From NCBI GenBank assembly GCA_036785375.1, contig JAWMAR010000104.1, positions 6,076,001 to 6,140,000 of the forward strand: a stretch of 64,000 nt of DNA. Reading direction: 5' to 3'. The notes beneath the pieces were generated by a model. It saw only the letters and a program-made list of their open reading frames with translations. It was not told the DNA's origin and made no database searches. Shown here one piece after another: positions 1 through 64,000 of this stretch. A program made the position numbers and the translations under genes. Source of the DNA: Leucoraja ocellata. Taxonomy: Eukaryota. Each line of letters begins with the position of its first letter. Position 1 is the stretch's first letter.

Positions 1-590
1 ATCTACCCTTCTCCTTTGCTCCGCCTATCCTACTTCACTTTGACTGCAGTGTGTTTATAGCATTATCCGATTGGATAGCATGCATCAAAAACCTTTTCAC
101 TGTACCTCAGTACATGTGACAATGGCAAACTTAGACACAACACTTGGTGAAATTGGTGGGAAGGTACTGAATAACAGGGATTGCATGTGGAAAAATACCA
201 TGAAATTGCTGCAACTGTTTGTTACCAACAGGAAACGGCATAATTGTGTGCAGTTGTGGTCGCCCCATTACAGGAAGGATGTGGAGGCTTTGGAGAGAGT
301 GCAGAGGAGATTTACCAGAATGATGCCTGGATTAGAGGGTATTAGTTACAAAGGAGATGTTGGATTAAATATGGATTAAAAGATGTTTCTATGGAATGCC
401 AGAGGCGGGGAAGGAAGAAAGGAACGTGAGAAGAGGGAGTGGGGTTACAGGAGCGAGTGGAAAGTGGGTGGGCGGCATGGATAGGCAGTGGGCAGGCGGG
501 TCTGGTTCATTGTGCCACGTGTATGGGGATAGAGTGAAAGAGTTTTCTCTTGTATGTTATCCCAAGCAATCATTGAGCTGTACAGCACAG
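1..590 (+). repeat. Local duplication with 3115-3720 (rps14 intronic blocks)
   Basis: Colinear compound block of repeat tail + unique sequence + CR1 piece; ORFs 71-379 and 3320-3805 are near-identical over their shared part. Confidence 0.9.
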
Positions 591-1634
591 AACCATGCTC
601 TTCTGCTCATCTTGTCCATGTTGGCAAATTGGGCTAGCCCCATACGTCTGCATTTGGCCCATGTCCCTCTAAATACTTCCTGTCCTTGTTTCTGTCTTTT
701 ACAAGGTGTTGATTGTGTCTGCCTCAGTCAATTAAACATGGTCAGTTGTTATGTATAAATGTGGCAGATCTGTTTGCAGTAAAGCTGGGAAGATGCTTCA
801 AAATGAAATGGGAGTGAGGTGAGAAGTTTGGAGGAACAGAATCTTCACTGTTGACGGATCCTTAATAGTAACTGGGCAGATAGACTAAGTGATTCTGGAG
901 GTAAATGTGATGCTTTCCCTTGAGCCAAGGCATAGAATATAAGAGTAGAGAAGTTATCCTAGTTCAAAATGTTCAGTTCTTGTTAGGTCACAGCTTGAGA
1001 TCTGGTAACTGGGTCATAAGCAATGGGAGTAGAATTAGGCAATTCGGCCCATCAAGTCTACCCCGCCATTCAATCATGGCTGATCCTATCTCTCCTAACC
1101 ACATTCTCCTGCCTTCCCATAACCTCCGAAGTATGCTTTACCGATAGAAGAGTAGAGTGTTATTTTGTTGAGGAAAGAGACAATGCAGTAGTAACTCGGT
1201 GGGTCATGCACCATCTCGACCAGCTTTCTCCCCCACCCCATACAATCAGTCAGAAGAAGTGTATAACCTGAAACCTATTCATCGTCTCCAGAGATGATGC
1301 CTGACCCACTGAGTTACTGCAGCACTTTGCATTTATCTTTCCTATAAAGCTGTAACATGACTTCCTGACTCTTGTACTCAATGCCGTGTAGGCAAGCATA
1401 CCATATGACTTCTTTACCACTTTGAGAGACAATGAGGAAGAAGATGGAAGTATCCACCTTTGAGTATTCAAGGACTCCCTAAGTTCCCCTGATTCCCTTA
1501 TTGATCCTTACTCCATTTCCGCGTTGCTGTCAATGAGATCTTGCAGTATCCATCTTGTCTGCCAGTTGTTTGTGCAGCATCTGGGGATATCCTCGGATGT
1601 GAAGTGTCTGTATTATGTTCCACACTCGCGTTAA

Positions 1635-1811
<177 letters not shown>

Positions 1812-2188
1812 TAAGTAAACGATTGCGCTGAAATCCATTGTGTTTAATTGTCATGTGTATTGAAATGGAATAATGCAATTCTTACTCGCAGCAGCACACA
1901 GAAATGTGAACAACATACAGAATAGATTATTTCTTCTTTCGTGTCCATCTTCCATGTTTCAAATGTTGACATTGCTGTCAAAGGAGGACAAAGTTTAAAA
2001 GAGATGTATGGGGTAGATTTTTACACGGAGGATCATGGTGGAGGTAGATAAGGTAGTTATGTTCAAGAGGTGCATGGAGTGATGGGGATCACATGCAGGT
2101 AGATAAGAGCTGGAGGGTGGAAAGGGGGAGGTGAGGGAGGATGTAGCTCTATAGGACTTTGGCTGGGCTGTATTTGCATGCGGTTCTG

Positions 2189-2319
2189 GTGCAGGATAAG
2201 TTACACCCCGGCTGCTCCGTGCCGATGGTGTCGTTCCCCCTGCACAAAGCAACACGTTTCCCTCTATCCTCGTCTGCCAGCAACCCCTGGCTGATGGGGA
2301 CGCTTGGTCACGTACACTA
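2189..2319 (+). ncRNA. SNORA63: H/ACA snoRNA SNORA63 (E3), copy 1, in the rps14 intron after coding exon 1
   Basis: Hairpin GTGCAGG...CCTGCAC, H box AAAGCA (2246-2251), second hairpin, ACA (2314-2316) + 3 nt; 131 nt; contains the E3 signature blocks TGTCGTTCCCCCTGC and GGGACGCTTGGTC. Confidence 0.88.
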
Positions 2320-5102
2320 ACTCCAGCGTTCCCGGCACGTTGCTCGCTCTTGCTGGGAGCCCTGCTCTCTGGGGTGGCTTTTTGTTTCGCACCAACCCTT
2401 CACTTGGAGGGTTGCCATCTTAACACCATCCCATACAATCGCTCTACCCATTTAAATCTCTCTTCTATAGTACTGTAATTGGAAAAAGTTACTTTTATAA
2501 TAACTAAATGTGTTCGCTTCTTAATAAACAGACAATACGCAAACTGTTTGGTAGACCAGTTCAAAACTACTTATCGGCCGATGGAAGGGAGGGGGAACTC
2601 CAGTCAAGTGACCAATATAGACACTTCACTGTCCTCAGTCCACTTCTCTGAACAACAGAATTACATTGTATTTATATAGTGTTTTTTTGTCACCATAGCA
2701 CATTCTACAGACATTAGTCATGGTCAGGGGTACAGGAAAATAAAGGTTTCTACAGAATGCATCACATCAAAGGCATTTTGTCACATGGTACAAGATATAT
2801 TAAAAACATTGGCCATTTGGTTTACGCCATTTTACTTTTCAAATGCATCAAAGCGATCTAGCTGCTTCTCTGGTTCCTCTCGTCACCTCCTCCCTCATAG
2901 ACATAGGACACTTGGTTTACGACATTTTACCTTTCAAATACATCAAAGAGATCTAGCTACTTCTCTGGCTCCTCTCTCGTCACCTGGGAGACAAATGCAT
3001 TTCTGTATTAATCTACTGGAGAAAAGCCTAATTTGGGACTAAATATAAACTAAGCTAGCCCAGGAACCATTTTAATATCTTCTTATATTTTTAACTTAAT
3101 TTGGCTTTATCACAATCTACCTCATCTCCTTTGCTTCACATATTGCACTTCACTTTGACTGTGGTGTGTTTATGATTAGCATTATCCGATTGGATTGCAT
3201 GCATCAAAAAGCTATTCTTGTATTGTACCTCAGTACAAGTGACAATGGCAAACTGAAACACAACACTTTAAACTTACAAAGATGAAATTGGTGAGCAGGT
3301 ACTGAGCAACAGGGATTGCATGTGGAAAAATACCATGAAATTGCTGCAAATGTTTGTTACCAACAGGAAATGGCATAATTGTGTGCAGTTATGGTTGCCC
3401 CATTACAGGAAGGATGTGGAGGCTTTGGAGAGGGTGCAGAGGAGATTTACCAGAATGATGCCTGGATTAGAGGGAATTAGTTACAAAGGAGAGGTTGGAT
3501 TAAATATGGATTGTTTTCTCTGGAATGCCAGAGGCGGGGAGGGGAGAAAGGAATGTGAGAGGAGGGAGTGGGGTTGCAGGAGCGAGAGAGGAAAGTGGGT
3601 GGGCGGTATGGATAGGCGGTGGGCAGACAGGTCTGGTTCATTGTGCCACATGTATGGGGATAGAGTGAAAGAGTTTGCTCTTGTATGTTATCCCAAGCAA
3701 TCATTGAGCTGTACAGCACAATTTGTCCTCGTCAGTCCAGCAACCCCGGCTGACGGGCTTATCTATGTACGTCAATTGGTACCAAATAATAAAAGGCCTG
3801 GATGAGGATAGGGTATTTTCAGTAGTGGGAGAGTCTATGCTAGGAGGGAACAGCCTCAGAATAAAAAGATGTGTCTTTGGAATGGAGATGGAGAGGGATT
3901 TCAGCCAGATGGTGGTTTATCTGTGGATATATCTATTGGGTATTTTTTAAGTGGTGATCGACAGATCCTTGACTACTGAGGGTGTCAAGGGTTACGGGGA
4001 GAAGGCAGGAAATTTGGTTTGAGAGGGGGAAATACATCAGCCATGATTATTCAGCGTAGTAGACTCGATGAACTGAACGTGCTAATTATTCTCCTATGCT
4101 TCTGGCTTGGGGCTGCGCTGGTAGCTAGTCCTGAGACGAGTCGGTATGGACAGTAGTGATCCACAGATTCACCAACCATCTCTAGTCAAGGGCTCTGCCT
4201 GGCAGAGACCTAGGGTAGTTGACGCACTCTACACAGCTTGAATCTGACTTTTCTGTACAGGTTGACTCAGACTGAATTGTGTCTATGCCTAGGCATCTGG
4301 AGATAGCTATCCTCAAGTTGGCAGTGATCCGTGTTCACTGAATACCACTTGTGGCTCGGCAGAGATGGAGTTCGTTCATTGTCATGTGTACCGAGGTACA
4401 GTGAGTAAAAAGTTTTTGCATGCTAACCAGTCAGCAGAAAGACTATATTTGATTGCAATCAAGCTGTCCACGGTGTACAGATACAGGATAACGGGAGTGC
4501 AGGGTAAAATCCAATTAAAGATCATGCAAGGGTCTCCAATGAGGTAGATGGGAGGTCAGGACCGCTCTCTGATTGTTGATAGGATGGTTCAGTTGCCCGA
4601 TAACAGCTGGGAAGAAATCTGAAGGTGTGGGTTTTCAGACCTCTTGCCTGATGGGAGGGGGATGTAGAGGGAGTGAGGGGGGTGTGACTGGTCCTTGCTG
4701 TTGGCCTTGCCAAGGCAGTGTGAATTGTACATGGAGTCAATGAAAGGGAGGTTGGTTTGTGCGATTGTCTGGGATGTGCCTACAACTCTGCAATTTCTTG
4801 TCGTGAATGGAGCTGTTCCCAACCCATGCTGTGATGCATCCTGATAAAGATGTTTTTTACATCTGTAGAAGTTGGTGAGAGTTGTTGGGGACATGCTGAA
4901 CTTCCTAAGTCACTTAAGAAGAGGGGTTGGTGTGCTTTTTTGGCCATTGTTTTAATGTAGATGGTGCAGGACAAGTTATGTCCATGGGCTCCTCTGGCCG
5001 GTTCTGGGACGTCGACACAATCTGTCATTGGTGGGGCTTGTGTTTCCTTGCTGCAATGGGATTGTGGAATCTCTTAGTGACCCAGCTTCTCCCTTGTCGC
5101 AG

Positions 5103-5264
5103 GGAGACCATTTGCCGCGTCACCGGTGGCATGAAGGTGAAGGCAGACAGAGACGAGAGCTCGCCGTACGCCGCCATGCTGGCAGCCCAGGACGTGTCCC
5201 AGAGGTGCAAGGAGCTGGGCATCACCGCTCTCCACATAAAACTCCGCGCTACTGGAGGCAACAG
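5103..5264 (+). CDS. rps14: RPS14 coding exon 2
   Basis: gcag|G GAG ACC...; [54 protein letters not shown]; donor AG|gtcagt; 162 nt, phases fit. Confidence 0.98.
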
Positions 5265-6160
5265 GTCAGTGACTTTGAGATGACACCGTGGTAGAGTTGC
5301 TGCCTCACAATGTCCGAGACTGGTTTGATTATTACTAGGATGCCGTTTGCACGTTCTCCCTGTGACTGCGTAGGTTTTCTCCAGGTGCTCTGGTTTCCTC
5401 CCTCATCTCAAAGACTTGCGGGTTTGTAGGTTAATTGGTAAATTGCCGCTAGTGTGTAGGGAGTGGGATAACAGAACTAGTGGGAACGGGTGATTGATGG
5501 TCAGCGTCGTCTCGGTGGGCCAAAGGGCGTGTTTCCGTGCTGTGTATCTAAACTAAACCAGGGTTTGGGGAAGAGATGGGGTTGGTGGGATGGGGAGGGT
5601 GTTATTATTCCAGCATACCGTGATTTCCCACTGGAATGGAGGGATGGCATTAAATGCAGCGCAAGGTACATCGTGCTGTTTGGTGCTGCAATTGTCATTC
5701 CTCCTGTTTAAAAAAAAAAACAGGGTTTTGTGTTGACAGGTTGGTAGGTCACGCACATTTCATTCCAAGTATCTCCGTGGGGCCGGTATGTAATTGGGTC
5801 TTAGCTTTAGGTTTATTATTGTCATGTATTAGGGCAGCAATGTGGTGCAGCAGTAGAGTTGCTGTCTTATAGCGCCAGAGATCCAGGTTCAATCCTGGTT
5901 ACACGTACTGTCTATACGGTGTTTGTATGTTCTCCTTGTGATTGCGTGGATTTTCCAAGATGCTCTGTTTTCCTTCCACACTCCAAAGACGTGCAGGTTT
6001 GTAGGTTAATTTTCTTCGGTAAAATTGTAAATTATCCCTAGCGTGTAGGATAGTGCTAGTATACGGAGTGATCGCTGGTTGGCGTGGACTTGGTGGTCCA
6101 TCCGGCCTGTTTCCGCGCTGTCTCTCAAGTCTAAAGAACCGTTCTCATGTTCTTTCCCAG

Positions 6161-6237
6161 GACCAAGACCCCTGGACCTGGGGCACAATCGGCTTTGAGA
6201 GCTCTTGCTCGATCTGGAATGAAGATTGGACGGATCG
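6161..6237 (+). CDS. rps14: RPS14 coding exon 3
   Basis: cccag|G ACC AAG; [25 protein letters not shown]; donor G|gtgagt; 77 nt. Confidence 0.98.
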
Positions 6238-6602
6238 GTGAGTGCTTGGCTACGTGGATACATACCCCTCTGGATTTTTTTCTGCTGAGGTTGAGGGGAG
6301 ACCTGATAGAAATATATATTATGAGAGGCATAGATAGGGTCGACGGTCATAACCAAGGTGGACTGGGAGGGGTGGGGGGGGGGGGGGGGGGGGGCATACA
6401 GGGAAGGGGACAAAGTTTAAAGGAAATGTATGTGGTAAGTTTTTACACAAAGGATCATGGTGGAGGTAGATAAGGTGGTTATATTTAAGAGGTGCATGGA
6501 GGGATGGGGATCACATGCAGGTAGATAAGAGCTGGAGGGTGGAAAGGGGGAGGTGAGGGAGGATGCAGGACTTTGGCTGGGCTGAATTTGCGTGCGGTTC
6601 TG

Positions 6603-6733
6603 GTGCAGGATAAGTTACACCCCGGCTGCTCCGTGCCGAGGGTGTCGTTCCCCCTGCACAAAGCAAAATGTTTCCTTCTATCCTCGTCTGCCAGCAACCC
6701 CTGGCTGATGGGGACGCTTGGTCACGTACACTA
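6603..6733 (+). ncRNA. SNORA63: H/ACA snoRNA SNORA63 (E3), copy 2, in the last rps14 intron
   Basis: Near-identical to copy 1; H box, ACA box and both guide pockets intact. Confidence 0.88.
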
Positions 6734-8465
6734 ACTCCAGTGTTCCCGGCACGTTGCTCCTTCTTGCTGGGAGCCCTGCTCTCTGAGATGACTTGTTTTG
6801 TATCAACCTTTCGTTTGGAGTGTAGCCATCTAACACCATCCCATACAATCACGCTATTCTTTTAAATCTCTCTATTGTATTGTAACCTACCCCATCCTCT
6901 TTGCTCCAACTAAGTACTCAAGTACTAAGTACTTGAGTTTGACTTTATTGGGTGATGCATAGTACAATCTGACTTGATAGCACGCAACAAAACGCTTGGT
7001 ACAGGTGATAATAGTAAAACAAAACCTGTGGAGTATTGCGTGCAGTTCTGGTCGCCCATTACAGGAAAAATCTGGAGGTTTTGGAGAGGGTGCTGAGTAG
7101 CTTTAGCAGAATGCTGCCTTGATTAGAGGGCCTCGGCTGCAAGAAATTTAATTTATTGTCACTTGCATTGAGGTACACTGGAAAGCTTTTTGTTGCGTAC
7201 TGTCCACTCAGCAGTATGACTATACGTGATTACAATCAAGCCTTCCGCCTTGTACAGATATGGGATAAAGGGAATACAATTTTGTGTAAGGTAAAGTTCA
7301 ATTAAAGATAGTCCGAGCGTCTCCAATGAGGTAGACATTTGCTTAGGACTGCTTTCAAGTTGTCGATATGATGATTCAGTTGCCTGATAACAGCTGGTTC
7401 CTGAATCTGGAGTTGTGTGTTTTCACACTTCTCTGCCTCTTGCCTGGCAGGCAGACTTGATAGAAGTAATGAAATGATGAGAGGCACGATGGGGTAGTCA
7501 GTCGGAACCCTTTTCGCAGGGTGGAAGTGTCCAACACCAGATGGCATGGTTGTAAGGTGGGTGGGGCAAAGTTTAATGGAGATGTGCGGGGCCGCGTTTT
7601 TTTGCACAGGTGCCTGGAACCTGCTGCCTGGGTTGGTAGTGGAGGCAGATACGATAGTAACCTTTAAGAGACTTTTGGATAGATATATGATTATGTGCAG
7701 AAAAGGACAAAGAGAAAGAAGGGTGTTTAATGAATTGGGCACCAGCACTTCTACCGGAGAAATCCAGACTGAGAGACCATGATCTCAATATAGAACAAAA
7801 GACCAGCAAAAATGTTGTACGGTGTAAGGAGGTGGTTTAGCTCATTGAATCTCTCCAATCCTTTTCCCAGTAAAGCATTAGATATTTCCTTTCAGTAATT
7901 TCTGACTTTACTTTTAAAATAAATGTCCATTGATTCTGCTCTCATTGCCCTTTCAGGCAGAAAGTTCCACTCAACAGCAATTTAAACATTCTCCTGGTTT
8001 GCCCTCTGGTTGATCTGCCACTGATTCAAAGTGAAAGGACTTTGTACAAATGACACCCTACTTGTCAACATCCCTGGCACAGTAAAGCTGCTGCCTCGTA
8101 GCGCCAGATACCTGGGCTCCATCCTGACTGCATGGTGTTCGCACCTTCTCCCTTTGACCGTGGGTTTCCTCCGGATGTTCCGGTTTCCTCTCACATTCCA
8201 AAGATGTGCGGATTTGTGGATTAATTGGCCCAAGTGTGTAGGGCGTGGATTAGAAAGTGGGATAAAATAGAACTAGTATGACTGGGTGATTAGTGGTCGG
8301 TGTGAATCGAAGGGCCTGTTTCCGTGTTGTATCTTTGTACGATCAATCAATGTGGTCCAGTAAAATAATTAAATAGCGTGGATGTTGATTAAATGGTGAG
8401 AAATAATCACTCGGCTTGTTTGGATTGTAAACTTTGCGTTTGCTGTATTTAAAACTAGTTGGTGA

Positions 8466-8675
<210 letters not shown>

Positions 8676-8702
8676 AGGTTTTCTATCTGCAGCAGTATAA
8701 CT

Positions 8703-8708
8703 AATAAA
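8703..8708 (+). terminator. rps14 polyadenylation signal AATAAA
   Basis: AATAAA 27 nt after the stop codon, consistent with the short 3' UTRs of ribosomal protein mRNAs. Confidence 0.85.
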
Positions 8709-9387
8709 AGAGTTCTGCTGATCACTGTATTCCACTTCAATTCCTGCCAACTCACATATTCAAGATTACATCTATAAATGACGTACATCTACTTACTTTT
8801 GTCGGGGCACCCGCATCAGTAGCTTTGTGTTTGTGTTCCATCCATCAACTGGAAAGGATGCGGAGACGGCAGGGTAAGATCATGTCATAGGAGCAGAAAT
8901 AGGCCATTCAGCCCATCAACCATTAATTTATGGCTGATCTATCAACTCCTTTCTCCTTACTTCTCCCTGTAACCTTTGACACCCTTACTAATCAAGAGCC
9001 TGTCAATCCATGCTTTAAAAATTGAATTGGCCCCCACAACAGTCTGCGGCAATGAAATCCACAGATTCACCACCCTCTGGTAAAATAAATTGCTCCTCGT
9101 CTCCATTCAAAAGGTTCATCCTTTTATTCTGAGGCTGTGCCCTCCAGTTCTAGACACTCCCTCTACTGGATGTAGTCAGGGCAGTGAGTAGAAGTGTCTT
9201 ATACTGACAGCAAAACAATGTTCTGTCTGGTTTCTTCCCACACTCTGAAATCATACAGGTTTTCAGGTTAATTGGCTTTGGTTTTTTTTTAAAAGGCTAC
9301 GTTGTCCCTAGTGTGTAAGATAGTGTTATGTACGTGTTGATCAGCATGGACTCGGTGGGCTGAAAGCTTGTTTTATTTTTATACATA

Positions 9388-9565
9388 CAGTGCCCTCCAT
9401 AATGTTTGGGACAAAGACCCATCATTTATTTATTTGCCTCTGTACTCTGCAATTTGAGATTTGTAATAGAAAAAATCACATGTGGTTAAAGTGCACATTG
9501 TCAGATTTTAATAAAGGCCATTTTTATACATTTTGGTTTCACCATCTAGAAATTACAGCAGCGTT

Positions 9566-9597
<32 letters not shown>

Positions 9598-10945
9598 CCA
9601 TTTCAGGGCACCATAATGATTGGGACACAGCAATGTCATGTAAATGAAAGTAGTCATGTCTAGTATTTTGTTGCATATCCTTTGCATGCAATGACTGCTT
9701 GAAGTCTGCGATTCATGGATGTCACCAGTTGCTGGGTGTCTTCTCTGGTGATGCTCTGCCAGGCTTGTGTTGCAGCCATCTTTAGCTTATGCTTGTTTTG
9801 GGGGCTAGTCCCCCAGTTTTCTCTTCAGCATATAAAAGGCATGCTCAATTGAATTCAGATCGAGTGATTGACGGCCACTGAAAAATTGATAATTTTTTAG
9901 CTTTGAAAAAACTCCTTTGTTGCTTTAACAGGATATTTGGGATCATTGTCTTGCTGTAGAATGAACAGCCGGCCAATGAGTTTTGAGGCATGTGTTTGAA
10001 CTTGAGCAAATATGATGTCTCTACACACTTCAGAATTCATTAGCTGCTACCATCAGCAGTTGTATCATCAATGAAGATAAGTGAGCCCGTACCTTCAGCA
10101 GCTGTACATGCCCAGGCCATAACACCCCCACCACCTTGTTTCACAGATGAGGTGGTGTGCTTTGCATATTGGGCAGTCCCTTCTCTCTTCCATATTTTGC
10201 TCTTGCCATCACTCTGATATAAGTTAATCTTCGCCTCATCTGTCCACAAGACCCTTTTTCCAGAACTGTGGTTGCTCTTTTAAGTACTTCTATGGACACT
10301 GGTCATTGACAAACCCACACCTGACTCCTGAAGAGTGTTTCTGATCTGTCGGACAGGTGTTTGGGGATTGTTCTTTATTATAGAGAGAATTCTTCTGTCA
10401 TCAGCTGTGGAGGTCTTCCTTGGCCTGCCAGTTCCTTTGCGATTAGTAAGCTTGCCAGTGCTCTCTTTCTTAATGATGTTCCAAACAGTTGATTTTGGTA
10501 AGCCTGAGGTTTGGCTGATGTCTCTAACAGTTTTATTCTTGTTTCTCAGTCTCAAAATGGCTTCTTTGACTTTCATTGGCACAACTTTGGTCCTCATGTT
10601 GATAAACAATAAAAAGTTTCCCAAGGTGATGGAAAGACTGGAGGAAAGACTAAATGCTGAGAGCCCTCTTATACCTCCGGAAATAGGAGGCATTTAAACA
10701 CATGAGCAATTACAAACACCTGCGAAGCCATGTGTCCCAAGCATTATGGTGTCCTGAAATGGTGGTGGGGATGAATAAACAGCTGTAATTTCTACATGGT
10801 GAAACCAAAATGGATTTTTTTTTAAACCCCTTTCATAAAATCTGACTGCACTTTAACCACGTCATTTTTCCTATTACAAATCTCATTGTGGAGTACAGAG
10901 GCAAATAAATAAAAATATAGGTCTTTGTCCCAAACATTATGGAGG
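9388..10945 (-). mobile_element. Tc1/mariner DNA transposon, degenerate
   Basis: TA|CAGTGCCCTCCATAATGTTTGGGACAAAGACC left end; long inverted repeat at right with the last few nt lost; transposase fragments with GRPRKT (10280-10693) and WTDE...VKQGGGGVMAWAC (10040-10249). Confidence 0.92.
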
Positions 10946-11030
10946 TGGCTATGTTAAATATAATGTGTGTCTGGTCTCTGTCCCACCTGCTGTACTGTGA
11001 TCCACAGGTAGATGGCACCAAGCTTACATT

Positions 11031-11155
11031 CTGAAGAAGGGTCTCGACCCGAAACGTCGCCCATTCCTCTCCAGAGATGCTGCCTGTCCCACTGAGTTAC
11101 TCCAGCATTTTGTATCTACCTTCAATTTAAACCCACATCTGCAGGTCTTTCCGAC
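11031..11155 (+). mobile_element. Penelope-like terminal fragment carrying a minimal hammerhead ribozyme core (representative of many copies)
   Basis: CTGAAGA-A-GGGTC-TC-GACCC-GAAA-CGTC followed by the family consensus GAGATGCTGCCTGTCCC..TGAGTTACTCCAGCA. Confidence 0.65.
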
Positions 11156-11191
11156 ACTTGCATTTTAGGATGATGAGCCTAAACACTAAAT

Positions 11192-11514
11192 CAGGTGTCA
11201 GCAACCTATGGCCCCCGGGCTGAATGCGGCCCGTAACCCGAAATCATCCGGCCCGCATCTTCTGTGAACATGTTTAAGAAAGAACTGCAGATGCTGGAAA
11301 AATGGAAGGTAGACAGAAATGTAGGAGAAACTCAGTGGGGGGAGACGTGCAAGGATTGCATGGGACTGCCTCACCTGCTGAGTTTCTCCAGCATTTTTGT
11401 CTACCTGTGAACATGATTTGATGTCTGCCATCCGGGATGAGATCCATGTGTACACGTGATAGATGTGGCCTGCCATCCACTAACAGACATGCAGAACAAG
11501 TTTGCCCACCCCTG
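11192..11514. mobile_element. Non-autonomous hAT element containing a small secondary insertion
   Basis: CAGG...CCTG termini and an 8-bp TSD CACTAAAT (11184-11191, 11515-11522). Confidence 0.75.
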
Positions 11515-11523
11515 CACTAAATC

Positions 11524-11556
11524 CTGATTGCTGCTGATGACTCACCTGTTGCTGGG
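11524..11556 (-). promoter_or_regulatory. Distal X1-X2 module with a CAAT-like box
   Basis: Minus strand CCCAGCAACAGG-TGAGTCA-7 nt-CAATCAG. Confidence 0.55.
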
Positions 11557-12038
11557 CAGAGGGACCAGGTTGAGATGTGTTTTGGTATACCGAGGAATGG
11601 TGAAGTAATGATCATGAGGTGGTTTCAGCAGCATTTCTGTAAACTTACTCAAAGCAATGTCCCAGAAAGGGCATGGTTCCGAGTGAGTGCCACTCTGGGA
11701 GGGGCAGTACTGAGGGAGTGGCGCACTTTTTTCCAAAAATAAAAAAGTCAATTATTTATAATAACATGTACAACACAAAAGAATACAAACAAACCCATAT
11801 AACACAAAGTATTAGATATTTCACTATCCTTATTAAGGACACTATATCCCCCGCGGTGCCCAGCAGTCCCGAAAACCCCCCATGGCGCACCTGGACATAT
11901 ATGGGGTCAGTTTTTACACAAAGGATCATGGTGGAGGTAGATAAGGTAGTTATGTTTAAGAGGTGCATGGAGATAAGAGCTGGAGGGTGGATGCAGCTCG
12001 GTAGGACTTTGGCTGGGCTGAATTTACATGCGGTTCTG

Positions 12039-12169
12039 GTGCAGGATAAGTTACACCCCGGCTGCTCCGTGCCGAGGGTGTCGTTCCCCCTGCACAAAGC
12101 AACACGTTTCCCTCTATCCTCGTCTGCCAGCAACCCCTGGCTGATGGGGACGCTTGGTCACGTACACGA
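12039..12169 (+). ncRNA. SNORA63: SNORA63 (E3) copy 3, downstream of the rps14 poly(A) signal (orphan; expression uncertain)
   Basis: Same 131-nt hairpin-H-hairpin-ACA sequence inside a duplicated ~500-bp block; no evident host intron. Confidence 0.75.
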
Positions 12170-14614
12170 ACTCCAGTGTTCCCGGCACGTTGCTCCCTCT
12201 CGCTGGGAGCTCTGCTCTCTGAGATGACTTGTTTTGTATCAACCTTTCATTTGGAGTGTAGCCATCTAGCACCATCCCATACAATCACTATTCTTTTAAA
12301 TCTCTCTTCTATTGTATTGTAACCTACCCCATCCCCTTTGCTCCACCTATTGTACTTGAGTTTGACTTTATTGGGTGATGCATAGTACAATCTGACTTGA
12401 TAACACGCAACAAAACGCCAGAAAAGGAGTAGGCAGCCGGCTCGGGCTGGCGCCGTGACTCATGCTTGGTCAGGCCCAGAAGCAACCCAACCAGGACACC
12501 TTCAGCTCTACCCTCCTATGCACAGGGCGTCCAAAGATGTGGATGGTGGGTGTGAAGGCAAGGAGCAGACCCTTTAGATGTTGGAACAGAGGATGCAACC
12601 TCACGCTGCACTACGGCAGGGGTGGTAGTGAGGGAGTGCTGCACTGCATCTCAATGCACAGGACTAGGCTCTTCAGCCAATAATATGCCAAACGTGATAT
12701 CAATCTGCTGGCATGTGATCCATTCCCTGCCTATCCGTGTACCTATTCAAAAGTATCTTAAATAGCACCCACCACCCTTTAAAAAAACTTGCCCGCACAT
12801 CTTTAAACTGTCCCTCTCACATTAATGCTAAATACTAATTTAAAATTTTCCATCCTATGAATAAGCTTCTAACTGTCTACCTTATCTATTCCTCTCTGGA
12901 TGCTCCGGTTTCCACTCACATCCCAAAGACATGTGGGTTTGTAGGTTAATTGACCCTCTGTAAATTGTCCCTAGTGAGTAGGGAGTGGATGAGAAAGTGG
13001 GATAACAGAACTAGTGTTAACGGATGATCGATGGTCGGCGTGGGCCGAAGGGCCTGTTTGCATGCAGTATTTTTAAATCAATAAAACCCACGCTGCCTGA
13101 ACTCGATGACAATGTCATGCCTGAGTTCTAATATGTGTTAGGAGATGCTTGTTTCCCAAGTTTCAACGGACTACACTTCATTAAAAACTTCATGAGTTGC
13201 AAAATCCAGAGTCAAGAGTATTTACTTGTCAACTGAACCAGAACGATGACAGTCTTACTTGCTGTAGCTTGATATATTAAACTCAACAACAAACTGCAAG
13301 AAGAAACAGAAACTGCGGATGCTGATTTACAAAAAAAGACGAAGTGTTTCAGTCTGTTGAAGGGTTCTGACCAAAAACGTAATTTGTCCGTGTTCTCCAG
13401 AGATGCTGGCTGCCCCGCTGAGTCACTCCAACAAACGGCATGTGCGTTGTGAGTTTAATTTACAGATACAGCATGGAAACAGGTCCTTCAGTCCACCAGG
13501 TCCAAGCCGACAAAGGTGCCCCACCTACACTGGTCCTGTCTGCAAAGGGCGCTCAGCATCGCCAAGGACTGCTCTCACCCCAACCATGGACTATTTAACC
13601 ACCTACCATCCGGGAGGCGCTACAGGTCTCTCCGTTGCCCGACCAGCAGGTCCAGGAACAGCTTCTTCCCTGCGGCTGTCACACTGCTCAACAATGTACC
13701 TCGGTGACTGCCAATCACCACCCCCCCCCCCCCCCCCCCCGGACACTCCTACCACAGGAAAAACACTGATTGTATGCATGTAAATAGATTTATTTATTGA
13801 AATCATATTCTATGTTGCTCTTCCAGGGAGATGCTAAATTAATTTCGTTGTCTCTGTACTGTACACTGACAATGACAAATAAAGTTGAATCTGAATCTGT
13901 TTGGTCTAAAACACTCCTGTCCAAGTGTCTGGGTCAGTAGTTATTTTCCCTTTGGGGGAGGATATTGGTATTAGTTTATGATTTTTTTGGGTAGTGGGAT
14001 ACAGCAAAAAACTTTTGCATGCTATCCAGGCTAATTATACCCTACACGAGTACAAATGAGAAACTAAACAGTGCAGAATAGAGTGTTGCACGTAAAGAGG
14101 AAGTACAGAGATTTTTAAAAAGTGCAAGGGCCACATTGAAGTGGTAGGTGGGAGTTCAGGAATAGTGTGGTTAAGGCAGAACAGCCAGTAGAGCTGCTGC
14201 CTCACGGTGCCAGAGAACCCAGGTTTGATCCTCACCTCGGGTGCTGTTGTGTGGAATTTGCACATTCAGCCTGTGACCATGTGCATTTCCTCTGGGTGCT
14301 CCAGTTTAGTTCATAAGTGATAGTAGAATGAGGCCATTCAGCCCATCAAGTCTACACCCGTACTAATCCCACATCCCCAAAACGTGAATGTTTACAGGTT
14401 AATTGGCCCTCTAAATTGCCCCAGTGTGTAGGGATTGGATGAGAAAGTCAGATAACATCGATCATAATAAGCGTGATCGATGGGCGGCGTGGACTCGGCG
14501 GGCTGAAGGGCCTGTTTCTGTTCTGTCTCTGACTATGAAGGGTGCAATATTAATGCCCTTTGTTCTTGTTGCGGCTCCATTTGCTGTCAATTAACCCGTC
14601 AACCAATTGATTGA

Positions 14615-14798
14615 AGGTACACAAAAAAGCTGGAGAAACTCAGCGGGTGCAGCAGCGTCTATGGAGCGAAGGAAATAGGCAGGGTTTCGGCCCGAAACGT
14701 TGCCTATTTCCTTCGCTCCATAGATGCTGCTGCACCCGCTGAGTTTCTCCAGCTTTTTTGTGTACCTTCGATTCTCCAGCATCTGCAGTTCCTTCTTA
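14615..14798. mobile_element. Palindromic Penelope-type short insertion
   Basis: ~65-bp inverted arms; flanked by a 14-bp direct repeat AACCAATTGATTGA (14601-14614, 14799-14812). Confidence 0.7.
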
Positions 14799-14816
14799 AA
14801 CCAATTGATTGATGTG

Positions 14817-14835
14817 TGACTCATCGGTTGCCAGG
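14817..14835 (-). promoter_or_regulatory. Distal X1-X2 module
   Basis: Minus strand CCTGGCAACCGA-TGAGTCA. Confidence 0.55.
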
Positions 14836-17642
14836 CAGACTTCCCAGTTGTATTGTGTTTTTAGTTTAGCATGGAAAACAGGCTCTTCGGCTGACCAGCG
14901 ATCATCCGTTCTTACTGGCTAAAATAATGTGTAGGAAAGAACTGCAAATGCTGCTTTACATCAAAGATAGACACAAAATGCTGGAGTAACTCAGCGGGTC
15001 AGACAGCATCTCTGGCGAAAAGGATGTTGACTTTCCGGATCGAGATCCTTCTTCAGGCAGATGTTAAGCTGGAACGAGTGCAGAGAGGATTTATAAGGAT
15101 GTTGTCGGGGCCCGAGGGAGAGGTTGAGCAGGCTATTCTTTTGAGCGCCAGAGGCTGAGAGGTGATCTTATATTGGTGTATGAAATCATGAGAGGAATAG
15201 ATAGGGTGAATACACACAGTCTTTTACCCAAAGTAGGGGATTCAGAACCAGAGGACGTAGGTTTAAGATGAGGGGGGAAAGATTTAGTAGGAACTTGAGG
15301 GGCAACTTTGTTACACAAATGGTGGTACGTATATGGAACGAGCTGCCAGAAGAGTTAGTAGACAATTGACAATAGGTGCAGGAGTAGGCCATTCGGTCCT
15401 TTGAGTCAGCACTGCCATTCAATGTGATCATGGCTAATCATCCACAATCAGTACCCCGTTCCTGCCTTCTCCCCATATCCCCTGAGGCAGGTACTATAAC
15501 AATGTTTATTAAACATTTGGACAGGTATATGGATAGGTTTGGAGATATGGACCAAATGCGGGCAGGTTCATACTGTTATCCTACTTTCTCATCCACTCTC
15601 TAGAACAGTAGGGACAATTTACTGAGGGTCAAGAGAATCTAAAACAGTGTAGATGGGGCATATTGGTCAGCATGGGCCGATGGACCTGTTTCAATGCTAT
15701 ATGACTATAGGTTTCTATGACTCTTAAGCGGTGGCAGGGTGGTGCAGTGGTAGAGCTTGTGCCTTACGGCATCAGAATCATGGGATAGATCCTGACTATG
15801 GTTACTGTCTGTGCGGAGTTTGTAATTTCGTCCTGTGACTGCGTTGGCTTTCTCCAGGAGCTCAGGTTTTCATCTACACTCCAAAGACATACAGGTTTGT
15901 CGGTTAATTGGCTTTTGTAAAATTGTAAATTGTCCCTAGTGTGTAGGATAGTGCTAGTGTACAGGGATTGCAGGTCGGTGTGGACTCGGAGGGCCAAAAG
16001 GCCTGTTTCTGTGCTGTATCGCTAAAGACTAAAAGACTCATGCTCTTAAGGTGAGAGGGTTAAGGTTTAAGGCAAAGTCGACACTTGACTCTTGCAAGCG
16101 GTGACTAGCTACCCGCAGAGAATGCAAACCGCTTCACAAACCTCTCTTAGACATCCTGGGGATGTGAAACTTGGTTTGAGTTTCCTGTTCCTCTTTCAGC
16201 AGTCAGACCTGCTGATTTGGCGCGGCGCTAAAATCCCATGATTGACCACCTTCCAGCTTTGTGTGTCCATGTGTCTTTGCTTTTTCAATCCATAGCTGCC
16301 AACTCAGATATAGTCTGGAAACAGGCCCTTTGGCTCACCGACTCCACGCCGACCATCGATCACCCGTTCACACAAGTTCTATGTTATTCTACTTTCTCAT
16401 CCGCTCCCTACACACCAGGGGCAATTTACAGAGGGCCAATACAATATAAAACAGTACAGCACAGGAACTGTCCTCTCGGCCCACAATGTCTGTGGTGAAC
16501 ATTATGCCAAGATATACTGATCTCCTCTGCCTGCACTCGATCCATATCCCTCCATTCTCTACGCGCCTATCTAAAAGCCTCTTAAACGCCATGGTCATAT
16601 CAAACACCACCACCCTCAGTGTGAAAAACTTGTCCTGCACATCTCCTTTAAACTTTGCCCCTTTCACCTTAAAGCTAGTGTTGGACATTTCCACCCTGGG
16701 GAAAAGGTTGACTGTCTACCCTATCTAGCCATTCCAGTGAAAAGGCTTTGCTATCCAAGATTGTACATGGGTACAATCATGCCACACGCAAGTACCGACA
16801 GGTAGTTTAGTTTACATTTACGGCGTGGAAACAGGTCTTTTGGTCCACCAAATGCACCGATCATTGATCACTCATTCACACTGGTTGATTGGATTAATTG
16901 ATCAATTGAAAGATACAGCACGGAAACTGGCCCTTCGGCCCACCAAGTCCACCTGTTCACACTAGGAAATTGGAGCACCCGAATGAAACCCACATGGTCA
17001 CAGGGAGAACATGCAAACTACACACACACACACAATGTCTTTATTTGGAGAATTCAAAGGCCTCACAGCACCAGAGACCCATGTTCGATCCTGCCTTTGG
17101 GTGCTGTCTGTGTGGAGTGTGCACGTTCTCCCTATGATCGCGTGGGTTTCCTATGGGTGCTCCGGCTTCCTCCCATATATCCCAAAGACGTGCGGAGGAA
17201 AAGGATGAGTTCACATTTAGAACGGAGATGAGGAAACACTTTTTCTCACAGAGAGTGGCGAGTCTGTGGAATTCTCTGCTTCAGAGGGCGGTGGAGGCAG
17301 GTTCTCTAGATGCTTTTAAGAGAGAGATATATAGGGATCTTAAAATAGCAGTCAGGGGATATGGGGAGAAGGCAGGAACGGGGTACTGATTGGGGATGAT
17401 CAGCCATGATCACATTGAATTGCGGTGCTGGCTCGAAGGGCCGAATGGCCTACTCCTGCACCTATTGTCTATTGTATGGGTTTATAGGTTAATTGGCCCT
17501 CTGTAAATTTCCCCGAAAGTGGGATAACAGAACTAGTGTGAATGGGTGGTTGATGGTTGGCGTGCACTCATGTTGCATCTCTAAGCTAAATTAAACTAAA
17601 CTGTGTCCATGCTGCATCCCTAAACTAATTTAAACTGTTTCC

Positions 17643-18280
17643 TTGCAGGCAGTGAAGAAAGGTCATGGCATGTTGGCCTTCAAAACAAGAGGATTTGAGT
17701 ATAGGAGCAAAGAGGTGCATCTGCAGTTGTACAGGGCCTTGGTGAGACCACACCTTGAGTATTGTGTGCAGTTTTGGTCTCCAAATTTGAGGAAGGACAT
17801 TCTTGCTATTGAGGGAGTGCAGCGTAGGTTCACAAGGTTAATTCCCGGGATGGCGGGACTGTCATATGTTGAAAGAATGGAGCGACTGGGCTTGTATACA
17901 CTGGAATTTAGAAGCAGGGATCTTATTGAAACATATAAGATTATTAAGTGATTGGACACGCTAGAGGCAGGAAAATTGTTCCCGATGTTGGGGGAGTCCA
18001 GAACCAGGGGCCACAATTTAAGAATATGGGGTAGGCCACTTAGAACGGAGATGAGGAAAAGCTTTTTCACCCATAGAGTTGTGAATCTGTGAAATTCTCT
18101 GCCGATTCTTTGGATTTTTTCAAGAGTGAGTTAGATAGAGCTCTGGGAGATAGCGGTCAGGGGATATGGTGAGAAGGCAGGAATGGGGTACTGATTGGGG
18201 ATGATCAGCCATGATCACAGTGAATGGCGGTGCTGGCTCTAAGGGCCGAATGGCCTACTCCTGCACCTATTGTCTATTGC
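17643..18280 (+). mobile_element. CR1-type LINE 3' fragment
   Basis: ORF2 C-terminus LYRALVRPHLEYCVQFWSP...; ends in the CTATTGT-type tail. Confidence 0.9.
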
Positions 18281-18496
18281 TGTATGTCTAAACTAATTTA
18301 AGCTAAACTAAACTGCCTCCATGCTGCATCTCTAAACTAAACTAGTCAAAGGCCAGGTAATTGTATGATAGAATAGGGCTGAAAGGTAGAATGGCCTTGT
18401 AAGTACTTCCTGTAAACGCAAGTAGTTTCTCGGTAGCTGTGGCAGGTCTGAAGGGGAACTGAGCCGTGGCCGGCAGAGCTGTGTCTGGGTTTGGTC

Positions 18497-19006
18497 CAGC
18501 GACACCAGAGGCATTCAGAGGGAGAGAGACAATTGGCTGACTGTTGACTCACCAGTTGCCGGGGAGAAGTCGGAGATGAAGGCGAGTTTTTGAGGTCGTA
18601 ATTAAAGAGCGAGCAGCTGCAATGTGTAAAGGCAGAGAATTAACTCTTGAGCTTGCAGCTGATCTCGTAGACACAGGGAACTGCAGAATCTTTGCAGAAC
18701 ATGGATAGGTGATGTTTCGGATCGGGACCCTTCTTCAGACTGATGGGGATGGGGGGAGAAAGCAGGGAGAGGTGGGGGCGGGACAAAGTCTGGCAAGTGA
18801 CAGGTGGATACAGGTAAGGGGGTTTGATTGGCAAATGGGTGGGCAGAGATAGGAAGAAGACATCTTCCTTGTGTCTGAAAAAGGGTCCCGACCCGAAACG
18901 TTGCCTGGCCATGTTCTCCACAGATGGTGCCTATCACCCGCCGAGTTCCTCCAGCACTTTGTGTCTTCATTTTGTAAACCAGCATTGGCAGTTCCTTGTG
19001 TCTCCA
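18497..19006 (+). repeat. Local segmental duplication with 29465-30003 (continuing as 24324-24580 vs 30029-30265)
   Basis: Shared unique sequence and shared repeat junctions. Confidence 0.9.
18532..18563 (-). promoter_or_regulatory. X1-X2-CCAAT module (upstream copy of a duplicated block)
   Basis: Minus strand CCCGGCAACTGG-TGAGTCA-8 nt-CCAAT. Confidence 0.6.
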
Positions 19007-19012
19007 ACATTG

Positions 19013-22000
19013 GAAACATAGAAAATAGGTGCAGGAGTAGGCCATTCGGCCCTTCGAGCCAGCACCGCCATTCAATATGATCATGGCTGATCATCCAAAA
19101 TCAGTACACCGTTCCTGCTCTTTCCCCATATCCCTTGATTCCCCCAGTCCCAAGAGCTAAATCTAACTCTCCCTTGAAAACATCCAGTGAATTGGCCTCC
19201 ACTGCCTTCTGTGACAGAGAATTCCACAGATTCACAACAAACTCTCTGGGTGAAAAGATTTCTCCTCTTCTCAGTCCTAAATGGCTACCACTTATTCTTG
19301 CTGTGGCCCCTGGTTCTGACTCCCCCAACATCGGGAACATTTTTGCTGCATCTACCCTGTCCAACCCTTTAAGAATTTTATAAGTTTCTTGTAAGATCCC
19401 CTCTCATCCATCTACATTCCAGCGAAAGCAAGCCCAATCGACCCATTCTTTCATCATACGTCTTTTCCGCCATCCTGGAAAATAACCTGATGAATCTATG
19501 CTGCACTCCCTCAATAGCAATATTTTCCTTCCTCAAATTAGGAGACCAAAATTGCACACAATTTGCTCACCAGGGCCCTGTACAACTGCAGTAGGACCTC
19601 CTTGCTCCTAAACTCAAATCGTCTCGCAATGAAGGCCATTGGCTTTCTTCACTGCCTGCTATACCTGCCTGCTTACTTTCAGTGACTGATGTACAAGCAC
19701 ACCCAGGTCTCGTTGCATCTCCCCTTCTCCTAATCTGACACCATTTAGATAATAATCTGCAGAACATGGATAGGTGATGTTTCGGATCCTTCTTGTCCTT
19801 GCCCCCAAAGTGGATAACCTCCCATCTACCCACATTATCCAGCATCTGCCATGCTTCTGCCCACTCACCCAACCTATAATCCAAGTCACCCTGCAACCCT
19901 GTTTAGTGCTTTAGTGTGTTTTGTGCGTTGGCTGCTGCCGCTGTTGCTGTGCAGTAATTTTTACACAGCATGTGTAGAGTCGCGTATAGGAGGGATGAAC
20001 TCCTTATGTGGCGACGGACAGCTTACGGAATAAAACACCATATTCCATCTGAGCTGAAGAAGCCGTTCCGTGGTTGCCGTGCAGGTGCCAGGCTAAGGGC
20101 CAGGCTAAGGGCCTGGAGGTGGAGATACAAGCCGTTTCTGCCATCGATCCTTATGGGGAACGTCAACTCATTCCCTAACAAGTGTGAGGAGTTGGAGGTC
20201 CTTATGAAGAATCAACGGGTCTACCGTGAGTGCAGTCTCATGTGTTTTACCGAGACGTGGCTGATGGACATCATCCCGGATTCCTGTGTGGATCTCCCCG
20301 GCTTCACTACGGTACGAGCAGATAGAGACCCGGGCAAGTGAGAAGATCAAAGGTGGGGGACTTGCTCTGCTTGTGAACAATAGATGGTGTAATCCAGGTC
20401 ACATAACTGTGAAAGATAATATCTGTTGTCGGGATATTGAGCTCCTGGCGGTTGGACTGAGACTTTATTATGTACCGAGGGAGTTCTCCCACATCGTCGC
20501 CATTATTGTTTCATTCCTCCTCGAGCGGAGCCTGTAGTCGCATGTAACGTCATCCAAGAGACTGTCGCGAGATTACAGACCCGACACCCGGACGTACTCA
20601 TTGCCTTATCAGGGGACTTCAATCATGTGAACATCAGCCCCCACTTGTCAGGCTTCTCACAGTATGTTGACTGTCCCACAAGGCACAATAAGACACTGGA
20701 CTTGTGCTATGTCAATGTCAAGGAGGCCTATAGTGTCTTAGCCTTTGCACCGCTTGGCAAATCAGATCACAACCTGGTTTATCTAAGGCCTTCTTACAAA
20801 CCCTGTGTACTGAGACAGCCTACAATCACCTGGTCTTTCAGAAAATGGACACCAGAGGCCAGTGAATCACTGAGGGACTGCTTTCAATGCACAGACTGGG
20901 ACATACTGATGGAGTCACAGGAATTAAACAGCTGTATGGACATCGACAGGATGGCTGGATGCATAACGGACTACATCAACTTCTGTATGGATGTTGTTGT
21001 GCCAGTAAGAACTGTTTGTTGCTTTCCCAATAACAAACCTTGGATTACAAGCAACATTCAGAGCCTAAACGAGAAAAAGGAGGCTTTCAAGGTTGGTGAT
21101 CGGGAAAAAATCAAGAGGGTACAGCACCACTTGAAAAGGAGTATGAAGCAGGCAAAAGGGGACTATAAAAGGAAGCTGGAGAGGAAACTGCAGTACAACA
21201 ACATCAAAGAGGTGTGGAGAGGAATGAAGACCATCACTGGCTTCAAGGAGAAGAGAAGCCAGCCGTCAGGAGACGTGGACAAGGCCAATGAGTTTAACCT
21301 GTTCTATAACAGGTTTGATCTGGTATCCCCTCCCACCTCTACAGGTGCAGCCTCTCCCCCACCATCACCTCCACGAGGCAGCCCCCCCAACACCACAGCT
21401 GCAGCACCTCCTATGCCGGCATCTCCTCAACTGTTCTTCACGGGGGACGAGGTGAGAGCTGAGCTGAGGAGGCTGCGTGTGCCCTGGTAAAGCAGCTGGC
21501 CCTGATGGTGTATGTCCCAGGCTACTGAAAGACTGTGCGGTTCAGCTGGCGGAGCCGCTCCAGACCATTTTCAACCTGAGCCTCCAGTCAGGGAGGGTAC
21601 GAGGTTTGTGGAAAACATCATGTCTCGTGCTGGTTCCCAGAGCAGTGCGGCCGACCGAGATCAACGACTACAGACCGGTGGCCCTTACATCCCATATCAT
21701 GAAGACAATGGAGCGGCTACTCATTCGTCTCCTGAGACCACAAGTCCAGCACGCACTAGACCCACTACAGTTTGCGTACCAGGAGAACATTGGGGTGGAT
21801 GACGCAGTCCTCTACATGCTGCACCGGATCTACTCCTTTTTGGACAAACCCGGTGGCTATGTGAGGATTATGTTCTTCAACTTCTCAATTGCGTTCAACA
21901 CCATCCAACCCCTGATTTTGAATGACAAGCTTAAGAAGATGGGGGTGGATTCCACATTTATCTCCCGGATATACGACTACCTGACGGGTCGACCACAGTT

Positions 22001-24312
22001 TGTCAAGCTGGGGGACAGTGTCTCTGGCACAGTGGTGTGCAATGTTGGAGCCCCACAGGGAACGGTTCTGGCCCCGTTCCTCTTCACCCTGTATACAGCA
22101 GACTTTAACTATAAGTCTGACACATGCCACATACAGAAATATTCAGATGATACAGCGATCGTGGCATGTGTAAGGAACGGGCAGGAGGAGGAATACAGGG
22201 ACTTGGCCAGTTCCTTTTGTGCCTGGAGTGAAGAGAACTGTCTCATCCTGAACACAACTAAGACTAAAGAGATGGTGGTTAACTTTGGCAGGTCCAAGCT
22301 CCCCCTTCAGCCGGTCAACGCTGCTGGGGCTGACATTGAGGTGGTGCAGACATATAAATACCTTGGAGTGCACCTTGATAACAAACTGGACTGGTCTGTC
22401 AACTCTGACTCCCTCTACAAAAAAGGCCAGAGCAGACTCTTTTTCCTCAGAAGGCTCAAATCCTTCAATGTGTGTAGTGATATGCTGCACATGTTTTACA
22501 ACACTGTTGTCGCAAGTGTTATTTTCTACACTGTTGTCTGCTGGGGCAACAGCATTAGTGCAAAAAACAACAAGAAGCTGGTCAAACTGGTTAAACGAGC
22601 TAGCTCAGTGCTGGAGGGGAGAGTAGACTCTGGGATGGATGTGCTTGAGAGGCGTATGAGGCACAAGGTGCAGGTCATCCTGAAAAACCCCGGGCATCCC
22701 CTCCATGTAATTCTGGAGAGTCAAAAGGGCACTCGGAACAACAACCGGCTCCTCTCCCTGCCCTGTAGAACAGAGCGGTTCAGGAGATCCTTCACCCCTG
22801 CACCCATTAGATTTTATAATTTGGACCGCTAGGCTGTAGGGGGATGCATTCTTGCAATTTTTAATTTTTAATTGTTAATTATTGGTCTTTTTAAGTATTT
22901 ATTGCTCTCAGGTAGTGTCCACAGTGCATTCTATGTATTTTCTGTGCGTTCGTTTTGAATCTGTGGGTTTGTTGGTTGGGGGCTTCTGGACATCTGAATT
23001 TCCCTGAGGGGATCAATAAAGTATTAAAAAAAAAAATAAAAATAAAAACCTCCTAGCATCCTCCTCGCAGCTCACACTGCCACCCGGCTTTGTGTCATCC
23101 GCAAATTTTGAGATGTTACATTTAATTCCATCGTCTAAATCGTTAATATACAATGTAAACAACTGGAGTCCCAGCACCGAGCCTTGCGGCACCCCCCTAG
23201 TCACTGCCTGCCATTCGGAAAAGGACCCATTAATTCCTACTCTTTGCTTCCTGTCTGCCAACCAGTTCTTTATCCATGTCAATACCCTACCCCCAATACC
23301 ATGTGCTCTAATTTTGCACACTGAGCTCTTGTGTGGGACCTTGCCAAAGGGTTTTTGAAAGTCCAGATACACCACATCCACTGGCTCTCCCTTATCCATT
23401 CTATTGGTTACATCCTCAAAAAATAGCAAAAGATTATTCAAGCAGGATATCCCCTTCATAAATCCATGCTGACTTTGACCGATCCCATCATTACTTCACA
23501 AATGCGCTGTTATAACATCTTTAATAATCGACTCCAGCATCTTCCCCACTACCGACGTAAGGCTAACTGGTCCATAATTCCCAGTTTTCTCTCTCCCTCC
23601 TTTCTTAAAAATGATCACCAATGCATCCACGATTTCTTGGGCCACCTCCTTGAGTACTCTGGGATGCAGACCATCTGGCTCTGGGGATTTATCTGCCTTG
23701 TCCCAACAGATTACCTAACACCATTTTGACTAATGTGGATTCCCTTCAGTTCCTCCCTCTCACTAGACCTTCAGTCCCCTAGTATTTCCAGGAGATTGTT
23801 TGTATCTTCCTTAATGAATACAGAACCAAAGTACTCGTTTAACTGTTCTGCCATTTCCATGTTTCCCATTATAAATTCACCCGTCTCTGTCTGTAAGGGA
23901 CCTACATTCGTCTTCACTAATCTTTTCCTTTTTTACATACATCTAGTGACTTTTAGTCAGTTTTTATATTCCCTGCAAGCTTTCTTTCATGCTCCCCCCC
24001 TCTTAATTAACCCCTTTGTCCTCCTCTGTTGAGTTCTAAATTTCTCCCAGTCCTCTGGTTTGCCGCTTCTTCTGTATTATACATTTATATGCCTTTTCCG
24101 TGGCTTTAACACTATCCTTGACTTCCCTCGTCAGCCACGGTTGAGCCCAGTTTTGTTTTTTTGCCAGACAAGGATGTCCAATTTCTAGAGTTCGTCCATG
24201 CGGTCTTTAAATCTTCGCCATTGCATCTCCACCGTCAACCCTTTAAGTATAATTTGCCAGTCTATCCTAGCCAATTCCCATCACGTACCTTCAAAGTCTC
24301 ATTTATTCAAGT
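19013..24312 (-). mobile_element. Decayed CR1 LINE, split at ~19900/23047 by a Rex1 insertion
   Basis: RT motifs (VYLDFQK, GVPQGSVLG, KFADDTK) in 23013-23459; the sequence GTCACCCTGCAACC|TCCTAGCATCC is continuous across the insertion. Confidence 0.88.
19901..23046 (+). mobile_element. Rex1/Babar-clade non-LTR retrotransposon, near full length, frameshifted
   Basis: AP endonuclease (CFTETWL, GDFN, SDH) and RT 21477-22832 (DYRPVALTS, GAPQGTVLAPFLFTLYT, YSDD); AATAAA and an A-rich tail. Confidence 0.9.
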
Positions 24313-25104
24313 TTACACAAAGTGAGATAAAGGAGAGAAGAAATACAAAATGTGAAGCCAGAGGAGGGAATATAGGTGGAAGGGGACCAGGAGGAGGGGA
24401 AGGGTTGTTGAAAGTTAGTTGCCTAAAATTCAAGAGAGAGTTAGATTTAGCTCTTAGGGCTAAAGGAACCAAGGGATATGGGGGAAAAGCAGAAACGAGG
24501 CACTGATTTTAGATGATCAGCCATGATCATATTGAATGGCGGTGCTGGCTCGAAGGGCTGAATGGCCTACTCCTGCACCTGTTTTTTTATGTTTCTAATT
24601 GGACATTTCACTGTTCATATCAAAAGACACAAAATGCTGGAGAACCTCAACGGGTCAGGCAGCATCTCTGGAGAAAAAGGATGGTGACATTCCAGGTCGG
24701 GACCCTTCTTCAGACTGAGAGTAGGGGGTGGGTGGGGGTGGGGGGGGGGGGGGGGGGGATTGAAGAGCTGGAGGTGAGGAAAGAGCAGGACTAATCAGGA
24801 CCGACCTCAGGCAGGATGGTGCCCTGGTTGGCCCAGTGTTGGCTAGGGAAGGTGTGATCAAAGATCATAGATCTTTGGGTGCAATCTCAAGAGGGAAACA
24901 ATATGGAGAAGTGTGGAACCGGTAATACGACCAAGATGGAGGAAGGGGGGGGGGGGTTGGAGATTGTAAAAATTTAGTTAAAATTAGAGAATTCAAAATT
25001 CATACCGCTGGGTTGTAAGCTACCCAAGTGGAATGTGAGGTGCGGTTCCTCTAATTTGCGTGTGGTGGTTGGATTGTTGAGTTAGTGCGGCCATGCAGAA
25101 GATT

Positions 25105-25196
25105 CTGATTGGCGAGCAGTGGTTGAGTCATCAGTTGCCAGGTGAAGTCCGCTCTTTAAGAATGAGTTTTGTGTCGATGACTCACAAGTTGCAATA
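25105..25196 (-). promoter_or_regulatory. MHC-II-type X1-X2-CCAAT enhancer module plus a second X1-X2-like site
   Basis: Minus strand CCTGGCAACTGA-TGACTCA-11 nt-CCAATCAG (25105-25142); a second site TTGCAACTTG-TGAGTCA at 25178-25196. Confidence 0.7.
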
Positions 25197-25239
25197 GCTG
25201 TTTGTCTGCTTTAGTCTTTCCTTTGAGTTTGGATGTAGG

Positions 25240-25665
25240 CAGTGCTGGATTTACGTATAAGCTAAACAAGCTATAGCTTAGGGCCCCCACTTTCTAGGGG
25301 GCCCCCCGAAAAAATTGATGGGCCTCGAGGTCTAGGGGGGCCTCCGGCCAAGGCAGAACACCTACCGTTCAACTCTGGGCGGCCCCCCTCTCTATCTCTC
25401 TCTCACCATCTCCCCCAGCTATCCGTGTCCGGGCCGCCGGGCTCCGCTCGCTCCTCATCCGCCGGCACGGCAGGCCGCCTTGCACATGCGCACAACCACA
25501 GCCAGCACATCATCGGCCGCCCTGCGCAGGCGCACTGCAACGGCAACTGGTCGGGCTGGGCACTTTCTCCCTCGCTTTGAATTGTGGGAGATTTGGCCGC
25601 CATGGCTGTTGGGGGCCTCACAAGTGGAACAGTTTAGGGCCTCTCTTCATCTAAATCCGCCACTG
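25240..25665. mobile_element. Non-autonomous hAT MITE between the X-Y module and the cd74 promoter
   Basis: TIRs CAGTGCTGGATTTA / TAAATCCGCCACTG; 8-bp TSD GATGTAGG on both sides. Confidence 0.85.
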
Positions 25666-26542
25666 GATGTAGGGTTAGGATTATTCTATGCACAGGTACT
25701 ATTGCTTTGTTTTGCACCCTTGGGGAAAAGGTTCTGACTGTCTACCCTGTCTTTGTCTCTCTAGATTTTATATATGGCTATCTCGTCTTCCCTCAGCCTT
25801 CGAATTTCCAGACAGAGAAAACTATCCAAGACTGTCCAACCTCTCCTGAAGCTAATATGCCCCAATCCAGGCAGCATCCTGGTGAAATTGTTGTAAATAT
25901 ACCAGCCCCCCTAAATCCCTATAATCAGTCTGAACCCAATTAACCTACAAACCTGCACGTTTGTGGAATTTTGGGAGGAAACCGGGGCACCCAGAGAAAC
26001 CCACGCGGTCACAGGGTGAACGTGCAAACTCCACACACTCAGCACCCGCGGTCAGGACCAAACCCGGGTCTCTGGCACTGTGAGGCAGTGGCTCTACCCT
26101 CTGCGCCACTATTCCTCCAGCAGTTTGTGTTGTTTATTTTTGTATCTGCAGTTCCTAGTTTCTCTAGATGTGTACAAGACCTGTGTCTGTACTGTAGTTT
26201 AGTTTAGTTTGGCTTAGTTTAGTTGAGTTTATTGCCATGTTTACTGAGGTACAGCAAAAAGCTTTTTTTTGTTGAGTGCTATCCAGTCGGCGGAAAAACT
26301 ATACATGATTACACTCGAGCCGTCAACAATGTACAGATACAGGATACAGGGAATAATGTTTAGTTCTCGACCTGAAATATCACCTATTCCTTTTCCCCTG
26401 AGACGCTGCCTGACCGACCCTTGATGGCCCAAGGGTCTCCAATGGGGTAGAAGGGAGGTCAGGACCGCCCTCCAGTTGGTGAGAGGGTGGTTCAGTTGCC
26501 TGATAACACAATTAGACAAACACATTGCTGGTGCTTATATTC

Positions 26543-26609
26543 GAGGGCGGGTTTATATATGGTGAAGTACGGCAGGGACTTTCCAAGCTGCAGGAGAGCC
26601 AACTTCCTC
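26543..26609 (+). promoter_or_regulatory. cd74 proximal promoter: GC box (GGGCGG 26545-26550), perfect NF-kB site GGGACTTTCC (26575-26584), ETS/PU.1-type site AACTTCCTC (26601-26609)
   Basis: Motifs lie in the only ~200 bp of unique sequence upstream of the cd74 ATG; kB and Sp1 sites are known features of mammalian invariant-chain promoters. Confidence 0.7.
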
Positions 26610-26721
26610 GTTTTGGCTTTGTTGAGATTAAAACGTAGTGCCTGCCTTGCCCTGCACGCAGTCTGCACACACATCTCTCTAAGAGCTCTCCCTTCAGTCG
26701 ACAGTGAAGTCCACCGTAACC

Positions 26722-26834
26722 ATGTCAGCGAACGAGCAGCAGAACTCTTTGCTGCGAGACTCTCAACAGGATATAGCCAGCAACTCGGATGTGGAGGTGA
26801 GAGGGGCTACCCCTGCTGCAGTGCCAGTCCACAG
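26722..26834 (+). CDS. cd74: CD74 / MHC class II invariant chain, exon 1 (cytoplasmic tail)
   Basis: accATG; MSANEQQNSLLRDSQQDIASNSDVEVRGATPAAVPVHR with an acidic dileucine-like sorting motif (EQQNSLL); donor AG|gtaagg; phase 2 matches exon 2; preceded by kB/GC/ETS sites. Confidence 0.85.
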
Positions 26835-26935
26835 GTAAGGTGTTAACCAAAGTCACTTTCCCATTCCCGATTCCCGATTCCCAAAGAGCAGGTCAATGAT
26901 TCCCGGGTTCTGGGGCCTCACGGATGGACCGCAAC

Positions 26936-27393
26936 TAGGGTTGCCAACTTTCTCACTCCCAAATATAGGACAAAAGGTCAAAATAAGGAACAAATTCCCG
27001 ACGGCAATTCGTTGACCGACTTGGCCATGGCTGGGTGAATGATGAGTTGATTGCACACACAGCCCAGCCGGAGGGTCAGCTGAGGAGGTTTGGCCTGGGC
27101 GCGCGACGTCGCGCACAAAGTCCGGCACCCCATACACTCATGAATTGACGATCGGCCATGAGAAGGAGGGGTGGTGGTGTTGGCGGTAAGCGAAGGTCCG
27201 AAGGTCGGACAGCTGGCCGGGCTGCCGACCGACCGGGCCATGGGTGGGGCTGGACGCGGCGCTCTGACCCGACAGTCCCCTCGACCCGAGTAGTAACAGT
27301 CAAATACGGGACAAGGGCGGTCCCGTACGGGACAAACCAATTTAGCCCAATATATGGGATGTCCCAGTTAATACGGGACAGTTGGAAAACTTA
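26936..27393. mobile_element. Non-autonomous hAT MITE at the start of cd74 intron 1
   Basis: TIRs TAGGGTTGCCAACT / AGTTGGAAAACTTA; 8-bp TSD ACCGCAAC. Confidence 0.85.
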
Positions 27394-29497
27394 ACCGCAA
27401 CTGTCCAGCACACTTTAGTTTATTGTCACGGGTTCTGAGGTACAGTGAAAAGCTGGAATCCCAGACCATCACACAAACCAACCTCCCTTCCATTGACAGT
27501 ATACAGATACACTTCACGCTGCCTCGGCAAGACCACCAGAATAATCAAGGGCCAGTCTTTGGTAGATACAAGGGAGGGGAGGGGGCGGGATTGATAGGCA
27601 GATGGTTGGAACAAAGGCCAGAGACAAAAGCAAGTGTGACATAAAAGGATTGAAGTTGCAAATTGTGAAGCTAGAGGAAGGAATGTAGGTGAAAGAAGAG
27701 GGGGGGGGGGGGGAGAAATAGGTGTGAGTCTAGGATGGGGAGAAAAGGGAAGGGGAGGAAGGGGGCTTGTTGGAGATGATCTAAAATTGGAGAATTCAAT
27801 GTTCATACCATTGGGCGTAAGCGACCCAAGCTTAAATATAGAAACAAGTTTATTGAGTGCTGGAGGAACAGTATCTCTGTATCTCCGGAGGGAATGTACA
27901 GGCGATGTTTTGAGTCGGGACCCTACTTCACACTTCTGCTTTCAGTTCATTGATGCATGAGATGTTTTGGGTCTAATTCAGGGAGTTAAAATAGTAAACT
28001 TTCAGGGGAAAACATAAAATAGGAAGTGTGATTTGCAGTCTGACAAAGCAATCTAAATATCAGATGTAGCCGAGGAGATTAGTTTAGCTTGGCATCATGG
28101 TCGGCACAGATATGGTGGGCCAAAGGGCCTGTTCCGATGCTGTACTGTGCTGTATTAGTCACTGATCTTTCTGATTTTGATTAATTGTTTGAAGGAAATC
28201 TGTGGGCAGTCACGTTGGCACAGCGGTAGAGTTGCTGCCTTACAGCAAAATGCAGTGCCAGAAACCCGGGTTCGATCACGACTACGGGTGCCGTCTGTAT
28301 GGAGTTTGTACGTTCTCCCCGTGATCGGCGTGGGTTTTCTCCAAGGTCTTCGGTTTCCTCCCGCGCTCCAAAAACGTAGGTTAATTGGCTTGATAAAAAT
28401 GTAAAATTGTCCAAGTTGGCGATATGCAGAGTACTGCCCCGCTGACTACAAAATTCAGAAGGTTCAGAAGGTTGTGGCTGTGTCATCCTTTATGTTTTAA
28501 AATTCTGGAAGTTTGAAGTTTAGTTGCTACGTGTACCAAGGTACAGTGAAAAGCTTTTGTTGCATGCAAACCAGTCAGTAGAAAGACTATACCTGATTAC
28601 AATCAAGCCGTCTACAGTCTACAGATGAAGGGCATAACGATTATTGCAAGATAAAGTCTAGTAAAGTCTGATTAAAGATAGTCCGACGGGCATAGATAGA
28701 GTGGATGTGGAAAGGATGTTTCCACTGGTGGGAGAGTCTCGGACCAAAGGTGATAGCCTGGTCGCTCTTTTAGAAAGGAGGTGAGGAGGAACTTCTTCAT
28801 TGGCCAGACGGTAGTTAATCTGTGGAATTGCCACATAGGGCCGTGGAGGCCAAGTCAGTAGATTTATTTAAGGCAGAGATAGACAAATTCCTGATTAGAA
28901 TGGATGTCAAGGGCTATGGGTGAAGGCAGGAAAATAGGGTTAGGAGGCAGAGATCAGCCATGATTTAGTGAGCTGGGAGGTCAGGACTGCTCTCTGGTTG
29001 GTGTTAGTTGTGGACACAGCCCAGACCATCACACAAATAATCCTCCCTTCCATTGAATCCAAGACCACCAGCATAATCAAGGACCAGTCTCACCCTGGTC
29101 ACTCAATCTTCTCCCCTCTCCCATCAGACGAGAGGTACAGAAGTGTGAAAACGCACACCTCCAGATTCAGGGACAATTCCTTCCCAGCTGTTATCGGGCA
29201 ACTGAATCATCCTATCAACACCCAGAGAGTGGTCCTGACTTCCCATCTACCTCATTGGAGACCCTCGGACTATCTTTAATTGGAATTTAGCTTGCTCTAA
29301 ACATTATTCCCTTTATCCTGTATCTGTACACTGTGGACAGCTTGATTGACATCATATATAGTCTTTCTACCGACTGGTTAGCATGCAAGAACCTTTCACT
29401 CACTGTATGTTGGTACAAGTGACAAAGACCGAACTATCTCCAATAGGTCCACATCGCCTGCCGAGCGACACTAAAGGCATTCAGAGGGAGAGAGACA

Positions 29498-29529
29498 ATT
29501 GGCTGACTGTTGACTCACCAGTTGCCAGG
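29498..29529 (-). promoter_or_regulatory. X1-X2-CCAAT module in cd74 intron 1
   Basis: Minus strand CCTGGCAACTGG-TGAGTCA-8 nt-CCAAT; duplicate of 18532-18563. Confidence 0.6.
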
Positions 29530-32500
29530 GAGAAGTCGGAGATGAGGGAGAGTTTTGAACCAGGACGTCATTAAAGAGCGAGCAGCTGCAATGTACAAAG
29601 GCAGATAATTAATTCCAGAGCTTGCAACTGATCTCATAGACACAGGGAACTGCAGATGCTGGAATCTTGAGCAAAACACAAAGTGCTGGAGTAACTCAGC
29701 AGGTCAGGCGGCATCTTTGCAGAACATGGATAGGTGATGTTTCGGGTCGGGACCCTTCTTCAGACTGATGGGGATGGGGGGAGAAAGCAGGGAGAGGTGG
29801 GGGCGGGACAAAGTCTGGCAAGTGGCAGGTGGATACAGGTAAGGGAGTTTGATTGGCAAATGGGTGGACAGAGATAGGAAGAAGTCATCTTCCTTGTGTC
29901 TGAAGAAGGGTTCCGACAGATGGTGCCTCTGACCCCGCCGAGTTACTCCAGCACTTTGGGTCTTCATTTTGTAACCCAGCATCAGCAGTTCCTTGTGTCT
30001 CCAAGATTAAAAAAGGCTGCGAGATAAATGAGATAAGGAGAGAAGAAATGCAAAATGTGAAGCCAGAGGAGGGAATATAGGAAGGGGACCAGGAGAAGGG
30101 ATGGGTGAGGGGGAGGGTTATTGAACGTTAGTTGCCTAAAATTCAAGAGAGAGTTAGATTTAGCTCTTGGGGATAAAGGAATCAACGGGGTACTGATTTT
30201 AGATGAACAGCCGTGATCATATTGAATGGCAGTGCTGGCTTGAAGGGCCGAATGGCCTACTCCTGAACTCACTGTACCTCGGTACACATGAACTAACCAA
30301 CTCCATTTCTGCCGAGCCACAGGTGGTATTCAGTGAGCACGGATTAAATTAAACTGAACTGAAAGAGGTAAAACGAGGAACTCAGCAGGTTAGGCAGCAT
30401 CTGTGGAAGGGAACAGACAGACAATGATTCAGATTGGGACCCTCCTTCAGACTGATGCAGTTGGTGGGGGCGGGACAAGGCCTGGCAACTAATAGGTAGA
30501 TAAAGGGGACGGGGTTTTGTTGGCTGGAAGGGACAAAGACCAAGAGGTGAAAAGGTGACAAAAGGATGTCAGATTAAGGGATATGGGGAGGGGTGAAATG
30601 TAAAGCCGGAAGGAGGAGTGTGGGTGGAAGGGGGCGGAGGGGATGGGAAGGGGGGGGGGGTGTATGGTGGGAGAAATGGGTGCACATCAGGGTGGAAGAG
30701 TGGCACAGCAAAGAGAGGGGGGAAGGGGGGGGGGGGGGAGGGGTTGTTACATAAAATTGGAGAATTCAATGTTCATGCCATTGCATTGGAGTCATAGAAT
30801 TATAGTCATGCTGCATGAAAACAGCCCCTTCGGCCCGACTTGTCCATACCTGGATAGAATTGATGCAGAAAGGATGTTTCCACTCGTGGGAGATTCTAGG
30901 ACCAGAGGGCACAGCCTCAGAATAAAAGGACGTACCTTTAGAAAGGAGATGAGGAGGAATTTCTTTAGTCAGAGGGAGGTGAATCTGTGGAATTCTGACA
31001 CAGACGGCTGTGGAGGCCGTCATTGGGTATTTTTAAGGTGGAGATTGACAGATTCGTGATTTAGTAACGATTGTCAGGGGTTATGGGGAGAAGGCAGGAG
31101 AATGGGGTTGAGAGGGAAATATAGATCTGAATGGCGGAGTACACAATGGGCCGAATGGCCTAATTCTGCTCCTAGAGCTTATAAATGTATGAATTTAAGC
31201 TGACCAAGATCTCCCATCGATACCAATTATAAACCTTGAAAGATTTACATTTCCTGTTGTGGGGAATTTCCTGTTGTTGAACTGGTTTCACGCAATAAAA
31301 ACACTTTTATAATTGTGAGTTTCTGGCATTCTCTCACCAAGTGTGAGTTCTTAGAATTAGGCTGACTGCTCTTTGATAAGGGCGGGTTGTAAGTTTACTG
31401 TGGATGGATTAGAATAGATGGTGTTGTGTTTGATGGGGCCAAAGGGCCTGTTTCTGTGCTGTCATTCTCCCTATGACTAGAGTCATACAGCATGGAAACA
31501 GGTCATTCGGCCCAACTTGCCCACGCCGACCACCATGCCCCATCTACACTAGTCCTACCTGCCCACTTTTAGTACCAGAAGGCACAGTCTCAGAGTAAAA
31601 GGACGTACCTTTAGAAAGGAGACGAGGAGGAATTTCTTTAGCCAGGGGGTGGTGAATCCGTGGCATTCATTGCTAGAGATGGTGGTGGAGGCCTGGTCAT
31701 TGGGTATTTTTAAGGAGATTGATAGGTTCTTGATTAGTATGGCGTCAAAGGTTATGAAAAGAAGGCAGGAGAAAGGGATTGAAAGGAAAAAAATAGATCA
31801 GCCATGATTGAATGGCGGAGTAGGACTGAATGGCCTGATTCTGACCCTGGTCTTATAAAACACCATAGTTAAGGAAGATTCAGGCAAAATACTGGTAAAT
31901 AAGGTTAGTAAAGATGAGTGGCCAGCATGGACACGGTGGGCCAAATGGCCTGTTTCTGTGCCATGTGCGTCTATGTACCATCATCCGTTATGTGTAGGAC
32001 GGTAATGCAGAGTCCGATAAAGGGTCTCGACCTGAAACGCCACCCATTCCTCTATCCAGAGACGCTGCCTGTTCTGCTAAGTTGCTTGCTGCGTTACTCC
32101 GTCACTCCAGCACTTTGTGTTCATCTTTGGTACAAACCATCATGACTTGGACACACACCAGGTGTAAATGTTGGAGGTTCCTCCCCATCAACACCATAGG
32201 AGTCAACAAAACCAACAGTTCATCAAGAGAAGGACTGCAGCCGTTCATGAGTGCGTCTCACCACCACTTTCTTGATGCCAATCAGGGAGTGATCTGGAAA
32301 ACATGGATATGTGACACTTTGGGTTGGGACCCTTCTTCAGACTGTTGTGGCTTGGGAAGTGTGGGTGGGGGCAGGATGGGGAGGCGGGGAGAGTAGGATG
32401 GAAAACCCCCAACACAAAACCATGGCAAATCCACCTGGCCGTTTCCCCCTTGCTCATTTAACTTGGCATCATGCCAACACCAACACTGTGGGCCGAAGAG

Positions 32501-33958
32501 CCCGCTTCTGTGTTGTACTGTTCTATGTACACTGGGCTTATATTCTCTGGAATTTGGAAGGATGAGAGGATATCTTATAGAAACATATAAAATCCAGCCA
32601 TGATCACATTGTATGGCGGTGCTGGCTCGAAGGGCCGAATGGCCTACTTCTGCACCTATTGTCTATTGTCTATTGTCTAAAATTCTTAAGGGATTGGACA
32701 GGCTAGATGCAGGAAAAATGTTCTCCATGTATGTAAGTCCAGAACCAAGGGGTCACAGTTTAAGGATAAGGGGTAGGCCATTTTGGACTGAGATAAGGAA
32801 CAAGTTTATCGCCCAGAGAGTTGTGAATCTGTGGAATTCTCTGCCACAGAAGGCAGTGGAGGCCAATCCACTGGATGTTTTCAAGAGAGAGTTAGATATC
32901 GATCTTAGGGCTAATGGAATCAAGGGATATGGGGTAAAAGCATGAAAGGGGAACTGATTCTGGATGATCAGCCATGATCATATTGAAAGGCGGTGCTGGC
33001 TCGACGGGCTGAATGGCCTACTCCTGCACCTATTTTCTATGTTTAAGAAAGAACTGCAGATGCTGGAAAAATCTAAGGTAGACAAAAATGCTGGAGGAAC
33101 TCAGCGGGTGAGGCAGCATCTATGAAGAGGAGGAAAAGGCGACGTTTCAGGTTGACACCCTTCTCCAGACTGGTCGAGACCCTTCTTCTATGTTTCTATG
33201 TTAATTTTTGTGTCTACCATGATCTGTAGACACTCTCCACCTCCACCAGGGGTCAGTGGTGAGACATAAATCTATTTTCTGGAAACTCATGCAACTGTAG
33301 GGGGGTGGGGGGGGGGGGTGAAGAACTGGAGTCGAGGAACGGCCACTAATGATTTCAGGCAGGGTGGTGCCTGGTTGTCCATTGCTGGCCAGGGAAGGTG
33401 TGAGGGGAATGGACTGGGGATGTTTCGGGTCAGGACCTTCTTCGGGCTAGTGGTGTAAACTGTAGTGGAGACGAGGAAACACTTTTTCTTACAGAGAGTT
33501 GAGAGTCTGTGGAGGCCAGTTCTCTGGATACTTTCAAGAGACAGCTAGATAGGGCAGAGTCAGGGGATATGGGGAGAAGGCAGGAACGGGGTACTGATTG
33601 GGGATAATCAGCCATGATCACATTGAATGGCGGTGCTGGCTTGAAGGGCCGAATGGCCTATTCCTGCACCTATTGTCTTTTGTCTATTGCGGACCAATTC
33701 TTAACTCGTCTTCCATCCATATCCCTGGATAAGGGAGTTGGGACCAGTGTAGATTGGGCATCTTGGTCGGCATGGATGAGTTGGGCTGAAGGGCCTGTTT
33801 GCGTGCTGTGTAGGATTCTGGAGAGTAGCTGAGAGACTTTGGAAGGAGGGAAATGAGAGAGAGAGAGAGAGATCCTGACATTTATTGGATTCACAGCTCA
33901 TTGTTATTTGTTGTGCCATCCAGTGGAAGTTTTACCAGTTCCACCAGTTTTACTTCCA

Positions 33959-34036
33959 GGGAATTACCCCGTTACTAATAATAATTAATTGACACAGACC
34001 TTCGGAAATTCCCTTGCAAATTACAGGGAAACTTCC
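33959..34036. promoter_or_regulatory. Cluster of NF-kB-like sites in cd74 intron 1
   Basis: GGGAATTACC (33959), GGAAATTCCC (34004) and GGGAAACTTCC (34026) within 80 bp of unique sequence; another GGGAATTTCC at 31262-31271. Confidence 0.5.
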
Positions 34037-34443
34037 TGGACAAATTCACTGCGTCGCACATCACTGATAACACCAATCATACCCAAATCCCTCCAAAAAC
34101 TTGTTGTGGACGTTATCTGGCTCTAAATATTATTCCCTTTAACTTGTATCTGTACACTGCAGACGGCTTGCTTGTAATCATGTACAGTTTTTCCACTGAC
34201 TGGATAGCATGCAACAAAAGCTTTTCACTGTACCTCGATACACGTGACAATAAACTGAACTGAACGGCAATGGGACTAGTGTAAATGAGTGATAGTGACT
34301 GGGTGGGCTGAAGGGCCTGTTTGTATGTTGTGTCTCTCTGTGGATCAGGGGCCACACACACACACACACACACCTCTCAGATGTTGTACACGGCCAGTGA
34401 AGCATTGAGGTGCTCCCCCTCACCATTGCCGTCTGCCTTCCAG

Positions 34444-34622
34444 GAGCCTGAGCTGGGGCCGAGGGCTGCTCTACGCTGGCGTATCCATCCTGGTGGCCAT
34501 GCTCATCGCCGGCCAGGTGGTCGGCATCATGTTCCTGATGAAGCAACAGGACAAGATAGACGGGCTGCAGAAGACCACGAGACGTCTTGAGAGCAAGTAC
34601 TCGGCGAGCCGCGGACCATTCA
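34444..34622 (+). CDS. cd74: CD74 exon 2 (type II transmembrane segment)
   Basis: SLSWGRGLLYAGVSILVAMLIAGQVVGIMFLMKQQDKIDGLQKTTRRLESKYSASRGPF, matching the invariant-chain TM pattern (RG.LY.G.SILV..L.AGQ....FL..QQ..ID.L); AG/GT boundaries. Confidence 0.95.
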
Positions 34623-34871
34623 GTAAGCAGAGCTGCCAGCAATGATCAACTTACAATGATCAACTGATTGGGTGGTTGATTGGGTGATTCATTGATTTAT
34701 TGAGTGCTTGATTGATTGACATTAATTGATTAATCTGTTTAATTAGATGATTGATTGATACACTGATTGATCAATTTATTGGTGACTGATTGACTGGTTA
34801 ATTGACTGATTGATTGAATGAATGACTGATTGATTCATTAATTAAATGATTCATTTGTTGATTGGGAATTA

Positions 34872-35615
34872 CATAGAAACATAGAACACAGGTGCAGGAG
34901 TAGGCCATTCGGCCCTTCGAGCCTGCACCGCCATTCAATATGATCATGGTTGATCATCCAACTCAGTATCCCGTACCTGCCTTCTCTCCATACCCCCTGA
35001 CCCCTTTAGCCACAAGGGCCACATCTAACTCCCTCTTAAATATAGCCAATGAACTGGCCTCAACTACCCTCTGTGGCAGAGAATTCCAGAGATTCACCAC
35101 TCTCAGTGTGAAAAATGTTTTTCTCATCTCGGTCTTAAAGGATTTCCCCCTTATCCTTAAGCTGTGACCCCTTGTCCTGGACTTCCCCAACATCGGGAGC
35201 AATCTTCCTGCATCTAGCCTGTCCAACCCCTTAAGAATTTTATAAGTTTCTATAAGATCCCCTCTCAATCTCCTAAATTCTAGAGAGTATAAACCAAGTC
35301 TATCCAGTCTTTCTTCATAAGACAGTCCTGACATCCCAGGAATCAGTCTGGTGAACCTTCTCTGCACTCCCTCTATGACAATAATGTCCTTCCTCAGATT
35401 TGGAGACCAAAACTGTACGCAATACTCCAGGTGTGGTCTCACCAAGACCCTGTACAACTGCAGTAGAACCTCCCTGCTCCTATACTCAAAACCTTTTGCT
35501 ATGAAAGCTAACATACCATTCGCTTTCTGCACTGCCTGCTGCACCTGCATGCCTACTTTCAATGACTGGTGTACCATGACACCCAGGTCTCGTTGCATCT
35601 CCCCTTTTCCTAATC
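34872..35615 (-). mobile_element. Young 5'-truncated CR1 LINE in cd74 intron 2, inserted in a (GATT)n tract
   Basis: Open 211-aa ORF2 C-terminus (34963-35598), near-identical to the 3' end of the element at 54064-58122. Confidence 0.92.
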
Positions 35616-36657
35616 GACATTCCTTGATTGATTAATTGATTGTGGATTGATTGACCGATTGATTAGTTGATTAATTTATTTGTTAATTGATTGATTGATT
35701 GCCTGATGATTGGTCCACTACTTGCTTGTTGGCACCATGAGGCAGCAGCTCTACCCGCTGTGCAACCATTGGGCTGGGGTTGTGAGGGGATTTCAAAAAA
35801 AAACATTGGCCCACTCAGTTTGTTCCTCATTCTGTTTATTCGCCTGCACTGAATTTCCCCAGAACCCTCTCTGAGCTAAGTAAAATCCTCAACGCACACA
35901 CACACACACACACACTCTGAGGGGGGAGCTCCACGGTGAGCTGTTTGCTAGAATTGGGGATCCGTCTGGCTTTAGAAGTATGATGCACTTTGGTTTTCAT
36001 CAGCTCAGATTAGATACACCGGTGCTGTTTATTCTGCAATAGAACATAGTACAGCACAGCACTGGAACAGGCCCTTCGGCCCACAATGTCCATGCCAAAC
36101 ATGATGGCAAGTCAAACTAATCTCCTCTGCCTGCACGTGATCCATATCCCGACATTCCCTACACTTCCAGGTGCCTATCTAAAAGCCTCTTAAACACCAC
36201 TAGCATATCTGCCTCCACTACCCACCCCTGACAGCGCCTTTCAGGCACCCACCACCCTCTGTGTGTAAAAAAAAAATCCTTCAAACTTTAGAATCATAAA
36301 TCATGCTGTAGAATCTCCTTTCAACTTTCCCCCTCTCACCTTTAAGCTGTGGCATCTAGTGTTGTACATTTCCATTCAGGGATAAAGGTTCTGACCCCAT
36401 CTATGCCTCTGATAATTTTATATACTTCTATCATGTCTCTCCCAAGCATCTAGAGGTTCCAGAGAAAACAATCCAAGTCTGTCCAACCTCTCCTTGTAGC
36501 TGAAACCCTCCAATACAGGCAGCATTCCGGTGAACAGGGAAAAGAGCGGGGGAGGGGGGGGGGGGGTTGGAGGAAGGGAGAGGGGGGTGAGGGTTGTGAA
36601 GCTGCATCTACAGTTCCATGTGTCTCCATTTTTTTCTTGTATCTTTTTATCCTTCAG

Positions 36658-36740
36658 GACCGAAGCCAATCATGCACCTGAGACCGATGATGATGGATCT
36701 GCCCATTTCCTACATCAACCCCAATGCCGACGCACCAAAG
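36658..36740 (+). CDS. cd74: CD74 exon 3 (CLIP region)
   Basis: RPKPIMHLRPMMMDLPISYINPNADAPK; Pro/Met-rich and CLIP-like; phases 1/0 fit. Confidence 0.9.
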
Positions 36741-39084
36741 GTGACTTCTCACCGAGACATTATGGAATATTAACTCCCCTTCCCATTCCCACACCGACCT
36801 TTCTGCCCTGGGCCTCCTCCGTTCCCCTCATTAAGTCTCAACGGAATAAAGCAAGGGTTCGGGATTCAGAAGCTAAGACACAAAGTCTGTGGAGGGGGCA
36901 GATGGAATGAGGTTCATGTTCATGTCCTTAAATCATAGAAACAGAATTAGGCCATTTGGCCATTCGAGTCGTGGCTTGACTTCATTCAATCATTCAATCA
37001 TGGCTGATCTATCTTTCCCTCTCAATCCTATTCTCCTGCCTTCATCCCATATCCTTTGACACCCATAGTAAACAAGATCCGTCTTAAAAATATTAATCAA
37101 TGGCCTTCTTAGCCGACTGTGGCAATGAATTCCATAGATTCACCACCCTCTGGCTAAAGAAATTCATCCTCATCTCTATTTGAAAGCTACATCCTTTTAT
37201 TCTGAGCAAAAACATCCTCTCCACGTCCACTCAGTCCAGGCCTTTCACAATTTGGTGAGTTCAATGAGGGCTCCCCTCATCCTCCTAAACTCCAGCGAGT
37301 GCAGGCCCAGTGCCGACAAACGCTCATCATACGTTAACCCAATTATCCCCGGGATCATTGTCGTAAACCTCCCCTGGACCCTCTCCAACGCCAGCACTTC
37401 CTTCCTCAGATCTGACGCCCAAAACTAGTCACAATAACAGAGATGGAAGCAGTTGGTCTAGGTGTAGAGATAGGTAGCATGGTCCACTCATCTGGTGTCC
37501 ATGGATGGGATGGGTATCATGGATGTCCTTGGAAGGTCCACTAACATTCCTCAGAGGAGGAAATCTGCCTTAGCGACCCTGCCTGAGCCTACACCCGCCA
37601 ACGCGGTTAACTTCTCTCGAGACTGGGTTCCATGGAGCTGTATTTGTCACTTGTGCAACTGCACTGTGAAATTCATTTCGCATTATTACACATGCGGGCG
37701 CCACCATGTTTTGCCGCGAAATCCAAAAGTCCAAAGTCCCGTCGACCCGATTGACTCAATATATCGGAGCCGTTCCCCCGAACCTGTATCCCTCTCCTCA
37801 CCCCGGCCATCTTTGTGACCCTGGGGGGCCTCCTGCAGCCCACCTTGAAGGGGCTGGAGGCATTCCCCCTGTTCACACACCCACCGCCCCTCGCTCCTCG
37901 CATCCAACGTCTCCAGCGGTCACACCCATCGACAAAGCCTTCGGGCGGGCACTGTGGCCATGGCACCTCCCACAAGGTGCACAATATACAAGGGCAATTA
38001 GGGGTGGGCAACAAATGCTGGCCTTTGGTGCCACATACCGACATCCGAACACTTGTGCTTGGTCCGCCAAGGCCTGCTGGAACTAAACATTTTAACTCCC
38101 ATTCCCGCTCCCACACTCATTCCTGGGCCTCCATCATTGCCCGAGTGAGGTCACATGCAAACTGTAGGAACAACAGCTCATGTTCCGCTTGGGTAGCTGA
38201 CAACCCAGCAGTATGAATGTTGAATTCTCCAATTTTAAATCATACCCCCCTCTCTCTTTTGCGTGTTCCACCCCTACCCCTAGTTATTCCTACCACCATC
38301 TCCCAGCCACCCTCTCAGTCACCCCTTCCCCTACCCCGTACATTCATATCCCATCCCTGAGATTCCCATCTCACTTTTTATCCCACCTCCCCCCTCCCAG
38401 TTCCCTTCCACCCACAACCCTCCCTCTGACTTTATGCTTCACTCCTCCTTTTCTCTCTTTCTCTGACTCCCCTTTGTCTACTTTTCACCTCCAGCTTTTA
38501 TCACTTTCTCCACCAATCTGGCCATCACCCCCCCCCCCCCCCCCCCCACCCCAATCTGTATCCACCTCTCACTCACCAGGTTTTGTCCCACCCCCACCTC
38601 TCTCTTCCAGCTTCCCCCCCCCTCCGTCAGCCTGAAGAAGGGTCCCAACTGGGAAAGGTCATCTGTCCTTTCCCTCCACAAATGCTGCCTGACCCACTGA
38701 ATTCCTCTTGCACTTTGTGTTTTTGGTTTAGTTAACTTTAGTTTAGTTTAGTTTATTGTCACGTGTACCGAGGTACAGTGAAAAATGTTCAGTGCAAGAT
38801 AAAGTCCAGTCAAGTCTGATTAAAGATAGTCTCCAATGAGGTAGATGGTAGCTCAGGACCACTCTTTAGTTGTTGATAGGATGGTTCGGTTGCCTGACAA
38901 CAGCTGGGAAGAAACTGTCCCTGAATCTGGAGGTGTGTGTTTTCACACTTCTGTACCTCTTGCCTGATGGCAGGCAGCACTGCAGGAACTGCAGGTATCT
39001 TGTGTTGCCAGACGTAACTGGACCAGTGTGTGTTGGTTGGGCGATAACGGAAATGTCACCGTCTTTATCCTTGTCTTTCCTCAG

Positions 39085-39150
39085 CTTCCCACACCTAAAT
39101 CTACAACTTCGCCAATGACCGTGATGGAACAAGTTCATCAGCTGCTGAAG
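39085..39150 (+). CDS. cd74: CD74 exon 4
   Basis: LPTPKSTTSPMTVMEQVHQLLK (start of trimerisation domain helix); polypyrimidine tract-cag / gt. Confidence 0.9.
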
Positions 39151-39875
39151 GTACCTCTCCAACCTATTACAGAACAGGTGGCACGGTGGCACAGCGGGAG
39201 AGTTGCTGCCTCCCAACTCCTGAGACCTGGGTCCGATCCTGACTACGGGAGCTGGGTGTGAATGTGTGGGGTTTGCACGTTCTTCCTGGGACTGCGTGGT
39301 TTCCTCCGGGTGCTCCGGTTTCCTCCCAAACTCAAAGACGTGCGGGTTTGGATAATCCCTCGTGTGTCGGATAGAAAACAGCTGATTAGTGGTCGGCATG
39401 GATTCAGTGGGTCGAATGGTCTCTTTCCACGCTGTATCTCTAAACTAAAACTAAACTTTATCTTAAAATTATTTGGAACAAAGGGTGGAGTTTATTTAAT
39501 CTTGTCACGTCTACTGAGATACAATGAAAAAGCTGTGTACTGCATGCTATCCAGGAACTGGTGATATATGAGTACAACCATGCCACACACAAGTACAATG
39601 GATGGTTTAGTTTCGACTCACAGCATGGAAATGGGCCCTTCGGCCCACTGAGTCCATGCCGACCATCGATCACCCGTTCACACGTTCTTTGTTGTCCCAC
39701 TTTCTCATCCACTCCCTGAACCTACAATCTGACAGGCCTTTGGGATGTGTGTGGAAACTGGAGCACTCGTGAGGCAGCAGCTCTACCCGCTGCGGCCCCC
39801 CCTGTTGCCCCCACGTTGACGGGACCTTTTGCCCGATCGTTAGGCTGATCGTTACTGCTCATTTTTTCCTCTCAG

Positions 39876-39971
39876 GATGGAAACCGAACAGAAGGGATTC
39901 CAGAAATGATTGGAAGCTTCTCCGACAACCTCCAGCTGCTGAAAGAGAATCTGAACGAATCCGACTGGAAG
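39876..39971 (+). CDS. cd74: CD74 exon 5 (trimerisation domain)
   Basis: DGNRTEGIPEMIGSFSDNLQLLKENLNESDWK; conserved GSF..NL..LK.....DWK; 96 nt. Confidence 0.95.
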
Positions 39972-40644
39972 GTTGGTGTTTAATTGTCCAACGTGAGAAT
40001 TCCTCCAGCACTTTGCGTACGCTGCAAGACTCGAGTATCTCCAGATCCTCGTGATGAGGAGGAATTTATTTTGCCAGAGGGTGGTGAATCTGTGGAATTT
40101 ATTGCCACAGATGGTGGTGGAGGCCAAGTCATTGGGTATTTTTAAAGCGGAGATTGATAGATTCTTGATTAGTGAGGGTGTCAAAGGTTACGGGGAGAAG
40201 GCAAAAGAATGGCGTTGAAAGGGAAAGATAGATCAGCCACAATTGAATGGTGGAGTAGACTCGATGGGCTGAATGGCCTAGTTCTGCTCCTATGATATGA
40301 ACTGCTCCTGTGGTATGAACCTCAATCATATCCACAAGATACAGGTAGCGGGAGCTCTATCGTTGTGTGATAGTCTTGGCTACGTCCAACACCTTAAACT
40401 GACTGGACTATCTTGGTCGGTGAGGTTGCTGTAGGTCAGGATGACAAGGAAATTGAAGAGCATGCAGTGAAGACTTTGTCCTCAGGCAGACAGAAAAGAT
40501 AGATCAGCCGTGATTGAATGGTGGGGTAGACTCGATAGGCAAAATGGCCTAAATGTGCTCCTATGTCTTATGAACATGAACTATTCACTGCCAACGCCTG
40601 AAATATTAACCTGGTGACGTGTGTTTTTTTTTGTGTTTTTTTAG

Positions 40645-40759
40645 GATTTTGAATCTTGGCTGCAGAACTGGTTCCTCTTCCAACTTGTTCAGCCTGTGAA
40701 GAAGACTGCACCAACCCAGGCACCCCAAGTACTGCCTCGCCATGAGATGCCATCCAGAG
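40645..40759 (+). CDS. cd74: CD74 exon 6 (end of trimerisation domain plus linker)
   Basis: DFESWLQNWFLFQLVQPVKKTAPTQAPQVLPRHEMPSR; conserved FESW...W.LF; donor G|gtacgt. Confidence 0.92.
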
Positions 40760-41760
40760 GTACGTGACAACCTTCTTCTCCCCATCCCAATGAGACCTTG
40801 CTCCAAGATCCTTGGCTTGCCGGCTTGAGTTACAGGGAGAGGTTGGACAGCTTTGACATTTTTTTTGTATGGAGCCTTGGAGGATGAGGGGTGACCTTAT
40901 TTAGACTTTGCACTTTAGTTTAGACTAGGGTGGCACAGTGCGGGACGGTAGAGTTGCTGCCCCACGGCGCCAGGGGCCCAGGTTCGATCCTAACCTCGGG
41001 TGAGGTCTGTGCGGAGTTTGTACATTCTCCCTGTGACCACGTCCAAAGGGTGGTCTTTTTGGGATGTGCAAGATCATGAGGGGCATGTTTAAAGTGAACG
41101 TCACAGTCTTTTTCCCAAGGGAATAGGATTTTAAAGATAGACACAAAGTGCTGGAATAAATCAACGGGTCAGGCAGCATCTCTGGAGAACATGGATCGGT
41201 GATGTTTTGTGTCGGGACCCTTCTTTAGATGATCTTAAAGCCAGAGGGCACAGGCTTTAAGATGAACCTCAGGGACAAATTTTCACTCAAAGGGTAGTCC
41301 ATAATCTGGAAGGAGCTGCCAGAGGAAGCTATTGAAGTCACGTGGTTATGCAGGGAATGAAGGGATATGGATCACGTGCAGGGAGGGGAGATTAGTTTAA
41401 CTTGGTTTCATATTTGGCACAGGCATTGTGGGCCGAAGGGCCTGTCCCTGTGTTGTACTGAAGAAGGGTCTTGACCTGAAACGTTGCCAATCCATGTCCT
41501 CCAGTGGTTTACTGACCCGCTGAGTTACTCCAGCACTTTGTGTCATCCTGTGCTGTGACACTCAATGTTCTACTAGTTATGTTATCCCACTTTTCATCTA
41601 TTCATCCACTTCCTACACACCAGGGGGGATTCACAGTGGGCTAATGAACCAATTAACCTACAAACCTGCATGGGCATGTCTTTGGGATGTGGAAGGAAAC
41701 CAATGGACCCGAAGGAAAATCATGTGGTCACTGGGAGAACATACAAAGTACAAACACTGA

Positions 41761-41961
41761 TGCACACATGCACTCGCACACACGCACGCACACTCGCACA
41801 CACGCACACACACGCGCGCATACACACACTCGCGCACATGCACACACACACACCCGCTCGCGAAAACACACATTCACGCGCACACACACGCGCACACACA
41901 GGCACACACATGCACACGCGCGCTCGCACACACGCACACGCGCGCGCACACACGCATACAC
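41761..41961. repeat. (CA/CG)n alternating purine-pyrimidine microsatellite
   Basis: ~200 bp of CACACGCGCACA... Confidence 0.95.
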
Positions 41962-42319
41962 AGTACTCGAGGTCAGGATTGAACCTGGGTCTCTGGTGCT
42001 GTGAGGTAACGGCTCTACCCACATTGTCTTTGAGGGATTAGATTTCAGAGTTGATGACAATAAGGACATATTCCCTTTATCATTGTGGACGGCTTGATAG
42101 TAATCATGTATAGTCTTTCCGCTGAACGGATGGCATGCAACAAAAAGCTTTTCACTGTACCTAAACTAAACTAAAGTAAGGTCACATCATTATTGGAGTG
42201 GGAGGCAGTGTCAAGCAGAGCAAGCGTGCAAATCGCAGTGTGTATCTTCGGATGTTATTGTGTCACAATAATGTTTTGTTAGTTGCCTTGAAGTGACCAA
42301 ATGATTCTTGTCTCCACAG

Positions 42320-42427
42320 GGAGGAACGTCTTCTCCAGCATGGTCATGAGCCCACTGCTCAACCTTCCTATCGCAGACAGTGCCTCCAAGCAATCCGGTC
42401 TTGCTGAAGTCGTTCCTAAAAAAAGGG
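42320..42427 (+). CDS. cd74: CD74 extra linker exon (extended linker before the thyroglobulin domain)
   Basis: tctccacag| ... G|gtaact; 108 nt, phase 1-1, open frame GRNVFSSMVMSPLLNLPIADSASKQSGLAEVVPKKR; a non-repeat island between repeats. Confidence 0.75.
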
Positions 42428-43252
42428 GTAACTATGCCGACGAGTATTTCAGAACATAGAACAGTACAGCAGAGGAACGGGCCCTTCGGCCCACAATGTC
42501 CGTGCTGACCATGATGCCAAGACCAACTCTTATGTACCTGCATGTAATCCATAGCCCTCCATTCCTGACATGTCCATCCATGCACCCATCCCAAAGCCTC
42601 ATAAACACCACTGTCATATCTGCCTCCTCCACCACAACCCCTGGCAGCAAGTTCCATGCATCCCCCACCATCTGTGTAACATACCTGCCCAGCACATCTC
42701 CTTTATAATTGGTCCCGCTCACTTTAATCATGTGCGCTCTGGAGTCATACAGTATGGAAATAAGCCCTTTGGCCCAACTCATCAAAGTCCACCAAGATGC
42801 CCCATCTAAGCTCGTCCCATTTGCCTGCGTTTGGCTCATATCCTTTTAAACTTTTCCTTTCCATTTTCACCCTGGTAAAATCAGCTCTTCCCTTAACCTC
42901 CAACGCTCCAGAGAAAACAATCTAAGTCTGTCCAGCCTCTCCCTGTAACTAATCCAGGCATCATTCTGGTCAACCTCCTCTCCAAAAGCATCCACATCCT
43001 TCCTGTAATGGGTCGATCAGAACTGCACGCAATACTCCAAATGCACTGACCAAAGTCCTACAGAGCTGCATTATGACTTCCTGACTCTTATACTCAAAGC
43101 CCTGACTGATGAAGGCAAGATTACTGTACGCCTTCTATACCGCTCAAAGCTATGTCCACAACTCTCTGCAATTTCCTGCGGTCTTGGATGTTCTGGGGAG
43201 CCTCAGGCTCTGCAGGACACTGATGTGACCGCTGTTATTTTTCCTCACGCAG

Positions 43253-43453
43253 TTTTCCATGCAGAGACTGAGTGTGAGAGACTGAAAAGGGTGGCGGAAA
43301 TTAAGCCCGGAACATTCCAGCCAAGCTGTGACAAGGATGGGAACTATGAGCCAAAGCAATGCTGGCCAAGCACTGGCTACTGCTGGTGTTCCTATCCCAA
43401 TGGGACCAAGATTGAAGAGACCGCAACCAGGAAACAACTGGATAATTGTCAAA
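43253..43453 (+). CDS. cd74: CD74 thyroglobulin type-1 domain exon (p41-type, exon 6b equivalent)
   Basis: ETECERLKRVAEIKPGTFQPSCDKDGNYEPKQCWPSTGYCWCSYPNGTKIEETATRKQLDNC; six Cys and CWC motif; phase 1-1; an alternative in-frame acceptor would start the exon at 43265. Confidence 0.95.
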
Positions 43454-43489
43454 GTAGGCTTGAGTTTCTTCAGCTACCTGTTGTACTGA

Positions 43490-43720
43490 GCCATAGTCAC
43501 AGTTATAGAACCATAGGCATAGAGTCATAGACCCATATAGTCATAGAGCTACAGTCAGAGCCATAGTGTCATAGTGATAGTCATAGTGTCATAATCATAG
43601 TGTCATAGACCCATACAGACCCATAGAGTCATAGAGCCATCGTTTTAGCGCCAGTCTTAGAGGCAGAGTCATAGAACCATAATCATAGTCCCATAGAGCT
43701 ATAGAGACAATCATAGTCAT
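43490..43720. repeat. Degenerate (CATAGT/CATAGAG)n tandem repeat just 3' of the thyroglobulin exon
   Basis: Many CATAG-containing units. Confidence 0.85.
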
Positions 43721-44251
43721 ACAGCATGAAAGCAGGCCCTTCGGCCCAACTTGTCCATGCTGACCACCCACCGAATCCCCTTCCAGAGACACTCTCCCCA
43801 TCACCAAAGTTGACCATCAATTTACAGATCCAGTGTGGAAAAAAGGCACCTTTGGCCCCCTGAGTCGACACCGACCCATACACTAGCTCCATTCTACACA
43901 CCAGGGACAATTTACAAAAGCCAATTAACCTACAAACCCGGATATCTTTGGACCGTGGGAGGAAACTGGCGCAACCGGAGAAAACCCACACGGTCCCAGG
44001 GTGGACGTAAAAACTCAGTACAGACTGCAGTTGTGGTCAGGATCTAACCCATGTCTCTGGTGCTGCAAGGCAGCAACTCTACTGCTGTGCCACCGTGCCC
44101 ATCCCTAGTTCTTAGGGAAATATTCCATGAAAATGTTGATGAACTTTAATGGTTCCTATTGTGGACTAGTTTTGACTGAGGTTCTAACACATTGACATGT
44201 GACATGTTAGCCTCACTTGCGGCTTAAATGCGGCTTTCTTTCCACCTTCAG

Positions 44252-44293
44252 GCTACCAAAAGCCAGATGACCCAAACTTTTCCGGCTTTGGTG
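44252..44293 (+). CDS. cd74: CD74 penultimate exon (Ser-Gly glycosaminoglycan attachment motif)
   Basis: SYQKPDDPNFSGFG with an acidic stretch followed by SG; ttcag| ... G|gtgagt. Confidence 0.85.
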
Positions 44294-46150
44294 GTGAGTA
44301 GCAGGGATCGGCCATGGTTAACCCAAGATGTCCACTTGGCGAAAGGGAAAGACAGACCCTTGTTGCCTCTAGCTTCCCTAATCCACTTACCACGCTTGTC
44401 TATCCTTCCTCGGCCATTCCTTTAGACTTTGGAGATACAGCACGGAAGCATTCCCTTCGGCCCACCGAGCCTGCGACAACCAGCGATCACCCCGTACACG
44501 AGCATAATCCTACACACGAGGGACAATTTACAGAAGCCTAGTAACCTACTAACCTGCACGTTTTTGGAGTGTGGGAGGAAACCCACTCGATTACAGGGAG
44601 AACGTACAAACTCCGTACAGACAGCACCTGTAGTCAGGTTCGAACCGGAGTCTCTGGTGCTGTGAGGCAACAACATGACTGCTGCGCCACCGTGCCGCCC
44701 CTATTGAGGCTAATTGAACCTAACTTTATAGTGAGTTCTTTGTCCCATTTGGCCCATTGAATCATGGCTGATCTATCCATCGTACTCAGACCCATTCTCC
44801 TGCCTCCTCCCCGTAACCTTTGACACCCTTACTGATCAAGAACCTGACAATCTCCGATTTAACAAAACATAGACTAGTAGAAAACATAGAACATAGACTA
44901 GCGTAACACCTTTGACCGTGCTGGACATGATGCCAGGTTAAAGAAATGGCGGCACAGTGGTGTAATGGTAGGGCCTTTAATGCCTTATCAAAACCTATCA
45001 ATCTCTGCTTTATAAATACCCAATGTCTTATCCTCCACAGCCGTCTGTGACAATGAATTCCATAATTCAATAGCGGTTGCATCGCTTTGATCATTAACCT
45101 TTGCACTAATGTCCTAAAACAGTGCGTCTACAATTTGGAAAGAGTAAACTTCTGAGACAAGTTATAAATGGGAGATATTCAAAGCTAAACTGAAGATAGA
45201 AAACAACACAAATGGCACAGGGTGTAGAGACGCTGCTTCACAGCACCAGAGACCCGGGTTTCATCCTGATCTCCGTGTGTCTGTCTGTGTGTGTAGAGTT
45301 TGCATGTTCTCCCTGTGACCATGTGGGTTTCCTCCGGGTGCTCCGGTTTCCTCCCACATTCCGAATAGGTGCAGGTTTGCAGGTTAATTGGCCCTGTGTA
45401 AATTGGCCCCAGTGTGCAGGGGAGTGGATGAGAAGGTGGGATAACATAGAACTAGTGTGAAGGGGTGATCGATGTTTTGGCTTGGACTCGGTGGGCCGAA
45501 GGTCCTGTTTCCATGCTGTATCCCTAAACTAAATTACACTAAACTAAATGGTGAAGAGTAGCTTTAATATTTTTCTCTGATGTTCTATGTTCTAGGATTC
45601 TAGAGATTAGTTCAAATAAAGAGAATTAAATTCAAGGAAACATAGAACCTAGAACATAAAACAGTCGAGCACAGGAACAGGCCCTTCAGCCCACAATGTC
45701 TGTGCCAAACATGATGCCAAGATAAACTAATCTCTGCCTGCATGTGATGCACACCCCTCCATTCCATACATAACCATGTGCCTGTCTTTAAAAATCCTCT
45801 TAAACGCCACAACGTATCTGCCTCGACCACCACCTCTGGCAGCGCGTCCCATGCACTCACCACCCTCTGTGCATAAACAAAAATTGTCCCACACATCTTT
45901 GAACTTTACCCTTCTCGTCTTAAAGCAATGCCCTCTAGTCTTGGACCTTTCCACCCTGGGGAAAAAGTTCTGATTGTCTACCCTGTCTATGCTTTTCATG
46001 ATATGATAAACTTCTATCCGGTCTCCCCTCAACCTCTGACGCTGTAGAAAAAACAATCCAAGTTTGTCCAACCTCCCCTTATAATCCGAGTATCATTCTT
46101 GTGAACTGCTTCCGCACCATCCCCAAAGCCTCCACATCCTTCCTGTAAAT

Positions 46151-46452
46151 GGGGCGGCACGGTGGCGCAGCGGTAGAGTTGATGCCTTACAGTTCCAGAG
46201 ACCCGGGTTCGATCCTGACTGCGGGTGCTGTCTGTACGGAGTTTGTATATTCTCTCAGTGACCGCGTGGGTTTTCTCCGGGTACTCAGGTTTCCTCCCAC
46301 ACTCCAAAGACGTACAGGTTTGTAGGTTAATTAGCTTTGGTAAAAATCGTAAATTGTTCCTAGTGTAGGATAGTGTATAAGGTGATCGCTGGTCAGCGCG
46401 GACTTGGTGGGCGGAAGGGCCTGTTTCCACACAGTTTCTCTAAAACTAAACA
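46151..46452 (+). mobile_element. HE1/V-SINE (representative of many copies, e.g. near 5285, 5832, 8075, 15730, 28205, 39178, 45212, 46754, 61050, 63210; minus strand near 25940, 43850, 44430)
   Basis: tRNA-like head GGCACGGTGGCGCAGCGGTAGAG...GGTTCGATCC, V-domain GGGTTTTCTCCGGGT..CCGGTTTCCTCCCACA, tail GAAGGGCCTGTTTCC and (AAACT)n. Confidence 0.85.
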
Positions 46453-47573
46453 AAACAATGCCCTATAGTCCTTGCTATTCCACTCTGGGGGCAAGGTTCT
46501 GACTTTGTACCCTATCTATGCCTCTCACGAGTGTATAAACATTCTATCTGATCTTCTTGTGAATCTCCGACCCTGTAGAGAAAACAAGCCAAACTTGTTC
46601 AACTTCTCCTTATCATCCGGGCATCATTCTGATAAACCTCCTCTGCACCCTCTCAATAGCCTCCACATCCTTCCTGTAATAAGTCCATAAGTTCACATCA
46701 TAGCAACAGAATTAGGCCATTTGGCCCATCAAGGCTACTCCGCCATCCAGTCATGGTGTCGCAGCGGTAGAGTTGCTGCCTTACAGCGAATGCAGCGCCG
46801 GAGACCCGGTTTTGATCCTGACTACGGGTGCTGTCTGTACGGAGTTTGTACGTTCTCCCCGTGATCTGCGTGGGTTTTCTCCGAGATCTTCGGTTTCTAC
46901 CCACACTCCAAAGATGTACAGGTTTGTAGGTTAATTGGTTTGGTAAATGTAAAAATTGTCCCTGGTGTGTGTAGGATAGTGTTAATGTGCAGGGATCGCT
47001 GGTCGGCGCGGACCTGATGCGCTGAAGGGCCTGTTTCTGCTCTGTATCTCTAAACTAAACATTCTCCTGCCTTCTCCCCATAACCTTCAACACCCATACT
47101 AATCAAGAATCTGTCAATCTTCACCTTAAGAATACCCATACAAGGCCTCCACCGCCATCTGTGGCAATGAATTCCACAGATTCACCACCTTCTGATGAAA
47201 TAAATTCCTCCTCATCTCCTTTCCAACCGTACGTTCTTTTATTCTGAGGCTATGGTTTCTGGCCCTAGACTCTCCCACTAGTGCAACCATCCTCTCCACA
47301 TCCACTCTATCCGGGCCTTTCACTATCGGTAAGTTTCAATGAGGGTCCCTCCTCATCCTTCTAAACTCCAGCGAGTACAGGCCCAGTCAAACGCAATGGA
47401 AGGCGGCAAGTAGCACTGCATTCGATACTCTAAATGTGTCTGAACTAAAGTGCTAGGTATTGTACGTAACAGAGGTCCCTCTTCTCGGCCCTGCCTCACC
47501 ATGGACATGGAATGAAGGAACTGCAAGCGCACAAAACAGGAGCTAACATAACCATTCACTCCCTTTGCCTCGC

Positions 47574-47678
47574 TCCAACCACCCATAACACAGCTGATCC
47601 AACCACCCATAACACAGCTGATCCAACCACCCATAACACAGCTGATCCAACCACCCATAACACAGCTGATCTAACCAC
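47574..47678. repeat. 24-bp minisatellite, ~4.3 copies
   Basis: Unit TCCAACCACCCATAACACAGCTGA. Confidence 0.95.
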
Positions 47679-47963
47679 TGCATTCTTCATAAGTTCATCA
47701 ATTCATAAGTTCTAGGAGCAGAATTAGGCCATTCGGCCCATCAAGTACTCTGCAATTCAGTCATGGCTGATCTATCTTTCCCTCTCAACACCATTCTCCT
47801 GCCTTCTCCTCATAACCCCTGACACCCTTGCCCTGCCTTGTCTTGCAATCTCTCAGCTCCTTGCTTGATGAATCTACCCAATATTTAAAGATAAAGGCTT
47901 TGCTGAAACAAGTTTGTTGAGATATCTCCAAAACTAACAATGTTTTTCTCTTTTTTCTTACAG

Positions 47964-47977
47964 CTTTTGAGGCCTAA
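47964..47977 (+). CDS. cd74: CD74 terminal coding exon (AFEA*)
   Basis: Strong acceptor ttttttcttacag|; phase 1 gives A-F-E-A-stop; the whole model is 1017 nt = 338 aa. Confidence 0.7.
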
Positions 47978-48872
47978 GGATGAAATGTCGATGGACACAG
48001 ATCCTCAAGACCAGCTTTGCTCCCCAGACATACATTAATTGCAAAGATTGATTAACATTTACTTTGATTGATAATTATTGGGCTGTTGACTTGCACCCAG
48101 TACATGTATCTTCTATCCTGCTTATGATTTGTCCGTGAGGATTATTTAGCTAAAAGGTAGACAATCAAATTGCTCATAAGTTCATAAATTCATAAGTTGT
48201 AGCAGCAGAATTAGGCCATTCGGCCCATCAAGGCTACTCCGCCATTCAATCATGGCTGATCTATCTTTCCCTCTCAACCCCATTCTCCTGCATTCTCCCC
48301 ATAACCTTTGACACCCTTACTAATCAAGAATCTGTCAATCTCCTCCTTAAAAATCCCCAATGACTTGGTCTTTACCTTTAGCCATCTGAGGCAATGAATT
48401 CCACAGATTCACCACCCTCTAACTAGATGAATTCCTCCTCATCTCCTTGCTAAAGTTACCTCCTTTAATTCAGAGGCTGTGCCCTCTGGTTCTAGAGTCT
48501 GTACATTCACCCCATCTATTCCTCCCATGATTTTATCAACCCTCTCACCTGAACACTTGGGCATTTGCTTCATAATCCAGATGGCTCTGCCTAACACTGG
48601 GAACACCACCATCAGAGATTGAAGGATTTCAGGGGTATATAAAGCCCCCCCCCCCTCACCATTACTTTGGGATTCAGTAAAGTTGGGGCTATAGTTTATG
48701 ATTATCAGCAATGCCCCTTTTCAATTAAAAGATGCATTCAAGATATAAAAATTCACCACTTTGTTTTAAGAATTGCCAAGAATTAATTTGCTGAAGAATA
48801 ATATTGCTTCTAGATTATGTTAATATTTGCTCATTGATAATGGCTAACTATTGCTGGGGAATATTACGTTGC

Positions 48873-48878
48873 AATAAA
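48873..48878 (+). terminator. Probable cd74 polyadenylation signal AATAAA
   Basis: AATAAA in AU-rich sequence ~0.9 kb after the stop codon, followed by U-rich tracts. Confidence 0.55.
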
Positions 48879-50502
48879 GGGTGTGGAATTTTATTTCATC
48901 TCTCTCTTTGAATTATTGTGACAATTGGGATTGGATGTTGGGGGTAAATGAAGGGTTGTTGTGTTAGGGGCCTGTCATCCAGGCTTCAGCCCATTATCGT
49001 TCAAAGCATTGGATGGAATAGATCTAAAGGTAAAGGTAGGGGTTTAGTTTACTTTTGTTTAGTTTAGTTCAGTTCAGTTTAGTTTAGTTTATTGTCGTGT
49101 CCCGAGATACAGTGAAAAGCTTTTTTGTTGCGTTTTATCCAGTCAGCGAAAAGACTAATGATGATTACAATCAAGCTGTCCACAGTGTACAGATACAGGA
49201 TAAAGGGAATCATGTTTAGTGCAAGGTGAAGTCCAGTTAAGTCTGGTTAAAGATAGTTCAAAGGTCTCCAATGAGGTAGATGGGAGGACAGGACCACTGT
49301 CTAGTTGGTGATGGGATGGTTCAGTTGTCTGATAACAGCTGGGAAGAAGCTGTCCCTGAATCTGGAAGTGTGTGTTTTCATACTTCTGTACCTCTTGCCC
49401 GATAGGAGAGGGGAGAAGAGGGATTGACTGGGGTGTGACTGGTCCTTGATTATGCTGGTGGTCTTGCCGAGGCAGCGTGAAGTGTAGATGGAGTCAATGG
49501 AAGGGAGGTTGGTTTGGGTGATGGTCTGGGCTGCGTCCACAATTCTCTACATTTTATCGGGATGCATCACAGCACGGCTTGGGAACAACTCCATCTAAGC
49601 CACAAGAAATTTTAAAGAGAGGTTGATGAAGTGCATGGGCTAGTGTTTCTGGAGAGGCAAGAGTCAGAGATTTCGGTTCAAACTCAATCATTCTCAAGCG
49701 CGGAGTGTCACGGAGACGTCACTTTCCGGTCCATGTTCTCCGGAGATGCTGACTGAGTCACTGTGTTACTCCAGCACTTTGTTTCTTTTTTGTAAACAAG
49801 CATCTACAGTTCCTTATTCCTACAAGATTCATACGGATATTGCCACGAGATCTTGAGTTAAAGGTGGAGAGGTGGGCAGACTAGGCACATAAGGAACTGC
49901 AGATGCTGGAATCTTGAACAAAAAGTAGAGTGCTGGAGTAACTCAACAGGTCAGGGGGCATCTCTGGAGAACATGGATAGGTGACGTTTTGGGTCGGGAC
50001 CCTTGTTCTCAGTTCCAGTCAATGTGGAAAAGGGTCCTGACCCAAAATGTCACCTATCCATATTCTGCAGAGATGCTGCCTGACCCGTTGAGATACTCCA
50101 GCACCTTTAAGACATTCACAGTTCATGAGCCATTCATTGATGGTGTTGTCTCCTGCAAGATCAAGGGGAAGGCAATATGATCAAAATGGACGTGAGATAA
50201 AAAACGACACATCGTGTTTCTTTGTTCTCCAATAAAGAAGAACCCAATTACATTTATATAGTGCCTTTTTAAAATATCCCAAAGAAATCTACAGCCTATA
50301 AGAAACAATACCATTATGCATCGCAAAGCTGATCAGTCATTGAGTCACAGTTGTACAGAACGGAAACAGGCCCTTCAGCCCAACTTTTCCATGGTGACCA
50401 AGATGCCCCATTTACACTACTCCTACCCGCCCACGTTTGGCCCATATTCCTCTAAACCTTTCCTATCCATATTCCTGTGCAAATGCCTTTTAAATGTTGT
50501 TA

Positions 50503-50737
50503 TGCCCCTGTCCCACTTAGGAAACCTGAACGGAAACCTCTGGAGAGTTTGTGCCCCACCCAAGGTTTCCGTGCGGTTCCCAGAGGTTCCCGGAGGTTTT
50601 TGTCAGTCTCCCTACCTGCTTCCACTACCTGCAACCTCCGGCAATCACCTGCAACTTCTGGGAACCACATGGAAACCTTGGGTGGGGCACAAAGTCTCCA
50701 GAGGTTTCCGTTCAGGTTTCCTAAGTGAGACCGGGCA
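50503..50737. mobile_element. MITE with long terminal inverted repeats (PIF/Harbinger-like, class uncertain)
   Basis: TGCCCCTGTCCCACTTAGGAAACCTGAACGGAAACCTCTGGAGA ... reverse complement; TTA/TAA flanks. Confidence 0.7.
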
Positions 50738-51268
50738 TAACAGTACCTGCCTCAACTACCTCCTGTGGCAGCTCGTTCCATACACCCACCACCCTCTTCA
50801 CCTTAAACCTATGTCCTGTGGTTCTTGATTCCCCTACTCAGGGTTAAAGACTCTGTGCATTCACCCTATTTATCCCCCTCATGATTTTATACACCTCTAT
50901 AAGATCACCACTTAGTCTCCTGCGCTCCAAGGAATAGTCATAGCCTGCTCAACCTCTCCCTACAGCTCAGGCCCTCCAGTCCTGAACTTACCAAAACTGA
51001 ACCCAATGCTCCAAATGTGACCTCAATATTCCAAATACAATGCCCACCACAAATTTTACGATAGCATTCTGATAGAAAATACAAATGTGTGATGTAAAAG
51101 CAAATTAAATGTTAGCCAGCATAGACACTCCCATCTGTATAAGAAATGTTTACTGTTGATCTGACTGGGCATTACTATAAATTTTAGTATAGAGATACAG
51201 CACAGAAACAGGCCTTCAGCCCACCGAGTCCAGGCTGAACATCGATCATCCTGTATACTAATTCTATC

Positions 51269-54200
51269 CATACAACCATATAACAATTACAGCACGGAAA
51301 CAGGCCATCTCAGCCCTACAAGTCCGTGCCGAACAACTTTTTTCCCTTAGACCCACCTGCCTGCACTCATACCATAACCCTCCATTCCCTTCTCATCCAT
51401 ATGCCTATCCAATTTATTTTTAAATGATACCAACGAACCAGCCTCCACCACTTCCACTGAAAGCTCATTCCACGCAGCTACCACTCTCTGAGTAAAGAAG
51501 TTCCCCCTCATGTTACCCCTAAACTTCTGTCCCTTAATTCTGAAATCATGTCCTCTTGTTTGAATCTTCCCTATTCTCAAAGGGAAAAGCTGATCCACAT
51601 CAACTCTGTCTATCCCTCTCATCATTTTAAAGACCTCTATCAAGTCCCCCCTTAACCATCTGCGCTCCAGAGAATAAAGACCTAACTTATTCAACCTTTC
51701 TCTGTAACTTAGTTGTTGAAACCCAGGCAACATTCTAGTAAATCTCCTCTGTACTCTCTCTATTTTGTTGACATCCTTCCTATAATTGGGCGACCAAAAT
51801 TGTACACCATACTCCAGATTTGGTCTCACCAATGCCTTGTACAATTTTAACATTACATCCCAGCTTCTATACTCAATGCTCTGATTTATAAAGGCTAGCA
51901 TACCAAAAGCTTTCTTTACCACCCTATCTATATGAGATTCCACCTTCAAGGAACTATTCCCAGATCCCTCTGGTTAACTGTATTCTTCAATTCCCTGCCA
52001 TTTACCATGTACGTCCTATTTTGATTTGTCCTGCCAAGGTGTAGCACCTCACATTTATCAGCATTAAACTCCATCTGCCATCTTTCAGCCCATTCTTCCA
52101 AATGGCCTAAATCATTCTGTAGACTTTGGAAATCCTCTTCATTATCCACAACACCCCCTATCTTGGTATCATCTGCATACTTACTAATCCAATTTACACA
52201 CTTTCATCCAGATCATTGATGTACATGACAAACAACAAAGGACCCAACACCGATCCCTGAGGCACCGCACTAGTCACCTGCGTCCAACCCGACAAACAAA
52301 CATCCACCATTACCCTCTGGCTTCTCCCATTTAGCCATTGTTTAATCCATTTTGCTACTCCTGCATTTATACCCAACAGTTGAACCTTCTTAACCAACCT
52401 TCCATGAGGAACCTTGTCAAAGGCCTTACTAAAGTCCATATAGACAACATCCACTGCTTTACCCTCGTCAATTTCCCTGGTAACCTCTTCAAAAAATTCA
52501 AGAAGCTTAGTCAAACATGACCTTCCAGGCACAAATCCATGCTAACTGTTCCTAATCAGACCCTGTTTATCCAGATGCTTATATATATTATCTCTAAGTA
52601 TCTTTTCCATTAATTTGCCCACCACTGAAGTCAAACTAACAGGCCTATAATTGCTAGGTTTACTCTTAGAACCCTTTTAAAACAATGGAACAACATGCGC
52701 AGTACGCCAATCCTCAGGGACTATTCCCATTTCTAATGACATTTGAAATATTTCTGTCATAGCCCCGGCTATTTCTACACTAACTTCCCTCAATGTCCTA
52801 GAGAATATCCTGTCAGGACCTGGAGACTTATCCACTTTTATATTTTTCAAAAGTGTCAGTACTTCTTTTACTTTGAAACTCATAGTATCCATAGCTACTC
52901 TACTAGTTTCCATTACCTCACATAATTCAATATCCTTCTCCTTGGTGAATACTGACAAAAAGAAATTGTTCAATATCTCCCCCCCATCTCTTTTGGCTCT
53001 GCAGATAGCTGTCCACTCTGTCTCTCCAATGGACCAATTTTATCCCTCGTTATCCTTTTGCTATTAATATAGCTGTAGAAACCCTTTGTATTTACTTTCA
53101 CCTTACTTGCCAAAGCAACCTCATGTCTTCTTTTAGCTTTTCTAATTTATTTCTTAAGATTATTTTTACATTCCTTATACTCCTCAAGCACCTCATTTGC
53201 TTCATGCTGCCTATAATTATTGTAGATCTCCCTCTTTTTCCGAACAAGATGTCCAATTTCCCTTGAAAACCAGGCCTCTTTCCACTTTTTACTGTTTCCT
53301 TTCAACCTAACAGGAACATAAAGATTCTGTACTCTTAATATTTCCCCTTTAAATGTCCTCCATTTCTCTTCTATCCTTCCCATAAAACAAAATGTCCCAG
53401 TTCACTCCTTTTAAATCCTTTCGCATCTCATCAAAGTTAGCCTTTCTCCAATCAAAAATCTCAACCCTAGGTCCAGTTCTGACCCTCTCCATAATTATAT
53501 TGAAACTAATGGTATTGTGATCACTGGACCCAAAGTGCTCCCCAACGCATACCTCCGCCACCTGTCCCGTCTCATTTCCTAACAGGAGGTCCAACACTGC
53601 CCCTCCTCTAGTAGGTACCTCTATGTATTGCTGCAAAAAACTATCCTGCACATATTTTACAAACTCCAAACCATCCAGCCCATTTACCGAATGTGTTTCC
53701 CAGTCTATGTGTGGAAAGTTGAAATTTCCCATAATCACTACTTTGTGCTTACTACTAATATCTGCTATCTCCTTACATATTTGCTCTTCCAATTCTCGAT
53801 CCCCATTTGGCGGTCTATAATACACTCCTATAAGTGTTGCTACCCCTTTCCCACTTCTTAGTTCCACCCAAATAGCCTCCCTAGATGAGCCCTCCAATCT
53901 ATCCTGCCAAAGCACTGCTGTAATATCTTCCCTGACTAGTAATGCAACACCTCCATCTCTTGCCCCTCCAATTCTATCACACCTGAAGCAACAAAATCCT
54001 GGAATATTTAGTTTCCAATCACAGCCCTCCTGCAACCATGTTTCACTGATCGCCACAACATCATAGAAACATAGAAACATAGAAACATAGAAATTAGGTA
54101 CAGGAGTAGGCCATTCGGCCCTTCGAGCCTGCACCGCATTTCAATATGATCATGGCTGATCATCCAACTCAGTATCGTGTGCCTGCCTTCTCTCCATACC

Positions 54201-57200
54201 CCCTGATCCCCTTAGCCACAAGGGCCACATCTAACTCCCTCTTAAATATAGCCAATGAACTGGCCTCAACTACCCTCTGTGGCAGAGAGTTCCAGAGATT
54301 CACCACTCTCTGTGTAAAAAAAGTTCTTCTCATCTCGGTTTTAAAGGATTTCCCCCTTATCCTTAAGCTGTGACCCCTTGCCCTGGACTTCCCTAACATC
54401 GGGAACAATCTTCCTGCATCTAGCCTGTCCAACCCCTTAAGAATTTTGTAAGTTTCTATAAGATCCCCTCTCAATCTCCTAAATTCTAGAGAGTATAAAC
54501 CAAGTCTATCCGTTCTTTCTTCATAAGACAGTCCTGACATCCCAGGAATCAGTCTGGTGAACCGTCTCTGCACTCCCTCTATGGCAATATTGTCCTTCCT
54601 CAGATTTGGAGACCAAAACTGTACGCAATACTCCAGGTGTGGTCTCACCAAGACCCTGTACAACTGCAGTAGAACCTCCCTGCTCCTATACTCAAATCCT
54701 TTTGCAATGAAAGCTAACATACCATTCGCTTTCTTTACTGCCTGCTGCACCTGCATGCCTACCTTCAATGACTGGTGTACCATGACACCCAGGTCTCGCT
54801 GCATCTCCCCCTTTCCCAATCGGCCACCGTTTAGATAATAGTCTGCTTTCCCGTTTTTGCCACCAAAATGGATAACCTCACATTTATCCACATTATACTG
54901 CATCTGCCAAACATTTGCCCACTCACCCAGCCTATCCAAGTCACCTTGCAGTCTCCTAGCATCCTCCTCACAGCTAACACTGCCCCCCAGCTTAGTGTCA
55001 TCCGCAAACTTGGAGATATTGCCTTCAATTCCCTCATCCAGATCATTAATATATATTGTAAATAGCTGGGGTCCCAGCACTGAGCCTTGCGGTACCCCAC
55101 TAGTCGCTGCCTGCCACTGTGAAAAGGACCCGTTTACTCCCACTCTTTGCTTCCTGTTTGCCAGCCAGTTCTCTATCCACATCAATACTGAACCCCCAAT
55201 GCCATGTGCTTTAAGTTTGTATACTAATCTCTTATGTGGGACCTTGTCAAAAGCCTTCTGGAAGTCCAGATACACCACATCCACTGGTTCTCCCCTATCC
55301 ACGCTACTAGTTACATCCTCGAAAAATTCTATAAGATTCGTCAGACATGATTTACCTGTCGTAAATCCATGCTGACTTTGTCCAATGATTTCACCACTTT
55401 CCAAATGTGCTGCTATCCCATCTTTAATAACTGACTCTAGCAGTTTCCCCACTACCGATGTTAGACTAACTGGTCTGTAATTCCCCGTTTTCTCTCTCCC
55501 TCCCTTCTTAAAAAGTGGGGTTACGTTTGCTACCCGCCAATCCTCAGGAACTACTCCAGAATCTAAAGAGTTTTGAAAGATTATTACTAATGCATCCACT
55601 ATTTCTGGAGCTACTTCCTTAAGTACTCTGGGATGCAGCCTATCTGGCCCTGGGGATTTATCGGCCTTTAATCCATTCAATTTACCCAACACTAATTCCC
55701 AGCTAACCTGGATTTCACTCAATTCCTCCAACTCCTTTGACCCGCGGTCCCCTGCTATTTCCGGCAAATTATTTATGTCTTCCTTAGTGAATACGGAACC
55801 AAAGTAGTTATTCAATTGGTCCGCCATATTCTTGTTCCCCATGATCAACTCACCTGTTTCTGACTGCAAGGGACCTACATTTGTTTTAACTAATCTTTCT
55901 TTTCACATATCTATAAAAACTTTTGCCATCAGTTTTTATGTTCCCTGCCAGTTTTCTTTCATAATCTATTTTTCCTTTCCTAATTAAGCCCTTTGTCCTC
56001 CTCTGCTGGTCTCTGAATTTCTCCCAGTCCTCCGGTATGCTGCTTTTTCTGGCTAATTTGTACGCATCATCCTTTGCTTTGATACTATCCCTGATTTCCC
56101 TTGTTATCCACGAATGTACTACCTTCCCTGATTTATTCTTTTGCCAAACTGGGATGAACAATTTTTGTAGTTCATCCATGCAGTCTTTAAATGTCTTCCA
56201 TTGCATATCCACCGTCAACCCGCTTAGAATTAATTGCCAGTCAATCTTGGCCAATTCACGTCTCATACCCTCAAAGTTACCTTTCTTTAAGTTCAGAACC
56301 ATTGTTTCTGAATTAACAATGTCACTCTCCATCCTAATGAAGAATTCAACCATATTATGGTCACTCTTGCCCAAGGGGGCACGTACAACAAGATTGCTAA
56401 CTAACCCTTCCTCATTACTCAATACCCAGTCTAAAATAGCCTGCTCTCTCGTTGGTTCCTCTACATGTTGATTTAGATAACTATCACGCATACATTCCAA
56501 GAAATCCTCTTCCTCAGCACCCCTGCCAATTTGATTCACCCAATCTATATGTAGATTGAAGTCACCCATTATAACTGTTTTGCCTTTGCCGCACGCATTT
56601 CTAATTTCCTGTTTGATACCATCTCCAACTTCACTACTACTGTTAGGTGGCCTGTACACAACACCCACCAGCGTTTTCTGCCCCTTAGTGTTTCGCAGCT
56701 CTACCCATACCGATTCCACATCCTCCAAACTAATGTCCTTCCTTTCCATTGCACTAATCTCCTCTCTAATCAGTAACGGTACCCCACCTCCTTTTCCTTT
56801 CTCTCTATCCCTCCTGAATATTGAATATCCCTGGATGTTCAGCTCCCAGCCTCGGTCACCCTGGAGCCATGTCTCCGTGATCCCAACTATATCATAGTCA
56901 TTAATAGCTATCTGCGCATTCAACTCATCCACCTTATTACGAATGCTCCTTGCATTGAGACACAAAGCCTTCAGGCTTGTTTTTATAACACTCTTACCCC
57001 TTATACAATTATGTTGAAAAGTGTCCCTTTTTGATTTTTGCCCGGGTTTTGTCTGCCTGCCACTTTTACTTTTCGCCTTGCTACCTATTGCTTCTACCCT
57101 CATTTTACACCCCTCGGTCTCTACGCTCACACATTTAAGAAACCCTTTCCCTTTAACTCCATCATCCACTATCCCACTCGACACCTACCCCCCTTATTCA

Positions 57201-59864
57201 GTTTAAAGCCACCCGTGTAGCAGTGGCAAACCTGCCTGCCAGAATGCTGGTCCCACACCTGTTAAGATGCAATCCGTCCCTTTTGTACAGTTCCCCCTTA
57301 CCCCAAAACAGATCCCAGTGATCTAAGAATCTAAATCCCTGCCCCGTGCACCAGTTCCTCAGCCACACGTTCAGATCCCGTATCTCCCTGATCCTGCTCT
57401 CGCCAGCACGAGGAACTGGAAGCAAACCGGAGATAACAACCCTGGAGGTCCTGCTTTTCAACATTTTTCCGAGCTCTCTAAAGTCACGCTGCATAATATT
57501 CATCCCCTTCTGTCCGACATCGTTTGTGCCGACATGCACTACCACTTCCGGATGTTCACCTTCGCCCTTGAGGATTTTCTGCACTCTGTCCGTGACATCC
57601 TGGATCCTGGCACCGGGAAGGCAACACACCATCCTCGCATCCCGTCTGTTGCCGCAGAAACCCCTGTCCGTACCTCTCACAATGGAGTCTCCCATTACAA
57701 TGGCCTTGCCTGCCTTAGGCCTTTTTGGTTTTGGCTCAACAGCCCTATTCGCATCGCAAGCCAGTCTGTCGCTCAGTGTAAACACGTCTTCTGTCCCAAC
57801 AGCTTCTAAGCGGATGAACCTGTTTACAAGAGGTACATCACCCGGGGACGTTGGCATTCCATGCTTCCCTCCCTTTCTCACTATCTCCCACCTTCTCTCT
57901 TCCAGTACCTTACGTGTAACAATCGTACTGTAGGACTTGTCGAGGAACGACTCCGTTTCTCGTACGAACTCATCCACTTGCTTCTCCAGTTCCCCAACAC
58001 GGCCCTTCAGGAGCTCCACCTGGATGCACTTTTCGCATTTGTAGCAGCCAGAGGCACCAGCGGTGTCCTTGACCTCCCACATACTGCAAGCATCGCACTG
58101 AATCAGCTTGCCTGACATCTCCCTACTTCCAGGTGTCTATCCAGACTCTAAGCTCATCCACCTTTCTTACAATGCTCCTAGCATTAAAATATGCACATTT
58201 AAGAAACCCCTCGCCTCTTATTCTCTGCTTATTTCCTTTTTTTCCTTTCTCCTCTTGTGTCCGAGTGCTTCCCATTTCTGCTTCCTGCCTCCCATTCTGT
58301 CTACTAGCTTTCTCTATTTGAATCCCTCGCCCCAACCATTCTAGTTTAAAGTCTCCCCAGTGGCCTTTGCAAATTTCCCCGCCAGGATATTGGTCCCCCT
58401 CGGGTTCAAGTGCAACCCATCCTTTCTGTACAAGTCCCGCCTTCCCCAAAAGAAGTCCCAATGATCCAGGAACTTGAATCCCTGCCCTCTGCACCAGTCT
58501 TTCAGCCACGCATTTATCCTCCACCTCGCTCCATTCCTACTCTCACTGTCGCGTGGCACAGGCAGTAATCCTGACATTGTTACCTTTTTGGTCCTTTTCC
58601 CTAACTCTCCTCCCAACTCCCTAAATCCTCCCTTCAGGACCTCTTCCCTTTTTTTTACCTATGTCATTGGTACCTATATGTACCACGACCTCGGGCTCCT
58701 CTCCCTCTGATTTCAGGATATCTTGGACGCGTTGAGACACATCCGAGACCTTGGCACCAGGGAGACAGACCACCATCCTGGTCTCCTGACTGCGTCCACA
58801 GAATCGCCTATCCGACCCCCTAACAATAAAGTCCCCAATTACTAATGCCCTCTTCTTTTTGTCCCTACCTTCAGGAGCAACAGGGCCGGTCTCTGTGCTG
58901 GAGGCCCGTCTGCTCTCGCTACCCCGGGTAGGCTGTCACCCCCATCCGTACTCAAACAGGAGTACTTATTTACAAGTTGTACCGACATTGGAGTACTCAC
59001 TTGTCCCTGCCTCTGCCCCTTGCTCTTCCTTAGCGTGACCCACATGTCTCTCTCCCGTGGTTTTGGAGTGACCACCTCCCTATAACTCCCCTCTATGACC
59101 TCCTCACTCTCCCTGACCAGACAGAGGTCATCGAGATGCTGCTCCAGGATCCTAATACGGTCCCTTAGGAGCCCCATCTCGCTGCACCTGGTGCAGATGT
59201 GGACGTCTGGAGGGCCATCCGACACCATGACCTCCCACATCTGACATCCCGAATAGTACACTGCTCTGGCTGTCATTCTCCCGCCTTACCCTGGATCCGA
59301 TACAAGTACAATACAATAGAAACTGCTGGGAGAAATCAGCAGGTATCTGACTCACAACAGCTGCTCCCTCTTGACCTTTAAACTGCACCTTAATTATATA
59401 AACAAAAAGCACTGTACCCTTAACTCACTGTACCTTTACTAAAGCACTGTACCCTTAGCCCACTGTACCCTTGGCTCACTGTACCTTTACTAAAGCACTG
59501 TACCTTTAGCTCACTGTACCCTTGGCTCACTGTAACTTTAACCAGAAAGCAGAAATGCTAACCTGAGGTTGCACCCAATCAGCTGCTTCCTCTAGTCTGC
59601 TTCCACCAATCAGCGGCTTCCACCAGAACCCTCCCTATGAAGTGTGGAACGTTACAGACTTTGGTAAGCCCTGACCCTCCTCCACTCGCTCCAACGGTCC
59701 CGGGCCTCTGTAAAAGCAAGCCCTGCACTCGATTTATATACTCACCGCCCTGACCCTCCTCCACTCGCTCCAACGGTCCCGGGCCTCTGTAAAAGCAAGC
59801 CCCGCGCTCGATTTATATACTCACCGCCCTGACCCTCCTCCACTCGCTCCAACGGTCCCGGGCC
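51269..59864 (-). mobile_element. Full-length CR1 LINE (outer, disrupted), inserted into a V-SINE and itself interrupted by a second CR1
   Basis: TSD TCTATC (51263-51268, 59865-59870); ORF1 pieces 58842-59276 and 58341-58616; the endonuclease reading ...WIDTWK|YDVVAISETWL is split at 58123/54063; RT pieces 51347-53383. Confidence 0.9.
54064..58122 (-). mobile_element. Near-intact young CR1 LINE (inner): ORF1 zinc-finger + SGNH esterase (57198-58118); ORF2 EN+RT with one frameshift (55886-57184, 54169-55869)
   Basis: CDACSMW..CEKC, GDSIVRG, VHVGTND, DGLHLN; GITETWL, GDFN, SDH; KFADDTK; (CATAGAAA)n tail. Confidence 0.95.
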
Positions 59865-61849
59865 TCTATCGCACACACTAAGGACAATTTACGGAAGTCA
59901 ATTAACCTACAAACCTTCACGCCTTTGGAGTATGACAGGAAATTTGAGGACCCAGAGAAAACTCACGAGGTCACAGAGAGAACGTAGAAACTCCACACAG
60001 ACAGCACCTGTGGTCAGGATCGATGCTGGGTCACTATAGTTGTGAGGCAACTGCTCTACAGCTGTGCCACTGTGCCATTCTCACATCTGGTAACATCTGA
60101 CCAGGAAGGCCGGTGACAGTGAGTGCGGCATTACCTCCATCGTGCCGAGGGAGTCCCAGTTTGGGCTTTACGCTGGTGTCTCTGGACTTGAAACCATCAA
60201 CCTTCAGACTCGAGAGGGGAGGGCGAGACATTTTGTTGCCTAATGAACTAAAGGTGGGATTATATGTGTCTTCAAGTGTCATGTGTTCTGATAATGTATC
60301 AATGAAAATGACAATTTCAAATTTCAATGAAAATCAATGAAAATTAATGAAGGCCGAACTATGATACCAACACCAACTCATATCTGCCGGCACTTAATCC
60401 ATATCCCTCCATTCCCTGCATATCCATATGCCTATCTAAAAGCCTCTTAAACACCACTATTGTATGCCTCCACCACCACCCCTAGTAGCGCGTTCCAGGC
60501 ACCCACCACCCTCTGTGTAAAAAACTTGCCCGGCACATCTCCTTCAAACTTTGCCCCTCTCACCTTACGGCCATGTGCGGTGATAGAGTCTGCTTTATTC
60601 TGCCTCACTTTGAATGAATGAATGATGATACTTTATTGTCATATTGCAGATATGATATTTTGATGAGGATAGTGGGTGGATAAATTATATTGTATATAAA
60701 AAAACAAAGTGCAGGATGAACTGAGTGGGTCAGGCAGCATCAGTGGAGAAATGGACAGGTGATGTTTTGGGTCGGGACCCTTCTTTGACTGATGGAGTTG
60801 GGGGGAGAAAGCTAGCAAAGAGTTGATAGACACAAAAAGCTGGAGTAACTCAATGGGGCAGGCAGCATCTCTGGAGAGAAGGAATGGTTGACGTTTCGGG
60901 TTGAGACCCTTCTTCAGACTAGGTCTTCAGTTTTAACCAGCATCTGCAGTTCATTCCTACACAAGTAAGAAAAAAGGTTCCCTCCCTCTGGCTTTACATT
61001 TTATTCCTTTTTCAAACCTCTTTGCTCCTTACGAAGACCAGTATTATTAGGGTGGCACAGTAGCGGAGCCAGAGACACGGGTTCGATTCTGACCTTGGGT
61101 GCTGTCTGTCTGTGTGGAGTTTGCATGTTTTCCCTGTGACCGCATGAGTTTCCTCCAGGTGCTCCGGTTTCCTCCCACACCCCAAAGACCTGCGGGTTTG
61201 TAGGTTAATTGGCCCTCTGTAAATTACCCCCAGTGTGTAGGAAATGAATGAGAAAATGGTATAACACAGAACTAGTGTTAACGGGTGATCTATTCTCTGC
61301 GCAGACTCGGTGGGCTGAAGGGCCTGTTTCCATGCAGTGTCTCTAAACTAAAGTAAACTAAACTCAACTAAACTAAACTAAACTAAACTAAACTAAACCA
61401 AACTAAAACTGAAGGAACTACAAATACTGGTTTATAAAAACATAAAGTGCGGGTCAGGCAGCATCTCTGGAGAACATGGATAGGTGACATCTTGGGTTGG
61501 GACCCTTCTTCAGACTGATTGTAGTGGGGTGCAGGAGGTGGGGGGGGGGAGAGAAAGCTAGAAGAGAGGTTGGGCAGGACAAAGCTTGACAAGTGATAGG
61601 TGGTTGCAGGTGAGGGGTGGAGGGTTGTTAGGCTGATGGATGGTCAGATGCCAAAGATGGGAGGAAAACCAAAGGGTGTGAGATAGAGACAAAGGGAATG
61701 AAATTTATGGGCTAGAGATATAGGCGGAATGGGGGTGGGGGGAAATGGAGCAGGATAGTAAGAGAATTGGCCTGGGGTGGGGAACAGGAAAGAGGGGGGA
61801 GGGGTGACAAAGTGGGGGATTACCTAAAATTGGCAAATTCAATAAGAAA

Positions 61850-62620
61850 GGCACAGTTTCGGTGGTCATGGGGAATTTCAATATGTAGGGAGACTGGGGA
61901 AATCAGGTTGGTACTGAATCCTAAGAGTGGGAATTTGTAGAGTGCCTCCGAGATGGTTTCTTAGAGCAGCTTGTAGTGGAGCCAGGGAAAAGGCAATTCT
62001 TGATTTGATGTTGTGTAATGAACCACATTTGATTAGACAGCTTAAGGTAAAGGACCATCTAGGTAGTGACCATAATATGTTCAAATTCAAGCTGCAATTT
62101 GAGAGGGATAAGATGACATCAGATGTGATGGTGTTACAGCCAAGCAAAGTGGACTACAGAGGCATGAGGGAGGAGTTGACTAAAGTTGATTGTAAAGAGA
62201 TCCTAGCAGGAATGATGCTGTAACAGCAATGGCAGGAATTTCTGGGAATAATTCAGAGGACACAGGATCTTTTCATTCCAAAGTGGAAGAAAGATTCTAA
62301 CAGGAGAAAGAGGTGACCGTGGCTGACAAGGGAAGTCAAGGACGGTATAAAACTAAAAGAGAAGGCACATAACATTGCAAAGATTAGTGGGAAGCCAGAG
62401 GATTGGGGTCTTTTAAAAAACGAAAGAAGGTAACTAAAAAAAGGCAATACAGGGAGAAAAGATGAAAGTAAGCTAGCCAATAATATAAAAGAGGATAGCA
62501 AAGGTTTCTTCAGATATATAAAGAGTAAGAAAGCGGCAAGAGTGGACATTGGCCCGCTGCAAAATGATGCTGAAGAAGTGATAATGTGGAATAAAGAAAT
62601 AGCAGAGTAATTGAATAGCT
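61850..62620 (+). mobile_element. Degenerate CR1 ORF2 (endonuclease/tether) fragment
   Basis: AILDLMLCNEPHLI...LGSDHNM; multiple stops and frameshifts. Confidence 0.8.
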
Positions 62621-64000
62621 TGCAGTTCCTAGCTTCTATAGCATTTTGGTGTGTGGGGAGTTTGGGTCCATAGCTCTTCAGAACACTGTGGTTTGTCTTG
62701 GATTTCCTTGGAAGTTTGTGAATATTTGCCGGCTCTGGGCCTGTACTTGCTGGAGTTTAGGATGAGAGGGGATCTCATTGAAACATACCGAATAGTGAGA
62801 GGCCTGGATAACGTGGATGTGGAGAAGATGTTTCCACTAGTGGGAGAGTCTAGGACCAGAGGGCACAGCCTCAGAATAAAAGGACGCACCTTTAGAAAGG
62901 AGGGGAGGAGGATTTTCTTCAGTCAGAGGGTGGTGAATCTGTGGAATTCATTGCCACGGAAGGCTGTGGAGGCCATCAATGGGTATTTTTAAAACTGAGA
63001 TTGACAAGTTCTTGATTATTATGGGTGTCAAAGGTTACAGGGAGAAGGCAGGAGAATTGGGTTGAGAGGGAAAGATAGCTCAGCCATGATTAAATGGCGG
63101 AGTAGACTCAATGGACCAAATGGCCTAATTCTGCTCCTATGATTTTTGAACTTATGAGTTTCATCTTTCAGGGAATACAGATTAATTTTGTTCTGTTGGA
63201 ATGGAAGAAATGGTGCAGGTGGTAGAGCCGCTGTCTCACAACACCAGAGATCCAGGTTCGATCCTGACCTCGGTGCTGCCTGTGTGTGGAGTTTGCACAT
63301 TCTTTCTGTGACCGTGTGGGTTTCGTCTGGGTGCTCCGGATTCCTCCCACATCCCTAATACATGCGAGTGTGTAGATTCATTGGCTCTCTGTAGATTACC
63401 CCTACTGTGTAGGGAGGGGATGAGAAAATGAGATAATGTTAAACTAGCTGGAATGTGTGAGTGATGGTCGGCGTGGACTCGGTGGGCCAAAGAGCCTGTC
63501 TCCAGGCTGTATCTCGACACAAAACTAAACTAAAATAATGATGGTCAACTTCCCCACACTTCTATGGACTGGCAACTTATTCACAACTATCTGGGCATTT
63601 GGTAAATGTAACAATTGTCCCTAATGTGTGTAGTGTTAATGTGCGAGAATCGCTGGTCGGCGCGGACCCAGTGGGCCGAAGGGCCTGTTTCCACGCTGTA
63701 TCTCTAAACTAAACACAGTTTGTTCAGACAGGACCTGTGACAGGACTCCCTTGTAATGGACTGTTCGAACTACTTCCCTCCGGCAGACGTTACAAGGCCT
63801 TCTACGCCTGAACCTCCAGACTCAGAAACAGCTTCATTCCCAGAGTTATAGCGGCTCTGAACCGGCCCTGCTGAGTGCCCCCCATCCCCCCTGGACTGTC
63901 TCCCTCAGATGGTCACGTTGCAGTTTATTTATTTTTTATTTTTTTGACATCGGTTGGAAGCTGCATACTAAATCTCGTTGCACTGATGTGCAATGACAAT

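What the first reader, a model, noticed from the sequence alone, without database searches (positions are those of the whole stretch)
11524..29529. Six co-oriented MHC-II X1-X2(-CCAAT) modules form a distributed enhancer array around cd74
Seen: the composite motif CC(C/T)(A/G)GCAAC-N3-TGA(G/C)TCA occurs on the minus strand at 11538-11556, 14817-14835, 18545-18563, 25124-25142 and 29511-29529, with a weaker copy at 25178-25196. X1-X2 spacing is identical in all copies, and four have a CCAAT/CAAT box 7-11 nt beyond X2. They sit in small unique islands between repeats. Known: the RFX (X1), CREB/AP-1 (X2) and NF-Y (Y) module recruits CIITA to class II and invariant-chain genes, and mammalian Ii has upstream and intron-1 modules. 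Inference: this is a CIITA enhanceosome array or super-enhancer in a cartilaginous fish, all inverted relative to the gene, with the CCAAT box in the opposite orientation to classical class II Y boxes and a perfect AP-1 heptamer as X2. No X box is visible in the proximal promoter, so class-II-type control would be entirely distal.
Basis: partly seen in the sequence, partly recalled or inferred. Interest (0 to 1): 0.82.

Follow-up and report, generated by a model that had tools for sequence, protein, structure and literature searches.

The report
Skate cd74 X1-X2 regulatory module array
Six copies of the DNA signature that switches on MHC class II genes in mammals lie around the first exon of a skate's invariant-chain gene (cd74), which suggests this control system is as old as jawed vertebrates, though built with a looser geometry.

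Summary
GCAAC-N3-TGASTCA occurs six times in the 64-kb window, all on the minus strand and all between 11.5 and 29.5 kb. Of 14 TGASTCA heptamers in the window, six carry a GTTGC half-site at exactly +3; no other gap or orientation occurs.

Exon mapping puts the cd74 ATG at 26722. The modules therefore lie at -15.2, -11.9, -8.2, -1.6 and -1.5 kb, and at +2.8 kb in intron 1.

Only one pair (18545 and 29511) is a duplication. The other modules share nothing but a ~60-bp architecture: a newly noticed heptamer AAAAC[AT]C 19-21 nt 5' of X1, then X1, X2 and usually a CCAAT-type box 6-11 nt beyond. The cores lie in window-unique sequence between transposon copies.

My reading is that these are skate counterparts of the mammalian S-X-X2-Y modules, which in mammals also occur several times at Ii/CD74. 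The Y box is closer to X2, variably spaced and mostly flipped, so strict membership fails on that feature.

CIITA/RFX dependence, super-enhancer status and cross-species conservation remain untested: the tool for fetching orthologous loci was closed. Earlier scan notes suggest a second, similarly laid-out cd74 locus about 176 kb downstream.

The parts
11527..11583 (-). Module A, -15.2 kb from the cd74 ATG. On the + strand: Y-like ATTGC 11527-11531 (GCAAT on the minus strand, gap 6), X2 TGACTCA 11538-11544, X1 GTTGCTGGG 11548-11556, S-position heptamer 11577-11583.
   Evidence: lies in a window-unique island 11411-11892
14801..14861 (-). Module B, -11.9 kb. X2 14817-14823, X1 14827-14835, S-position heptamer 14855-14861. 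The Y region 14801-14812 holds CAAT-type pentamers. The only perfect CCAAT (14801-14805, + strand) is formed at the junction with a transposon copy that ends at 14801.
   Evidence: unique island 14802-14918
18532..18590 (-). Module C, -8.2 kb. Y ATTGG 18532-18536 (CCAAT on the minus strand, gap 8), X2 18545-18551, X1 18555-18563, S-position heptamer 18584-18590.
   Evidence: part of the duplicated segment 18498-19016
25108..25170 (-). Module D, -1.6 kb. Y ATTGG 25108-25112 (CCAATCAG on the minus strand, gap 11), X2 TGAGTCA 25124-25130, X1 25134-25142, S-position heptamer 25164-25170.
   Evidence: unique island 25065-25710
25178..25196 (-). Partial module D'. It has a perfect X2 (25178-25184), the same 3-nt gap and the GTTGC core, but a degenerate 5' part of X1. 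No Y or S-position element. Its X2 lies 7 nt from the S-position heptamer of module D.
29498..29556 (-). Module E, +2.8 kb in cd74 intron 1. Y ATTGG 29498-29502, X2 29511-29517, X1 29521-29529, S-position heptamer 29550-29556. A paralogous copy of module C.
29464..30013 (.). Duplicated segment (partner 18498-19016, 89-96% identity). About 175-185 nt of otherwise unique DNA carrying the module, followed by transposon-derived sequence.
   Evidence: Many contigs of run X20 start matching at 29638 or 29676, which marks the transposon boundary (table 7).
26509..26721 (+). cd74 proximal promoter region. TATA-like TTTATATA 26552-26559, NF-kB consensus GGGACTTTCC 26575-26584, ETS-like ACTTCCTC 26602-26609. 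It contains no X1-X2 composite. The transcription start site was not determined.
   Evidence: read directly; searches show no composite here. 26269-26508 immediately upstream is repeat-derived (I11 and I17).
26722..26835 (+). cd74 exon 1, coding part (ATG at 26722; the donor lies at 26834/26835).
   Evidence: tblastn: 100% to the Amblyraja radiata protein P0151 and to P0152, 89% to P0077. An RNA-type contig covers 26712-26835 with 0 differences, and a loose end after 26835 reads into exon 2.
34442..34621 (+). cd74 exon 2 (transmembrane and CLIP-region exon). It defines intron 1 as roughly 26836-34441.
   Evidence: Pfam MHC2-interact, E = 4.2e-15

Best explanation
[quoted passage not shown] Each full module reads on the minus strand as follows: an S-position heptamer AAAAC[AT]C; 19-21 nt; an RFX-type X1 half-site CCYRGCAAC; 3 nt; an X2 box that is a perfect TRE heptamer TGASTCA; and usually a CCAAT-type (NF-Y) box 6-11 nt further on. 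By inference, an RFX5-type complex on X1, a bZIP factor (CREB/ATF or AP-1 class) on X2 and NF-Y on Y bind cooperatively and recruit CIITA. The modules would then act as orientation-independent, partly redundant enhancers on a core promoter that carries its own TATA-like, NF-kB and ETS-like sites. What is shown: the motif architecture, its statistical excess, its independence from repeats within the window, and its position around cd74 exon 1. What is inferred: which factors bind, CIITA dependence, enhancer activity, and cd74 as the target gene.
For: The composite is exact at 5 sites against 0 expected, and at 6 sites for the core. Of 14 TGASTCA heptamers, 6 have GTTGC at +3, and no other arrangement occurs. 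Outside the core, the flanks of the four independent modules do not align, yet all four share AAAAC[AT]C at a fixed position. That occurred in 0 of 5000 shuffles and 1 of 5000 random sets of window 60-mers. CCAAT or ATTGG lies within 17 nt of X2 in 4 of 5 modules, against a 3.5% background. A perfect core with unalignable flanks is what purifying selection leaves, not neutral decay of a duplicate. The module cores match nothing else in the window except the single 18545/29511 pair, although 55% of 7-34.4 kb matches elsewhere in the window. All sites lie within -15.2 to +2.8 kb of the cd74 ATG, and none lies in the other 46 kb. In a related organism's contig set (run X20), the 200-nt bin holding module E is one of only 2 bins out of 30 with low summed depth; the other holds exon 1. 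This is a crude sign that the module is not a high-copy repeat there. Precedent: mouse and human Ii/CD74 have an upstream MHC-II-like enhancer and two intron-1 S-Y enhancers bound by CIITA, one of them listed in Y-S orientation. An S-Y module also works in both orientations in reporter assays (passages of PMC2883540 and PMC1802633). The skate core promoter mirrors the mouse one in having TATA and NF-kB elements.
Against: There are no binding, chromatin or reporter data. Mammalian S-Y modules are described as strictly conserved in order, orientation and spacing (PMC2278383, PMC1802633, PMC4381081). Here the Y box is closer, its gap varies (6-11 nt), and it is mostly in the opposite orientation; in module B it sits at a transposon junction. 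The S-position heptamer cannot be equated with the mammalian S box. A perfect TRE could recruit AP-1/BATF rather than CREB. Cross-species conservation could not be read: the contig of organism G that spans modules D and D' shows 40 differences and 14 gaps over 423 nt, but their positions were not listed. Within the young C/E duplicate, the module is not clearly better conserved than its flanks. Genome-wide background frequency was not measurable with these tools.
Confidence: 0.65

Rival explanations
1. The modules are real regulatory elements, but not CIITA enhanceosome sites or not for cd74. They could be generic RFX (RFX1-3/7) plus AP-1/BATF composite enhancers, or elements acting on another neighbour.
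For: X2 is a perfect AP-1 TRE in all six sites. The Y geometry departs from the mammalian rule. All modules point away from cd74 upstream of the gene. Human CIITA ChIP-seq work reports thousands of RFX5/CREB/NF-Y co-occurrences that are not functional CIITA targets (PMC4381081 passages).
Against: By my recollection, the X1-N3-X2 gap is the arrangement of class II X boxes; this was not verified in a paper here. The cluster brackets exon 1 of the one class II pathway gene in the window. The only other gene identified, rps14, is a housekeeping gene. The fixed S-position element mimics the three-part S-X-Y layout.
Confidence: 0.2
2. The cluster is a by-product of local duplication or of a low-copy mobile element that happens to carry the motif, and has no function.
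For: Modules C and E are copies of one ~520-bp duplicated segment. All six share one orientation, as serial duplication would give. The region is dense in transposons, with 55% matching elsewhere in the window. Module B abuts a transposon end.
Against: Apart from the C/E pair, the flanks do not align at all, while 16-19 nt of core plus a heptamer 20 nt away are intact. Neutral decay old enough to erase the flanks would have erased the motifs. No module core matches any other place in the window. The transposon boundary next to module E lies outside the module (loose ends at 29638 and 29676). The summed depth of the module E bin is low in run X20.
Confidence: 0.08
3. Each module is the proximal promoter of an unannotated minus-strand transcript (a non-coding RNA or a decayed class II-like gene), since classical S-Y modules sit just upstream of start sites and point towards them.
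For: All modules read S to Y on the minus strand. Classical modules are promoter-proximal (PMC1802633 passage).
Against: No MHC-like or other host open reading frame lies downstream of any module in the six-frame list. Neighbouring reading frames are transposon-derived, for example a Tc1-like HTH at 10283-10693. There is no Rfam family in 9-31 kb. The RNA-type contig sets X1 and X17 have zero depth over the module E bin.
Confidence: 0.05

Closest known systems
Mammalian MHC class II S-X-X2-Y (S-Y, SXY, WXY) enhanceosome module, with HLA-DRA as prototype
   Same: Both have an RFX-type X1 half-site directly followed by a CRE/TRE-like X2 at a fixed gap. Both have a third conserved element about two helical turns 5' of X1, a CCAAT-type box on the X2 side, and an overall size of about 60 bp (65-70 bp in PMC2278383). 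Both are associated with a class II pathway gene.
   Different: The Y box lies 6-11 nt from X2 rather than at the fixed, longer mammalian distance (Y is 20-22 bp from the X box in PMC4374748; XY motif length is 46-50 bp for CIITA-regulated genes in PMC4381081). It mostly reads as a forward CCAAT on the S-to-Y strand, whereas the class II Y box is an inverted CCAAT (PMC2191494 abstract, seen in a search listing). X2 is a perfect TRE. The S-position sequence could not be matched to the mammalian S box. None of the modules is promoter-proximal.
Regulatory layout of mammalian Ii/CD74: core promoter plus upstream S-Y enhancer plus two intron-1 S-Y enhancers (Ii, Ii S'-Y', Ii Y''-S'')
   Same: Several S-Y-type modules serve one gene, both upstream and in intron 1, and at least one is inverted. 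The core promoter has TATA and NF-kB elements (PMC2883540 and PMC1802633 passages; window sequence). The gene order rps14 then cd74 on one strand matches my recollection of the human locus.
   Different: The skate has five or six modules spread over 18 kb, against three within a few kb in mammals. The nearest is 1.5-1.6 kb from the ATG. All are in one orientation, and the intronic one is a young duplicate of an upstream one, so it is probably not orthologous to the mammalian intronic enhancers.
Distal S-Y enhancers and the DR/DQ super-enhancer of the human MHC-II locus
   Same: Both involve dispersed extra X-Y modules at kilobase distances that bind RFX and CIITA and add to promoter modules (cited in PMC1802633 and PMC4243378; PMC7041702 and PMC13653327 seen as abstracts only).
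   Different: Those were defined by ChIP, looping and CRISPR data. Nothing comparable exists here, so 'super-enhancer' is only a label.
NLRC5-type SXY modules of MHC class I genes
   Same: The same X1/X2/Y platform, with an S box that decides which co-activator is used (PMC4374748 passages).
   Different: The target here is a class II pathway gene. Because the S-position heptamer is unclassified, the sequence alone cannot say which co-activator (CIITA or NLRC5) would be recruited.

Membership tests
MHC-II S-Y (SXY) enhanceosome module | X1 box: RFX half-site (GCAAC core), usually with a pyrimidine-rich 5' flank | tested here: met
   CCYRGCAAC at 5 sites and TATTGCAAC at a sixth. The 8 nt 5' of X1 are 7/8 and 6/8 pyrimidine in modules A and C/E, but only 3/8 and 4/8 in B and D (counted output).
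MHC-II S-Y (SXY) enhanceosome module | X2 box: a CRE/TRE-like heptamer at a fixed position next to X1 | tested here: met
   TGASTCA lies exactly 3 nt from GCAAC in 6 of 6 sites, and no other gap or orientation occurs in the window. That this gap equals the HLA-DRA gap is recalled, not checked in a paper (one search found no sequence text).
MHC-II S-Y (SXY) enhanceosome module | Y box: an inverted CCAAT at a strictly conserved distance and orientation from X | tested here: not met
   Gaps from X2 to the pentamer are 6, 4/8/11, 8, 11 and 8 nt. The CCAAT is forward on the S-to-Y strand in C/E and D; A has GCAAT; B has only a junction-made reverse CCAAT. The mammalian rule is taken from passages of PMC2278383, PMC1802633, PMC4381081 and PMC4374748.
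MHC-II S-Y (SXY) enhanceosome module | S (W) box at a fixed distance 5' of X1 | tested here: inconclusive
   A shared heptamer AAAAC[AT]C lies 19-21 nt 5' of X1 in all 5 full modules (0 of 5000 shuffles). Its likeness to the mammalian S consensus could not be checked: the logos are in figures and supplements, which were not available.
MHC-II S-Y (SXY) enhanceosome module | Occupancy by RFX5/RFXAP/RFXANK, CREB, NF-Y and CIITA; activity lost without RFX or CIITA | not testable with these tools
   No ChIP, ATAC or reporter data for this species are reachable here.
MHC-II S-Y (SXY) enhanceosome module | Location at a gene of the class II presentation pathway | tested here: met
   The modules lie at -15.2 to +2.8 kb around cd74 exon 1.
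MHC-II S-Y (SXY) enhanceosome module | Evolutionary conservation of the X-X2 core at orthologous positions | tested here: inconclusive
   Contigs of a related organism (run X20) cover modules D/D' and E, but the listing of differences was truncated.
Interspersed repeat or transposon family | Extended alignable similarity among copies and to other copies in the region | tested here: not met
   Only the C/E pair aligns beyond the ~60-bp module. The module cores have no other match in the 64-kb window. Genome-wide copy number was not testable.

The most novel reading that the evidence does not exclude
In skates, the class II enhanceosome platform has a compact geometry with a flexible Y: S-position heptamer, ~20 nt, X1, 3 nt, TRE-type X2, then a nearby NF-Y box that is mostly flipped. 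cd74 would be driven not by a promoter-proximal module but by a dispersed array of four to six redundant copies, one of which was recently copied into intron 1. If the same layout is found at this skate's class II alpha and beta genes, the rigid mammalian S-X-Y spacing would be a derived state, and multi-module control of the invariant chain would date back to the origin of jawed vertebrates.
Probability: 0.25. Interest if true: 0.7.

Novelty: new variant of a known kind. Interest (0 to 1): 0.5.

Why it matters
CIITA, the RFX complex and S-X-Y modules are the textbook example of a dedicated transcriptional enhanceosome, but nearly all the evidence comes from mammals. My three full-text searches found no paper describing such modules in cartilaginous fish. 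A clean, statistically strong set of X1-X2 composites at the cd74 gene of a skate would show that co-regulation of the invariant chain with class II is ancient. It also provides a natural experiment on how much Y-box spacing and orientation the platform tolerates. The sequences are short and defined, so they can go straight into the established reporter assays in CIITA- and RFX5-deficient B-cell lines. The result is not very surprising, because mammals already have three such modules at Ii. It also remains a sequence-only inference.

Tried and rejected
Repeat-family origin. I aligned the flanks, searched for repeats and ran a self-BLAST of each module +/-300 nt and of 7-34.4 kb. Only modules C and E are related to each other, so this origin is rejected for the other modules, within the limits of one window.

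A module in the proximal promoter. There is none. The only GTTGCC near the promoter (about 26494) lies in a repeat copy and has no X2.

Hidden minus-strand genes or RNAs at the modules. The six-frame ORF list, Pfam and Rfam gave only transposon-type hits or nothing.

The single read-laying run showed contigs of another organism over modules D/D' and E, but not the letters at the motifs. This question is left open.

Genome-wide background frequency. No collection here holds this genome, so I could only compare against the rest of the window and against shuffles.

Reference sequence or consensus for the mammalian X-Y spacing. One search found no sequence text.

Original papers. Krawczyk 2004 and Zhu & Jones 1990 are not held. 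Their content is cited only through PMC2883540 and PMC1802633.

Spliced model. Exons were placed one by one with database proteins.

Full report
**1. The observation**

- It occurs exactly at 11538, 14817, 18545, 25124 and 29511: 5 matches, with a mean of 0.00 in 100 dinucleotide-preserving shuffles.
- Allowing two mismatches adds nothing (5 matches, 0.41 expected).
- The shorter core TGASTCA-N3-GTTGC adds the site at 25178 (6 matches, 0.03 expected). The reverse-strand form with one mismatch gives the same six.
Six heptamers have GTTGC exactly 3 nt to their right on the + strand. No heptamer/pentamer pair occurs at any other gap from 0 to 15 or in any other orientation.

All six sites lie between 11.5 and 29.5 kb and all are on the same strand.

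**2. What surrounds the sites**

The window comes from a rajid skate.
- Its cd74 exons are 100% (exon 1) and 97-98% (exon 2) identical to a protein named as Amblyraja radiata invariant chain (P0151) and to a transcript-derived protein (P0152). They are 85-89% identical to the Rhinoraja longicauda protein P0077.
- Exon-by-exon tblastn places cd74 on the + strand: exon 1 at 26722-26835 (ATG at 26722), exon 2 at 34442-34621, and further exons up to the thyroglobulin-type exon at about 43201-43455.
- Pfam confirms MHC2-interact and Thyroglobulin_1.
- RNA-type contigs confirm the exon 1-exon 2 splice. One contig covers 26712-26835 without a difference. Another runs on after 26835 into the first letters of exon 2.
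- A ribosomal S11-family exon (rps14) lies upstream on the same strand.

The modules therefore sit at -15.2, -11.9, -8.2, -1.6 and -1.5 kb from the ATG, and at +2.8 kb in intron 1. I made no joined spliced model.

**3. Repeat or not**

- Modules C (18545) and E (29511) belong to one duplicated segment, 18498-19016 and 29464-30013, at 89-96% identity. It consists of about 180 nt of otherwise unique DNA followed by transposon sequence.
- The other modules do not align with one another outside the motifs.
- None of the module cores matches anything else in the 64-kb window, although 55% of 7-34.4 kb does.
- Module B abuts the end of a transposon copy at 14801. The only perfect CCAAT of that module is created at this junction.
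- I laid contig sets of four runs on 24000-29999 at 80% likeness. In run X20, 28 of 30 bins have a summed depth of at least 3,566. The two exceptions are 26600-26799 (6.85; exon 1 and core promoter) and 29400-29599 (32; module E).
- The tool warns that this depth is not a copy number. I use it only as a crude sign that module E is not part of a high-copy repeat in that organism.
- Thousands of X20 contigs begin to match at 29638 or 29676, which places the transposon boundary outside the module (table 7).

There are thus four independent full modules, one young copy, and one partial module.

**4. Anatomy**

Read on the minus strand, every full module has the following parts.
- **Core:** CCYRGCAAC, 3 nt, TGASTCA.
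- **S-position heptamer:** the heptamer AAAAC[AT]C lies 19-21 nt 5' of X1 in all five. A 7-mer shared with at most one mismatch and within +/-2 nt by the four independent modules occurred in 0 of 5000 shuffles of these flanks, and in 1 of 5000 sets of random window 60-mers.
- **Y side:** CCAAT or ATTGG lies within 17 nt in 4 of 5 modules, against a 3.5% background.
  - Gap 8 with CCAAT on the S-to-Y strand in modules C and E.
  - Gap 11 with CCAATCAG in module D.
  - Gap 6 with GCAATCAG in module A.
  - Imperfect forward pentamers at gaps 4 and 8, plus the junction-made reverse CCAAT at gap 11, in module B.
- **Partial module D':** it has X2, the gap and the GCAAC core only. It sits 7 nt from the S-position heptamer of module D.

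A perfect 16-19-nt core plus a fixed heptamer 20 nt away, set in flanks that no longer align, is the pattern expected from selection on the motifs rather than from neutral decay of copies.

**5. The core promoter**

- Region 26509-26721 has a TATA-like octamer (26552-26559), a consensus NF-kB site (26575-26584) and an ETS-like site (26602-26609), but no X1-X2 composite.
- The 240 nt just upstream are repeat-derived. Most of 25200-26500 has high summed depth in X20.
- The -1.6 kb module may therefore once have been much closer to the promoter. This is an inference.
- The start site was not determined. The contig end at 26712 is not evidence for it.

**6. Comparison with what is known**

Passages I read say the following.
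- The S, X, X2 and Y boxes of class II genes are strictly conserved in order, orientation and spacing, and form a 65-70-bp module (PMC2278383; PMC1802633).
- CIITA-regulated human genes have XY motifs of 46-50 bp (PMC4381081).
- S and Y lie about 16 and 20-22 bp from the X box in NLRC5 modules, where the S box decides co-activator choice (PMC4374748).
- The Y box is an inverted CCAAT (PMC2191494; abstract seen in a search listing).
- Mouse Cd74 has a TATA/Sp1/CCAAT/NF-kB promoter, an upstream enhancer with class II promoter elements, and two intron-1 enhancers that bind CIITA (PMC2883540).
- Human Ii has the modules Ii, Ii S'-Y' and Ii Y''-S'', and the RAB4B module works in both orientations (PMC1802633).

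The skate array therefore matches a known regulatory logic for this very gene. It differs in four ways:
- the number and spread of modules;
- the lack of a proximal module;
- a perfect TRE as X2;
- a Y box that is nearer, variably spaced and mostly flipped.

Because the Y feature is defining for the mammalian family and is not met, I describe the sites as working like S-Y modules and file them as a variant, not as strict members. That the 3-nt X1-X2 gap equals that of HLA-DRA is my recollection. I could not verify it in text, and supplements that may hold the matrices are closed.

**7. What remains open**

- Factor binding, CIITA dependence, enhancer strength and the 'super-enhancer' label are untested.
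- Cross-species conservation is open. An X20 contig of 517 nt spans 24807-25229 (modules D and D') with 40 differences and 14 gaps. A ~150-nt contig spans about 29499-29648 with three listed differences. Two of these equal the state of copy C. The table of differences was truncated, so the motif letters cannot be read.
- Three full-text searches found no paper on S-X-Y modules in cartilaginous fish. This covers only the held library.

**8. Earlier notes of the scan (titles only, unchecked)**

The notes report a second array of five co-oriented modules 123.6 kb beyond the window's end. They also report a second extra cd74 exon 154 kb beyond, and a cd74 reading frame with two single-base deletions 138.7 kb beyond. 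The spacing from array to exon is 30.4 kb there and 30.8 kb here, so a second copy of the whole locus seems to lie about 176 kb downstream. It could be a true duplicate or an uncollapsed haplotype. It is not independent support, but it is an obvious comparison to make.

**Verdict**

I judge it a new variant of a known kind of regulatory module, of moderate interest.

Noticed in passing
window 26552-26609: The cd74 core promoter carries a TATA-like octamer, a perfect NF-kB consensus GGGACTTTCC (26575-26584) and an ETS-like ACTTCCTC. This mirrors the TATA plus NF-kB make-up reported for mouse Cd74 (PMC2883540).
   Followed up: partly
about 176 kb downstream of this locus (outside the window; earlier notes s1-884886, s1-884721, s1-885569): A second cd74 locus with a similar five-module array, the same extra exon, and two frame-breaking single-base deletions. 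It is either a real duplicate or an uncollapsed haplotype in the assembly.
   Followed up: no
window 42313-42429: The extra 'CLIP-like' linker exon is present (92% identity) in a transcript-derived protein, P0152 (257 aa). That protein ends without the thyroglobulin domain, so the exon is used in at least one mRNA form.
   Followed up: partly
window 14610-14772: An 81-nt inverted repeat with 95% complementary arms separated by 1 nt (a hairpin-like pair of transposon ends), directly left of module B. The right arm's element ends at 14801, 15 nt from X2.
   Followed up: partly
window 18498-19016 and 29464-30013: A ~520-bp intrachromosomal duplication moved an upstream module together with adjacent transposon sequence into cd74 intron 1. 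In the laid contigs of organism G, two of three listed differences match the upstream copy's state.
   Followed up: partly
window 26779-26787: An X1-like CCAGCAAC lies inside the coding part of cd74 exon 1 on the + strand, but no TRE follows it. Probably coincidental.
   Followed up: no
window 10283-10693 (-), 20627-22832 (+), 51347-58118 (-): Transposon coding remnants: a Tc1/Sleeping-Beauty-like HTH ORF, and long reverse-transcriptase/endonuclease-type ORFs of LINE-like elements. The LINE label is judged from the translations only. One of these elements sits between modules C and D.
   Followed up: partly
window 25280-25620: A GC-rich stretch between module D and the promoter. It is unique within the window but has high summed contig depth in run X20, so it is probably a repeat family not otherwise represented in the window.
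   Followed up: no

What the first reader, a model, noticed from the sequence alone, without database searches (positions are those of the whole stretch)
42320..42427. Second CLIP-like peptide in an extra, skippable cd74 linker exon
Seen: a 108-nt phase 1-1 exon encodes ...FSSMVMSPLLNLP..., which resembles both the canonical CLIP core (SKMRMATPLLMQALP) and this gene's exon-3 CLIP (IMHLRPMMMDLP). It lies C-terminal to the trimerisation domain. Known: cartilaginous-fish Ii is reported to have an extended linker before the thyroglobulin domain, and classical DM is reported absent from cartilaginous fish. Inference: the linker may carry a second groove-binding peptide, serving a different class II isotype, giving two class II molecules per chain, or acting as a built-in peptide-exchange aid. 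It could be switched on or off by splicing because the exon is symmetric.
Basis: partly seen in the sequence, partly recalled or inferred. Interest (0 to 1): 0.78.

Follow-up and report, generated by a model that had tools for sequence, protein, structure and literature searches.

The report
Second CLIP in shark invariant chain
Skates, rays, sharks and chimaeras carry an extra exon in their invariant-chain (cd74) gene, kept in nearly every protein record examined, that begins with a conserved look-alike of CLIP, the plug of the MHC class II groove; it is likely a duplicate of the CLIP exon and may act as a weak second plug in animals reported to lack the DM peptide editor, but binding is untested.

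Summary
The exon is real: AG/GT ends, 108 nt, phase 1-1, between the trimer exon and the thyroglobulin (Tg) exon of a skate cd74. It occurs in all chondrichthyan lineages sampled, chimaeras included, and is absent from turtle, snake and human CD74. Its first ~14 residues are conserved (G-R-K-I-F-S-S-M-A-M-K-P-M-[ML]); the rest drifts. A profile of the shark/ray CLIP exon aligns to this exon (E 1e-4) and to none of six other cd74 exons, and ranks the motif first in 24 of 26 proteins. In this skate alone the likeness is not significant. 'Skippable' is not supported: 65 of 67 records carry the full motif, including all 24 Tg-less forms; the two exceptions look like gene-model errors. The Tg exon is the one skipped. 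No RNA reads were examined, so rare skipping is open. Best reading: an old duplicate of the CLIP exon (about 0.75) that likely works as a weak, tethered second groove peptide (about 0.42). Rivals are a protease site or a decaying spacer. The long linker is recalled as published; the two key papers could not be read, so the CLIP likeness may already be noted.

The parts
26722..26834 (+). cd74 exon 1, coding part (cytoplasmic tail)
   Evidence: tblastn 38/38 to skate record P0031; ATG and donor read
34444..34622 (+). cd74 exon 2 (transmembrane helix)
36658..36740 (+). cd74 exon 3, phase 1-0; canonical CLIP core IMHLRPMMMDLP at 36669-36704
   Evidence: PF09307 covers this region in relative P0003
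39085..39150 (+). cd74 exon 4
39876..39971 (+). cd74 exon 5 (trimerisation domain)
   Evidence: PF08831 in P0003
40645..40759 (+). cd74 exon 6 (end of trimer domain plus Pro/Thr-rich tether), phase 0-1
42320..42427 (+). Extra linker exon, 108 nt, phase 1-1, present in both Tg+ and Tg- forms
42320..42369 (+). Conserved 5' block of the extra exon: (G)RNVFS then the CLIP-like segment SMVMSPLLNLP (42337-42369)
42370..42427 (+). Fast-evolving remainder of the extra exon (spacer, variable length)
   Evidence: pair identity 0.16, site rate 1.96
43253..43453 (+). Thyroglobulin type-1 exon (6b), phase 1-1; the exon that is actually skipped
44252..44293 (+). cd74 exon 7, phase 1-1, optional in skate records
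47964..47977 (+). Last coding exon (AFEA-stop)
   Evidence: sequence; matches C-termini of skate records

Best explanation
The exon is an extra cd74 exon shared by the cartilaginous fish sampled and kept in both long and short isoforms; its first codons are likely an old duplicate of the CLIP exon and would act as a weaker second groove peptide on a flexible tether. SHOWN: exon, conservation of its 5' block, CLIP likeness at family level, retention in Tg+ and Tg- forms, position 30-39 residues past the trimer domain. INFERRED: (1) origin by duplication of exon 3 before chimaeras and elasmobranchs split (about 0.75); (2) the tether lets the motif reach a groove in the same Ii3:(alpha-beta)n complex; (3) with the proline set at P6 as in human CLIP (register recalled), P1 is Ser in 24 of 26 and P9 varies, so it would bind weakly; (4) once CLIP leaves, it would hold the emptied groove briefly and yield to a stronger antigen peptide, covering part of the job that DM does in tetrapods. 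Steps 2-4 are untested.
For: hhalign exon 3 vs extra exon E 9.9e-5; six other exons E 0.18-0.96. CLIP profile ranks the motif first in 24 of 26 proteins; the reverse profile ranks CLIP first in 25 of 26; composition-preserving 12-mer shuffles p<0.05 in 23 of 26 and 26 of 26. Shark example: SIAMRPMMVDMP vs own CLIP QMMIRPMMMDLP, 6 of 12 identical (P0061). Pro in 25 of 26, following Met/Leu in 26 of 26, Met at -2 in 22 of 26. 5' block slower than the rest of the exon, p 4e-5; best 16-column window of the whole linker, permutation p 0.011. Both exons start in phase 1 with the motif near the 5' end. Linker 61-67 residues in 4 chondrichthyan proteins vs 13-20 in 3 reptiles; human runs from trimer domain straight to Tg. 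No DM in cartilaginous fish and the exchange mechanism is called unresolved (PMC8010645, passages). Human trimer domain is flexible and membrane-distal, and 3:1 and 3:2 complexes exist (PMC11087810).
Against: In skates, the window's lineage, the likeness is weakest: 1-3 of 12 identities, a one-residue deletion after the proline in the window's form, p 0.51-0.90 in four of five rows. The proline is Ser in nurse shark, the -2 Met is Lys in Narcine, and the C-terminal half is lost in chimaeras. The motif is less conserved than CLIP (pair identity 0.43-0.49 vs 0.67) and close to the exon-6 linker (0.40; rate test p 0.07). Three of its slowest sites (G218, R219, S223) lie upstream of the CLIP-like 12-mer and the conserved S224 has no match in CLIP. 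Site rates of the two 12-mers do not correlate (rho -0.25, p 0.43). Pfam PF09307 does not hit the exon. The 26 rows are related, so counts are not independent. Teleosts also lack DM (PMC4219347, passages); I obtained no bony-fish CD74, and they are recalled to have no such linker, which would make the exon unnecessary for life without DM.
Confidence: 0.42

Rival explanations
1. The block is functional but not as a groove peptide: it is a conserved protease site or bait (basic pair, then hydrophobic, then S-S) that controls release of the C-terminal part or the Tg inhibitor domain, or a docking patch for another partner. The CLIP likeness is a trace of origin.
For: Slow sites include G218 (0.69), R219 (0.31), S223 (0.24), S224 (0.34), which CLIP does not share. 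The region is disordered in the model (pLDDT under 50 over 192-255), as cleavage sites often are (general knowledge). Ii is processed by cathepsins (PMC11087810).
Against: M227, P229 and M/L230 are also slow and match CLIP. The block stays in the 24 Tg-less records, where there is no Tg domain to release. No cleavage prediction was run.
Confidence: 0.25
2. The exon is a duplicate of exon 3 that now serves only as a spacer; what remains conserved reflects slow evolution and splice-site constraint at the exon start.
For: Rate not clearly below the exon-6 linker (p 0.07); independent decay in skates, Narcine, nurse shark and chimaeras; the first Gly codon spans the junction.
Against: Twice as slow as the rest of the same exon (p 4e-5); only one deletion (Mobula) in the first 14 columns against many indels downstream; S-S-x-x-M/F-x-P-M/L persists from chimaeras to skates.
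Confidence: 0.18
3. The motif is a full CLIP for a second class II-type molecule (another alpha/beta lineage or a non-classical dimer), so one chain serves two partners or carries two dimers.
For: Sharks have two very old class II alpha/beta lineages (PMC8010645, Discussion). The motif differs from CLIP consistently at -5 (Ser) and -3 (Ala/Val).
Against: Human class II also contacts Ii by loop and transmembrane helix next to CLIP, contacts a distal motif could not supply. The two lineages differ mainly in the Ig domain, not the groove.
Confidence: 0.1
4. The exon is a regulated cassette, switched on and off by splicing.
For: Symmetric phase; the weakest pyrimidine tract of eight acceptors (11 of 17 vs 13-15); one record lacks it (P0051).
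Against: 65 of 67 records have the full motif, including 18 of 18 Logan records and 24 of 24 Tg-less ones. P0051 is a 'hypothetical protein' model that otherwise differs by one residue from RefSeq P0047, which has the exon.
Confidence: 0.05

Closest known systems
CLIP region of CD74/Ii (exon 3; Pfam PF09307 MHC2-interact)
   Same: Met-rich core around a conserved Pro, basic residues upstream, L/M-P downstream; lies in the same chain and orientation; profile-profile match E 1e-4.
   Different: C-terminal to the trimer domain, not next to the membrane; Ser where CLIP has Ile/Met/Val at -5; less conserved; no PF09307 hit; no binding data.
Extended linker of cartilaginous-fish Ii (Criscitiello et al. 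2012, PMID 21996610; not held, content recalled)
   Same: Very likely the same segment: nurse shark records P0052 and P0073 carry it.
   Different: I could not check whether that paper, or Dijkstra and Yamaguchi 2019 (PMID 30377750, not held), notes the CLIP likeness or the separate exon.
p41/p43 thyroglobulin exon 6b of CD74
   Same: Neighbouring phase 1-1 exon in the same C-terminal arm; proposed as an aid to CLIP exchange without DM (PMC8010645 passage).
   Different: It is the alternatively spliced exon (25 of 67 records counted as Tg-less or not: 24 lack it, 43 have it), a folded cysteine domain, unrelated in sequence.
HLA-DM / H2-M peptide editor
   Same: Only the proposed role: protecting empty class II and favouring exchange.
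   Different: DM is a separate class II-like dimer acting from outside the groove (PMC4219347 passages); this is a short peptide in Ii. Not a member.

Membership tests
CD74/invariant chain (the host gene) | MHC2-interact, trimerisation and thyroglobulin domains in order | tested here: met
   PF09307, PF08831, PF00086 over cut-off in P0003, whose exons match the window
CLIP | Sequence relationship to the CLIP segment | tested here: met
   hhalign E 9.9e-5; rank 1 in 24 of 26; family level only
CLIP | Match to Pfam PF09307 | tested here: not met
   0 families for the exon peptide; one stretch only, at the N-terminal CLIP, in 4 of 4 full proteins
CLIP | Position between the transmembrane helix and the trimer domain | tested here: not met
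   Pro lies 30-39 residues after the trimer domain in 26 of 26
CLIP | Anchor pattern P1/P4/P6/P9 conserved | tested here: inconclusive
   P1/4/6/9 p 0.13; P1/4/6/7 p 0.008 but one of 27 tests; the true CLIP failed the same test
CLIP | Occupies the class II groove and is recovered from class II | not testable with these tools
   Needs a binding assay, structure or immunopeptidome
Alternatively spliced cassette exon | Frame-preserving symmetric phase | tested here: met
   108 nt, phase 1-1
Alternatively spliced cassette exon | Skipped in a share of transcripts | tested here: not met
   Absent in 1 of 67 protein records, a likely model error; no read-level data, so rare skipping is open
DM-like peptide editor | Speeds CLIP release and peptide exchange | not testable with these tools
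   Needs kinetics with elasmobranch class II

The most novel reading that the evidence does not exclude
Cartilaginous fish built a peptide-exchange aid into the invariant chain itself: a duplicated, deliberately weak second CLIP on a tether that guards the emptied class II groove and is displaced by antigen, an editing solution older than and independent of DM.
Probability: 0.28. Interest if true: 0.85.

Novelty: new variant of a known kind. Interest (0 to 1): 0.56.

Why it matters
How class II is loaded in vertebrates without DM is stated as unresolved (PMC8010645). A conserved second CLIP-like peptide in every chondrichthyan Ii form gives a small, precise and testable candidate. It would also show that an Ii chain can carry two groove peptides and would date an exon duplication to before the chimaera-elasmobranch split. 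If it is only a protease site or spacer, it still explains the long shark linker as a CLIP-exon duplicate.

Tried and rejected
Complex prediction of skate class II alpha (P0076 20-199), beta (P0074 33-217) and the motif peptide (P0032 214-245): no answer, score 0.01 in two runs, mark 0.34, alignments not used, peptides untested for that tool, no CLIP positive control; it is no evidence either way. AlphaFold2 of the whole chain: mean pLDDT 50.5, linker 192-255 under 50, no fold for the motif; no fold search run on it. Anchor-versus-exposed site-rate test: uninformative because true CLIP failed it. First profile scan had misplaced anchors in 10 blocks and was replaced. First isoform count missed P0026 through a pattern error; replaced. 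DNA-level exon 3 vs extra exon in the window: score 37 vs 29-31 for five other exons, codon-shuffle p 0.09. ESM Atlas on P0061 190-250: no usable feature hit, all TM under 0.4. Pfam on the exon peptide: nothing. The full-library HMMER search for bony-fish CD74 never ran, so gar, bichir, sturgeon, teleost, lungfish and coelacanth are unchecked. No ancestral sequences were obtained. No RNA reads were examined. Earlier-findings look-ups gave nothing relevant. Rejected: chance ORF or repeat-derived pseudo-exon (orthologous in all lineages); chondroitin-sulfate site (the recalled S-G motif lies in exon 7, not here).

Full report
Observation. The window holds a complete cd74 gene on the + strand, from ATG 26722 to stop 47977. 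The closest named records are from the skates Leucoraja erinacea and Amblyraja radiata. The candidate exon has a canonical acceptor before 42320 and donor after 42427, is 108 nt and phase 1-1, and reads (G)RNVFSSMVMSPLLNLPIADSASKQSGLAEVVPKKR(G) in frame with exon 6 and the thyroglobulin (Tg) exon. It is 34/35 identical to unnamed skate records on contigs of about 1.1 kb that span exons lying kilobases apart, so these are inferred to be spliced transcripts.

Inclusion. Two protein searches (query exon 2 only, query an 11-row alignment) gave 20 chondrichthyan clusters; members were listed for 19 of them, the twentieth having one member, and one of 16 members of the largest was not listed. Of the 67 records held, 65 carry the full motif (41 with Tg, 24 without), one has a garbled start to the exon (P0043) and one lacks the exon (P0051). 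P0051 is a 'hypothetical protein' that differs by one residue from RefSeq P0047 apart from the exon. All 18 Logan records include it. The exon therefore looks constitutive, and the Tg exon and exon 7, also phase 1-1, are the optional ones. In Tg-less forms the exon lies close to the C-terminus. No reads were examined, and assemblies drop rare forms, so low-level skipping is not excluded.

Distribution. The exon is present in skates, electric ray, sawfish, stingrays, mobulids, and hexanchiform, heterodontiform, orectolobiform, lamniform and carcharhiniform sharks, and in chimaeras. The stretch from trimer domain to first Tg cysteine is 61-67 residues in four chondrichthyan proteins measured and 13-20 in a turtle and two snakes; human CD74 (PDB 8vrw) runs from trimer domain into Tg within a few residues. 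Bony fish were not obtained.

Conservation. In 26 aligned sequences the first 17 residues have weighted pair identity 0.49, the rest of the exon 0.16, the exon-6 linker 0.40, CLIP 0.67. The best 16-column window of the whole linker falls on the motif (permutation p 0.011). On a tree, mean site rates are 0.97 (first 14), 1.96 (rest), 1.27 (exon-6 linker), 0.64 (CLIP); motif vs rest p 4e-5, motif vs exon-6 linker p 0.07, motif vs CLIP p 0.17. So the block is under constraint, but less than CLIP.

CLIP likeness. A profile of exon 3 aligns to this exon over 14 columns (E 9.9e-5, probability 58%) and to none of the six other exons tested (E 0.18-0.96). A leave-one-out 12-column CLIP profile ranks the motif first in 24 of 26 proteins, p<0.05 against whole-protein shuffles in 19 of 26 and against shuffles of the 12-mer in 23 of 26; the reverse scan ranks CLIP first in 25 of 26. 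Column majorities are S-M-A-M-K-P-M-M-V-[DS]-L-P against [IM]-M-H-L-R-P-M-M-M-D-L-P. The rows are related, so these are not independent trials. Likeness is best in sharks and stingrays (4-7 of 12 identities in most) and poorest in skates (1-3 of 12; p 0.51-0.90 in four of five rows), where the window's form has lost one residue after the proline; nurse shark has Ser for Pro. The shark CLIP profile scores reptile CLIP at only 8-14, against 17-32 for the motif in 19 of 26 rows' best cases, so the motif is closer to chondrichthyan CLIP than reptile CLIP is. Both exons begin in phase 1 with the motif near the 5' end. I infer duplication of exon 3 in the chondrichthyan stem, or earlier with loss in bony vertebrates (about 0.75).

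Mechanism. In the human complex CLIP sits in the groove, the trimer domain is distal and flexible, 3:1 and 3:2 assemblies coexist with 3:3, and cathepsin S likely cuts between CLIP and the trimer domain (PMC11087810, parts 1-2 of 4 read). The motif's proline lies 30-39 residues beyond the trimer domain on a Pro/Thr-rich tether that the model leaves disordered, long enough in principle to reach a groove. If Pro is P6 as recalled for human CLIP, P1 is Ser in 24 of 26 and P9 varies, which predicts weak binding. I therefore favour a tethered, low-affinity second placeholder that guards an emptied groove until a better peptide arrives (0.42). A test of anchor positions by site rate was uninformative because true CLIP failed it. 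Against this reading, some of the best conserved sites (G, R, S, S) are not CLIP-like, which fits a protease or docking site (0.25); decay in several lineages fits a spacer (0.18). A dedicated CLIP for a second class II lineage (0.10) and a splice switch (0.05) fit least.

Comparison with what is known. Almeida et al. 2020 (PMC8010645; passages and first part of the Discussion) report no DM in cartilaginous fish, call the loading mechanism unresolved, and list Tg isoforms, weak CLIP binding, non-classical class II, small molecules and dimers of dimers as options; a second CLIP is not among them in the passages seen. Dijkstra et al. 2013 (PMC4219347, passages) report the same lack in teleosts. 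Roth et al. 2020 (PMC7196912, passages) place CLIP in exon 3 and Tg in exon 6b. Passages of PMC6177389, PMC8236899 and PMC9103719 added nothing on the linker. Criscitiello 2012 and Dijkstra and Yamaguchi 2019, the two papers most likely to discuss it, are not held; the extended linker is recalled from the first, and their alignments or supplements may already note the motif. Nine searches showed no title or abstract on a second CLIP-like segment; one search returned 104 papers of which the 15 listed were irrelevant.

Verdict. Real exon, real conserved CLIP-related block across cartilaginous fish, not shown to be skippable, function untested. New variant of a known kind; interest 0.56.

Noticed in passing
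window 1-64000 vs G000:C104 about 6,252,000-6,315,700 (L031, L032, L008, L006, L007, L009, L033): The whole window recurs about 176 kb downstream on the same contig (63.2 kb aligned, 1.3% mismatches). The second cd74 has one-base deletions in exons 1 and 5 and two changes at the end of the extra exon, none in the motif. Likely an uncollapsed haplotype or assembly error; a recent segmental duplication is not excluded.
   Followed up: partly
G000:C541 about 529,300-597,100 (L005, L021, L026): An MHC class II alpha gene (alpha1, alpha2 exons) and a beta gene lie in tandem; the beta1 and beta2 exons each change frame, either assembly indels or a pseudogene.
   Followed up: partly
L010:1300-2391 (G000:C934): An MHC-like groove exon followed directly by a C1-set exon with a class I-type FDGTFQ motif; may be a W-category-type chain (label recalled, not tested).
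   Followed up: no
window 20441-22832 (+) and 53349-58136 (-): LINE-type retrotransposon remains: RT domains, endonuclease domains and an esterase-like ORF1.
   Followed up: no
window 44252-44293: Exon 7 (phase 1-1) is itself optional in skate records, giving four isoforms with the Tg exon; it carries an acidic S-G motif like the recalled chondroitin-sulfate site of mammalian Ii.
   Followed up: no
P0036, P0007, P0038, P0008, P0039 (sawfish, stingrays, mobulids): A second, overlapping window of the extra exon, centred on its later L-P, scores almost as high on the CLIP profile (19.5-23.2) as the main register.
   Followed up: no
P0005 (Narcine isoform X2): Lacks the exon-4 segment, including the first trimer helix, that isoform X1 has.
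   Followed up: no
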